DNA of 64,000 bases from Tubulanus polymorphus (Eukaryota; Animalia; Nemertea). The notes below the pieces were generated by a model, which was not told where the DNA came from, searched no databases, and saw only the letters and a program-made list of their open reading frames with translations. The translations under genes and the position numbers were made by a program. The stretch is taken from the NCBI RefSeq assembly GCF_964204645.1, contig NC_134031.1, positions 9,548,001 through 9,612,000 of the forward strand. Direction: 5' to 3'. This document shows, piece by piece, positions 1 to 64,000 of this stretch (its first letter is position 1; every line of letters begins with the position of its first letter).

Positions 1-1518
1 AAAATCATTAACTACATTTTCACCTCTAAAAGAAATATATTGACTTTCATATAATTCAGGATAATTTGATTTTATATAAATTCCATAAGCAGCAGCTCTT
101 TGATGAACTTTTTTAATTGTATTTATAATTGGCGGGTCTTGTGTTGTGTCTTCATTTAATTCATTTCCTTTATCCATTTGATTTTAATAATTGCTTTTTG
201 TTATATATTTCTTTTCTATCTTGATCAGTTAATTCTTTATTCAACGATTCAAAATCCCCATAAATTACAAATGGAACAATATTTTTAAATTTATGATTAG
301 TAAATTTCAATTTATAATCTTTTTCTGTTGGCATTATTAATTTGCAAAAATCTTTATTATCACATAATTCTTTATGTTTTGATAATGTATTCTCAGTCAT
401 AAATTTAGATAAACATTTTCTACATAGATAAATTTTACGATGATGATCACTTTCTGTTCTAAAGAATGAATCAATTTGTTTTAACCACATATAATGTTCA
501 TTTTCATCTTTTTTGTAATATAACAAATCTATAGCATTTTCATCATCATAATATTCTGTTAAATATAAAGCTTCCAATGTATAATCTTTAATATTTTCAC
601 CTTTTGTCTTTGGTAATTGCATTAATTCGAATACATTTATTTTTAAATCATTAACTTTTTCTATTTTAGGAATCATTTTTATAGTTACTGGATATTGATC
701 AATTTTATATAATGTTTCGTATTTCCGGTAATTTGTTATTCTAAAACTATGTGTCATATCTTCTGTTGGGTGTAAGCAACTAATAATTGACCATAGAAAA
801 CATTTATTATCTTCATTTTGAATATTTATTACTGCTTGTGTTGTAAATGGTAATTTAAAATAAGATGATGCTTTAGTATCCTTTTCTGTTGTAAAGTTTG
901 AATCATTTTTAAACATTTTATTACTTTTTGATGTTTTATTTCTTTTTGGATTATAAACATTTAAATCTAAATATATAAATTCATTCAATGTTAAGCCAGA
1001 ACCCTCAAAATATCTTCCTTCAATATGACGTTTAAATTCGTTAAATATTTTTTCTAACTTAATGTAATGTTTCTAAAATTTCAATTGTATCTTTTATTTC
1101 TAGTGAATCAATATAATTTCTAACATTTTCCATGTAAGGTTTATTTGAAATGGATTTAGTTTTTGAAGTTGGTTTTTTTACTTTTTGAGGTTTATCGTCA
1201 AAATAATCTTTTCCTAAAACATTATTACTCAAATTTTGATGGTGTTTTTGTGATTCGAGATGTCTATTATAATTCCTTTTTACTATAAATTCATTACAAA
1301 CTTCACATTTTATTTCATCCACATTCATATTTTCTAATCTTTCTTTTCTTTCATTGGAATTTTCTGGAGTTTCGAAATCTATTACATTTTTTATATGATT
1401 TGCAGTTTTTTCGTGTCGTGTTTAATGAGATGTATCAACGTATTTTTTTACAATATGTGCAATAATATTGATTTTTATTAACATTATTATTTTCTGGCTG
1501 GTGTTCATTCTCCCCCAT
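1..1518 (-). pseudogene. 5' half of a Polinton/Maverick family-B DNA polymerase (N-terminal zinc fingers, then pre-exonuclease region); frameshifted, runs off window start
   Basis: ORFs 170..988 and 1059..1328 carry INIQNEDNKCFLWSIISCLHP, CRKCL...HKELC and VPFVIYGDFESL, all collinear with the PolB at 25059 and 57041; ATG at 1518 in TAAATG context. Confidence 0.9.
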
Positions 1519-2726
1519 TTATTAGGGGAAAAAATTACTTGTGGTGATGAGTGGTGTCATACTAGTTAGCGTCCGAAAATGTCAACGTCGGTGATACCTT
1601 GTTATCGTCGATATTTAACGCGGGAACGGTCCAAAGTCAGTTTATACACCACATACATTTCAAATTGGAGGTCCCTTGTACATGTACATCACATCGTGAC
1701 GCAGCGGCGATGGTAATGTCATAGAAGAACAAAGTCAGTTGAAAATACCTACCCACTGCACCGATAAAGAATGATTGCTAGCCAGAGACCAGTGACAGGC
1801 AGTAACGGGGAGTGATGACTGAAACAGTTTACACTTCTATGATAATGCGAAAACAAACGCCGCGGTTATAAACCGGCTTTCTTGAATTTTGAAACCGGAA
1901 TGCATAAATATGATACAACGCACACAAAGACTGATAAAATAGCCTTTCTCAAATTATCCTCCAAACTGTTCACAACCACGCTAATGTGAACCTACCGAAC
2001 CAATGAGAGGCTAAATAATGTCCAGCCCCCGAACTTCCTTGAACAAAAAATAATAAAGTATATGTTCCATATAAAAAATATGATGTCTTTTATTATCATA
2101 ATACTCTGTCTTAATATGAAATAATAACACAGATTAGCCTGTGTAACCAAAGACAGTAGAAACGAAGATGGAACAGGTGGGGCTCCACGCACTCCGACGT
2201 GAACTATGTAGCGTTGCGTACATAGGGATTTAGGTCAATTTCTTGGATGTTACTATGAATTAGGCGTTATGCGTTTTCCGATTCGGTGTTTTTCATTAGG
2301 CGTTTTTCGAATACCGAGTGATGGTACCGTTCGTGAGTATGTTTTTATAATGGTTATTGGACGTCAATTTCATATGTGAATTGTAGTCCCCATCTGATCG
2401 CCTAATTGGTCGCTCAATTGGTCGCTCCACTTCGCTACCGCTCCGCTCCGCGACCAATTGATTTAATTACAATACACAAATTCAAATAATCAAATATATT
2501 CAAATGATAATAATTATTCTATTATTCAACTGAAATGCACGCGGTTATGAAAATATATTATAGTTTTTTAATTACTTTTAATATATGTTATTAATGAACT
2601 CGATCATTAAACCTTTGATATGAAAGCCCATTACCCCTATTACTCTTAAAATATTCATATATATATGAATAACATTTAAATCATTGAACTTCTAAAATCA
2701 ATTTTAATAAAAAATATAGTATTAAA

Positions 2727-2891
2727 ATGGAAGCAAATAAGTACTACTGCCCAACATGTAATATCGATATAGATAAATCCCAAAAAGCAAGACACAATAA
2801 AACTAAAACACATTTAGAGAATGAATTGAAACTAGAATATTCACAGTTATATTCAGAACAGTTAACCAATAAGGGTAAAAAAATATTTTAA
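2727..2891 (+). pseudogene. 54-codon stub: PolB N-terminal zinc finger fused to the start of an HNH-protein tail
   Basis: MEANKYYCPTCNIDIDKSQKARHNKTKTHLENELKLEYSQLYSEQLT, nearly identical to ORF 41598..41849. Confidence 0.75.
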
Positions 2892-2961
2892 AGCGTAAGG
2901 TTTCAGCGAACTCTAACTCTTTTTGAATTTTAACCTATTTTAATAAAAATTTGATATATAA

Positions 2962-5238
2962 ATGTGCACAAGATTAATTAAAGTTCCCGCGAAAGACATG
3001 AGTAATAAATATATAAATTCAATATTATATTATTTAACTGTTAACAATAATTTAGCAGATATTTCAGGAGTAAATATAAATAAGTATTATAAATCTGAAA
3101 ATAATGAATTAATTGAAACATCAGATATATTTTGCGATAATATAATGCTATATAAAATCATGTTAGAAAAAGAAATTATAAAAGAAAATAGAACAACTTT
3201 TCTAAACGTTAATCAGAGAAAGATAACACATTATGAAATTAAAGAATGTTTTAATCAAGGAGATATTATATTGGATAACTTAGCTATAAAAATTACACGT
3301 GTTTTAACAATTCATGATGATAATTCAAAATCATATATATTAAGTAGAATTAATCAAGAATTAAAATTAACAGATTATATTGCTGTATTTAAAATTTCAT
3401 TATGCAATCAAAATTTAAATGAATTAATACAGAAAATGGATAATATTGAAAAATTATTAAATGAAAAAAATTACAATATATTAGATGTAGATGTGACACA
3501 AGATTTTAAAGGATCATTTAATTCAGATGAAATAAAATCAATGTTCGAAAATAGAAAATATAAAGTTCTAAAAGAATTTTCCAATAGTTGTGTTTCAGCA
3601 TTACATAAGGATGATAAAATAAAGATCTATAATAAAACAGCATGTCAATTCAAATCTCCTGGTGTAAATATAAATTTCGGTTCAAATTTAATGAGTTACA
3701 TAAATTGCTATCAAGAGAGGTTAAAAGAATCATTTGAAAAATCAATTGAAACAGGATTAATTAGAATTGAAATAACAAGTATTTCATTTAAAAGAGGATT
3801 AAAAGTGATGGAAAAAATAAAACAATACTTAAAAAAAGAAAATATTTACTATCCACCTACATATTTACAACTTAAATCATTATTTGATGAGGTTCAACAG
3901 ACTGTATGTATTTATGATTTGATTGAAAAATGCTTTTATTTCTGTTATTATGGTGATTTATTAGCAAGGAAATTTATAGGATATAAATCTAGGATAAGTA
4001 AAAATATTGAAGAGTCCTCCTTTTTACTTATTTTATCAATGTTTACAATTAAGAATATCCCATGTTTATACCTAACAATTAATCAAAATGATGATAAATC
4101 AGAATTCATTATTGAAGCAAAAAAATATATTAAAACTGAAGGAGCAACTGTTATATCTTCAACTAATTCAATGTTTACAGTATTGAATAAATTTATATTT
4201 AGATTTAAATTACGTGAAACAGGAATTAGTTTTACAACTTTAAAAAAGAGATACAATATAAAATCTAAACCTTTTTATAAATTAGATGCACTTGATATTG
4301 AAGAAGATTTTGATTTAAAATTATTATCTAAAAGTGAATTTAAAAAGTTAGAAGAAATGAAAGAACTTAAACAATTACAAGAAGATATAGATGAAAATAG
4401 AAATAAAATTTGTAATGAATTAAAGCAACAATTAGATATTGATAATGAATTATTTGAGACAGAATTCAAAAAACTTGAAATAATTCCTGAAGTAAAATTA
4501 AATGATTATACTCCTAAAATATCTGGAATTGACAATAATACAATTTTTGAAATTAGAGGTTTTTCAACTCAATGTAAATGTATAACAGATCTTTATTTCA
4601 GTTATATTTTAACAGATCAAGGCTTTTATGAAACTACTACTGATTTAAGAGAATTATTGATAAAAACATTACAATTAGACGTATTAAATAATAATTATTT
4701 TGAATTGTCTTCGATAGAAAAAATCATCAAAAAGTTAAAAATAGGCGTTCATAGCCCTGATAGACACTTTATTTTATCAAAATTAGAAAAACCTATTTTC
4801 CAAGTAAAGAAGATAACACACGATCATTTTGAAATAATTGATAAAATGGATTTTGAATTGATGAAAAAATATACTGAATATTTAAAGATAAATTCTAATG
4901 ATTTCATAAATGTATGTGATATACGTAAAGAATCTGATTATTTAAGAAAAATGAAACTTAACAATATGAAAATTAAGCAATGCGAGCGTTTAGAACTATT
5001 GAAAGATAATTCTGAATATAATATTGATTTCATTAATCCTAGATATTTTAGAAATAAATTGCGCCATCTAATTTTAATTCATAATGATGAAAATATTTAC
5101 ATATCAAATGAATTTTTCGATAAAGAAATGATCAAGAATAATATAACAGAATATCAGGTGATAAAATTGATTACGCACAAGCAAAAATATAATTCTCAGC
5201 GGCATAAAGAATTAGTAGTTAGTTTAATTGTTATTTGA
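2962..5238 (+). CDS. 758-aa protein, putative Rep_trans/gpII-like tyrosine nicking replication initiator
   Basis: Uninterrupted ORF with TAAATG start; motifs in Rep_trans order: ILDNLAI (D105), DVDVTQDF (D177/D181), KIKIYNK (Y223), LIRIEIT (R268/E270). Family assignment by eye only. Confidence 0.6.
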   Translation: MCTRLIKVPAKDMSNKYINSILYYLTVNNNLADISGVNINKYYKSENNELIETSDIFCDNIMLYKIMLEKEIIKENRTTFLNVNQRKITHYEIKECFNQGDIILDNLAIKITRVLTIHDDNSKSYILSRINQELKLTDYIAVFKISLCNQNLNELIQKMDNIEKLLNEKNYNILDVDVTQDFKGSFNSDEIKSMFENRKYKVLKEFSNSCVSALHKDDKIKIYNKTACQFKSPGVNINFGSNLMSYINCYQERLKESFEKSIETGLIRIEITSISFKRGLKVMEKIKQYLKKENIYYPPTYLQLKSLFDEVQQTVCIYDLIEKCFYFCYYGDLLARKFIGYKSRISKNIEESSFLLILSMFTIKNIPCLYLTINQNDDKSEFIIEAKKYIKTEGATVISSTNSMFTVLNKFIFRFKLRETGISFTTLKKRYNIKSKPFYKLDALDIEEDFDLKLLSKSEFKKLEEMKELKQLQEDIDENRNKICNELKQQLDIDNELFETEFKKLEIIPEVKLNDYTPKISGIDNNTIFEIRGFSTQCKCITDLYFSYILTDQGFYETTTDLRELLIKTLQLDVLNNNYFELSSIEKIIKKLKIGVHSPDRHFILSKLEKPIFQVKKITHDHFEIIDKMDFELMKKYTEYLKINSNDFINVCDIRKESDYLRKMKLNNMKIKQCERLELLKDNSEYNIDFINPRYFRNKLRHLILIHNDENIYISNEFFDKEMIKNNITEYQVIKLITHKQKYNSQRHKELVVSLIVI

Positions 5239-5295
5239 ATTGAAACATATAAATATTTAACATTTTATAAACTGTTAAATTTTTCTCTTAAATAA

Positions 5296-5496
5296 ATGGA
5301 TGGTTTCATCCCAACTGGGAAAAGTGATTTGAAACATTATCTTGTAGCAGGAGGATTAATATTGGCTGCGCTTTATTTATACTATGAGAATATTAGTAAG
5401 GATTTGATGAATGAAAATATAAAATTGAGCAAGAAATTGAAAAAATTAAATGGAAATAAAAATAATCATAAAAAAGTTATTGAATCAGATTACTGA
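5296..5496 (+). CDS. Small single-TM protein with coiled-coil tail (mirror copy at 8743..8940, - strand)
   Basis: TAAATG start preceded by T-run; hydrophobic YLVAGGLILAALYLYY. Confidence 0.6.
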   Translation: MDGFIPTGKSDLKHYLVAGGLILAALYLYYENISKDLMNENIKLSKKLKKLNGNKNNHKKVIESDY

Positions 5497-5513
5497 ATTA
5501 ATTAAATAAATAA

Positions 5514-5816
5514 ATGAGTGAAAATATATTAAACTTATTACATCTAATATATAAAAATCAACAGAATATTAAATCAATTATTATGCTTACAGGTTTATTT
5601 TCTTTTTCAATTTATAGTATAAAACAGTTGTTAGAATTCTATGATTGCTGTAAAATTAGATACACTGAATTAATAGAAAATATGAATTATATTTCAGATA
5701 GATTGAATAATATTAAGTGTTGTGAAATTTGTAATAAAAGATATAAAAATGATAAATCATTAAGGAATCATAAATATATTCATGAGCTTAACAATAAACT
5801 GTATAATTCAAATTAA
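5514..5816 (+). CDS. 100-aa protein with hydrophobic segment and C-terminal C2H2 zinc finger (mirror copy at 8420..8722, - strand)
   Basis: TAAATG start; CEICNKRYKNDKSLRNHKYIH. Confidence 0.65.
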   Translation: MSENILNLLHLIYKNQQNIKSIIMLTGLFSFSIYSIKQLLEFYDCCKIRYTELIENMNYISDRLNNIKCCEICNKRYKNDKSLRNHKYIHELNNKLYNSN

Positions 5817-5836
5817 GATATATAATATTTAGATTA

Positions 5837-6508
5837 ATACCCCCTTATGTCTTCATTGTCTTTAGTAGTCTTAGTACTTTTAGTACATAAAGAATAAATC
5901 TTTATTTTATTAGTAGTTGAAAAAAATAGAACTACTAAACTACTAAGGAGATAAAGACCCAGTTTAAATAATAATATTTATTTATCACATAGATTTATTA
6001 TATATTATTGTTTCAAAATAATAAATATCATAGATTTATTAAATATTACTGTTTCAGTAATGATAAATCTTTGTCTTTATTGTCTTTAGTAGTTTAGTAG
6101 TTTTGAAAATAATTTTATTCAGTAAGAATAATATAAATATTTATTCTTTATGTACTAAAAGTACTAAAACTACTAAAGACAATAAAGACACAAACCAACC
6201 AACACACATAGATTCATCATATATATTTGATTCAGTAATGAATATCATATATTTATTATATAAATTTGATTCAATAATGATAAATATAGTATTTATTTAT
6301 CTCACAGATTTATTATATATTACTGTTTCAATAATGATAAATATCATAGATTTATTACATATTACTTTTTCAGTAATAATATTTATTCATCTCACATATT
6401 TATTATATATGTTTTTATATTTTTTTTCAACTACTAATAAAATAAAGATTTATTCTTTATGTACTAAAAGTACTAAAAGTACTAAAGACATAAAGACACA
6501 AGGGGTAT
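5837..6508. repeat. Internal inverted-repeat module (ATACCCCTT...AAGGGGTAT) shared with Polinton B
   Basis: ~90-bp inverted arms plus internal copies of TACTAAAAGTACTAAA; homologous to 36033-36612; mirrored at ~7728-8399. Confidence 0.85.
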
Positions 6509-8419
6509 TATATTCATATTCATATTAATATTCATATTTATTCTTATATCAAATAAAAGAGGCACATTTTCATATTCTTTAGCCAATATATTTTATATAT
6601 TCAGCAAATATATTTTATATTTCCAACACTGGAAAAGTATAAATCATATTCAATTATATATTTACTTTTATCATTAATAAAAGAGGATTACAATGAACCC
6701 GCTAGATTGTTTAACTGTTTAAGTATTAAATTGTGTACATTGTATATTCATAAACTAAATGAAATAAATCACGAATAAGACTTTTAAATTAGCTGAAATG
6801 TATGAAATATTGTATGAAATATTAGTTAACCCAATAAGGGGGTTGAGGTATCAATGTATCAAATACGTATTAATGTATTAAATACATATATTATGCTTTA
6901 TCTTTTAAATTTAAGTCACAGAAGTAATTTATGTTTTAATTTATTCAAATATGTTGTTAAATTTCTTTACATAAACTAAAATAATACAAGATGATACTAA
7001 CTTATTCAAGGTAAAGTTTTTCTAGTATTATTCTAGTCAAATGTAAAGAAATGTAAAGTAAACAAGAATTGAATAGATTCAATAAGAATTATAATAGGTT
7101 TCTTTAACTATAACTAAATAATACTAGCTTATTCAATTGTATTGTTTTTCTAATGTTTTTTATTCAATTATTGTTTACTTTACATTTCTTTACATTTGAC
7201 TAGAATAATACTAGAAAAACTTTACCTTGAATAAGTTAGTATCATCTTGTATTATTTTAGTTTATGTAAAGAAATTTAACAACATATTTGAATAAATTAA
7301 AACATAAATTACTTCTGTGACTTAAATTTAAAAGATAAAGCATAATATATGTATTTAATACATTAATACGTATTTGATACATTGATACCTCAACCCCCTT
7401 ATTGGGTTAACTAATATTTCATACAATATTTCATACATTTCAGCTAATTTAAAAGTCTTATTCGTGATTTATTTCATTTAGTTTATGAATATACAATGTA
7501 CACAATTTAATACTTAAACAGTTAAACAATCTAGCGGGTTCATTGTAATCCTCTTTTATTAATGATAAAAGTAAATATATAATTGAATATGATTTATACT
7601 TTTCCAGTGTTGGAAATATAAAATATATTTGCTGAATATATAAAATATATTGGCTAAAGAATATGAAAATGTGCCTCTTTTATTTGATATAAAAATAAAT
7701 ATGAATATTAATATGAATATGAATATAATACCCCTTGTGTCTTTATGTCTTTAGTACTTTTAGTACTTTTAGTACATAAAGAATAAATCTTTATTTTATT
7801 AGTAGTTGAAAAAAAATATAAAAACATATATAATAAATATGTGAGATGAATAAATATTATTACTGAAAAAGTAATATGTAATAAATCTATGATATTTATC
7901 ATTATTGAAACAGTAATATATAATAAATCTGTGAGATAAATAAATACTATATTTATCATTATTGAATCAAATTTATATAATAAATATATGATATTCATTA
8001 CTGAATCAAATATATATGATGAATCTATGTGTGTTGGTTGGTTTGTGTCTTTATTGTCTTTAGTAGTTTTAGTACTTTTAGTACATAAAGAATAAATATT
8101 TATATTATTCTTACTGAATAAAATTATTTTCAAAACTACTAAACTACTAAAGACAATAAAGACAAAGATTTATCATTACTGAAACAGTAATATTTAATAA
8201 ATCTATGATATTTATTATTTTGAAACAATAATATATAATAAATCTATGTGATAAATAAATATTATTATTTAAACTGGGTCTTTATCTCCTTAGTAGTTTA
8301 GTAGTTCTATTTTTTTCAACTACTAATAAAATAAAGATTTATTCTTTATGTACTAAAAGTACTAAGACTACTAAAGACAATGAAGACATAAGGGGGTATT
8401 AATCTAAATATTATATATC

Positions 8420-8722
8420 TTAATTTGAATTATACAGTTTATTGTTAAGCTCATGAATATATTTATGATTCCTTAATGATTTATCATTTTTATATCTTTT
8501 ATTACAAATTTCACAACACTTAATATTATTCAATCTATCTGAAATATAATTCATATTTTCTATTAATTCAGTGTATCTAATTTTACAGCAATCATAGAAT
8601 TCTAACAACTGTTTTATACTATAAATTGAAAAAGAAAATAAACCTGTAAGCATAATAATTGATTTAATATTCTGTTGATTTTTATATATTAGATGTAATA
8701 AGTTTAATATATTTTCACTCAT
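8420..8722 (-). CDS. Inverted duplicate of 5514..5816 zinc-finger protein
   Basis: Identical translation. Confidence 0.6.
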   Translation of the reverse strand: MSENILNLLHLIYKNQQNIKSIIMLTGLFSFSIYSIKQLLEFYDCCKIRYTELIENMNYISDRLNNIKCCEICNKRYKNDKSLRNHKYIHELNNKLYNSN

Positions 8723-8742
8723 TTATTTATTTAATTAATTCA

Positions 8743-8940
8743 CTAATCTGATTCAATAACTTTTTTATGATTATTTTTATTTCCATTTAATTTTTTCAAT
8801 TTCTTGCTCAATTTTATATTTTCATTCATCAAATCCTTACTAATATTCTCATAGTATAAATAAAGCGCAGCCAATATTAATCCTCCTGCTACAAGATAAT
8901 GTTTCAAATCACTTTTCCCAGTTGGGATGAAACCATCCAT
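8743..8940 (-). CDS. Inverted duplicate of 5296..5496
   Basis: Identical except the last codon (TAC changed to TAG). Confidence 0.55.
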   Translation of the reverse strand: MDGFIPTGKSDLKHYLVAGGLILAALYLYYENISKDLMNENIKLSKKLKKLNGNKNNHKKVIESD

Positions 8941-8959
8941 TTATTTAGGAGAAAATTTC

Positions 8960-9784
8960 AGCTGTCTTATCATTTCAACTGCCAAACAATTTATCATTTC
9001 AACTGCCAAACAATTTATCATTTCAACTGTTAAACAATTTATCATTTCAACTGTCAAACAATTTATCATTTCAACTGTTAAACAATTTATCATTTCAACT
9101 GTCTTATCATTTCAACAGTCGAACAATTTATCATTTCAACTGTCAAACAATTTATCATTTCAACTGTTAAACAATTTATCATTTCAACTGTTAATCAATT
9201 TATCATTTCAACTGTCAAACAATTTATCATTTCAACTGTCAAACAATTTATCACTTCAACTGTTAATCAATTTATCATTTCAACTGTTAAACAATTTATC
9301 ATTTCAACTGTCAAACAATTTATCATTTCAACTGTTAATCAATTTATCATTTCAACTGTCAAACAATTTATCATTTCAACTGTCAAACAATTTATCACTT
9401 CAACTGTTAATCAATTTATCATTTCAACTGTTAAACAATTTATCATTTCAACTGTCTTATCATTTCAACAGTCGAACAATTTATCATTTCAACTGTTAAA
9501 CAATTTAACATTTCAACTGTTAAACAATTTAACATTTCAACTGTTAAACAATTTATCATTTCAACTGTTAAACAATTTATCATTTCAACTGTCAAACAAT
9601 TTAACATTTCAACTGTTAAACAATTTAACATTTCAACTGTTAAACAATTTAACATTTCAACTGTCAAACAATTTATCATTTCAACTGTTAAACAATTTAA
9701 CATTTCAACTGTTAAACAATTTATCATTTCAACTGTTAAACAATTTAACATTTCAACTGTTAAACAATTTATCATTTTAACAGT
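8960..9784. repeat. 24-bp minisatellite (TTTATCATTTCAACTGTTAAACAA, >30 units)
   Basis: Directly visible tandem array with minor variants. Confidence 0.97.
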
Positions 9785-9837
9785 CTATTAGATATTTAAA
9801 TCTTTTAACTCAATTCAATAATTATAATGTAGAATTG

Positions 9838-10488
9838 TTACTCTTTACGCCAGTTTTTATGTTTAATTGTTTCATAATGCTTTGATTTATGTGATTTTAA
9901 ATATTTACCTCCGCAATAACAATGCACTTTTTCATTAGGATTGAATTTTCTAAATTCATCATCTAATTTACATTGAACTGCAATATCTTTATAAGAATTA
10001 TTATTATCTAATTCACATTGAATTCCAATATTTGATGAATTTTCATTATAGATAATTTGTTTATTATCAAAATTGAAATAATACAATTGTCTTTTTTCAA
10101 TTCTTAAGTTAATCAAATCATTGTAATCTTTTGAAAGTATTATATCATCATTTCTTTCATTGAAAGGAGTTTTAAGAATATTAATTATGTTTTCATCTAA
10201 AGTTCCTTTAAAATTCAAAACTGTATTGAATATTTTAGGATTTTTAACGCCATTATCAAAAGTATCTACTAGTTCAGTAATTAAATATGTTTCATTTGAT
10301 AATATTTGATTAATCATAGTTATGTTATCGATTTTATAATACCTTGCGGACACTAAATTTGTTGCTGAAATATAATTTTTAATGTAAAACTGTGAAAATG
10401 ATTTATTGGTTTCATTGATTTCGATTTTAAAGTTGGGTTCTTCTTCTTCTTTCTTCATTTTTATAACAAAACTTTTATTAAAACTCAT
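9838..10488 (-). CDS. 216-aa protein with C-terminal virus-type zinc finger
   Basis: Intact ORF; VHCYCGGKYLKSHKSKHYETIKH; starts just inside the right terminus. Confidence 0.7.
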   Translation of the reverse strand: MSFNKSFVIKMKKEEEEPNFKIEINETNKSFSQFYIKNYISATNLVSARYYKIDNITMINQILSNETYLITELVDTFDNGVKNPKIFNTVLNFKGTLDENIINILKTPFNERNDDIILSKDYNDLINLRIEKRQLYYFNFDNKQIIYNENSSNIGIQCELDNNNSYKDIAVQCKLDDEFRKFNPNEKVHCYCGGKYLKSHKSKHYETIKHKNWRKE

Positions 10489-10608
10489 TCAAATATAAAT
10501 ATTCGATGTTTTAAATATGAATTATTTCACTCATACTTTTATATTGAATAATCTATCAATTTATATGTTATTCATATATATTTTATTCATGTATATGATT
10601 ATTTTAAG

Positions 10609-10950
10609 AGTAATAGGGGTAATGGGCTTTCATATCAAAGGTTGAAGGGGCGAGTGAGTAAAAAATGAAAAATATGAAAATAATAACAATTTCTACTTGA
10701 ATTAGGAGTGAAACTCATAAAAAATTAAAAATAATTCTCACACGCTCGAATTTATTTCACTCACACTTTACTCACACTTTTTTCTAGCGAGTAAAAATGA
10801 AAAATAAATTCGAGTGTGTGAGAATTGTTTTTCATTTTTTATGAGTTTCGCGACTAATTCAAGTAGAAATTGTTATTATTTTCATATTTTTCATTTTTTA
10901 TGAGCTCGACCTTTCGACCTTTGGTATGAAAGCCCATTACCCCTATTACT
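10609..10950. repeat. 342-bp terminal hairpin with two inverted copies of the conserved loop motif
   Basis: AGTAATAGGGGTAATGGGCTTTCAT...ATGAAAGCCCATTACCCCTATTACT; AATTCTCACACGCTCGAATT at ~10734 and its inverse at ~10806. Confidence 0.95.
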
Positions 10951-13477
10951 CTTATTCTATGGGCTGAGGTTCGAATCTAATCAACAACTCGTACTCCTAG
11001 AATCAAAATATCCTCAAGTTATCATTACTTAAAATGATTCGTATGCTTCGCTAGCGTTCGCAGTACACTTTGAAGGGATTACTGTCGATCATCTAGTGCT
11101 CAGTAGAAATAGTAAAATCGATATATGTTTTTCTTAATCAAGATGAGAATCATCGATAAATTCAATTTGGAAGGGCTAGATTTTTATGTGGCGGATTAGT
11201 TCCCGTTACCTGGATAGACTCACGCTTATAAATCAACAACCATGTTAACGCGTCATCTTACTTGATAAATACATATTCAAATAATATCAGATTGCAAAGA
11301 CCTGCAATGGGCTCGATAACTAAATTATGTCTATTAATGTATATCGTGTATTATTAATCTATAAATACAATGTTTGAATTTGAAGGTCAGTATTTGCCTA
11401 AAGATGTTCATTGCACATTTTAGATATCATCGTTTTTGATAGTGTGGTTTTTTCTATTTTCTCGAAAGACATGAAACAAAATGTAGATATGTATTCGGAT
11501 TTTCGTAGGTCCATTTTAATTGCATAGCAGAGTACCGAATATTAGATCCCGTTGACTATTGACCTCCTCAGTTGTTTTTGTTATAGCGAGCCCATGGTGC
11601 AACTATGGCGATATCCTCTTGTTTTTGTATAAGGTAAAAGGCTTCAAATAGAAATGGCACAATTTATTTTGGGATGGATTAGAACTAAGCATTCTTGAGA
11701 GCACTTGAGAGCGGCTGAACGAGCAACCCTATTAGTTTATACAGTGAGACCATCACCTAAACTGTCTCCTATGCGATCTTTCTGTAGGTTCATTGGCATA
11801 GATTTATCAAATACTGGTTGGACCACATGAAAAAATAATTTCTTTACTATAATTTAGGGTGTAGGAGTCAGCACTCACACCCTATTTTTCATACACTAGT
11901 TTTCATTACCGATACCTTTAATCTGTGTCGCATTAGACTGATCGATTTCACTATTATGTTAACCGTAGCGTGCCTATATAGTCTATGTGTTAATATTAAC
12001 TTTCGGACTATTTATTCATTGAAAACGAGAGCAGAAAATACACAGTCAATATGGCTCAGTTATTTCAGAATTTCAAAGTAGGCCTATATATAATTATATA
12101 ATGCCGACACTAAAAGCCCCAGATCGTTGCTTGCTGGTGCAGGTTGAATGGAATTATTTACTGAACTGGAATTTCCTACTGGATGTTTTATATAAACTTA
12201 AATTTCAGTGAATCTGCGATAATCCATACATAGAATATTCGTTACCCCGAATTTTGACTTCAAAATCCGAGCCCGTAATTCAGTCCCGGCAGGAGTGGTG
12301 GGTTAGTAGGGACACACCAAATAAATAAGAGATGAACATAAGCTCTGAATAATGTTGAAGGTATTAAAATGATAACAAGATGATGACAGCGATTCCGATC
12401 TCAAAAGCCTATTTCAGGACTTTGAAACCCGTGAGGTTTGTTCCTATATCATATGCGTTGCCCGATTATGAGACCGATATCAGAAGATATTAAATGAGGA
12501 CTTATGAATCAGGCGTTAAAATCCATTTTTTCAAATACCATAAAGTTAATTCTTCAACTGGAGGTAACTCAACTGTTCCAAGACTGTTCTGACAAAAATT
12601 GTTCTGCTGGTACAAGTACATTTATTCATGTTCATGGTCAACGTCAATAGAACAAATAGCTCACTAATATCACTGCATCGTGTCAATGTGAAATGTTTCA
12701 CATATTATTTGATATATTTTCATGATATAGAATATCCATTCTATTTGTTTTGTTGTATGAAACCGGAACGTTCAATCATAAGTCCAATCTAATTGGCTCA
12801 TACTCATAACAATGATAATCATATCTAATTTAACTCATTGTGATCGAAACTCACTGAAAATATTATTTAGATAAAACGAAACTTGCTTAAACTAGTGGAT
12901 TAACATAGTGGATTTTCCATCTGAGTTCTATAAGGGTTTCTATTTTCGAGAAAATGAACAATTGAATCAAACGACCAATTGTAATTACTATACGAAAATT
13001 AAAATATCATTTGGTTTAATCTGATCACACCATTCTCGCATCAGAATACCACGAGCACCGGCTAAAACTATTAATCTAAATGTGATATTTCTTAGTGATG
13101 ACACAACTATTTCGAATCAGTTGCAATGCCGCCTACTACTGGCCTGAACTTTCGCATGGTTCGCTCTTTCTTCGAGACCATGCATTTGACCGCTGTAAAG
13201 ACTTTCTTTGTAGGCCTATACTAGAGCATTTTATTTATAATTCCGTAACATTAGGACATAAAGCTACATAGACCGATAGCGACCAGGCCATTCCGTCTAC
13301 CCGATAATACCTATTGCACATGGACACTTTAACGAACTTCAATAATACACGCACTATACATCACTGCTGGATATTAAGAACACTTAAAAGTCAGTGTATA
13401 CATTGAACATTCTCAGATTCAGATCTTAGGAAGAGAGTTCAAATATCCGAATAACCATAGAAGCGATAACATTAAAA

Positions 13478-13828
13478 ACCTCATTTTCTAATGAGTAAAT
13501 ACAGTTTATTAACACGAACGTTTTCGGGATCATATCCCCTCATCAGGTGAAATACAAGTGAATCAAATGATTAAACTACAGGTTTATATACAACATAAGT
13601 TACACAATTACAAGTGCTAAATTCTAAGCTAATTACAAACCAAGTATTTAATTACAAACTAATTATTTGAATACATTTAGGATAAAGGATGAGCCGTTTT
13701 GAAATAATTGTTGATTTAAAGAGGGTCGTTGCGCTTTAATAAACAGGGCCTCCCTAATTTTACAGTCGAGATCAGATGAACCTTTGTCTAGAATTTTGAA
13801 TTTGTAATTAAATACTTGGTTTGTAATT
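13478..13828 (-). mobile_element. Penelope-like retroelement 3' fragment (GIY-YIG C-terminus plus pseudo-LTR, with inverted short duplicate)
   Basis: Minus strand reads FKILDKGSSDLDCKIREALFIKAQRPSLNQQLFQNGSSFILNVFK* (stop at 13663); 13801-13828 is the inverse of 13631-13658. Confidence 0.8.
13513..13549 (-). ncRNA. Minimal type-I hammerhead ribozyme
   Basis: CAC-CUGAUGA-GGGGAUAUGAUCCC-GAAA-ACGU-UC-GUG: catalytic core, stem II and palindromic short stem III typical of Penelope hammerheads. Confidence 0.75.
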
Positions 13829-15020
13829 TCCTCTTTTCTAAGATCAATGGTATCCTAGATCTAGATATCAATATTTTGTCTAATGCCGTAAAAACTAAAA
13901 TTCTACTAAATAATAGTCGTATCGTAAGTGTTTGCGGATTCATATCAGCCGCAATGAAACTTCGAAATTCTAAATTCTTTCTTCTTAATCCAATGTCACA
14001 TGTTTGTTGTACTTGTAAATGTCAATGTGTCTTGTAAGCCTTATTATAGGCTGGCTTGTTTATCGAGATGACACGTTAATAAAGATATATATTTATATAC
14101 ACTAATACAGATAAAAGAGCTGACATTCTATCTTTAATTAGTATTCAATCTCCATCACTATCATATAGCAATAGATCCGCTCGCGTATTGTGAATCACTT
14201 TGAAAATAACCCGACAGTGGAAAAAGTATAACACACTGTGTCATAAAAGATCCAGTTGCGAGACGATACTGCGATTCAGCTAAACAACTTTTCCATCAAT
14301 TCCGTTAATAGAAATAAAAGCAAACAATAGATTTAGAATATATCAAAAACATTTGAATGTTTTGCTTTGCATGCTAGTAACAAAATAGATAACTGATTAG
14401 TGTTGAACCAGTTCCTTTAGGAATAAGATGAAAAGCTTATTATGTGGTAGTAGTTCATGTCACGTAAATTCTGTTATGGCTTCTTTAACTGAAAACTTCA
14501 ATAATATCTATAATGCTGGGTATATATATACACGTACGTGGGTAAGATGATAATTGTTCCGTATAATTTCCTACCGGTAAACTTTTATTCATTTATCAAA
14601 AGTTTTATTAATTCAATTTCGTGGTCGATTCCTTGGCAGGTTTTGAATTCTTAACGTCGTGTCAAAATGAGGTCCGCAAATTATTTCAGTTATTGAGTCT
14701 ATTGGGTCATGGTGGAGATGGGAAATTATCGAAGACTGGGATTCCGATTCCATGTCAAAATGAGTTCCCGGAACTCATTGTTGCTAGGTTTTTGGAAACG
14801 CTCGCCATCGAGGATGGGAATTTGATTATACTGGTGTCCGTTTGGTGCAAATCAATGACATAATAACCCAACATCGCCTATTCTAAGCCGGCTTGAAAAT
14901 GAGGTTAAGTGGTTCCCGTGGCTTCAATTCAAAGAAAACAGGTTTTCATCTACTTCAAAATTAAGCCGAAAACAGGGAAATTAACTGTATTTTCCTTATT
15001 TGTCGCATACACCCTTAAAG

Positions 15021-15057
15021 GCAGAAACCCGTTATCGCTGCTTGCAGCTATATTTTT
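15021..15057 (+). mobile_element. 3' end of non-autonomous Helentron (HINE-type)
   Basis: GCAGAAACCC subterminal repeat + GCTGCTTGCAGC hairpin + TATATTT; same end at 19162, 42476, 51915 and 59767. Confidence 0.75.
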
Positions 15058-15337
15058 CCATTAGGTTTCGAATCCAAATATTACAAGTCCAGAATTCTAC
15101 TGCATTGAGCATGCGTCAACATACTTATATAGGCAAATCTGTGAAAATTACTGTAATTCGTGTACGTGTAAAAACAGCATTTTAAGTATTGAGTGAGCTT
15201 CTATGTACTACAATCACTGATGTTACTGTACTGGTGTCATTATAACATGGATAGGATTGGGTCAGGACTAGCCTAAAATCTTATTCAGTATATTCACTTT
15301 TCACTCGATATTATTAAAACAATGCAGTATGCCTTAA

Positions 15338-15758
15338 GGTAGGGTCACGCGTATTTTTTCGCCCGATCGCGGCGAATTTATAAATCGCCCGAAAAATTCG
15401 CTCGACGTGTGGCCACTCACGGCGACGACGATTTCGTTGGCCGACTCGATCGCCCGTATCATACATGTTTAATTTTTCGGCCGATTATTTACGCCGGCGA
15501 TCCGATCGCCCGCAAATTCGCTCGTCTGCCCGCACTCAGCGAATTCCGCCGAGCGATCCATTTTTATCAACCAATAGGATGCATTGTTGATATCATGTGA
15601 GTTGTTAACTCTCTTCCACTAAGTACCCGTCGCTGACCGAATTTCGGTTTCATCGCTACGTGTGCCCACTCGTATCGGGCGTATAAATTCGGCGGCGAAT
15701 TCACTGGCGAATTTAATCGTCGCGATCGGGCGAAAAAATACCCTCGTGTGTCCCTACC
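15338..15758. mobile_element. MITE with TTAA target duplication (Kolobok/T2-like)
   Basis: TTAA|GGTAGGG..TATTTTTTCGCCCGATCGCG ... CGCGATCGGGCGAAAAAATA..CCCTACC|TTAA. Confidence 0.85.
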
Positions 15759-16018
15759 TTAAAGTATTCGCACACAGAAAGGCTGATTGAGCCATGTGAT
15801 TAAATTTTGCACAGGCCTTGTCTGCTGACCTGACATTTATAGTCAGACCTAGATCCAAAACGTTCATATGATCACGGCTTTAATAAAAGAAAACAAGAAA
15901 TCATTATGTAGGCCTGTACATTTTGCTGTACGTAGGTTTGGTATACCGATTTCTCCAATCTCGACAGATGAGTGTACGGTACAGCTGAAAGCATTATACC
16001 AATGGGAATAGGGCCTAT

Positions 16019-17410
16019 TATGGTGGCTGATAAGGGCCATAGCGTAAAATTCCTGGTATGTAAATGAGGGCGCCAGAACGCCAGAACGCCAAAACGAAAA
16101 AAAACGTCCAATTTTCTCTAAAAGTTCGTTTTGGCGCGCCAAAACAAAGAAAATTCCGTTTTGGCGCCCCCGCCAAAACGAACTTTCATTTTGGCGCCCC
16201 CGCCAAAACGAACTTTCATTTTGGCGCCCCCGCCAAAACGAACTTTCGTTTTGGCGCCCCCGCCAAAACAACGAAAAACGTCCAATTTTCTCTAAAAGTT
16301 CGTTTTGGCGCGCCAAAACAAAGAAAATTCCGTTTTGGCGCCCCCGCCAAAACGAACTTTCATTTTGGCGCCCCCGCCAAAACGAACTTTCGTTTTGGCG
16401 CCCCCGCCAAAACAACGAAAAACGTCGAAATTTCTCTAAAAGTTCGTTTTGGCGCGCCAAAACGGAGAATATTCCGTTTTGGCGCCCCCGCCAAAACGAA
16501 CTTTCATTTTGGCGCCCCCGCCAAAACGAACTTTCGTTTTGGCGCCCCCGCCAAAACAACGAAAAACGTCGAAATTTCTCTGAAAGTTCGTTTTGGCGCG
16601 CCAAAACAAAGAAAAGTTCGTTTTGGCGCGGTTATTTCCGTTTTGGCGCCCCCGCCAAAACAAGCATTCAACCACAGTAAAATTATTTTTCAAATTGGCG
16701 CGTTGATCTTGTGTGTAATTTGCATAAATTTGCATAAATGAAAATATTTTACGTATATATAGAATTATTTTACGTGGTTTAAAGTTCGTATTGGCGGGGG
16801 CGCCAAAACGAAAGTTCGTTTTGGCGGGGGCGCCAAAACGGAATATTCGTTGTTTTGGCGCGCCAAAACGAACTTTCAGAGAAAATTGGACGTTTTTCGT
16901 TGTTTTGGCGGGGGCGCCAAAACGAAAGTTCGTTTTGGCGGGGGCGCCAAAATGAAAGTTCGTTTTGGCGGGGGCGCCAAAACGGAATATTCGTTGTTTT
17001 GGCGCGCCAAAACGAACTTTAAGAGAAAATTGGACGTTTTTCGTTGTTTTGGCGGGGGCGCCAAAACGAAAGTTCGTTTTGGCGGGGGCGCCAAAATGAA
17101 AGTTCGTTTTGGCGGGGGCGCCAAAACGGAATTGTCTTTGTTTTGGCGCGCCAAAACGAACTTTTAGAGAAAATTGGACGTTTTTCGTTGTTTTGGCGGG
17201 GGCGCCAAAACGAAAGTTCGTTTTGGCGGGGGCGCCAAAATGAAAGTTCGTTTTGGCGGGGGCGCCAAAACGGAATATTCGTTGTTTTGGCGCGCCAAAA
17301 CGAACTTTTAGAGAAAATTGGACGTTTTTTTTCGTTTTGGCGTTCTGGCGTTCTGGCGCCCTCATTTACATACCAGGAATTTTACGCTATGGCCCTTATC
17401 AGCCACCATA
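16019..17410. mobile_element. Foldback element, ~640-bp TIRs built from ~31-bp GGCGCCCCCGCCAAAA subrepeats, 6-bp TSD GCCTAT
   Basis: TATGGTGGCTGATAAGGGCC...GGCCCTTATCAGCCACCATA; GCCTAT at 16013-16018 and 17411-17416. Confidence 0.9.
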
Positions 17411-17838
17411 GCCTATTGATTGGGCTCATTGTTTCTTGCTTTAGAATATAGAAATAAGCCAATGTTCATTCAAATATCCAACATCTGTGAAAGTTTGAAT
17501 ACTGTATACAGGTTTTCATGTTCTATGAATATTTTGCAGTTCATGGGTTTATGCTGTTGTCAAAAACATGAAGATAAATGGTCAAGGGCAGTCAGTCAAC
17601 ACCAACTCTCTTCGACCGATGTTGCTTCATACCATATACGGTCTGATTCTTTCAACTCAAGCAAAGCGATTAACACGATCGACATAAGACTGGAATAGTT
17701 TGCCGTTGACTAACAGTTTATTAACTAGTGGAATAGGTTTGATATTTACGCACGAGTTGCAAGGTTTAAATTGTTTATCAGTATAGAATTAGTAATCCAT
17801 AAAAGCCAAAATCAACATTAATAGAACAGATCCATTTT

Positions 17839-18964
17839 TTAGCCCACTTGGGACTTAAGTCCCAGCGGGCTATTGCGTTCACTTTTCGTCCGTCCGTCCG
17901 TCCGTCCGTCCGTCCGTAGACGGGATCCAGTTATTTTGGGAAGTTTTGAAGACGCTTCAAGGTAATGTCTTGATATTTGGTTTATACATGTATCGACCCT
18001 AGACACATCTTCAGTCCAAAAACTGGCCCTGTCAGAATCAAGATGGCCGACTGTCAGCCATTGTTGTTCGTCAAAATCAGCACTTATTACACTTTTTGAA
18101 CTTTTTGAGGGAAATTTTGAAGACGCTTATATCAATTACCTTGATCTTTCGTATATATTTGAACCTCTCAAGGGCCCGTCACCATAAGAAAAATTGGGTC
18201 AATCGGACTCAAGATGGCCGTCCTATGACCTTTTTAGGGGCCAGAAATGTCAATTTTGGCCCAAATTTTGAGTCGTGTAGCTTCCTACTGGTTTGCCATT
18301 TCTCATCGCAATTTGTGATGGGTATTCTTTGGAAAGGGATGTTTTATACCTGAGCCAGGTATTTTTCGATCGGCCAATTGTGACGCAATTGGCGGCCATC
18401 TTGGTTTCATTTGTACTCATTCATAGGTGGGAAAAAGTTTTTCCACATTATATTGATACCTAAGCATATTTTGTTACCACAATTAATTGCAAAGTTGTAG
18501 CTCATGACATCGTCTATGATTGAAGTGAGTTTTAAGGACATTGGTAATTCTATATGATCGCCAGGGGGCGTTGAATAGTAGAATAACTTAGTATTTCCTT
18601 ATTAGATTGGTACCTAGGCATATTTTGTTAGATCAATTGGAAAGTTGTAGTTTATGACATGTTCTATGATTGTGGTGAGTTTCAAGGTCATTGGGTTTTG
18701 CACATGGTCAGTAGGGGGCTTTGAATAGTAGAATTACTTACTGGAAATAGTAGTATTTCCTTATTAAATTGGTAACAAGGCATATTTTGTTATCACAATC
18801 AATTACTAAATCGTAGCTGCTGACATGTTCTATGATTGTGGTGAGTTTCAAGGTCATTGGTTTTTGTATATGGTCACCAGGGGGCGTTGAATATTGAAAT
18901 TGTTAGATTGTTGAGCATCGGAAACCATTTCCCAAGTGAGCATGGTGTCCCTGGACCCCTAGTT
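17839..18964 (+). mobile_element. DINE/HINE-type non-autonomous Helentron with (GTCC)n microsatellite and internal tandem repeats
   Basis: 5' TTAGCCCACTTGGG with hairpin, (GTCC)n at ~17888-17916, repeated units at 18440-18890, 3' CCCAAGTGAGC + GTCCCTGGAC hairpin + TAGTT. Confidence 0.8.
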
Positions 18965-19161
18965 AAGTGTGGTGATACAAAATAAATGCTTGGTCTGATC
19001 AATTCATATCTATTGATTTTACGTCCACGTAAGTTTGGTTTCAAAGCTGAATCACATTGGACATTTACACTAGTGCTTGTATATTAGGTTCGAATCTGTC
19101 AATACATTATATTTCATGTATCGGCTTTAAATTTTCAACCTGAATGGCATGGTGCGGATTT

Positions 19162-19200
19162 GCAGAAAACCCGTTACCGCTGCTTTGCCGCTATATTTTT
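19162..19200 (+). mobile_element. 3' end of Helentron (same family as 15021)
   Basis: GCAGAAAACCCGTTACCGCTGCTTTGCCGCTATATTTT. Confidence 0.7.
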
Positions 19201-19400
19201 AGCTTGTGATTCTTTATAATTTCAGTATACAAACGATTACTGATGATTGTGTTATGAGCACCGGTATCTACCAGATACTTCACAGACACTCCGTGTACTA
19301 CTGCTGACAAATAAATCGCCGATTGTGATTTATCATTTTTGGACAGTACGTATACTTTAGAATCATCATTCTTTTGTCTATCTTGAATCTCTAAATTCTT
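19201..19400 (-). pseudogene. Gypsy-type LTR retrotransposon aspartic protease fragment
   Basis: AIYLSAVVHGVSVKYLVDTGAHNTIIS (LVDTGA active-site motif). Confidence 0.8.
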
Positions 19401-19811
19401 TGGGAGACTTGCTTTATTTACTCTGGTTGAACCTACTCCCTTTTGAACGGCGCGGGAGAGTTTAAAGGCTGCTGTGTACATTGTCTTACTATATGACACT
19501 TTTGTTGGCAGTTATAACAAACTACGTTATTACTTGCTCTATATGGCGTCGATTGAGATTTATAATTATCTACAAACTAAAAGAAATTGAACGTTTCGAT
19601 AATGTTTATATTCGCTCCTCACAAAGCCACGCAGAGAGACTCAATCAGGTGAACAGTCTAACGTTGTTGCGAGCAAATAATTTATTAAACAAGTTTGCGG
19701 TCACTGCAAATGGACGTATTGTGGAAAGGGGTAGTCGCAGACCACCAAACGCCTCTGCTTCTGCACCCACCCCAGCCCCCGCCAGTGATAATAATAACTA
19801 GGACAGTGCCC

Positions 19812-20957
19812 AGTCTTTAACCATTTGTTCGTGGAATGTTAATGGGTGGACAACTTTTAACAGTGATCTGAGAAAGGCTATCATAAAAAAACCCAGGATC
19901 CTGATATTGTGTGTCTGCAGGAGACACATTTAAATAACAATGAAACAGACAGCATAGACATTGAATACTATAGGTGGATACCTCACAGTAGACTGTTGAA
20001 ACATAATAACGCAGCGATAAACCATGGTGGAATTGGTATTCTCATACGAAATGATCTGTTAAGTATTTTCAATGTAAAGTGAATCGAAAAATCTGTTGAT
20101 GGTTTACTTATTATTCATCTAGAGGATAAAATTACAAAATTTGATATTGTGTTAATAAACGCGTACCTACCTCCCGAAGGTTCACCGTGGGGTCGCAACT
20201 CCACTCAATTTTGAAGTAATATTCTATCAACTATCTATTTGAACTCGGGAAGCGATGTCATTCTTCTGTGTGGAAATTTCAATGCGAGAATAGGTGAACA
20301 GAACGATATTAGTTATCCGGATGTATCAGTACCGGTCCGTACAGTTGTAGATAAACAATCGAACGCACATGGTAACTATTTCGTTGAACTATTAAATGAC
20401 GCTCAATTGTGTGTACTGAACGGTCGTTTCAAAGGACATTCGAACAATTTTACTAGCATTTCGGGAAAAGGGAGATCAGTCGTTGACTATGTCGCCTTGC
20501 CCTATGATCAGTTCGAAAAAGTTTCTGACTTTTCTGTGAAACTCCCGTTAGATCTTGTGAAAGATGCGCATGCAGAGACTCACATATCAAAAAGAAGTAA
20601 AGCGCCTGACCACGCGATGTTAACATTAACATTGGTTTTATCAAATCTGAATCAGTGTAAAAATGATCTACATCAAAACAATGATATGAGGTCGGGAAAT
20701 GCACAGTCACGTAAACGTTATTATTTTAGTCAGGTGCCAGCAGAATTCATGTCAAATGAAATATTTGTCAATGCATTAGAGATAATTTGTAATAATATTG
20801 AACAAGCGGAAAATGAACAAAATGATATAGATGTAATATATAACAATTTATGTATGGTTATAACCAGAGAAATGGATGCCTTTCTCCAGTCTAGAGATCT
20901 CTCAAAATTTTCTAAGAAGTCTATCAAAAACCATATTGGGATGAAAAGTTGAATACC
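19812..20957 (+). pseudogene. Non-LTR retrotransposon ORF2 apurinic-like endonuclease, interrupted by Polinton A
   Basis: ICSWNVNG, DIVCLQETHL, GGIGILI, YLPP, LCGNFNARIG, LNGR, SVVDY, PDH motifs; stops and frameshifts. Confidence 0.9.
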
Positions 20958-21079
20958 AGTATATAGGAATAAGTTGTTTCATACCAAAGGTCGAAGGGTC
21001 GAAAAATAAATTCTCGCACGCTCGAATTTATTTTTCGACCCCTCAACCTTTGATATGAAACAACTTATTCCTATATACT
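20958..21079. repeat. 122-bp terminal hairpin of Polinton A
   Basis: AGTATATAGGAATAAGTTGTTTCAT...AATTCTCGCACGCTCGAATT...ATGAAACAACTTATTCCTATATACT. Confidence 0.95.
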
Positions 21080-21088
21080 CTTATAATA

Positions 21089-21223
<135 letters not shown>

Positions 21224-21253
21224 GAATAATTTCTAAAATCAATTTAGTAACAA

Positions 21254-21835
21254 ATGTTTGATATTAAAATGGAGCCAGAACAATCACAACCTATCAATAT
21301 TACAAATAACAATGGTGTTATAAATATATACTACAAGAAATGTTCTAAATGTGAATTAGATAAATTAGCTATAACAGAATTTAGTAAGCGTATGATTAGC
21401 AAAGATGGTTTTCAATATTGCAGCAAAACTTGTATTAAACTATATACTAAGCAATATCGGGCAGATAAAAGAGAACATTATAATGATTATATGACAGAAT
21501 ATATGAGAGAAAGATATAAAACAGATCTTAATTTTAAAATGAAACAATGTTTACGGTCTAGATTAACACAATTATTCAACAAAGAAACGCATTCAGCAAC
21601 ACTATCTAATTTGTTGGGTTGTACAGATGAATTCTTAAAATCATGGATTGTATGTCAATTCGACGATAAAATGAATATAGATAATTATGGTGAATACTTT
21701 CATATTGATCACGTGTTACCAATATCGAAATTCGACTTGAGTGATGAATACAATCAAAAGGTAGTCTGGAATTGGAGAAATTTAAGGCCTCTTGAAAAGA
21801 AGGAAAATATAATTGAATCTAACAAACTAGATTGA
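21254..21835 (+). pseudogene. Zn-ribbon + HNH endonuclease (large DNA virus/PLV type), premature stop near C-terminus
   Basis: KKCSKC...; FHIDHVLPISKF...WNWRNLRPLEKKEN..SNK. Confidence 0.85.
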
Positions 21836-22291
21836 GAGTTATATTTGTAGCAATTAGATAAAGCAAAGACATTTGTTGAATTATGGAATAGTAGATCGCA
21901 GAATCAACCGCATTCAGAGGTCTTAATCAGTGATTAGAAAACCGGCAACTCTATTTGAGCTCTGTATGTATATAGTTGATTGCAAAAACATCTGTCGCAT
22001 GATTGTTTCCATTTGTAAGGAATTAATTAACTTCATCATAAAAGAACGCCTGTTACCATCCAGGCAAACGTACAGAAATAATCAGCTTGGTCGAACGTGC
22101 GCCACGTTGGCAGTTAGAAATCAACATTCACATACATAGGACGCATTGGATATTCTCTCTCAAAACAATGTTTACAGTTCTAAATCTAAATGTGAGTACC
22201 GTTTTTTGTAGTTATTATGAAGTAGGGAAAGGGGGTACTTTAAACATATTTAAGTACAGTAATTCATTTTCACGACATCTTTGAGATTAAA

Positions 22292-22753
22292 ATGGATTAC
22301 AGGGATCGACCAGAAATTCCAAGTCAACCATCGGAAGGGAAATCAGAACCGATGGATAGTGAAACCCAGGATTCAACAGAAATGGAGGAAGGAACTCAAG
22401 TTATTGACAAACAACCTTTAAAAAAATTACAAAAACATTTGGATTGTCATAAAGAAATGGTGAAAATGCTGGGTGATGTAATTCGTAATGAACAATAACC
22501 ACGCGAGCCACAATTACCACAATTACCAACAACAAACCTGGAATTGCTGTTGGGACTCAAGGAATCTGAATTGCTGTCGGGACTCGAGAAATTGAAAACT
22601 AAGAAAATGAGTGGAGAAGAGTTGAATAAGTTTTTAAAATCGAAATTAATTATTGAAACATTAATCAATTATTTAAACTTTCCAGAAATACGAAGTGAAG
22701 AAGTTATTTCATTTGATAAAATAACTAATATATTAAAAATAAGACCATATTAA
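22292..22753 (+). pseudogene. Accessory Polinton gene of unknown function behind a 5'UTR intron
   Basis: ORFs 22292..22498 and 22544..22753 are in the same frame, separated by one stop; GTGAGT donor at 22192, AG at 22284. Confidence 0.5.
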
Positions 22754-23819
22754 AAAGAAAAGCAAATCACCTATGGGACCACATCATTTTCGGGAGTTAT
22801 TTGATTATATGGTTTGACATGTTCGATAAAGAAACTGAGGGGATTTCTTGGGGGGCTTGGGTTAAAAAGAATATAGAAATCAGCGCCGGTTATGAAAGAA
22901 AACTGAGTAGGAAGATTGATAGAATATGAAAAATTCCAATTATTAAGTTTAACATTTAGTGAAGTTGTCAACTATTTGCCAGAAATTGAAGAAATGATTG
23001 AAAACGATTTAGTAATTCAAGAATTCTGGACGAAATTATAAATTATAACCCTGAAGATCTTTGTAATATAGATATCAAAAAATGTAATCTTGATTGTGTA
23101 AATCTGCTTTAATATTGTTTTGTTATGCATTAGTCGTTCGGTCGTTGTTGATGGTGACGGCTGTTCTGTATTGATTGTTTACAGTTCTCTGTGTGAATGT
23201 TGTAGTTTACAGAATAAATTATATAAATGACGCATGCACACTGAGGAAAAGCGGTCTTCTAGGACCGCTTTTCTATTGTTCTCCATTGTTCTATCTTCGA
23301 TCGCTACAATTTGCATAATAAATATATGTGTTTATGAAATAGTAATTCCACCCGATGTTTTCGTTAAAATTGATTTTCAGCTTGAGGATTTATTATCGAG
23401 AATCCGAAATGACTTATCTGGACAATTATAGTAACCGCTCCTATAGATAGACAAAAGTAGTGAGATATTAAATCCTAATTTAAATAAAAAGTATTAAAAA
23501 AACCATAACTTCAACAAGCTAGTGAATTCTATTATATTTTTAATATTTTCTTTTGCAATTCTAATTGACGCTAGATTAAATAGATTTTGATAAGATTTGA
23601 ATAAAAATTACATATCTTCAAATAGATAGTGAATTCTATTATATTTTTATTCAAAATCTATTATTTCTTTTCAAAAAGAGAATACTTTATATTTTGAATA
23701 GATTTGAATAAAAATTACATATCTTCAACTAGCTAGTATTTAAAATTCTTTAACTTTAACCAGCTAGTATCATTTGAAGAATACTTATAATATTTTGTTC
23801 GCTTTTTTCTCTAATATAA

Positions 23820-24197
23820 ATGTCAAAGAAATCTAATAAGAATAATACCAATATTGAAAAGACAATTGAGGATTTAGGTATTACAGATAATAAAGATACA
23901 GTTGTTTATAATTGTGCTCAAGTTGATAATAATATTGATTTTGAATACTATTTAACATGTAAGCACCATCTTGAGTTACTAATTGCTAGTGGTAAATCTA
24001 AGGATTTCTTGGGGAAAATTATAACTTTTCAAGAATTAGATAACATGAAACCAGATAAAGTAATAAAACATTTCAAAATATACGAAGAAGCTAGATTGGC
24101 TAGAATAAATGACTCTATCAGTGATGGAATAGTAAAATGTTACTCTAAGTTATGTAACCGGATTATACCAATTGATGATGAAAATAAATTATATAGT
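23820..24197 (+). pseudogene. Conserved Polinton protein (MSKKSNK... family), split by insertion of element B; continues at 42338-42475
   Basis: ...DDENKLYS|DLKNDYLVMTELQKWVGY is contiguous in the homologue 38887..39324. Confidence 0.92.
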
Positions 24198-24360
24198 AGT
24201 AATAGGGAATATGTTGTTTCAGATCAAAGGTCGAACGGTCGAGTTCATTAAAAACAAAACATTAAAAGTAATTTAAAACTATAATATATTTTCATAACCG
24301 TGTGCATTTTATATTAAAACTAAATATTTATTCTAAGATATCAATAATTTAAAAAGCATA

Positions 24361-27300
24361 ACGAATGAAAAAGAAATATATAAATGTGATACATGTGATC
24401 AATCATTCAGTAACAAAAGTTATTATAAAGAACATTTAAAATCTAAAAGTCATATTAGAAATAAGAATAATGATATTTTAGGTGAAGATTATTTTGATAA
24501 AGATAATGATAAGAAACAGAAGACAATTAAAAGCATAAAAAATAAATTAAACAATAAAAGACCATACATGGAAGATGTAAGAAATTAAATTAATTCATTA
24601 GATAATCAAAAAGATATTGAGATAACCGAAGCATTTAAAAGTGATATTGGCCCAGCAGCTATCGAGTTTAAAATTCATAAAGGAAAAACATTAGAAGAAA
24701 ATAAAAAACATTTAGAAAATATGAAAGAAATAATAAAAATAATAACTGATGTTGAATATCCTAAAATTAGTATATCAGTTAACAGTAAAATTTATAAAAT
24801 CTGAAGATAAACCAATATATAATATAAATTCTCATTCACAACATATTATATCTAAACAACATATAGATGATAAATTAGATAAATGTTATAATGAAGTAAA
24901 AACTAAAATAGAAGAGAAATATTTTGAAGGATCTGGTTTAATATTTGATGAAATAATATTTATGACTTTACATGTTTATAACACAAAATACAATAAGTTA
25001 ACTAAATCGAAACCAATTGATGAAAATAATGTATCATTTTATAAAGATGATAATATAAATGGATCAAGTTATATCAAATGTACAAAATTCTGATGATAAA
25101 TGTTTTCTATGGTCAATAATTAGTTGCTTACATCCTGCAACTTATAATATTTGTAGATTAACTCATTATAAACCATTTGAAAATAATTATAAGATAGATA
25201 AGTATCCTGTTAGAATTAAAAACATCCCAAAGATAGAAAGAGATAATAATATAAAGATAAATGTATTTGATTTAATCAAATTACCAAATACAAAAGGTAA
25301 CAATGTAAAACATTATACATTAGAACCTTTATACCTATCAAAAGATTATGATTCAAACGATGTTATAGTTATACTATATTATGAGAATCATTATATGTGG
25401 ATTAAAAGAATTGATTTATTTTTTAAATCAGAAAATGATTTTGATAATAAAATATATCTATGTAGAAAATGTTTACATAGATTCAGTAATGAAAGTGCAT
25501 TAAATCATAAACAATTATGTGAAAATCATTGTAAATTAGTTTTACCAAATGAAAGGGATAAAATATTAGAATTCAAAAAATATGATTACAAAAATAAAGT
25601 ACCATTTGTTATATATGGAGATTTTGAAACATTAAATAAAGAACTAACTGATCAAGATAGAAAAGAAATATATTATAAAAGAAAGAATTTAAATTCTAAT
25701 GAAAATGATTTTTCAGATGAACCACCAATAACAAATACTATTAAAAAGATTCATCAATCAGGTGCAGCTTTCGGATTATATATAAAATCTGATTATCCAG
25801 AACTAATTGAAAGTGAATATTATCATTACAGAAATGAAAATGTTATCAATCATTTTTGTGACTTATTAATTGAATATGAAATAAGATTTAGTAAATTATT
25901 GAATACAAATATAGAAATTATAATGACAGAAGAAGATAAAGAAGAATTTGCGTTTGCAGATAAATGTTATTATTGTGAAAAGATATTTAATTATAAAGAT
26001 AAAAAAGTAAGAGACCATGATCATTTGAATGGAAAGTTTAGAGGCGCTGCACATGAGAATTGTAACTTACAAGCTAAGAAAATTAACTTTGTACCAGTTA
26101 TTTTTCATAATCTATCAGGATATGATGCACATTTATTCATCAAACAGTTATGCCATAAAATAGAAGAAATTAATAATGAAATAGAAAGATTAAATTCAAA
26201 TAGATCAAAAGATAAAATACCAACTTATAAATTTAGAATGTTAGCTAAAACATCTGAGAATTATATATCATTCCAATTTGGTTGCCTAAGATTTATAGAT
26301 TCATATAGATTTTTAAATAGTTCATTAGATAACTTACCAAAATCATTAGTTGATGATGAATTAAAGATATTAAGAGAATATTACCCAAATAATGATGATT
26401 TTCAATTAATGAGATATAAAGGCGCAATTCCATATTCATTTTATAAATCACATAATGATTTCAATATAACTGAATTATTAAAAGAACAATTTTATGATGA
26501 ATTAAAAAATGAATATGTTAAAGATGAAGTATATAATAGAACATTGAATATTTGGAATCATTTCAAAATAGAAAATCATGGACAATTAGTAGATTAATAT
26601 CTAAAATCAGATGTATTATTATTAACCGATATATTCGAAAGGTTTAGAGATGTAAACCTAAAATATTTTAACATTGATCCTTGTCATTGTTATTCATCAC
26701 CAGGATTAACATGGGATTGTGGATTAAAATTTACAGATATAAAAATGGATGTGTTAACAAATATAGATCAATTACTATTATTTGAAAAATCTATAAGAGG
26801 AGGTGTTTCAGGTGTATTAGGTGATAGATATTTCAATGTAAATGATAACCCTGGATATAAGTTATTATATATAGATGCAAATAATTTGTATGGTTGGGCA
26901 ATGATGGAACCACAACTTTATTGAGTATTTGAAATAAGTGAAGTTTTACAACATGAAAATAATGATAAATTTGATTGGAAGAAAAGAATCATAGATATTG
27001 CAGATGATTCAGATACTGGTTACTTTTTTGTTGTAGATTTAGAATATCCTGAACATACTAAATTTAAATCTAGAAATCTAGCATACTGTCCAGAACATAA
27101 AACTGTAACACATGAAGAATTATCAAATTATCAAAAAAGAATTAAACCCGAAAATCATATTCATACAGAAAAGTTAATGGTAACTCAAGAAGATAAATAT
27201 AATTATGTAGTACATTATAGAATGTTATAGAATGTTAAAGTTTTATCTAAAACAAGGAATGATTCTAAAAAAAGTACATAGATATATTTCATTCAGTCAA

Positions 27301-27956
27301 TCTAAGTGGTTAGAAAAATATATAGATTTTAACACCAAACAGAGAACTGAAGCTAAAACTGATTTCGAAAAAGATTTCTTTAAGTTAATGAACAATGCAT
27401 TCTATGGTAAGACTTGTGAAAATATTAGAAATAGAAATGATATTGAGTTAGTTAGTAATGGTAAAAGAATTAGACATTTACAAACATATCCTAAGTTTTT
27501 AGGTAACAGAATATTTGATGAAAATTTAGCTGCAGTTAAGATGAGAAGAACATCAATGAAATTTAATAAACCAATCTATGTTGGCGCATCAGTTTTAGAA
27601 TTATCAAAATTACTAATGTATGAATTCTATTATAATGTATTACAACCACTTTTTGGAGAAAAACATCTAAAATGTATTCATATAAAACTAAAGAACATGA
27701 AGCTAAAAAGTTAAAAGGAATAACCAAAAATGTAGTAGAAAAGAATATTTATTTCAAAGATTACATCAATTGTATATTCAATGAAGAAGTTAGAAAACAT
27801 AAGATGAGATGTTTAAGATCTGAAGATCATGAAATGTTTATTGAAGAAATTGAAAAGATAAGTCTAAACCCATTTGATGATAAAAGATATATTTTAGATG
27901 ATGGAATTCATACAGTTGCTTATGGTTGCAATTTAGATGAATACTTAAAATTTTAA
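24361..27956 (+). pseudogene. Polinton family-B DNA polymerase with inserted Endonuclease VII/HNH-like domain; stops, frameshifts, motif C region deleted
   Basis: YGDFE, CYYC...VRDHDHLNGKFRGAAHENCNL, FHNLSGYDAH, YIDANNLYGWAM, KLMNNAFYGKT; YxDTDS (present in copy D) missing at ~27665. Confidence 0.95.
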
Positions 27957-28036
27957 ACAGAAGAAACAAAAGAGAACGAGAAAATGAAAAGAATTCTAAC
28001 GTGTTAATCAAATTTTAATAAAAATATGTATTATAA

Positions 28037-28392
28037 ATGGAGAGTAAACAAGTACACAGTGAGAACAACAAATCATTTCTAGATAGAATAAAAGATACTT
28101 CAAATGTCAAATCAGTAGATTATAAATTTAAGAAGTTAAAAGAATTAACAATCCATAAGAAATATCTGATTACAAATATTGATACAGTTACTAATAACTA
28201 TGGAGATAAATTAGTTATACACTTAGAATATGAAGGATTAAAAAGGAAATACATATCGATTCAGAACATATTTACTGGATAGATTTCATAGATGATCAAG
28301 TGAAGATTTAGAAGAATTATGTTCTGGAGATTTCTATTTCGTATACAAAGGTTAGAATGAAAAAAGGGCATCATGAAATAGATTTCGAATAA
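28037..28392 (+). pseudogene. Small protein, possibly OB-fold ssDNA-binding
   Basis: TNNYGDKLVIHLE...FRTYL motif; homologues at 50215(-), 51270 and 56345; function is inference. Confidence 0.45.
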
Positions 28393-28406
28393 AATATGTG
28401 AAATAA

Positions 28407-29168
28407 ATGGTGGAATTAAAAGAATACAGAATATTTGTTGATTCTAGAAGGCTTACAAATTATAAATCACATAATTTACTAGTACAATTAGATAGAGAAT
28501 TCAAGAATTGTGTAGATTTAAAATTAGTTTATATAAGTTTATGTAATTCTTTTTATAATATATCGGATAAAACTATTGAACATAGAGCCTTTTTAATTTT
28601 TGATAAAGGTAAAAATGAATGGTCCTATATATATATATTTAAAACCGGGGATATATAATTTAGAAACATTAGCACAAGAAATTAATAGAAAAGCCTGGCA
28701 CAAATTAGGTAGTAGTTCTGGGTTTAGTATTAGATTTTTAAAAAGTGATAGTTCTGATATAATAAAGATAAGGTCTAATAGTGAAAAACATAAATTTATG
28801 GTAAAAAACCTATAGCTAAACTGTTAGGAATTCTTCCAGATAGATCTTTTAAAAATATTGATGCTGTTACACCAAACTTAATACCTTACACACATTTTCA
28901 TATTTATTGCAATTTAATCGATCCTACAAAAACATTCGAAGCAACTAAAGATATAACTTGTAATTCTGGTTTATTAAACATTTTACCATTGAAGAATGTT
29001 AAAGAATTTGGAACGCAAATAAATTATAATTTAACAGAATGTGATTTCAAACCATGCATTCCTAAATTTAATAATTTTAAATTAAAAATAAGAAATCATA
29101 ATGGATATTTAATTGATTTGAATAACTTTCCTGTGATATATGAATTAGTTATAAGATTTAAAGAGTAA
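28407..29168 (+). pseudogene. Minor capsid (penton) protein
   Basis: IFVDSR...VQLDREF..SFYNI..LKPGIYN..KLLGI..HIYCNLID..IRNHNGYLIDLNNFPVIYELVI pattern; frameshifts at ~28630 and ~28808. Confidence 0.75.
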
Positions 29169-29183
29169 TTTTTTCACTATATA

Positions 29184-29525
29184 AATGAATATAACTGTTG
29201 GACCGAGTATATGTTTTGGGTTTGATTTTAAACATGGTAAAGAAATGAGAATTAAACTAAATGATGTAATACTGATATAAAAAGTAAATCATTTAACAAT
29301 GCATCAATGATTAATAAAGAAAATTATAATATAGAAAGAGTAATTGATTTAATTAAATCACCTTTAGAATATTATGAATTAAATGAAGATGGAATTATTG
29401 ATGATATTAAAAACATATTAACCGAAATATATGATAATCATAAAAGTAGTAATGAAATAAATGTTGAATTAATCATCACTAAGATAACTAAATATTTTGA
29501 TGATAGTAATTTTTTTGATAAATAA
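29184..29525 (+). pseudogene. Polinton protein of unknown function
   Basis: MNITVGPSICFG start, homologue at 46470. Confidence 0.6.
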
Positions 29526-29747
29526 ATGAGTGATAATAAGTGGATAATAACTGGATTATATAATGGAGCATTACTATCAGTTGGAACTGTTGGTTATTCA
29601 ATGGTATTAAAAAAAGTATTCAAAATGGGAAGTGTTAATGTTGATAGATTTGATATAAATGATATTTTAAAATTAACATTAGCAGTTACTTTATCTAATT
29701 TAACTAATGATTATTTGGAAAAACAAAAATATATTCCTCCCATATAA
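29526..29747 (+). CDS. 73-aa hydrophobic protein (putative virion membrane protein)
   Basis: Near-identical copy at 46821..47042; two hydrophobic helices. Confidence 0.75.
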   Translation: MSDNKWIITGLYNGALLSVGTVGYSMVLKKVFKMGSVNVDRFDINDILKLTLAVTLSNLTNDYLEKQKYIPPI

Positions 29748-29771
29748 ATGCATATTTTTTTTGTTAAATAA

Positions 29772-30194
29772 ATGGCTTCTGCAATTATAACTATTATAGG
29801 ATCGGCAATTGTTAACGCTTTAGCATTTACTGGTGGTGAATATTTATTTAAACATATTGATAAAAATAGTTCATTAGGAGAACAAAGAAGACATAACTTA
29901 GCATTAGAGAAATATAATAAAGCAGCTGAAGAATATAGAGAAAAGAGACAAAACTATATGGATTACATTAATAAAGAATTATATGATCAGAAGATTTCAC
30001 ATAGAGATTTTCAATCAGTTGATGATGCAATGAGTTTATATTACGCGGTAACCAATAAAGAAAAATTACATCTATACAAACCTAAATTATCAGATTATTA
30101 TACACCAAGTAAAGAACAACAGAAATATGAAATAATATGGATTTTAGGCGGAACTGTTATTGTTATATTTTTAGCATATAAATTTACTAATTAG
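29772..30194 (+). CDS. 140-aa protein with hydrophobic termini and central coiled coil
   Basis: MASAIITIIGSAIVNALAFTGG...EQRRHNLALEKY; homologue at 47067. Confidence 0.75.
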   Translation: MASAIITIIGSAIVNALAFTGGEYLFKHIDKNSSLGEQRRHNLALEKYNKAAEEYREKRQNYMDYINKELYDQKISHRDFQSVDDAMSLYYAVTNKEKLHLYKPKLSDYYTPSKEQQKYEIIWILGGTVIVIFLAYKFTN

Positions 30195-30213
30195 TAATTT
30201 CTTTTCTAAATAA

Positions 30214-30643
30214 ATGGATGATAAAGTTGATAATATTGATATTATTCCTCATGATATAAATAAAACTAAACTAAAAACATATTTAGAAAAACAAATATTA
30301 GAATTTGAAAATGATTTAAAAGTTAAAAAGAAAAAATATTTAAAAAGTAAAATTATATATTATCTTATTATCAGTGGTTCGGTTACAATTAGTAATAACA
30401 TTTCTAGCAATATTCAGTCCATTAACACCTTTAGCTATATCAATTGGCGTATTAGGATTAAGTTCAAGTGTTTTAACCGGTATAAGTTCAAAATTAAATA
30501 TAAAAAGTAATAAAGAAAAAATTAAAACTAATATAAAAGAAATTAATAAATTAAAGAATACACTAGATTATATAATAAGTTTAAATGGCCATATAACAGT
30601 TGAAGAACAAGATAAATTATCAAAAGAATTAGTTAATTATTAA
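30214..30643 (+). pseudogene. Two-TM coiled-coil protein (frameshifted)
   Basis: Overlapping ORFs 30214..30510 and 30374..30643; homologue at ~47509. Confidence 0.65.
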
Positions 30644-30659
30644 TTTTTTAATTATATAA

Positions 30660-32048
30660 ATGGCAGATAGTTTTCCAAAAGCTTTCCAATATAATAAATC
30701 AATTAAATATAATATTCCTGCAATAGATTTTAATAAAGATATTACATATAGAAATGAAGTTTTAGATTCATTAACTAATTTAGAAATTTATGTTACTGAA
30801 ACTAATAATTTTAATGCAAAGATGGAAAATATATTTCATGTATATTTAATTAATTTTAAAAAATTGAAAGATGAAAAACAGTGGTTATTAAAATCTAATA
30901 TGAAGTATTGGCAGAACCAATTAAATTTTGCTGTTTATTGCGCAACAACAGGTTGTGGAATTAGTTGGAATGATCATTTGAATAATTCTAAATATAAATT
31001 AATTCAAAGTTTATTTAGATTTCATACATACTTTCAAATCAGAATAATATTAAATGAATTAGAGTGCGCTTTACCAGGATCTAGATATTTTAAAGAATTA
31101 GATAATAATATTAATTTATCAAAGTTTTATAAAATTTGCAATGAATTTAATATAGATATAAATAATTCTGATTTTAGAAAAAAAATTGGAACAATAAGAT
31201 CACTTCCTTGCCCTAAAAAGATTGCAGAATATTGTGCACTTCCCATACCATCTAATAGTTTTTATAATATCTATAATATTAAATTAGGTTATGGTAAAAT
31301 AGAAACAAAGGATTTAGAAACATTAAATTTCAATAAATTACCGACATTTTATGATAATTTAAAACAAGAAAACAATAATGGTTGGGTTTATTTCATTTTA
31401 GAAAATAGTGAAGGTTTTACTAAATCAGGTATACAAAGAATAAATCAATCTATTAGAACTTATTTGATATGTATTTTAGGTGCACAAGTTGAAACAAGAT
31501 CCCCAATAATTGGAAATTTAAATACATCATTTGATACACAAAAACAATTTAAAGTTTTATTTGAAGATTCCATTCATAATGATAAAAATAGATCGATTCC
31601 GGAAAACATTGTAAGATATCAAAATTATTTAGATAAATCACATATTAGATTAAATTATTGTATAGGCCCTAATCTATTAATTATTTCTAATGATTTAGTA
31701 TTAAAGATGGGAAACATAATTGGTTACAATAATCTAATTAAAACTGCAACAATAAATAATTCATTTGGATTGAATGATATAAATAAAAAGATTATCACTG
31801 CCCCAAAATTAATGGAAGGTGAAAAAAATAAAAAACATATTCAATCAACAGAAACTAAAACTAATAATATTAAATTAAATAATGATTCTAAAATAAAAGA
31901 TTACAATACATCAGAAAATATTAAAACTGATAATATTCAACATGAAATAATTAAACTAAATGATGATAATAAATCCCATGAAAATACTAAATTAGCTATA
32001 ACTTGTATAGGAATTGTAATCGGAGGAATATTATATTTTAAATTTTAA
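30660..32048 (+). CDS. 462-aa conserved Polinton protein with C-terminal TM anchor, function unknown
   Basis: WQNQLNFAVYCATTGCGIS; homologue at ~47850-48740. Confidence 0.8.
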   Translation: MADSFPKAFQYNKSIKYNIPAIDFNKDITYRNEVLDSLTNLEIYVTETNNFNAKMENIFHVYLINFKKLKDEKQWLLKSNMKYWQNQLNFAVYCATTGCGISWNDHLNNSKYKLIQSLFRFHTYFQIRIILNELECALPGSRYFKELDNNINLSKFYKICNEFNIDINNSDFRKKIGTIRSLPCPKKIAEYCALPIPSNSFYNIYNIKLGYGKIETKDLETLNFNKLPTFYDNLKQENNNGWVYFILENSEGFTKSGIQRINQSIRTYLICILGAQVETRSPIIGNLNTSFDTQKQFKVLFEDSIHNDKNRSIPENIVRYQNYLDKSHIRLNYCIGPNLLIISNDLVLKMGNIIGYNNLIKTATINNSFGLNDINKKIITAPKLMEGEKNKKHIQSTETKTNNIKLNNDSKIKDYNTSENIKTDNIQHEIIKLNDDNKSHENTKLAITCIGIVIGGILYFKF

Positions 32049-32064
32049 TTTTTGTATTATGTAA

Positions 32065-33514
32065 ATGGCAGAAGGTGGAGGAGATATTCCATTGGATGGC
32101 GTGGGAAATAATAATGAAGGATTTATACCTGATGAACCACAACCTGATTTTGATGAAACAAGTTTTAATGATGGTAATGAATCAGCATATAATTCTAATT
32201 TAGCAGATAGTGGTTCTAAAGCCCCATCAACTGAGGATTATATTAGAAGAACTAGATCGAGAATAAATCCTGAAAATGAAATTCCAGGTTTATCAAAGGA
32301 AGATATAGAAAATAATGAATTTATATATAAGTTTCAAGATGTATTTGAAAGATCTGGATATAATATAAATTACAGAGGTGCCAGATATTTAGTAGAAGAT
32401 TTAAAGTTTTTAGATGGTGAATATTATTATCGTTTGAAAGATGATTATTATATTGATATCTCTTATAAAAAACAAAAAAAAATATTAGCAGAATCAACTT
32501 TGCTTAAGTTAGACCTATCTAGAATTAAGAGAATAAGAAATAGTAATGAACCAGAAGATGTAACACAAGAAAAAATTATTAAAAATGAAAGAGTATTTAA
32601 ACAAAGAATTAATGAATTATTTGAAACAATCGATAATAATTTAGAACCAGAAACAAGTTCTGAACAGAATATAACTTCCAAAACTAGTAAACCTAATTCA
32701 AGAGGAGTTCAAACTGAAAAACTTTTACCGAAGGGATTACTTGATTCAACAGATCGAGAAATAGAAGCTTTAAGTATGTTTTCTAAAAAAACAATTAGAG
32801 AAATAATAAGTATACGAAATGAAGCTGATAAAATTGCGCGCGAAAAACATATTAGATATAATAAAATTAAACCTTTAGAAAATAAATTATTTGACACCAG
32901 AAAAGAATTAGAACAATTAAAATTAGATCGAGAATTTAAAGTTATTGAAGAAATTGAATTTAAAAAATGCATATTTAGAAAAAGAAATTGATGATTTAGA
33001 ATATAACATAGAATTTCAGAAAGAAAAAATGAAATTATTATTAAAATCATATGATTATTGTATTAATAGATTAAAAGTTGTTGTTAAAGAGTTAATACTA
33101 AAACCAATTTCTGACATATCACTAAAAGATAGAATAAAATTAGTATTTAAGTTTGAAGGAATAACAATTCTTTCAATTCTAACAGCTGTAACTATGTTAT
33201 TTACAACAATTGGTTTAGCAATATCAAATGCTTTGAAATCTACGCCTACTCCCAATAAACCAGATAAACCCCCAGATAATAATTCAATACAAGATAAAGT
33301 TAAAGATGGTTTAAAGAAATTAGCAAAATATTTATGGGAACTATCTAAAAAATCTGCTGCAGCATTACCAGGAGTTATTGCATCAATTGTTGGTTTTATA
33401 TTGAAATCTGCTGGGAATATTCTTAACTTTGCTGCTGAACATATTATTTTATTTTTAATTACGGTTGTAAGTGCAATTATTTTTGGGTTAGTGAACATGA
33501 TAAAAGATAAATAA
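32065..33514 (+). pseudogene. Long coiled-coil protein with C-terminal hydrophobic helices (frameshift at ~32960)
   Basis: ORFs 32065..32991 and 32945..33514; GITILSILTA, ALPGVIASIVGFIL. Confidence 0.7.
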
Positions 33515-33534
33515 TTAATTTTTTTGTTAAATAA

Positions 33535-34782
33535 ATGAGTGGGAGTTATATCAATCCTTCTTAGAATCATAGAATATCTAATGCTATTAAAGCAGAAAGA
33601 TCACATCATATAATTACTCATAATCCTACTAATATTAATCCTGATGAAACTTTATATGTTAGAATTCCTCGATTAACACAAAATACTTTTTATGTTCCAA
33701 ATAGTATTTATTTATCAGCCGATATAAAAGTAATTGGTCATGATAATAATTATGTTATTGATAATGTTGGAAGATATTTGATTAAAAAATTAACTATAAA
33801 GATTGGTCCAGAAACAGTTTTCTCATTAGATGATTATAATTTATTTATGCATTATAAAGGTTTATGGTTAACTAAAGAAAATAGAAATAATATGATATTT
33901 CAAGGCATTCAATCAGAAAACCAAAATAAATTAAGATCAGGAGCTAATGACGCAATAGTAACTCGTACCGCAGATAATTTGATTAAAAAGATTTATGGAA
34001 GCAAATATAAAATTCCATTAGACTTTGAATTGATAAATAATAATGCACCTTTATATAAATACGCAATTCAAGAATACGTTATATTTGAGATAACATTTGC
34101 TCCTGTAAATGAAATTGTATTATCTAGCGTTGTTAAAGATATGAGTTATAAATTATCGAATATATGTTTAGAATATGACACAGTAACTGATGAAAATATT
34201 TCAAGTATAATTCAAACTCAATACAATCAAGGATTTTCATTATTATATGATTATATTGATAAATTTAAAACTGTAACTATTAATGCAAATGATGAAATAA
34301 TTAATGAGAATATTAACTTCCCAAGGAGATCTATTTAAGGCATATTAATATTTTTTACCATTGCAACATATTCTAATGGTGCAATACAGGTCGATAAGTA
34401 TTATAATCCTGAAATAACAAAAGTAGAAATAACTATCGAAGGAATAGCAAATAAAATATTTTGTCAAGGAATGAGAATGATAGATCAGTGGCCAGAAATT
34501 AGAAAACATTTTATGAATGAAAAAGTAAAATCATCTGAAAATTGTAATATTAATCAAATTGATTATTATACCGGTAATAAATATGCATTATGGTTAGATT
34601 TTAGAACAACAGAGGATAATTTATTACATGGTTCTGGAAAAAAATTACAAAACACTAAAGATGGAATACAATTATTCATGACAAAGAAAAAAGGAAGTCT
34701 AAATTTCAAAATGCACATTTATATTATATCTGACGCGCAATTAAATATTGTAAATTCTCAATTAAATAGTGTCATGTATTAA
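33535..34782 (+). pseudogene. Major capsid protein (double jelly-roll type), ~415 codons with two in-frame stops
   Basis: Single frame across 33535/33778/34471; HNPTNINPDETLYVRIP, NVGRYLIKKL, YKLSNICLEYD, DFRTTEDNLLHGSG; size and position fit a Polinton MCP. Confidence 0.8.
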
Positions 34783-34831
34783 GTGTTATGAAATATTAAA
34801 ATTTTAACTTTAATAAAAAATCTTATATTAA

Positions 34832-35686
34832 ATGGAAGGTGGAATATATGAAATACAAACTCCAAGTGAAATGATATCAGATATATATTATATATTACCA
34901 TATGATGAATACAGTAAGTATTTTGGAGATTACTTTAATCAATTCAAATATAGAATAAGTAAAATAAAAGATAATATTGAAACTAAAATAGAAAATAATA
35001 TTGAAACTAAAATAGAAGATAAGAATGATATTGAATATAAAATAGAAGATAATATTGAAACTAAAATAGAAGATAAGAATGATATTGAATATAAAATAGA
35101 AGATGTAACAGCATCTACATCTTATAATATACCCTCTACATATGATATTGAATCAAAAAAGACAAATGAAAAATATTGTGACGTATGTAAACAGTATAAA
35201 AGTTATAAGAATTGGGCAACTCATCTTAATTCACTCAAGCATAAGAAAAATAAGAATAAGACTATAAATGAATTGAATAATGATAGTGAAATTGATAATG
35301 ATAATGTTAAAGAAGATAAATATTGTGAAGAATGTGATAAATATATAAGTCGTAGTAATTTTTCAAAGCATAAATTAACTCAAATACATTTGGATAATAT
35401 AGAAAGAAATGTATGTGAAAAGTGTAATGTTGTTGTATTACCTAAAGATAGAATTAAACATGATAATTCTTTTGAACATACAATAAAAGTTGCTGATTCA
35501 AATAACCTTTATAGAGTACCAACTGTATTTTTTGATATCGAAAATAATTATCATAGGAAATTATATAGATCAATTTTTATCGATTATGTAAGAAATAATC
35601 CAAAACAAGTATTATCAGATATTGAAACTGGTATGACGCGTATAAAAATTGATCTATATAATAATGGGGTATACATTATTTCATAA
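34832..35686 (+). CDS. 284-aa protein with short tandem repeats and three C2H2-like zinc fingers
   Basis: NIETKIE repeats; YCDVCK..HLNSLKH, YCEECD..HKLTQIH, CEKCN..HDNSFEH. Confidence 0.8.
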   Translation: MEGGIYEIQTPSEMISDIYYILPYDEYSKYFGDYFNQFKYRISKIKDNIETKIENNIETKIEDKNDIEYKIEDNIETKIEDKNDIEYKIEDVTASTSYNIPSTYDIESKKTNEKYCDVCKQYKSYKNWATHLNSLKHKKNKNKTINELNNDSEIDNDNVKEDKYCEECDKYISRSNFSKHKLTQIHLDNIERNVCEKCNVVVLPKDRIKHDNSFEHTIKVADSNNLYRVPTVFFDIENNYHRKLYRSIFIDYVRNNPKQVLSDIETGMTRIKIDLYNNGVYIIS

Positions 35687-36032
35687 AATTTAAAAATATA
35701 GATTTTTTAACAGAATTGAAAAAAGTTGCTGCTAATGATAATATAAGTGATAACTTTGATGAAATAATTCAATACTACAGTTATGAAGATTTTTCACAGG
35801 ATGTTATAAATAAAATAAGAAATGATGCAAAAAGTAAACATAAAAATATAAGTGAAGACAAATTAAACCAATATATTTATTTAACTTATGAATTGTTTGC
35901 TAAGGGTTTGAATGCGGTTGATGGTTATCATACTAAACTATTAGGTGAAAGAAGATCACAAGAATTAAAAGATGCATGGCTCAAATTGTTTTCAGAATTA
36001 GAATCAGAAAAGTAATTTAAAATATGAATATA

Positions 36033-36612
36033 ATACCCCTTGTGTCTTTATTGTCTTTAGTAGGCTTAGTACTTTTAGTACATAAAGAATAAATCTTTAT
36101 TTTATTAGTAGTGAATAAAATTATTTTTATAACTACTAAACTACTAAAGACAATAAAGACATAAATATATATATATTACTGTTTCAATAATTATATTTAT
36201 TCATCTGATGGATTTTATATATTACTGTTTCAATAACTAAATCTATTTATCACACATATTTATTATATATTACTGTTTCAATAATGATAAATATTATAGA
36301 TTTATCATATATAAAAATTATTTATATATTTATTTTTCTAAGTACTAATAAAATAAAGATTTATTCTTTATGTACTAAAAGTACTAAAAGTACTAAAGAT
36401 AATAAAGACATAACAAACACACATAGATGTAATAAATATCATAGATTTATTATATGTATTTGATTCAGTAATGATAAATCTATGTGTGTTTGTTATGTCT
36501 TTATTATCTTTAGTAGTTTAGTAGTTCTATTTTATTTTTAAAGTATTAATAATATGAAGATTTATTCTTTATTTACTAAAAGTACTAAAGATAATAAAGA
36601 CATAAGGGGTAT
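36033..36612. repeat. Internal inverted-repeat module at the convergence of the two gene blocks
   Basis: ATACCCCTTGTGTCTTT...AAAGACATAAGGGGTAT; homologous to 5837-6508. Confidence 0.85.
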
Positions 36613-36669
36613 CAGGTATTAGGGTATCTAATAGGGTATCTAATACATAGATATATAAATAGTTATTTT

Positions 36670-37268
36670 ATAAATTTATATTCATAGGGAAATTGTAGTA
36701 ATAATTTTGAACCTTTATTATTCTTTAATTTATTCATATATTCATCATGTAATTCAGTAGGTATAATTTGATTTTCTTCCAATTATTGTTGCATAGATTT
36801 TTTATCTTTGTTATAAAATAAAACTAGAAATCTTATATTCTCCCTAAAGTCTTTAACAATTGAATTATATTTTTGATTTAAAACCCATGTTGTTATCCCA
36901 AAATGTCTCCCAGAGAAAGCTAGATAACATAACTCACTTTCTCTTACTTTTGAATCATGTAAATTTGCGCAATCATCTATATTGAATAATGTATTTGATC
37001 CTTTATAAGTATCAATTGCTATTTTAATACAATTATCTAAATTTTCTTTTACTGTTTTAGGATCTAATATAATAAACTTTTTCATCTTAACTATATCTCT
37101 ATTATATGTTTTATTCATTTCATAAGTAGGGCAGAATAATATTATATTATCAAAATGATTCTTATAAATAGTTTCTAACAAATCTAATATGAAATGTGTT
37201 TTACCACAATTGGTTACTCCAGTAACTAACATATTGTGCGGTCCAAATATAAATAAATCTTTATTCAT
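36670..37268 (-). pseudogene. A32/FtsK-like genome-packaging ATPase
   Basis: Walker A GVTNCGKT, Walker B IDDC, SGRHFGI..Q..FREN; premature stop at 36783. Confidence 0.9.
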
Positions 37269-38364
37269 TTATTCTTTTAATTTTACTAGATAAAATCCAT
37301 TCATTAAATTTATCATCATATCCTTTATATTTCACCAAAGAATACTTTTTTCCTTTAAGAGTTTTTGTTTTCAATACTTTTTCTATTTTGTATTTTATTT
37401 CATCTGGGTTTGGCACAAGTGATAATTCTTGTTCATAGAAATAACCTAATATTTCTTCATCTTTTAGATCTTCTAGTTTATAAACAAAAGGTTTAGTTAA
37501 TATTATCTTTTTAATTTTAAATATTTCTTCTGTAAAATTAGGGGTATAACCTTTATAAAATGTTTTTCTATATTTAGAAATTCTTACGTGTTGACCAATT
37601 TTAAATTTAGGTTCACCGAAATCATGTGTAACAAATGCTCCATATAAATTATTCCAAACTATTTCTGAATTATCTTCTTTTCTAGCTTGTATAGGTTTCA
37701 TATTTATAGAACTATGTTTAGAATTATTATAATCTTTCACTAAATCATCTAATATATTTATAGACTCATCGATATAAATATATGTTTCATTAGCAGTAAA
37801 ATATTTCCACATTCTCGTTTTCAATGTTTTATTAAATCTTTCTATAATAGATGCTTTTTTATCTGAATGTGTTGAAAAATAATCTACATCGTTATCAGAT
37901 AATAGTTTTTTAAAATGTTTGTTATAGAATTCCTTACCTTCATCAAATTGTATCTTATCTGGAATAGCTTCTTTAAATATAGATTTAAAAGCATTTGTTA
38001 CTTCTATACCAGTTTTATTTTTGATTGGAATTGACCATGCCTATCGACTGAATATGTCTATAACATTCAGTATCCAGAAATATCCTTTGTTGTATTCCTC
38101 TAAGTTCTTCATGTCAATTAAATCTGCTTGCCATTGTTGATCAATATATGAAACCATAACTTTTCTTGTTAAATAAGTTTTATCCATTTTCTTGTGGATT
38201 TGATATGTTGGTTGATTTTGTAACCATGATTTTAATTCACTATATTTTATACCACCATTTTCTTTATCAGATTTAATTTTATTCCATAATTCTGAAATAC
38301 TAGAATATGATACTTCACTTTCTGGGTTATAATACAAATCTCTTAAATATTGTTCTTTTTTCAT
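37261..38364 (-). pseudogene. Retrovirus-like DDE integrase with C-terminal chromodomain
   Basis: WQADLIDM, IQFDEGKEF, IIERFNKTLK; chromo YKIEKVLK..LVKYKGYDDKFNEWI; single stop at 38041. Confidence 0.93.
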
Positions 38365-38371
38365 CTTATTT

Positions 38372-38729
38372 TAATCCATTAATATTAATCTTGGTTTATT
38401 TTCAATGACTTTATCATTTGACTTATTTGGTATGATAGGTTTGTTGTCATTGGAATCATTATTGTTATCATCAGATTTGAATTTTGATTTATATATTACA
38501 CCGGAGAATATAATAATTGTGATTAACCCAATTGTAATATATAAGTAATTATTTCTTCCACTATTAGAAGAATCAGATGGATTATTATTTGAATCAATAT
38601 CAGGTGATTCATTTATATCAGTTAATTTCTTTTTCTTAGCTTTTTTTAATTCTGAAGATCTTTTACCTAATTCTCTTGCCCATTTAATTTGTTTCTCGGA
38701 TCTAGCCTTTTCTTAACTCCATCACTCAT
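38372..38729 (-). pseudogene. Small basic/TM Polinton protein (RSEKQIKWARELG family)
   Basis: Homologous to 49673..50041 and 44940-45135. Confidence 0.6.
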
Positions 38730-39324
38730 TTATTTTACTTAATTTTTGTTCTGATTCATTTTCTGTTTCACTGTTTGGTTGTAGTACATCTGTTTCATTC
38801 TTACCTGATTTATATTCCATAGGTTTGATATTCGAAAATGTAATGACGCCAGTAGAAATTAATGTCATAACCGATCCTAATTGAAATTAAGCATAACCAA
38901 CCCATTTTTGTAATTCAGTCATAACTAAATAGTCATTTTTCAAATCACTATATAATTTATTTTCATCATCAATTGGTATTAACTGGTTACATAACTTAGA
39001 ATAACATTTGACAATACCATCTGAAATAGAATCATTTATTCGGGCTAATCTTGCTTCTTCATAAATCTTAAAATATTTTATTACTTTATCTGGTTTCATA
39101 GCATCTAATTCTTGAAAAGTTATTATTTTTCCCAAGAAATCCTTAGTTTTTCCACCGGCAATCAATAGTTCTAGATGATGCTTACAATATAAATAGTATT
39201 CATAATCTATATTACAATTAACTTGAGCACAATTAGTTACAACTGTATCTTTTTTATCACTTATACCCAAATCATCTAATGTCTTTTCAATATCAATACT
39301 ATTCTTATTAGATTTCTTTGACAT
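38730..39324 (-). pseudogene. Conserved Polinton protein (MSKKSNK... family)
   Basis: ORF 38887..39324 plus continuation past a stop; homologues at 23820 and 49133. Confidence 0.8.
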
Positions 39325-39570
39325 TTATATTAGAGAAAAAAAGCAAAAAAAATATTATAAGTACTATAAAATGATACTAGTATCTCTTTGGGTTAATACT
39401 AGTTAGTTAAAGGTAAAGAATTTTAGTATTAGTTATTGTTTTTTTAGTATTTTTTATTTGTGATATAAAGTATTCTTTTTTGAAAAGAAAATATTAAAAA
39501 TATAATAGAATTCACTAGCTAGTTGAAGTTATTTTTTTTTAAATATTTTTTATTTAAAATCTATTATTCT

Positions 39571-40237
39571 TCAACCACTCATTAAAGACTCAACATATTG
39601 TTCATTATTTGGATCATTGTTCCATAATTCAATGAATTTCTTTGCTTTATCTAATTGATCCAAATATAACTGTAAATCTAGTTTATTAGATTTGATTTGA
39701 TTTTCTTTCTTTTCTAAAGGTCTTAAATTCTTCCAACCCCAAATAAGTTTTTTATTGTATTCATCATTCATGTTAAATTTAGATATTGGTAACACGTGAT
39801 CAATATGGTAATAATCGCCATAATTATCTATATTCATTTTATCATCGAATTGAAATATAATCCATGATTTTAAGAATTCATCTGAACAACCCAATAAATT
39901 AGATAGTTTCTGAATGCGTTTCTTTGTTGAATAATTGTGTTAATCTAGATCTTAAACATTGTTTCAATCTAAAATTAAGATCTGTTTGATATCTTACTCT
40001 CATATATTCTGTCATATAATCATTGTAAGCTTCTCTATTATCTTCTCGGTATTGTTTGGTATATAGTTTAAAACAAGTTTTACAGCAATATTGAAAACCA
40101 TCTTTGCTAATCTTACGCTTACTAAATTCTGTTAAAGCTAATTTATCTAATTCACATTTAGAACACTTCTTGTAATATATATTTATAACACCAGTGTTAT
40201 TTGTAATATTGATAGTTTGTGGTTGTTCTGATTCCAT
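39571..40237 (-). pseudogene. Zn-ribbon + HNH endonuclease (frameshifted)
   Basis: KKCSKC..YCCKTC; YHIDHVLPISKF..WKNLRPLEKKENQIKSNK. Confidence 0.85.
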
Positions 40238-40384
40238 TTATTATACATATTTTTTTACTAAATTGGTTAATAATTTTAGAATCCTCTTCCATTTCTTCGA
40301 CCAACGTCATCCTTTTTCATTCCTCGTTGCTTTTGATAATTGTTTCGATTCCTTGATATCTAAATCATACCATTTACAATATCC

Positions 40385-40790
40385 GCGTCACATGCGGGCA
40401 TACAGGAGCGTTTTTGCTTAATGCGCATGCGTTAATCATAATTATATATTCATTCTATAAATTCTGTAAAATAGAAACAACACATGCGTTACATGCGTCA
40501 CATGCGGTCATTGATGCCCGGTTTTGCTTAATGCACATGTGTTAATCATAATTATATATTCATTATGTAAATAGAAACAACTGAACACATAAGATATCAA
40601 AACGTGTTCACATTAGGCAAGACCGGGCATTCAAGCCCGGTTTGGATCAATGCGCATGCGCTAATCATAATTATATATTCATTATGTAAATAGAAACAAC
40701 CGACATGAAATATCAAAACACATGTGCACTAGGCAAGACCGGGCATTCAAGCCCGGTTTGGATCAATGCGCATGCGCTAATCATAATAGA
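40385..40790. repeat. ~115-bp direct repeats containing TGCGCATGCG palindromes
   Basis: AATGCGCATGCG at ~40420, 40649 and 40765; GGCAAGACCGGGCATTCAAGCCCGGTTTGG twice. Confidence 0.8.
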
Positions 40791-41344
40791 AACGACTGAA
40801 CATAAAAATTCACCAAACAGATTTAGACAATACATTATACAAGTTGTTCAGTCGTTTCTTCCAATACATCATTTGATTTCTATAAATACAATTTATAATT
40901 ACAAGCATTTTTTCAATTGCTGGTAAATATTTAACTACATCAACAAATGTTAAACTTAATCATTGGAATCTTAATGTTTTTGAAATTCTTATATAGTTTC
41001 TTCGTCGATCTTTTGGCGATTCTTGTGTTTCTTGTGCTAATTTCTATTGGTTTGATATCCATTGCTGTTGATTCCTCAGTCAGAAAGAGTATTTTGAGTT
41101 TCTCTATCACTTCTTGATGCGTATGGCGTTTTATTAATCTAAAAGATATTAGCGGTAACTCTAGCTATCTAAAAGATATACTAAATACACTTAAATATAT
41201 CCAAAGGTTTCATATTTAATAGCCCTAATAACTACAAAAAACAGTACTTACATTTAGATTTAGAATTGTAAACTATAAACTCCTAATTTCGTTTCGAGAG
41301 ATAGAATATCCTGAGCACAATGTTACAGCGTCTGTTCATTTCCG

Positions 41345-41520
41345 GGGCGATTTCTAGAATGAACACGCCGTTGATTATGCCACGTTATCTGGTTCCGGCG
41401 CGCCTTTTCTAGAATATTCTACACGTTTCTGATTATGACATGTCATCTCTATTCAGAGTTCCCGCACACCTTTCTAGAATTTTCTCTACACGTTTGTAAT
41501 ATTATGAGTCATAATGTCTC
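41345..41520. promoter_or_regulatory. Cluster of heat-shock elements and an AP-1 site in degenerate tandem repeats
   Basis: TTCtaGAAtaTTC 41407-41419, TTCtaGAAttTTC 41472-41484, partial TTCtaGAA at 41352, TGAGTCA at ~41505. Confidence 0.55.
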
Positions 41521-41597
41521 GGCGTCATAGTAACGGCTGTAACAGCTGTGAATTTATAGATTTATTCCATAGCTCTGTACATGGAATGTATATAGGT

Positions 41598-41849
41598 TCA
41601 AATAGAATCATGTTCTAGTATAAACATCGGATCCTTGATATCAAATTCCTCAACGTATTGTTCATTATTTGGATCATTATTCCATAATTCAATAAATTTC
41701 TTTGCCTTTGTTAACTGTTCTGAATATAACTGTAAATATTCTAGTTTCAATTTATTCTCTAAATGTGTTTTAGTTTTATTGTGTCTTGCTTTTTGGGATT
41801 TATCTATATTGATATTACATGTTGGACAGTAGTACTTATTTGCTTCCAT
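41598..41849 (-). CDS. Chimeric 83-aa ORF: PolB N-terminal zinc finger + HNH-protein C-terminal tail
   Basis: First 38 aa match PolB start at 56737; LQLY..AKKFIELWNNDPNNEQYVE matches the end of 39571..39894. Confidence 0.6.
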   Translation of the reverse strand: MEANKYYCPTCNINIDKSQKARHNKTKTHLENKLKLEYLQLYSEQLTKAKKFIELWNNDPNNEQYVEEFDIKDPMFILEHDSI

Positions 41850-41928
41850 TTTTATACTAAATTTTTTATTAAAATTGATTTTAGAAGTTATTCATTTATA
41901 TTTTATTCATATATATGAATATTTTAAG

Positions 41929-42331
41929 AGTAATAGGGGATATGTTCTTTCAGGTTAAAGGTTGAATGGTCGAGTTCATTAATAACAAATATTAAAAGTA
42001 ATTTAAAACTATAATATATTTTCATAACCGTGTGTATTTCAGTTGAATAATAGAATAATTATTATTATTTGAATATATTTGATTATAAGAATTTGTGTAT
42101 TGTAAATAAATCAATTGGTCGTGGAGCGGAGCTGTAGCGAAGTGGAGCGACCAATTGATTTAATACAATATGCTTTTTAAATTATTGATATCTTAGAATA
42201 AATATTTAGTTATAATATAAAATGTACACGGTTATGAAAATATATTATAGTTTTAAATTACTTTTAATGTTTTGTTTTTAATGAACTCGACCGTTCGACC
42301 TTTGATCTGAAACAACATATTCCCTATTACT
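41929..42331. repeat. 403-bp terminal hairpin of element B with GC-rich sub-hairpin
   Basis: Arms ~41929-42036 and ~42224-42331; AATCAATTGGTCG...CGACCAATTGATT at 42109-42160. Confidence 0.93.
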
Positions 42332-42475
42332 TATAGTGATTTAAAGAATGATTATTTAGTTATGACAGAACTACAGAAATGGGTTGGATACACTTCATTC
42401 CAATTAGGTGGAATAATGACATCGATTTCTACTGGAGTTACATTTTCTAACATTAAACCTATAGAATACAAAGCT

Positions 42476-44890
42476 AAATATAGCTGCAAAGCAGCGATAA
42501 CGGGTTTTCTGAGCAGGCGTGCTATTCATAATTTGAAAAGTGGATAATAGAAATATATCATTACGGGATACGCATTTGATGTGTCAAGTCACACCAATGC
42601 GGTTTAACATAACATAATTTATAGTTATAGTCAAATTGGGGGTTACTCGGTCGTTTAGTTGTCTGTGGAGTCGAGTAGATTGGTTACCCGTCTGTTACAT
42701 TGGTTACGGAGACTCGTCAGCTTGATGAGTTGTATGTATTATGATTGTGCGCCACCTGCATTTTCCGAAATAATGTTCATATCATTATTTGAAGGGACGA
42801 TTGAAATCAATTATCAACGTACATCTGAATATGTAATAGTCCTTAGTAACTTTCTGTTGCAGAGGGCATAGAAAAGATTTTGAAATTATTTAATTAAAAT
42901 ATAAAATTTTATTTACGAAAAATAAACTATTATGGTCAGTACAAATTGAAAATTCATAGTGTATTTTAAAGAACAAGCTTACATAGCTTACAGAATTTAT
43001 CACGTACATTTGAATTTTATAAGTGATGGGTAAAAATCAACGTGTGACAGAAAAAAATGTAGTTAATTATTTAACAATATCGAAATATGTGCTCTCTTTT
43101 TAAACTAATGGAGTGATACGCAATTAATCACATGGCCTGTATTAAAAGATAGAACATACAAGTTGGATATTTATAAGTCGAAACATGTGAACAGAAACTA
43201 AAACTTTGATGTCAGTGACCAGTATGGAATTACACAACGACAATTGGCTTTAAACTCAACAAACATTATTAAAGAATGTTTCAAACAAAATGCTTTATAT
43301 GACATGAATAAACTTGTTTTACAAAACAAGAAAGTACATTTTGAACTTTTGAATGGTCGAATCCCATTTATTCACAGTAACCTGTGATGTGGCGATTCTC
43401 GGAGCCATCCTTCTTGATGACGTCACTAACAAGTGGTCACGGCCGTACGCGTGCACTCATTTCTTTGAAAATCTAGCTTCCTCGCGGAGCGGGACCTGGT
43501 GACGCTGCGCCCCACCCCCTTCGCGCTGAGAAATATCTTATTCCCATTCAGCAGAGACAGGTTCTAAAGATCATAGAGTGCATCGCTGGAGGGTTTCCGA
43601 CCCATATAATTGAATTTGGTGGTGCTCTCAATGCGGAAGTTTTTGTCATTCCGAAATAAACCGTAAAGTTTCCCAAGTCTCTGTTTATAACGCATGCGCA
43701 TTAGAAAGTGTTGGGGAAATCCTCTGTCCAGAAATTGGTCGCGAGCGCATGCGTCGCTACATGTGTATTTTTTCCTAAACTGGGTCATGTCAGAACGCTG
43801 AAACATAAAACTATAACGGAATGAACCTGCGTGAACATTAGCGCAGTGGGAAGGCGCAGTTTGTTTTGGTCACTTAATAGGATCATTTGTATTTTGGGGA
43901 ATGACAGGTGTTCAAGTGGTCTTGCCATAAGCTGAAAATCTAAGATATATATCGGTATATTAAAAAAAGGATGAATGTATTTTTCTGCTACACATTATGG
44001 ATTCGAACCTAATAGCACTTAAAAGTAAAACTTGGGGCTATCAAAGATGCTGTAACTTTTTTACTCGGCAAACAATAACCCAGCGACACTTTAATCAACA
44101 AAGTTCGTAACGCTTGAAATATGACCAGTAATTTTCGGGTTTCGAACCTGCTTATAAGATGAACCAGCGTAAATAAGATCAATATTTTTACGGGATTCGA
44201 ACCTAATGGAAACTACAGCGACTATAAGTCATTAAAGTTCACATTCAGTTCACATGTAGTACCGCATGCGCAATGTGCCGATTTCTCGACTTAGAGCAAT
44301 TACAGCACTGACTAATGCGCATGCGTTAGGTAGAAACGGAGACTTGGGAAACTTTACGGTTTTTGCCAGTAGCATGGTACGCACTAAATTCAAAATTACT
44401 TTATTACCAATATTTTCTAAGCATAGTTTCATTAGTTTCCTCATTAATTAAATTTAGACCAAACCAAATCAAATATCATAATATTTTTAATAACCTACAA
44501 GTACATTATGAACTTTTGAATGGTCTAACCCCAGTATAGTCCCCGTGATTTGGAAATTCTCGGAGCCCGCCTTTAATTACCTACTAAATGACGTCACAAA
44601 CTGTTATTCCGCCGGTGCTTGTTGTCTAACAATTCAATTCAATTCTTTCAATTTACAGTAACCTAATAAGTAATTTTAAGTTTCAAATATGATGGAAAGT
44701 ACATTCAGACAATCTGTTGGTTAAGAGAGACCGTTATTACAGTATCAATTTATACATTTCGTTTCGAAGCTGTCAGTTGCCGAATCTGAATGAAGATGAA
44801 TTTCATTTGACGAAATCGGCGGAAAATATATAATAATAATAATAATCAACAGAATTTCAAGAGGGTTTTCGACGAAAGTCAGAAAACCCT
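42476..44890 (-). mobile_element. Non-autonomous Helentron inserted in Polinton A
   Basis: AAATATAGCTGCAAAGCAGCGATAACGGGTTTTC at the left, AGGGTTTTC..GAAAACCCT hairpin at the right; Polinton gene resumes at 44891. Confidence 0.85.
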
Positions 44891-45299
44891 AAAAATAAAT
44901 CAGAAGATATTGTATCAGAACAAAAATTGAGTAAAATAAATGAGTGATGATATTAAGAAGAAACCTAGATCTGAAAAACAAATTAAATGGGCAAGGGAAT
45001 TGGGAAAAAGATCTTCTGAGTTAAAAAGAGCCAAGAAAAAGAAATTAACTGATATAAATGAATCACAGAAATTGATCTGATATTGATTCGAATGATAATC
45101 CATCTAATTCCTCTAATACTGGAAGAAATAATTACTTATTAAATATAATTCAATTGTTAAAGATTTTAGGGAGAATATGAGATTTTTAGTTTTATTTTAT
45201 AACAAAGATAGAAAATCTATGCAACAATTATATTTTTGATTTAAAACCCATGTTGTTATCCCAAAATGTCTAATTCGACAAAATGTCTTCCAATATGTC

Positions 45300-45623
45300 T
45301 CAATTTCTAATTCGACAATACTCACAGATATGATCTTTTATATTATTCTTATCATAGAATAAGAAAGGTCTTTTCCAAATAATTTCAGATTCAACTTCAA
45401 CAGAATTACTATTACTTTCATTTACATCAACATTGACCGTTGAATCATTAATTTTACACTTCTCTGAATGTTTTTTAACATAATTTCTTGAGAATGATTT
45501 ATTACAATTTGGGCACTTTATTTTAGGGGGTCTATAATATTCATCATGTTTTTTCATATGTCGAGATATATTACTTTTTCTTTGAAGTTCACCACAAATT
45601 TCACATGGTATCTTCTCTTCCAT
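45300..45623 (-). pseudogene. Zinc-finger protein fragment
   Basis: CEICGELQRKSNISRHMKKH, CPNCNK..H; T5-N6-TAAATG start. Confidence 0.6.
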
Positions 45624-45692
45624 TTATTTAGGAAAAATTTTTTTTTAAATTAATTTTTAGTGATTTGAGGTAATTTTTTTGTGTTATAAATA

Positions 45693-48600
45693 ATGGTTGA
45701 ATTAAAAGAATATAGATTATTTGTTGATTTTAGAAGACTTACAAATTATAAATCTCATAATTCACTTGTACAATTAGATAGGGAATTTAAAAATTGTGTA
45801 GATTTAAAATTAGTAAATATCAGTTTATGTAATTCTTTTTATAATATAACTGATACATCTATTGATCATAGAGGTTTTGCAGTTATTAATACGACGAAAA
45901 ATAAATGGTATCCCCTTTATTTAAAACCAGAGTTATATAATTTAGATACATTATCACAAGAAATTAATAAAAAAGCCTGGCACAAATTAGGCAGTGATTC
46001 CGAATTTAACATTAGATTTTTAAAAAGTGATAGTTCTGATAAAATAAAGATAAGGTTAACTCATGGTGAAAAATATCAATTTTTAGTTAAAATCCTATAG
46101 CTAAACTGCTAGGAATTACACCAGATAAACTTTATTCAAATGTTGATGCTACACCAAACGTAATACCTTAAACACACATTTCTATATTTATTGTAATTTA
46201 ATTGATCCTACAAAAACATTCGAAGCAACTAAAGAAACAACTTGTAATTGCAGTATAATAAATATTTTACCATTGAAAAATGTTAAACAATTTGGAACAC
46301 CAATAAATTATAATTTAGCTGAATGTGATTTCAAATCTTGTATTTCACGATTTAATAATTTCAAATTAGAAATAAGAAATCATAATGGATACTTAATTGA
46401 TTTGAATAACTTTCCTACGATATATGAATTAGTTATAAGATGTAGAGTGTAATTTTATCACTATATAAAATGAATATAACTGTTGGTCCGAGTATATGTT
46501 TTGGTATTGATTTTAAACGTGAGAAAGAAATGAAATTTGACATTAATGATGTAATTACACATATTAAAAATGTTGCATTTTCTAATGAAACAACATTTGA
46601 TTTTGAAGAAACAATAGATAAAGAAACTTTTAATGTAGAAAAGATGACCGATTTAATAAGAGAGTCTTTAAGATTTAATGAATGAAGATTTTATCATCGA
46701 TGATATTCAAAAAATAATAATTGAAATATAAACAAATGAAACTAGTAATGAAATAAATGTTGAAATAATCATAAATGAGATAACTAAATATTTTGAAGGG
46801 GGTAATTTTTTTATTAATAAATGAGTGATAATAAGTCGATAATAACTGGATTATATAATGGAGCATTACTATCAGTTGGAACTGTTGGTTATTCAATGGT
46901 ATTAAAAAAGGTATTTAAAATGGGAAGTGTTAATGTTGATAGATTTGATATCAATGATATTTTAAAATTAACATTAGCAGTTACTTTATCTAATTTAACA
47001 ATTGATTATTTAGAAAAACAAAAATATATTCCTCCTATATAAATGCATGATTTTTTTACTAAATAAATGGCATCTGCAATTATAACTATTATAGGATCGG
47101 CAATTGTTAACACTTTGGCATTTACTGGTGGTAGATATTTATTTAATCATATTGATAAAAATAGTTCATTAGGAGAACAAAGAAGACATGACTTAGCATT
47201 AGAAAAATACTATAAAGCTGCAGAAGAATATAGAGAAAAGAGGCAAAACTATATGGATTACATCAATAAAGAATTATATAATCAGAAAATTACACATAGA
47301 GATTTTCAATCAGTCGATGAAGCTATGAGTTTATATAACGCAGTAACAAATCGTGAAAAATTACATCTATATAAACCTAAATTATAAGATTATTATACAC
47401 CAAGTAGTGAACAGAAGAAATATGAAATAATTTGGATTTTAGGTCGAACAGTTATTGTATTATTTGTTCCTTATGAATTTACTAATTCGTTATTTCTTTT
47501 CTAAATAAATGGTTGATAAAGTTGATAATATTGATATTATTCCTCATGATATAAATAAAACTAAATTAAAATTATATTTGGAAAAACAAATATTAGAGTT
47601 TGAAAATGACTTAAAGATAAAAAAGAAAAAATATTTAAAAAGTAAAATTATATACTTTATATTTCATTATTAGTAGTTCAGTTACAATAAGTTCTGTAAT
47701 AACATTTCTAGCATTATTCTCACCATTAACACAAAATACATTAAAAAATACATTAGATTATATAATAAGTTTAAATGGTAATATAACAGTTGAAGAACAA
47801 GATAAATTATTAAAAGAATTAATAAATTATTACTTTTTTTATTATATAAATGGTAGATAGTTTTCCAGAAGCTTTCCAATATAATAAATCAATTAAATAT
47901 AATATTCCTACAATAGATTTTAGTAAAGATATTTCATATAGAAATGACGTTTTAAATTCATTAATCAATTTAGATATTTATGTTACTGAAACTAATAATT
48001 TTAATGCAAAGATGGAAAATAATTAGTTATTAAAATCTAATATGAAGTATTGGCAGAACCAATTAAATTTTGCAGTTTATTGTGCAACAACAGGATGTGG
48101 AATTAGTTGGAATGATCATTTGAATAATTCTAAATATAAATTAATTCAAAGTTTATTTAGATTCCATACTTATTTTCAAATACGATTAATATTAAATGAA
48201 TTAGAGGCTCCTTTACCAGGATCTAGATATTTTAAAGAATTAGATAATAATATCAATTTATCAAAGTTTTAAAATAAAATTTGCGATGAATTTAATATAG
48301 ATATAAATCATTCTGATTTTAGAACAAAACTTGGGACAATAAGGTCACTTCCTTGCCCTAAAAAGATTGTAGAGTATTGTACGCTTCCCATACCATCTAA
48401 TAGTTTTCATAATATCTATAATAATAAATTAGGTTATAGTAAAATAGAAACTTTGGATTTAGAAACATTAAATTTCAATCAATTACCGAAATTCTATGAT
48501 AATTTAAAACAAGAAAACAATAATGGTTGGGTTTATTTTATTTTAGCAAATAGTGAAGGTTTTACTAAAGCTGGTATACAAAGAATAAATCAATCAATTA

Positions 48601-48740
48601 GAACTTATTTGATATGTATTCTAGGTGCGCAAGTTAAAACAAGATCCCCAATAATTGGAAATTTAAAAACATAATTTGATACACAAAAACAATTTAAAGT
48701 TTTATTTGAAGATTCCATTCATAATGATAAAAATAGATCA
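45693..48740 (+). mobile_element. Second, more decayed Polinton structural block (penton to the 462-aa gene)
   Basis: Collinear homologues of 28407-31590 with stops and internal deletions. Confidence 0.9.
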
Positions 48741-50531
48741 AGATTTTAGGGAGAATATTAGATTTTTAGTATTATTCTACAATAAAGATAGGAAATCGAT
48801 GAAAAATGCACTGGAGGAAAATGATATTATTCCACATGATTTACATAATGAATATATAGATAAATTGAAAAATGAAAACAAATCAAAATTACTATTTCGA
48901 TTACAACACCCATTTAAATATGAATTTATTTAAATTCAACTAGCTTGTTAATCTAGTATATTTTCAGTTACATTCTAGTTAAATTTTAGTTATTGGCAGT
49001 TGAAACATAAAAATATATATAAACGACAATATTTCAACTAGCTTGTTAATCTAGTATATTTTTAGTTACATTCTAGTTAAATTCTAGTTGAATTCTAGTT
49101 GCAACAACACAACTAATTTGTTTCTTATATAAATGGGAGGTGAAAAGAAAATAAAATCTAAAAATAGTGATGTTCCAATTGAAAAAACTTTGGATGATTT
49201 AGGTATAACAGAAACAAAATTAGCGTCAGATAATAATGGTGCTTTAAATGATATTACTACAAACAATAATTATGAATATTATCTTTATTGCAAACATCAA
49301 TTAGAAATATTAATAGCATCTGGGTAATGTAAAAGTTTTATTAGTAAAAATTTAACTTATAATGAATTAGATACAATGAAATCAGATGAAATTATTAAAT
49401 TATTTAAGATTTATGAAACTGCGAGAATAGCTAGAATTAATGATGCGTTATCAGAAAATGTAGTAAAAGGTTATAGTAAATTATGTAATTATATGCTGCC
49501 AATTCGAGATGAAAATAGATTATATTCCGATTTAAAAAATGATTATTTAGTTATGACTGATTTAAATAAATGGATTGGATATTTATAATTTCAATTAGGT
49601 GGATTTATGACGCTATTATCAACTGGAGTTATAACATTTTCAAATATTGAAAGTAAAATTTTTCTACAATAAATGAGCGAAGTGGAAGAGGTGAAAGGAT
49701 TAACTGTGAAGAAAAAACCGAGAACTCAGAAACAAATTGAATGGTCTCGACAATTAGGAATTAGATCAAGAGAATTTAAAAAAGCTATAAAAGAAAAAAT
49801 AAATGATAATGATGTTAATAAAAATGGTGAAAATATTGTTATTTCTACTCCTTCTGGTAATAGAATATTTGGTAGATATTCATATTTTACAACTGGATTC
49901 GTAATTGTATTCATTTTGATTGGTTGTAGTTGGTATAAGAAATCAAATAAAATCTATGATATTCATAATTCTGAAACTACTGCTATTAAAAATGAAAATA
50001 CTTCTGAAATTCCAAAATTAACAACAACAAAAATGGATTAATATTTTAGAAAAAAAGCAAAAAAATAATTTTATTTTAATTAATTGAATATCTCACTACT
50101 TTTGTCTATCTACGCGGAGCAATTTAATTGTCCAGATAAGTCATTTCGGATTCTTGATATTCATTATTTTTATTTTTTTATTTTCATTTTTGTATTATTT
50201 TATTTCTTAATTATTTAGTCAACAACTTCTAAATCATTATGCCCGTCTTCATTTTTCCCATGGTAAATTATTTTAAATCCTTCTAAATCTTTTAATTCCT
50301 CTATACTCAATGCAACCCATTTATCAGGTAAAAAGACTCGCGTTGTACTAACATTACAGTAACTTAAATTTGCTGATATTTTATCTCCATATTTAGTTTT
50401 TACCTTTTCTAATTTCAATATTTTGTGTTCAATTTCTTTTGTAACATCGACTAACTTTTTTATTTCAAATTGTTTTTTGTTGGTCTTATTCTGTTATTTC
50501 TTGTTGCTAAGAATGCTTTTCTATCTCCCAT
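48741..50531. mobile_element. Fragment of a more divergent Polinton (ATPase C-terminus, 49133 and 49673 genes, SSB-like gene on - strand)
   Basis: DFRENIRFLVLFYNKD; YKHQLEILIASG-type motif; RTQKQIEWSRQLG; KTKYGDKI..VFLPDKW. Confidence 0.8.
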
Positions 50532-50534
50532 TTA

Positions 50535-51060
50535 TTACTTGTGGTGATGCGTGGTCTGAAAACGCCATATTACAATTACTAATAGTTATCATGAATGAAT
50601 CGAAACCCAATCGCGATATGTCAATGCCATTTAGTGTGCGTAAGAAACTCTGCTATCAGGATATAATTAACGGATTAAAAAATAGAATCAACGTGAGTAA
50701 AATGCATGAAATCTAGATTACTGAAAACAAATGTTTCATAACTGCGAAAGATGAAGAGACGAGAAATCTGTTTGCAAGCCACCCCATCGAAATTCTGGGG
50801 TTTTCGGTAACATTACAAGATGCAAATCTACAACTGATTAATTTCAATATCGTGGATGCCTCGATTGAAATGTCCGACCAAACTATTATAACATTTATAT
50901 CAAAGTTTGGAAATTATGTACATGGTTCAATTAAACGTGGAATCATCAAGGCACGGAAATCTTTACTTGAACTCGTTATCTCCACTTAAGTAAAATAACT
51001 GGAACAGCTCCTAACTATACAAAAATCGGTGATTATTATGTCAGAATTTTCTAGAATGAT
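50535..51060 (+). mobile_element. 5' end and ORF1 fragment of a Tx1/L1-like LINE, interrupted by Polinton C
   Basis: From ATG 50591: ..IVDASIEMSDQTIITFISKFGNYVHGSIKRGIIK..TRYL..IGDYYVRIF, recognised by eye as ORF1-like. Confidence 0.55.
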
Positions 51061-51202
51061 AGTAATTAGATAATAGTTGTTTCAAATCAAAGGTCGAGCT
51101 CATAAAAAATAAAAATAAATTCTCGCACGCTCGAATTTATTTTTATTTTTTACTCACTCAACCTTTCAATCTTTAATTTGAAACAATTATTATCTAATTA
51201 CT
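51061..51202. repeat. 142-bp terminal hairpin of Polinton C
   Basis: AGTAATTAGATAATAGTTGTTTCAAA...AATTCTCGCACGCTCGAATT...TTTGAAACAATTATTATCTAATTACT. Confidence 0.93.
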
Positions 51203-51914
51203 CTAATAATTCCATATTTATGAATATAATATTTCTAAAATAAATTCTAATAAAAAGTTTATACAATAAATGGAGAGTAAACACGTACATAGTGAGAACA
51301 ATAAATCATTCTTAGATAGAATTAAAGTTACTACAAATGCTAAATCAGTAGATTATAAATCTCAAAAGTTAACTGAGTAAACAATTCATAAGAAATATTC
51401 AATTACTAATATTGAAACAACTACTAATAAATATGGTAATAAATTACTAATTCATCTAGAAAATGAAGGATTGAAAGGTACGGTAATAAATATAAATTTA
51501 GAACATATTTAGCAGATAGATTTCATAGATTATCTAGTGAATATCTAGAAGAATTATGGTCTGGTGATTTCTATTTTTAAATATAAATGTAAGAATGAAA
51601 AAGGGCATCATGATATAGATTTCGAAAAATATAAAATCAATTTAATAAAACATTTATATGATAAATGGAAGCAAATAAGAAGTACTACTGTCCAACATGT
51701 AAAATCAATATAGATAAATCTCAAAAAGCAAGACGTAATAATACTATATCTGACTTAGAGAATAAATTGAAATTAGAATATAAAGATGATATATTAGAAA
51801 CTAAATTAAATCTAAAAGTCATGTTAGAAATATTAATAATGATATTTCAGGTGAAGATTATTTTGATAAAGATAATGATAAGAAACAAGGTACAATTAAA
51901 ACAATAACAAATTA
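51061..51914 (+). mobile_element. Polinton C left end (hairpin, SSB-like pseudogene, PolB stub)
   Basis: Same order as copy D; MEANKKYYCPTC at 51665; cut by a Helentron end at 51915. Confidence 0.85.
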
Positions 51915-51952
51915 AAATATAGCTGCAAAGCAGCGATAACGGGTTTTCTGCA
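51915..51952 (-). mobile_element. Helentron 3' end
   Basis: AAATATAGCTGCAAAGCAGCGATAACGGGTTTTCTGC. Confidence 0.75.
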
Positions 51953-51974
51953 CAGTCTTAGAATCCTGTTCAAC

Positions 51975-52205
51975 GGTGGATTTCGACAAAGCATTTGATA
52001 AGGCACAACATAAGCCATTACTAAACATGCTATTAGGAAACAGTATCAATGATAGGTCGCTCAAATGGCTCAGCAGTTACCTCTGAACGAAAACTTGTAG
52101 CCGAAATCAACGAACTGCCTCATCTTGGAATAAGTCGGTCTCACTAGTGGAGTCACGCAAGGTAGTTTCCTAAGTCGTCTTTTGTTTAATGTCCTGACAA
52201 ATGAA
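51975..52205 (+). pseudogene. Non-LTR reverse transcriptase fragment (CR1/L2-like)
   Basis: VDFDKAFD, WLSSYLSER, TSGVTQGSFLSRLLFN. Confidence 0.75.
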
Positions 52206-53826
52206 ATATACAGGACCGAGTAAATTTCCAAAACGACCTTAACACGCCATTCGACCAAAAAACTTAATGTTTCGACAAGAAAATCTTGTTCGAATGCAAA
52301 CAATTCTGTTTGATCGAGCAATACACTTTTTGTTTGAACCAAAACTTTTATTCATTCTGTTTTTGTTGAAATGAAAAACTTTTTGTCCCGGCAAAAAATT
52401 TGGTTGAGCGAAAACAATTTTTTTCGAACGAATATTTGAATGAAAACAATTCTGTTCGATTGAACGAAATACTTAATACTTTTGTTCAGAAACTTCTAAC
52501 AATATACTTGTTCGAACGAAAAACTTAATGTTCTGACAAGAAAATTCGGTTCAAATTATAACGATCCTGTTTGATCGAACGATTGTTCGAACGAAAACCT
52601 TTCGTTTGGACAAAAAAAAAGTTTATTCAGCTTTGTTCTAACGATTGTTTCAAATTGGTTCAATCGAACAGAATATTATTAGTTCGAACGAAATCGCAAT
52701 TTTCGGTGCAAGTCGGTTGCGATACGATTGTCAGTAACTGTTTGCGACTATAGTTTCTGCCAGTTGCAAGAGCGCGTAGGTCAGTTGTGACAGTCGTGTC
52801 GCGTAGAATAAAGTAGAACACGTGCGACTCCTTGTGACTGGCGTTGCTGACAGTCGCGACCCGTCGCAAGGGAACGTAGGTCGATGAGTCGTTGCAACAC
52901 AATCGTCGCTGGCGGTCGCAGTGAATGGCGTCACAGTGAGTCACAAGCCGTCGCAAAGCCGACCTACGTCTGGCTTAAGTAATAATAATAATAACTGTCA
53001 TTTATATAGTTTTGCGAAAAGGGGATTCTTCGGCCACTTCTATAACCGATCCTTTTCGTTGTCACAATTTATGGCGACGCAGCACCGAGGCATCGTTCAA
53101 AATAACTTTAAATATAGCGAGGAAATAGTTAACTCGCCTGCTGCAAACGCGGTCAAAGTCAAAGCAGTGCCCCCATGACGTCACGTAATCAAGCCTCGTT
53201 CTCGATCACTTTCTTTGCCATAAGGTTGCTAAGGCCCAAATACCGCTAATTAGTCGTAATTTTTGATTTTTTTTTGCGAATCACGATTTAATGGCTTAAA
53301 ACAATAGAATGTCGATAAAATGAATTAAGTTTGAATAAAATTTATTTAATTCATATAATCCCTTTAATATATATATATTTCTATTAAATTAAACGTAAAC
53401 TACTATTTAAACGTAAACTATAAATATTTGAAAATAGTTTTTACACAATTTATATTTAGAATAATTATTGTAAAACTATTTATATATCTATATACTAGAC
53501 GTACCTAAGATTCTTGAAAGAATTCTTGGAAGAATAAAATATGAAATATTTTAAAAAATAATATGAATTGATTGTCTAGAAAATAATTAGAAATATAAAT
53601 TTGATATATATTTGTAACTTATTCAAACGTAAACTATAAACATTTGAAAATAGTTTTAATATAATTTATATTTAGAATAATTATTGTAAAACTATTTATA
53701 TATCTACATACTACAAACTATTTATATATCTATATACTAGACGTACGCAAGAATTCTTCCAAGATTCTTACCAAGATTCTTACTCGTACGTCTAGTACAT
53801 AGATATATAAATAGTTTCTATAAATT

Positions 53827-54810
53827 TCATTTCATAAATTCATATTCATATGGAATTTGAAGTCTCAAAAGTAATTTGGAACCTTTATTATTTTTTAATT
53901 TATTTATATATTCATCATGTAATTCAGTAGGTATAATTTGATTTTCTTGTACTTGGATGTTGATCGGAGATTGTTGCATAGATTTTCTATCTTTATTGTA
54001 GAATAAAACTAAAAATCTAATATCTTCCCTAAAATCTTTAAAAATTGAATAATACTTTGGATTCGAAACCCAAGTTGTTATTCCAAAATGTCTCCCAGAA
54101 AAAAGGTAAATCGCATAGTTCACTTTCTCTAACTTTTGAATCATGTAAATTAGCACAATCATCTATAATGAATAATGTATTTGATCCTTTATAAATATCG
54201 ATTGCTATTTTAAAACAATTATCTTCCACCGTTTTAGAATCTAATATAATAAACTGTCTATCTTTTAAAACTATATCCCTATTATATGTTTGATTCATTT
54301 CATAAGTAGGGCAGAATAATATTATATTATCAAAATGATTCTTATAAACAGTTTCTAATAAATCTAATATAAAATGTGTTCTACCACAATGTGTTACTCC
54401 AGTAACTAACATATTATGTGGTTCAAATATAAATAAATCTTTATTATTCATTTATTCTTTAATTTTACTAGATAAAATCCATTCATTAAATTAATCATCA
54501 TACCCTTTATATTTCACCAAAGAATATTTCTTACCACGCAACGTTTTTGTTTTCAATACCTTTTCTATTTTGTATTCTATATCATCAGGATTTGGTACAA
54601 GTGATAATTCTTGTTCATAAAAATAACGAAATATTTCTTCATCTTTTAAATCTTCTTATTTATAAACAAATGGTTTAGTAAATATTATTTTTTTTAATTT
54701 TAAATATTTCTTCAGTAAAATTTGGAGTATAACACTAAAATGTTTTTCGATATTTAGATATTGTAACATGTTGTCCTATTTTGAATTCAGGTTCTCCAAA
54801 ATCATGAGTG
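53827..54810 (-). pseudogene. Polinton packaging ATPase and integrase C-terminus/chromodomain (decayed)
   Basis: GVTHCGRT, FIIDDC; collinear with 36670-37630. Confidence 0.88.
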
Positions 54811-55739
54811 GTCGAAATTCGTATCTAGTAAGCGGCAAGACTGGAAGCCGGCGGAATCGAGGCACTTGTGCTACAAACATTTCCAGGACGGGTGTTTCGC
54901 AAATCTTTTGCAGTATGAAATGGATTTAGCTGATATGTAAGTACCATAATAGTTTGCCCTCAACCCTATCAGATTTATCATCATGGACTCTGCTCAATAG
55001 AATTCGGGATGAAAATCTTTCTCTGATTTTTAAGGTTGAAGGTCAATCGATATCTTTCATGTATTAACCTTGCGATTAATTTAGAATATCAATTATCCTA
55101 TTATTAAATCGTTGAACACCCACACTCACTTGTGCTATCGTGAAATTATCAATTTATTCAGATCTGCCAGATTCGGATTACTCATTTCCGATTCTCCCGT
55201 ACGTGTCTCACTGAATGCACGCATACAGCCGTGGCGTGTACACTCGAGTTAGGCCTCCACGCAGGAACAGCTGAGTCGCTGGGGCAAATCAATTACCACG
55301 AGCGAGGTCGACATAAATCATATACAGCTAGTCTGAATGTCAACCAGTCGTTGTTACGGGTGTTTGGGAACGACTTCTACATTATGAGAATGCCGGATTG
55401 CTAGCGTATCTATTCAACACCCGAATTGCTCGGGTTAGTTTTACTACCAACCGGTGGCGCTGGTAGGTAAACTCCAGGGCCGAAATACCAAATTCCTTTT
55501 CGGATCCAAGCTCCAGGGTCGAACTACACCCATAAAACTAACGACGACACCAGACGTATAATATTACAACGTACGTACATTTATTAAAGTACTGTGGCTG
55601 GGACTGACTGGTCAGTAAACAGATATTTATATAGGTACAGTTTATAGGGGTAAGTCAAGTATAAACACTGAATGATTCACACTGAACAGACCGAAGTCAG
55701 AATACCAAATAAACACTATACATACAACAACTATACAAT

Positions 55740-56114
55740 AACTGGGTAACACAACTGGGTAACAGGTAGAACACACGAAGATGCCAGAACTTGGTTTAAA
55801 AAATTCGAGCAATATGCACTTTTTGCAAATTGGGCTGAGGAAAAAAAATTAAAAGCATTCCCTTTGTATATGGAGGGCCTAGCATCCAAGTGGTATTGGA
55901 ATAATCATTTAGGGGAAGCAGAATATGGGAATAAAGACGGTGAGGTTGTCTTAATCAGAAATGCACAAAAATGGGAGAATTTGGCAGATTTGAAAACTGA
56001 TTTTTTGGAAAATTTGATTCTAAACAGACGAGATGGTTAAATGAACAAAAATTAAGTGCACGCCCTCATCGTATTGGAGAAAGTTTAGATGATTACATAA
56101 CAGACATTAATGCC
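55740..56114 (+). pseudogene. Gypsy-type gag fragment, interrupted by Polinton D
   Basis: EDARTWFKKFEQYA..WAEEKKLKAFPLYMEGLASKWY..WENLADLKTDFL..IGESLDDY. Confidence 0.75.
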
Positions 56115-56251
56115 AGTAATTGGTAATGTGTTTGTCCAGGCCAATGGTCGAGAGGTCGAGTGACTAGAAAAATAAATTCTCGCACGCTCCAATTTATTTT
56201 TCTACTCACTCGACTCAACCTTTGGCCTAAACAAACACATTACCAATTACT
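56115..56251. repeat. 137-bp terminal hairpin of Polinton D
   Basis: AGTAATTGGTAATGTGTTTG...AATTCTCGCACGCTCCAATT...CAAACACATTACCAATTACT. Confidence 0.93.
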
Positions 56252-56344
56252 TTAATATTCATATATATGAATAACATATAAATGAATAAAATATATAAAT
56301 GAATAACTTCTAAAATCAATTTTAATAAAAAATATGTTATTAAA

Positions 56345-56686
56345 ATGGAGAGTAAACAAGTACACAGTGAGAACAACAAATCATTTCTAGATAGAATCAA
56401 AGATACTACAAATGCTAAATCAGTAGATTATAAATTCAAAAAGGTAACAGAATTAATAATTCATAAGAAATATTTAATTACAAATATTGATGCAGTTACT
56501 AATAGATATGGTAGTAAATTAGTTATCCACTTAGAATATGAAGGATTAAAAGGAAATAAATATAAATTCAGAACATATTTACCAGATAGATTTCATAGAT
56601 TATCAAGTGAAGATTTAGAAGAATTATGTTCAGGTGATTTCTTTTTCATATATAAGGGTAAGAATGAAAAGGGCACCATGAAATAG
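56345..56686 (+). CDS. SSB-like small protein
   Basis: Homologue of 28037; TNRYGSKLVIHLE..FRTYLPDRF. Confidence 0.55.
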   Translation: MESKQVHSENNKSFLDRIKDTTNAKSVDYKFKKVTELIIHKKYLITNIDAVTNRYGSKLVIHLEYEGLKGNKYKFRTYLPDRFHRLSSEDLEELCSGDFFFIYKGKNEKGTMK

Positions 56687-56736
56687 ATTTTGAATAACTT
56701 CTAAAATCAATTTTAATAAGAAATTGGATATTAAAA

Positions 56737-59700
56737 TGGAAGCAAATAAGTACTACTGTTCAACATGTAAAATTGATATAGATAAATCTCAAAAAGCAAG
56801 ACAAAATAAAACTAAAACACTTTTAGAGAATAAATTGAAATTAGAATATAAAGATGATATATTAGAAACTAAATTAGATGGATTTAAGAATGAAAAAGAA
56901 ATATATAAATGAGATACATGTAATCAATCATTCAGCAACAAAAGATATTATAAAGAACATTAAAATCTAAAAGTCATATTAGAAATATGAATAATGATAT
57001 TTGAGGTGAAGATTATTTTGATAATAATAAAAATAAACCGATGACAATTAAAAGAATAAAAGATACTCTAAATAATAAGAAATTATACATGGAAGATGTA
57101 AGAAATTATATTAATTCATTAGATAATAAAAAAGAAATAGAAATAACTGAAGCATTTAAAAGTGATATTGGACCAGCCGTAATTGAGTTTAAATTTCATA
57201 AAGGTAAAACATTAGAAGAAAATGAAAAACATTTAGAATATATGAAAAATATTATAAGAATAATTACAGACGTAGAATACCCTAAAATTAGTATATCTTC
57301 TAAAGTAAAGTTTATAAAATCTGAAGATAAACCAATATATAATATAAATTCTCATTCGCAACATATCATTTCAAAACAGCATATAGATGATAGATTAGAT
57401 AAATGTTATAATGAAATAAAAAGTAAAATAGAAGAGAAATATTTTAAAGGATCAGGTTTAATATTTGATGAAATAATATTTATGACTTTATATGTAGACA
57501 ATATAAAATATAATAAGTTAACTAAATCACAACCAATAGATGAAAATAATTTATCATATTATAAAGATGAAAATATAAATGGATCAAGTTATATTAAACT
57601 ACCATTTAAAACTAATGCTGTTATAAATGTATAAAATGAAGATGATAAATGTTTTCTATGGACAATAATTAGTTGCTTACATCCAGTTGAAGATTATAAT
57701 CAACATATTTATAGATTAACAAATTATAAACAATTTGAAAATAATTATAAAATAGATAATTATCCAGTTAGAATTAAAGATATTCCAAAAATAGAAAGAG
57801 ATAATAATATAAAGATAAATGTGTTTGATTTAGTCAAATTACCAAAAACAAAAGGTAACAATATAAAACATTATACATTAGAACCTCTATACCTATCAAA
57901 AGATTATGATTCAAATGATGTTATAGATATATTATATTATGAGAATCATTATATGTGGATTAAAAGAATCGATTTTTTTTTTCAAATCAGAAAATGATAA
58001 TACTCGTAAAATATATCGTATAGTATATAGGAAATATATCTTATATTATGTAGAAATGTTGAGATAAATTCAGTAATGAAAGTGCATTATTAAATCATAA
58101 ACAATTATGTGAAAATCATGATTATTGTAAAATAGTTTTACCAAATGAAAAAAACAAGATATTAGAATTTAAGAAATATGATTACAGGAATAAAGTACCA
58201 TTTCTAATATATGGAGATTGTGAATCACTAAATAAAGAATTAACTGATCAAGTTAGAAAAGAAATATATTATAAAAGAAAGAATTTTAAATTCTAATGAA
58301 AATGATGTAATTGATTATTCAGATCCTCTAATAACAAATACTATTATAAAGAATCATCAATCAGCTGCAGCTTTCGGGTTATATATAAAATCTGATTATC
58401 CAGAACTAATTGAAAGTCAATATTATAATTATAGAAATGAAAATGTTATCAATCATTTTTGTGACTTATTAATTGAATATGAAATCAAATTTAGTAAACT
58501 ATTAGATACAAATAAAGAAATAATTATGACAGAAGAAGATAAAGAAGAATTGGAGTTTGCTGATAAATGTTATTATTGTGAAAAACTGTTTAATCTTAAA
58601 GATAAAAAAGTTAGAGATCATGATCATTTGAATGGAAGGTTTAGAGACGCAGCGCACGAGAATTGTAACTTACAAGCTAAGAGAATTAACTTTGTTCCAG
58701 TTATATTTCATAACTTATCAGGGTATGATGCACATTTATTTATCAAACAGCCATAAACATGTCATAAAATAGAAGAAATCAATTATGAAATCTGATTAAA
58801 TTTAAATAGATCAAAAGATAAAATACCAACATATAAATTTAAAATGTTAGCTGAAACATCTGAGAATTATATATCTTTCCAATTTGGGTGTCTAAGATTT
58901 ATAGATTCATATAGATTTTTAAGCAGTTCATTAGATAATTTATCAGAATCATTAGTTGATGATGAATTAAAAATATTAAAGCAACATTACCCAAATAATG
59001 ATGATTTTCAATTAATGAGATATACGGGAGCAATTCCATATTCATTTTATAAATCGCATAATGATTTCAATATAACTGAATTATAACTGAAGAACAATTC
59101 TATGATGAATTAAAAAATGAATATGTTAAAGGTGAAGTATATAACAGAACATTGAATATTTGGAATCATTTCAAAATAGAAAATCATGGACAATTAGTAG
59201 ATTTATATTTAAAATTAGATGTACTATTATTAACTGATATATTCGAAAGGTTTAGAAATGTAAATCTAAAATATTTTAATATTGATCCATGACATTGTTA
59301 TTCTAGTCCAGGTTTAACTTGGGATTGTGGTTTAAAATTTACAGATATAAAATGGATTTGTTAACAAATATAGATCAATTACTATTATTTGAAAAATCTA
59401 TAAGAGGAGGAGTGTCAGGTGTATTAGGTGATAGATATTTCAATGTAAATGATAACCCTGGATATAAATTATTATATATAGATGCAAATAATCTATATGG
59501 TTGGGCAATGATGGAACCTCAGCCTTATGGAGTATTTGAAATAACTGAAGTTTTACAGTATGAAAATAATGATAAATTTGATTGGAAGAAAATAATTCTA
59601 GATATTGCGGATGATTGAACATATTAAATTTAAATCTAGAAATCTAGCATACTGTCCCGAACATAAAACTGTAACACATGAAGAATTATCAAATTACAAA

Positions 59701-61760
59701 AAAAGAATTAAACCTGAAAATCATATTCATACAGAAAAGTTAATGGTAACTCAGGAAGATAAATATAAATATAGCTGCAAGCAGCGATAACGGGTTTCTG
59801 CCTTTCTGGATAGAATGTCGTTCAGGGATGCGAGCAAAGATTTCACACGAAATCAGTTCGTCACATTCCGTTTTTTGAAAGGGTGCCACCTAGGGGTCAA
59901 CTCACAACATGGATATGTTGACCCACATGTGCTACTACTCACAAAGTACTAATGTTTTGGGGGAAATAACATCGTGAAGAACGAAGCTACGGTGTTTTTA
60001 TCATTCGCTAGTGACAGTTTAAGCGCATCGGTTATTATTGGTTCCGAAAAAAGTCGACTAGATAAGAAAACCGAATTTGGCCCAAAGCACAAATTTGGCC
60101 TATAGGGTAAATTATGCAGGAGGAAGGCCTTATAGTGTTACTATTAGTAGAGGAGTGACAAGTCAGTCTGACAAGTCAAGCGATCAGATGAGGACTACAA
60201 TTCACCGACGCTGACATTTTCTGACGCTAACTAGTATGACCCACCTTTTGGACCGGACCAATTCAATTCAATTAAGAAAACGCGTACCGGTACAATAAAT
60301 AAATAAACCGCTGTTGATTTTTCGAAGTATTGATATCCACGAACAAAACTATACTATCATAGAATGTTTAAAATGAACTGCTTTTAATAACAGTATGAAT
60401 AAACTTACTTCACAAACAAGGAAGTACATTTTTAACTCGTGAACCCCAGTTATTCACAGTAACCTGTGATTTGGATATTCTCGGAGCCTTCCTTCTTTAG
60501 TTATTTATGAAATGAGGTCACAAACTTTCAGATACGCGCCAGTGTGCACGCCAATGCGCGCCATGATTGATGATTGCTATTTCCACCGGTGTTATCTTTA
60601 AGTAACTTCAAGTTTAAAATAGGAAGCACTGTACATCTATAGAAACTACTAGCAGCAAGAGACTGTTATATTATTATCAGAGTTTAACATTTCGTTTCAA
60701 AGTTAATAGTAGTCAAATCTAATAGAAGATGATTTTTATGTGACGAAACCAGTGGAAAATATGTTAAAATAATCAGCAGGAATCCAATAGGGTTTCTGCC
60801 GAGGCTGCAGAAACCCTAATTATGTAGTACATTATAGAACGTTAAAATTCTATTTGAATCAAGGAATGATTCTAAAAATAGTACATAGGTATATTTCATT
60901 CAGTCAATCTAAATGGTTAGAAAAATATATAGATTTTTACACTACACAATGAACTAAAGCTAAAACTGATTTCGAAAAAGATTTCTTCAAGTTAATGAAT
61001 AATGCATTCTATGGTAAGACTCGTGAAAATATTAGAAATAGAAATGATATTGAGTTAGTTAGCAATGCTAAAAGAATTAGACATTTACAATCATATCCAA
61101 AGTTTGTAGGTAACGGAATATTTGATGAAAATTTAGCAGCTGTAAAAATGAAAAGAACTTCTATGAAATTTAATAAGCCGATTTATGTTGGTGCTTCAGT
61201 TTTAGAAATATCAAAATTACTAATGTATGAATTTTACTATAACGTTACAGCCTCATATTGGAGAAAAGAATATAGAAATCTTTTATATTGATACTGACAG
61301 TTACATATTAAAGATTAAAACTAATAACATAACAGATGATTTAAAAACATTAAAACATCATTTTGATTTCAGTAACTATCCTAAATATCATGAATTCTTT
61401 AACAATGATAATAAAAAGGTGCCTGGTAAATTCAAAGATGAATTAGGAGGTGAAGAAATTATTGAATTCATTGGAATTCGATCAAAAATATATTCATATA
61501 AAACTAAAACTCATGAAGCTAAAAAGTTAAAAGGAATAACCAAAAGTGTAGTAGAAAAGAATATTCATTTCGAAGATTACATCAATTGTATATTTAATGA
61601 AGAAGTTAGAAAACATAAGATGAAATGTTTAAGATCAGAAGGTCATGAAATGTTTATTGAAGATAAGTTTGAACCCATTTGATGATAAAAGATATATTTT
61701 AGATGATGGAATTCATACAGTCGCGTACGGTTGCAAATTAGAAGAATACTTAAAATTTAA
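56737..61760 (+). pseudogene. Polinton PolB with EndoVII/HNH-like insert, many stops, split by a Helentron
   Basis: RDHDHLNGRFR, YIDANNLYGWAM, MNNAFYGKT, YIDTDS, KKVPGKFKDE. Confidence 0.95.
59767..60817 (-). mobile_element. Complete non-autonomous Helentron (~1.05 kb) inserted at an AA/TT site without TSD
   Basis: The empty site GAAGATAAATAT|AATTATGTAG is seen in copy B (~27200); terminal hairpins GCTGCAAGCAGC and AGGGTTTCTGC..GCAGAAACCCT. Confidence 0.9.
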
Positions 61761-61865
61761 AAGAGAAGAAACAAAAGAGAATGATACAATGAAAAGAATG
61801 ATACAATGAAAAGAATTGTAGCGTGTTAATCAAATCAAATTTTAGTAAAAAAATATGTATAATAA

Positions 61866-62550
61866 ATGGAGTCGGAGCAAACACAAACTATCAATATTAC
61901 AAATAGTGTTGTTAATATTTATCATAAGAAATGTTCAAAATGTGAATTGAATAAACAACTCTCGGATTATTATAATTATAAAACTCAGAAAGATGGTAAG
62001 CAAAGTTATTGTAGAACCTGTGTTAAAGAAATGAATAAGCAATACCGAGCAAATAATCCAGATTATCAAAAGGAATGGCGAAATGAGAATCCAGAATATT
62101 TAAGAGATTAGAAGAAAGATAATAGAGAACATTATAATGAGTATCAAAATAATTACCAAAAAGATATAAAACGGATCTTAATTTTAAATTGAAACAATGT
62201 TTAAGTTCTAGATTAACAAAATTATTCAGTAAAGAAACGCATTCAGCCACACTATCTAATTTATTGGGATGTTCAGATGAATTTCTCAAATCATGGATAA
62301 TATATCAGTTTAATGATGAAATGAATGAAAAAAACTATGGTGAATACTTTCATATTGATCATGTGTTACCAATATCGAAATTTGATATGAACGATGAATA
62401 CAATCAAAAGCTAATCTGGAGCTGGAAAAACTTAAGACCTTAAGAAAAAGTTGGAAATATTAGGAAAGGAAACAAACTTGATATGAAATTATATTTAGAT
62501 CAACTGAATAAAGCAAAGACATTTGTTGAATTATGGAACTCAACACGATG
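61866..62550 (+). pseudogene. Zn-ribbon + HNH endonuclease
   Basis: KKCSKC..YCRTC; FHIDHVLPISKF..WKNLRP. Confidence 0.85.
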
Positions 62551-64000
62551 AAATATACGTTGAATGAAAAATAAGTTGAATCTCAAGCGCTTAGAAAACC
62601 GGTAACTCTCGATGTATGTCAAACTGCCTATGCAATTATACTAGCATCCGTCGCATGTTATTTCAGTTGAATGGGGAGTACCTCATTTGAATATTGATCG
62701 AACGCGCTCTTTCAGTTGAAAAGAAATATTCAATTTCATCATAAAAGAACAGCCGTTAACATCGCGGCAGACAGTGTTTGGCTAGTGAATAACTGGCAGT
62801 TATAAGCGTGCAGTGCATAAGCATAGGAACGCATAGGATATTCTCTCTCGAAACACAATTAGGAGTTTACAGTTATAAATGTAAGTACTGTTTTTGTTGT
62901 TATTAAGACGCCGGGAAACGTTAAACATGTTTAAGTGTATTAATCTATATTTGACAACTACAACTTCAAGTTTACAACTTCAGTTTTATTCTACGCTAGA
63001 TATTTATCTTTTAGATAACAAAATGCTACGCGTTACAAGAAGACCATTGCTATTTGAGTCATGAAAGTGAATATGGAAGGATGTGAAATCAGAAATTACG
63101 GATATTTCAAATCATGAGACTGTAGCAGTTTAGCCATACTTTATAGACTTTCAATGCATTACGTTTGCTGGAATTTCAATTGCGTCATTCAGCTGTTGTT
63201 AATGGTTACAGTGACAGATGTTGTATTATACTTTATTGATTCCTGCATTCCACACATACCTTACCGCTCCTCTCAGGACCGGCTTGGAATGTGGAAATCG
63301 ATACTGACTGTAGAATAAAATACATATGTTTATGAATAGTAATTCCACCAGGCGTTTCGTTGAATTGATTTTCAGTTTGAGGATTTATTATCGAGGATCC
63401 GAAATGACTTATCTGGACAGTTATAGTTACCGCTCCTATAGATAGACAATAGTAGTGAGATATTGAATCCTAATTTAAATAAAAAGTGAAATAACAATGA
63501 CTTCAACTATATAGTGAATTCTATTATGAGGAGAGAATCCCACAATGATAATAAAAAGTCCGAAAATGAAACTTCGAGATAGTAGTTTATTTCAACGTTT
63601 CTCCGTGACATTCTCTCTGAATCAGACATCGTTAGCGATAACATAGGCCTACCGAACCGAACCGTAAAAGCGTTCTATTTTTATATCGCTACGATGTACG
63701 ATCAGATTGTGTGTGTAAAAAATCAATAATCTAACGTGAAAACTATTAGCGTGCGCGTATCACCGCGCCTACCTGTCTGTCTATTGTATTAAGCTTCCCG
63801 CGCCGTAGTTTTGTTTTGAATGCTGGGGTGCTATTAGCAGTTTGTTCGTCATGGATCGTAAGATCATAGACAGGTGCTCTTCTGTAGACCCATCAGGGGG
63901 GGGGGGGGTTGATAAAGGATTAAAAAATCCGTGGAAATGGAATTGGTTAGAGACTGTTATCGACGATGTTCCCCTCGCTGAATGTATAAGAAAAATCAGC

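Follow-up and report, generated by a model that had tools for sequence, protein, structure and literature searches.

The window analysed here, a 64-kb stretch of Tubulanus polymorphus DNA, carries at positions 2404–10950 an element that combines Polinton-type terminal sequence with an intact gene for a predicted Rep_trans-fold nickase and that contains no Polinton core gene. The family to which this nickase (Rep) belongs is large and probably made up of proteins of eukaryotic mobile elements, and in our judgement it probably constitutes a new eukaryotic branch of Rep_trans-like nickases. For the element itself, we put the chances at about even that it is a core-less Polinton derivative whose intact enzyme nicks hairpins and whose ends allow it to borrow a Polinton integrase.

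The Rep reading frame (2962–5238, + strand) encodes 758 aa and, as the preliminary description of this DNA had stated, runs without interruption; it is the sole copy within the window. The catalytic TBP-like domain is predicted at approximately aa 51–296 and contains D59, D177, D181, K221, Y223, K225, R268 and E270, followed by a predicted long helix (aa 457–498) and a C-terminal module specific to the family (aa 656–755). Of the four motifs first proposed for this protein, three (DVDVTQDF, KIYNK and IRIEI) occur in it and hardly vary across the family. The fourth, ILDNL, was rejected as the first motif: its D105 is Asp in 4 of the 46 alignment rows with a residue at that position, and the conserved first acid is D59. 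Y223, the conservation of which had been named as decisive, is kept in 154 of 156 aligned family sequences, D177 in 152/153, E270 in 148/152 and D59 in 126/129; all four are jointly present in 118 of the 125 sequences that cover them. The tyrosine motif of the family reads KxYNK. Position 175, the counterpart of R140 in the RxDxAxD motif, an arginine that Rep_trans proteins keep strictly, is Asp in 119 of 152 sequences, and Arg falls outside its five commonest residues.

Sequence searches against known families were negative. Pfam returned no match for the 758-aa protein, for nine alignment members or for 50 relatives (gathering scores of PF02486 and PF05144 were not reached); no nuclease family was matched by any of the 50 relatives, no HUH family by these or the 758-aa protein, and no helicase domain was detected by Pfam in the family. 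A PDB sequence search gave nothing. The structure predicted for aa 1–440 has pLDDT 94 and pTM 0.91. Foldseek, the fold comparison that had been suggested at the outset, ranked RepD(E) top in the PDB with both models (E ~2e-3, probability 0.95–0.98) and an inovirus G2P initiator top in BFVD (E 4.6e-5), so that staphylococcal RepD and the inovirus initiator came first, with modest scores. ESM Atlas neighbours of Rep scored 0.92–0.94 and include Rep_trans and Phage_CRI clusters. For the C-terminal half of Rep no confident fold match was obtained, and an ESM Atlas search with aa 500–758 gave no usable match. Homology of the C-terminal module to the Polinton gene at 56345–56686 was considered and dropped (best E 0.13, not significant).

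A family profile searched against 100 bona fide Rep_trans sequences matched 10 of them at E<0.01 through the DxD..YxK segment, with a best score of 18.4 bits, whereas reversed and 10 shuffled controls gave no matches and a maximum of 5.7 bits. A profile–profile comparison with 63 Rep_trans sequences gave E 0.02 in the correct register, but its scores of 19–26 were barely over those of the controls, in which shuffled or reversed sequences reached up to 22; trimmed reruns scored no higher than controls, and we do not count this match as support. Fold, residue conservation and the controlled profile test together uphold the reading of the protein as a Rep_trans-like tyrosine nickase, with D59 substituted for D105.

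The VIA comparison could be taken as a hint of a TBP-like factor that binds DNA or regulates transcription, in place of a nickase: TBP (Z 7.5–8.1) scored above RepDE and RepSTK1 (Z 5.4–6.2, rmsd 5.4–6.3 over 156–171 aligned residues), all of these Z-scores lying in the range that the tool calls common, and viral TBP-like transcription factors occur among the BFVD matches. However, the D, D, Y and E positions, all nearly invariant, lie on strands in the order of RepD, the controlled profile match to Rep_trans spans the catalytic segment, and Foldseek places Rep proteins first in both PDB and BFVD; a transcription factor is therefore highly improbable.

The catalytic residues of RepD are D46, D142, Y191 and E214 (PMC4797284). 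By analogy, D59, D177 and E270 of the predicted TBP-like catalytic fold would serve as metal ligands, corresponding to D46, D142 and E214, and Y223, corresponding to Y191, is predicted to form the covalent 5'-phosphotyrosine. D177 and Y223 are in register with Rep_trans in both the profile and the profile–profile alignments. The equivalence of D59 with D46 and of E270 with E214 is predicted from motif order and from the ends of the VIA-aligned ranges, which are compatible with D59 = D9/D46 and E270 = E214.

The Rep family comprises 704 clusters at 50% identity (counted as representatives). An organism is named in 2 of the 30 clusters examined, the ctenophore Pleurobrachia and the ciliate Tetrahymena utriculariae. 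Pattern scans found no relatives in phages, plasmids or viral contigs; such scans are insensitive, so absence from these sets is not proven. The GTDB scan gave one match, on a 1.4-kb contig in an alphaproteobacterial bin, which we do not count as a bacterial member because the contig is too short to place. None of the 50 relatives matched DUF7845 (PF25227).

Sixteen related loci were examined (52.6 kb in total, mostly contigs of 1.4–5 kb), and Polinton genes or ends were found at none of them; homologues that are accessory genes of full Polintons, which had been named as evidence against a satellite, thus did not appear in these mostly short contigs. Many family contigs are 3–3.5 kb long and built around a single reading frame. 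The locus L005 is a 9.5-kb contig with 1-kb inverted repeats at its bounds that holds Rep together with cargo genes, and no integrase or polymerase was recognised in it. L005 and a second locus, L002, carry six copies of a stem-loop in which the loop is conserved and two different stems both still pair; one Rep clade resides in long-TIR elements with conserved-loop hairpins. These loci suit an explanation in which Rep defines an independent eukaryotic element family with its own ends or origins, a non-HUH counterpart of Replitrons, of which one copy reached a decayed Polinton by insertion or by recombination; among nested elements, the Polinton ends of the present locus would then be incidental. 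The window is indeed crowded with nested, truncated Polinton pieces. Against this stand features of the locus itself: a TIR signature is common to both element ends and absent from the neighbouring Polinton B, a Polinton-type promoter motif precedes the Rep gene (judged by eye), the GC content of 19–25% resembles that of Polintons rather than that of the flanks (33–35%) and is equally low in the Rep gene, and the surroundings of that gene showed neither a terminal repeat of its own nor a TSD. We regard the independent-family explanation as possible, but as having well under an even chance.

Polinton B (24198–42331, + strand), which is nested in a gene of another Polinton, is bounded by AGT..ACT termini and flanked by a TSD of 6 bp without mismatch. 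Polintons are marked by TIRs that start AG(T) at both ends and by a TSD of this length. Stops or frame breaks interrupt the PolB, integrase and ATPase frames of Polinton B. The original statement that every core Polinton gene in the window is broken holds for these three in B; the putative capsid gene of B was assigned from motifs and has no Pfam match.

The ends of the Rep element were compared with those of Polinton B. Its left end (2414–2869, + strand) comprises a GC-loop stem-loop (2414–2459), an inner TIR arm extending to 2644, a promoter and the start of a zinc-finger stub, and aligns at 92.5% identity with 41707–42158 in reverse complement, the subterminal part of the B right end. The match includes the stem-loop and the stub, in agreement with the first description of the left ~470 bp as the inverse of the B right end. 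The stub itself (2727–2891, + strand, 54 aa) was located by tblastn with window peptides, weakly matches zf-U1 (E 0.003), and also occurs at the B right end and ahead of PolB in other copies. The left end begins at the hairpin at 2414, without the outer arm that corresponds to B 42159–42331, and consequently has no AGT start. In another sample, 611 reads extend to the left of 2414, and the extension looks by eye like the outer arm. The right end (10609–10950) is complete, an AGT..ACT fold-back palindrome with a conserved-loop stem-loop that recurs at 21014, 51123 and 56180 in the window; 1,764 reads depart from the reference at 10950 into unrelated flanks (agreement 0.34), and the terminus is a genuine Polinton one of high copy number. 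Since the 6 bp following 10950 do not occur within 1500–2660, the element has no TSD. The Polinton-type termini originally described are therefore borne out on the right, and on the left only in their inner part.

When six-frame peptides from the rest of the window, Polinton core peptides included, were searched by tblastn against 2404–10950, no PolB, integrase or ATPase was found, as originally proposed, and window peptides matched only at the ends, the zinc-finger stub and an inverted-repeat (IR) module. The module at 5835–6288 is 74% identical to 36031–36482 over 487 columns, so that the sharing of this module with Polintons is confirmed by alignment and that of the promoter motif by eye. 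The module lies in a 3.7-kb internal palindrome (5271–8965). The left arm (5271–7096, + strand) contains a 66-aa ORF (5296–5496), a 100-aa C2H2 zinc-finger ORF (5514–5816) and the IR module (5835–6510), and the right arm (7140–8965, − strand) contains mirror copies of the module and both small ORFs; the arms, 1.83 kb each, differ by 2 substitutions over 5289–7065. The fold-back centre (6960–7283) folds as a local hairpin, and a shorter centre variant, joining 7050 to 7283, was found in three runs from two studies (9 reads in one run). An assembly artefact is disfavoured because the fold-back centre is seen in three runs, but the exact centre in the window and the arm identity could still be affected by assembly. 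To the right of the palindrome lie 34.5 copies of a 24-bp tandem repeat (8967–9781, − strand), which translate on that strand into a repeated octapeptide, and a 216-aa ORF (9838–10488, − strand) with a C-terminal Cys/His cluster and no family assignment. Neither the palindrome nor the array was mentioned in the preliminary description.

Nearly identical palindrome arms, as after a recent duplication, and a truncated left end would also be expected if certain complete Polintons carried Rep as an accessory gene and the locus were a one-off product of deletion and inverted duplication; turnover of replicase modules has been reported for Polinton-like viruses (PMC11296320). This origin is unlikely in view of the read depth, which is 22–37x for Rep compared with ~560x for PolB and 1,085–1,430x for the ends. 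Moreover, no relative has an adjoining Polinton gene, and the fold-back centre recurs in other samples. Relative to Rep, the element termini are ~30–65-fold and the end with the 216-aa ORF ~10-fold commoner in reads, an excess that also fits a rare chimera. Reads and short contigs contain Rep variants and the recurring palindrome centre, with Rep not linked to both ends. Among variant Rep copies in reads, 7 of the 12 best-supported ORF variant sites listed, which mix alleles with paralogues, are synonymous, compared with 18–26% expected (p 0.002–0.018).

The shared TIR signature of the ends, the Polinton-like low GC and promoter motif, and the mostly synonymous variants favour a Polinton satellite. 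The overall interpretation first offered, a parasite with its own nickase, is retained as to the nickase; as to the satellite, this copy has one complete terminus and no TSD, and the 16 related loci are without Polinton genes or ends. A Polinton-satellite lifestyle is thus plausible but unproven. In such a satellite, Rep would likely nick one of the element's hairpins, host polymerases would copy the element by strand displacement, and chromosomal insertion would depend on a Polinton integrase acting in trans on the borrowed ends. Rolling-hairpin copying may be the origin of the nested palindromes. Packaging in Polinton capsids would be the weakest step of this scheme. More tentatively, a widespread and so far undescribed eukaryotic class of inverted-repeat, hairpin-bearing elements may use Rep_trans-fold (non-HUH) tyrosine nickases, so that this enzyme class would be represented in all three domains of life; the lineage seen here would have replaced the Polinton core and turned into a Polinton satellite, copied by rolling hairpin and dependent on borrowed integrase and capsid.

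The Rep family shares with Rep_trans (PF02486; RepC/RepD of pT181/pC221, RepSTK1) and the inovirus gpII/G2P initiators (Phage_CRI) the TBP-like fold and the ordered D, DxxxD, (K/R)xYxK and RxE motifs, with a predicted catalytic Tyr and three acidic metal ligands. It differs in lying below Pfam detection, in having Asp in place of R140, in its length of ~800 aa and in its extra C-terminal modules; moreover, the known enzymes, metal-dependent nickases of hairpin origins that form a covalent 5' adduct, act in small circular plasmids or phages, whereas the Rep family occurs in inverted-repeat elements and its named members are eukaryotic. The Rep-Arvir/DUF7845 initiators (PMC13107129, 2026) are likewise a remote branch of Rep_trans with the TBP fold, identified chiefly from structure and acting at a hairpin origin, but are archaeal, carry a KHYYM-type motif and have a wHTH domain; DUF7845 was not matched among the 50 Rep relatives. 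Polintons/Mavericks (adintoviruses) and their non-autonomous derivatives resemble the element in the AGT..ACT terminal repeat, promoter motif, IR module, convergent gene units and low GC; unlike them, the element has a nickase gene instead of pPolB, integrase, ATPase and capsid genes, a 3.7-kb internal palindrome, an incomplete left end and no TSD. Helitrons and Replitrons (bioRxiv 2022.12.15.520654) are likewise eukaryotic and use a rolling-circle-type tyrosine nickase, Replitrons also without a helicase, but theirs has the unrelated HUH fold and their ends are short direct repeats or small hairpins, in contrast to the Rep family, with its predicted TBP-like fold and its inverted repeats of great length.

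In the Replitron preprint (bioRxiv 2022.12.15.520654), the transposons of eukaryotes listed as mobilised by Rep proteins rely on HUH nucleases, and Rep_trans enzymes appeared restricted to bacteria until the archaeal branch was added in 2026 (PMC13107129). A literature search outside subscription journals, Repbase and supplements turned up no report of an element with a Rep_trans-fold protein in eukaryotes. An intact Rep gene from a large family with ctenophore and ciliate relatives makes it likely that enzymes of the Rep_trans-like class power a group of mobile elements in eukaryotes that has so far gone unrecognised. With a Y223 control, nicking of the candidate hairpins is open to direct assay in vitro. 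If the satellite reading is true, the element would be a Polinton parasite with its own replicase. Independently of the satellite idea, ~700 diverse clusters that keep an intact active site of Rep_trans type, with eukaryotes among the named members, would mean that the second rolling-circle chemistry reaches eukaryotes, and would define a group of mobile elements invisible to Pfam.

Searches of Pfam and of PDB sequences with Rep, the 758-aa product of the one long ORF that is intact in the focal region (2962–5238), gave no match. A profile of nine relatives retrieved 704 representatives (50% clustering), 415 of them at E ≤ 1e-10, and the best 150 of the 704 were examined. The predicted catalytic tyrosine, Y223, was kept in 154 of 156 sequences, as were the candidate metal ligands D59 (126/129), D177 (152/153) and E270 (148/152), together with D181 (151/153), K221 (152/155), K225 (155/156) and R268 (148/154). 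Among the motifs named in the preliminary description, DVDVTQDF (D177, D181), KIYNK (Y223, K225) and IRIEI (E270) were thus retained, whereas ILDNL was rejected as a family motif (D105 is Asp in only 4/46). Sections of PMC4797284 describe D46, D142 and E214 of RepD as metal-binding, Y191 as the nucleophile and R140, D146 and R212 as conserved. The DxxxD, RxYNK and RxE strings of pT181 RepC are the same in the Rep family; in contrast, Rep_trans R140 is replaced by Asp, which counts against a Rep_trans assignment.

Rep residues 1–440 were modelled confidently (pLDDT 94). Foldseek, the check proposed at the outset, gave the Rep_trans-type RepD as the top PDB hit of both models (E about 2e-3); in BFVD the best hit was an inovirus initiator, and ESM Atlas neighbours included Rep_trans and Phage_CRI clusters. 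Searched against 100 true Rep_trans proteins, the family profile matched 10, over the catalytic segment (reversed and shuffled controls, 0). Counting against kinship, HHalign scores of the family versus Rep_trans showed no excess over controls, and structural Z-scores were modest. VIA returned the model as TBP-like, with Rep proteins at Z 5.4–6.2 over the longest alignments; a non-catalytic TBP-like protein, in a family that keeps Y223, is very improbable. By prediction Rep acts like Rep_trans, yet it lies outside PF02486 membership.

Two of 30 clusters looked up came from named organisms, the ctenophore Pleurobrachia bachei and the ciliate Tetrahymena utriculariae. No relatives were found in phage, plasmid and viral-contig sets, and a GTDB scan gave a single match, on a 1.4-kb contig. 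At one locus a Rep remnant adjoins Ig-domain and LINE-type endonuclease sequence; at another (L012), part of the Rep 3' end is repeated in inverted orientation (1–147 and 3182–3328) near small ORFs including a RING-finger gene. Three metagenome contigs (L005, L002, L004) are long-TIR elements that carry cargo genes beside a gene of the Rep family; the Rep cassette is invertible, and a 220-nt motif recurs, in whose hairpin the loop is constant and the stem varies. L005 (1–9506, 9.5 kb), bounded by 1-kb inverted repeats, contains only Rep and cargo genes. In L002 and L004 the same cassette lies inverted next to the same terminus, and both contigs end in short end-to-end junctions. Six stem-loop copies in L002 and L005 combine a constant loop with two different stems, pairing at 10–11 of 11 positions. 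This pattern fits a nick site, as a lead, and these elements are the best system for locating it.

The window, taken to come from a eukaryotic host, consists of clustered AT-rich Polinton pieces, nested in one another. Polintons typically have TIRs starting AG(T) at both ends and a 6-bp TSD. Element B (24198–42331), the comparison Polinton, is flanked by a perfect 6-bp TSD and has AGT..ACT termini. The reading frames for its PolB, integrase and ATPase are all interrupted, in agreement with the description of broken core genes, and its putative capsid gene is assigned from motifs. Its insertion interrupts a gene of another Polinton, which resumes after 42337. At 16000–17400, 30- and 144-bp repeats make up a GC-richer array laid out as a large inverted repeat. 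A high-copy repeat (1556–2401) separates the focal element from a minus-strand PolB fragment. Within this repeat, 506 bp (1810–2315) are likely a nested insertion, because many reads lack them.

The right end of the focal element, a 342-bp AGT..ACT palindrome (10609–10950), is a genuine Polinton terminus: 1,764 reads from an independent sample depart from the reference there, with unrelated flanks. The left 456 bp (2414–2869) match the element B subterminal region at 92.5%, bearing out the reported resemblance. The claim of Polinton-type termini holds for the complete right end but only in part for the left, which starts at a stem-loop with its outer arm missing; a search for a TSD found none. 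In 611 reads that extend past this end, the added sequence looks by eye like the outer arm. The main rival reading, in which an independent Rep element became trapped among clustered Polintons, is possible though unlikely. The 16 relatives' loci (52.6 kb) gave no matches to window Polinton peptides and only short AT-rich matches to window Polinton ends; on the other side, 2414–10950 is probably one element, because one TIR signature, lacking in element B, is common to the left inner arm and to both arms of the right end. A 10-nt loop on a stem is kept in four Polinton ends of the window. Several Polinton ends of the window fold back as palindromes whose conserved loop comes in two types (20958–21079, 51061–51202, 56115–56251, 10609–10950 and 41929–42331); the palindrome at 10609–10950 has many length variants in reads.

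Within the focal region there was no trace of PolB, integrase or ATPase, and its inverted-repeat module matches that of element B at 74%; both observations, like the uninterrupted main ORF, accord with the preliminary description. An internal palindrome (5271–8965, arms 1.83 kb) has 2 substitutions between arms across 5289–7065, and a shorter fold-back centre variant occurs in 3/4 read runs from two studies. Between palindrome and right end lie a 24-bp tandem array and a 216-aa ORF (ORF216; 9838–10488, minus strand). Elsewhere, a small Polinton gene family (56345–56686, 28006–28392, 51261–51633), possibly with an OB-like fold, on visual inspection resembles the C-terminal module found in relatives of Rep; HMM comparison of the two gave no significance.

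Raw-read depth was 22–37x for Rep, 310–420x for ORF216, about 560x for a PolB piece and 1,085–1,430x for the ends. Contigs covering the Rep gene included an identical type and an about 90%-identical type. Among 12 variant sites in the ORF, a best-supported subset mixing alleles and paralogues, 7 were synonymous and none was a stop (18–26% synonymous expected; p 0.002–0.018). The low depth and the mostly synonymous variants without stops therefore indicate a low-copy gene, apparently selected and other than a standard Polinton gene. That Rep is an accessory gene in a locus left by a one-off deletion is improbable; both this and the TBP-like alternative are less likely than an independent element. 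One run has a contig, at full local depth, without 441 bp of the gene (3934–4374, a multiple of three). The Rep (2962–5238) to flank (11276–12000) depth ratio was about 2 in read run X1 and about 0.3 in X5, which could reflect copy-number variation or free copies, contig depth being a poor measure.

Most likely, Rep would nick a hairpin through Y223, giving a 3'-OH to host polymerase. Unwinding would come from the host, since the family has no helicase domain; the palindromes nested at the right end and at the centre could have arisen by successive rounds of fold-back copying, and Polinton integrase would insert the element by acting on the shared ends. It is plausible that this copy lives as a Polinton satellite.

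Rep_trans had appeared restricted to bacteria until archaeal Rep-Arvir was added (sections of PMC13107129). The portions consulted of the Replitron preprint (bioRxiv 2022.12.15.520654) list HUH Rep transposons with Rep_trans unmentioned, and searched passages of PMC11296320, 10.64898/2026.10.13.758929 and 10.1101/2024.03.25.586562 contained no Rep_trans. No eukaryotic Rep_trans element was found in the accessible portions of the literature outside Repbase, subscription journals and supplements. The main finding is the protein family, rather than the satellite lifestyle of the focal copy: there is a good likelihood that its members, carried by inverted-repeat elements, form a eukaryotic branch of the Rep_trans-like nickases.
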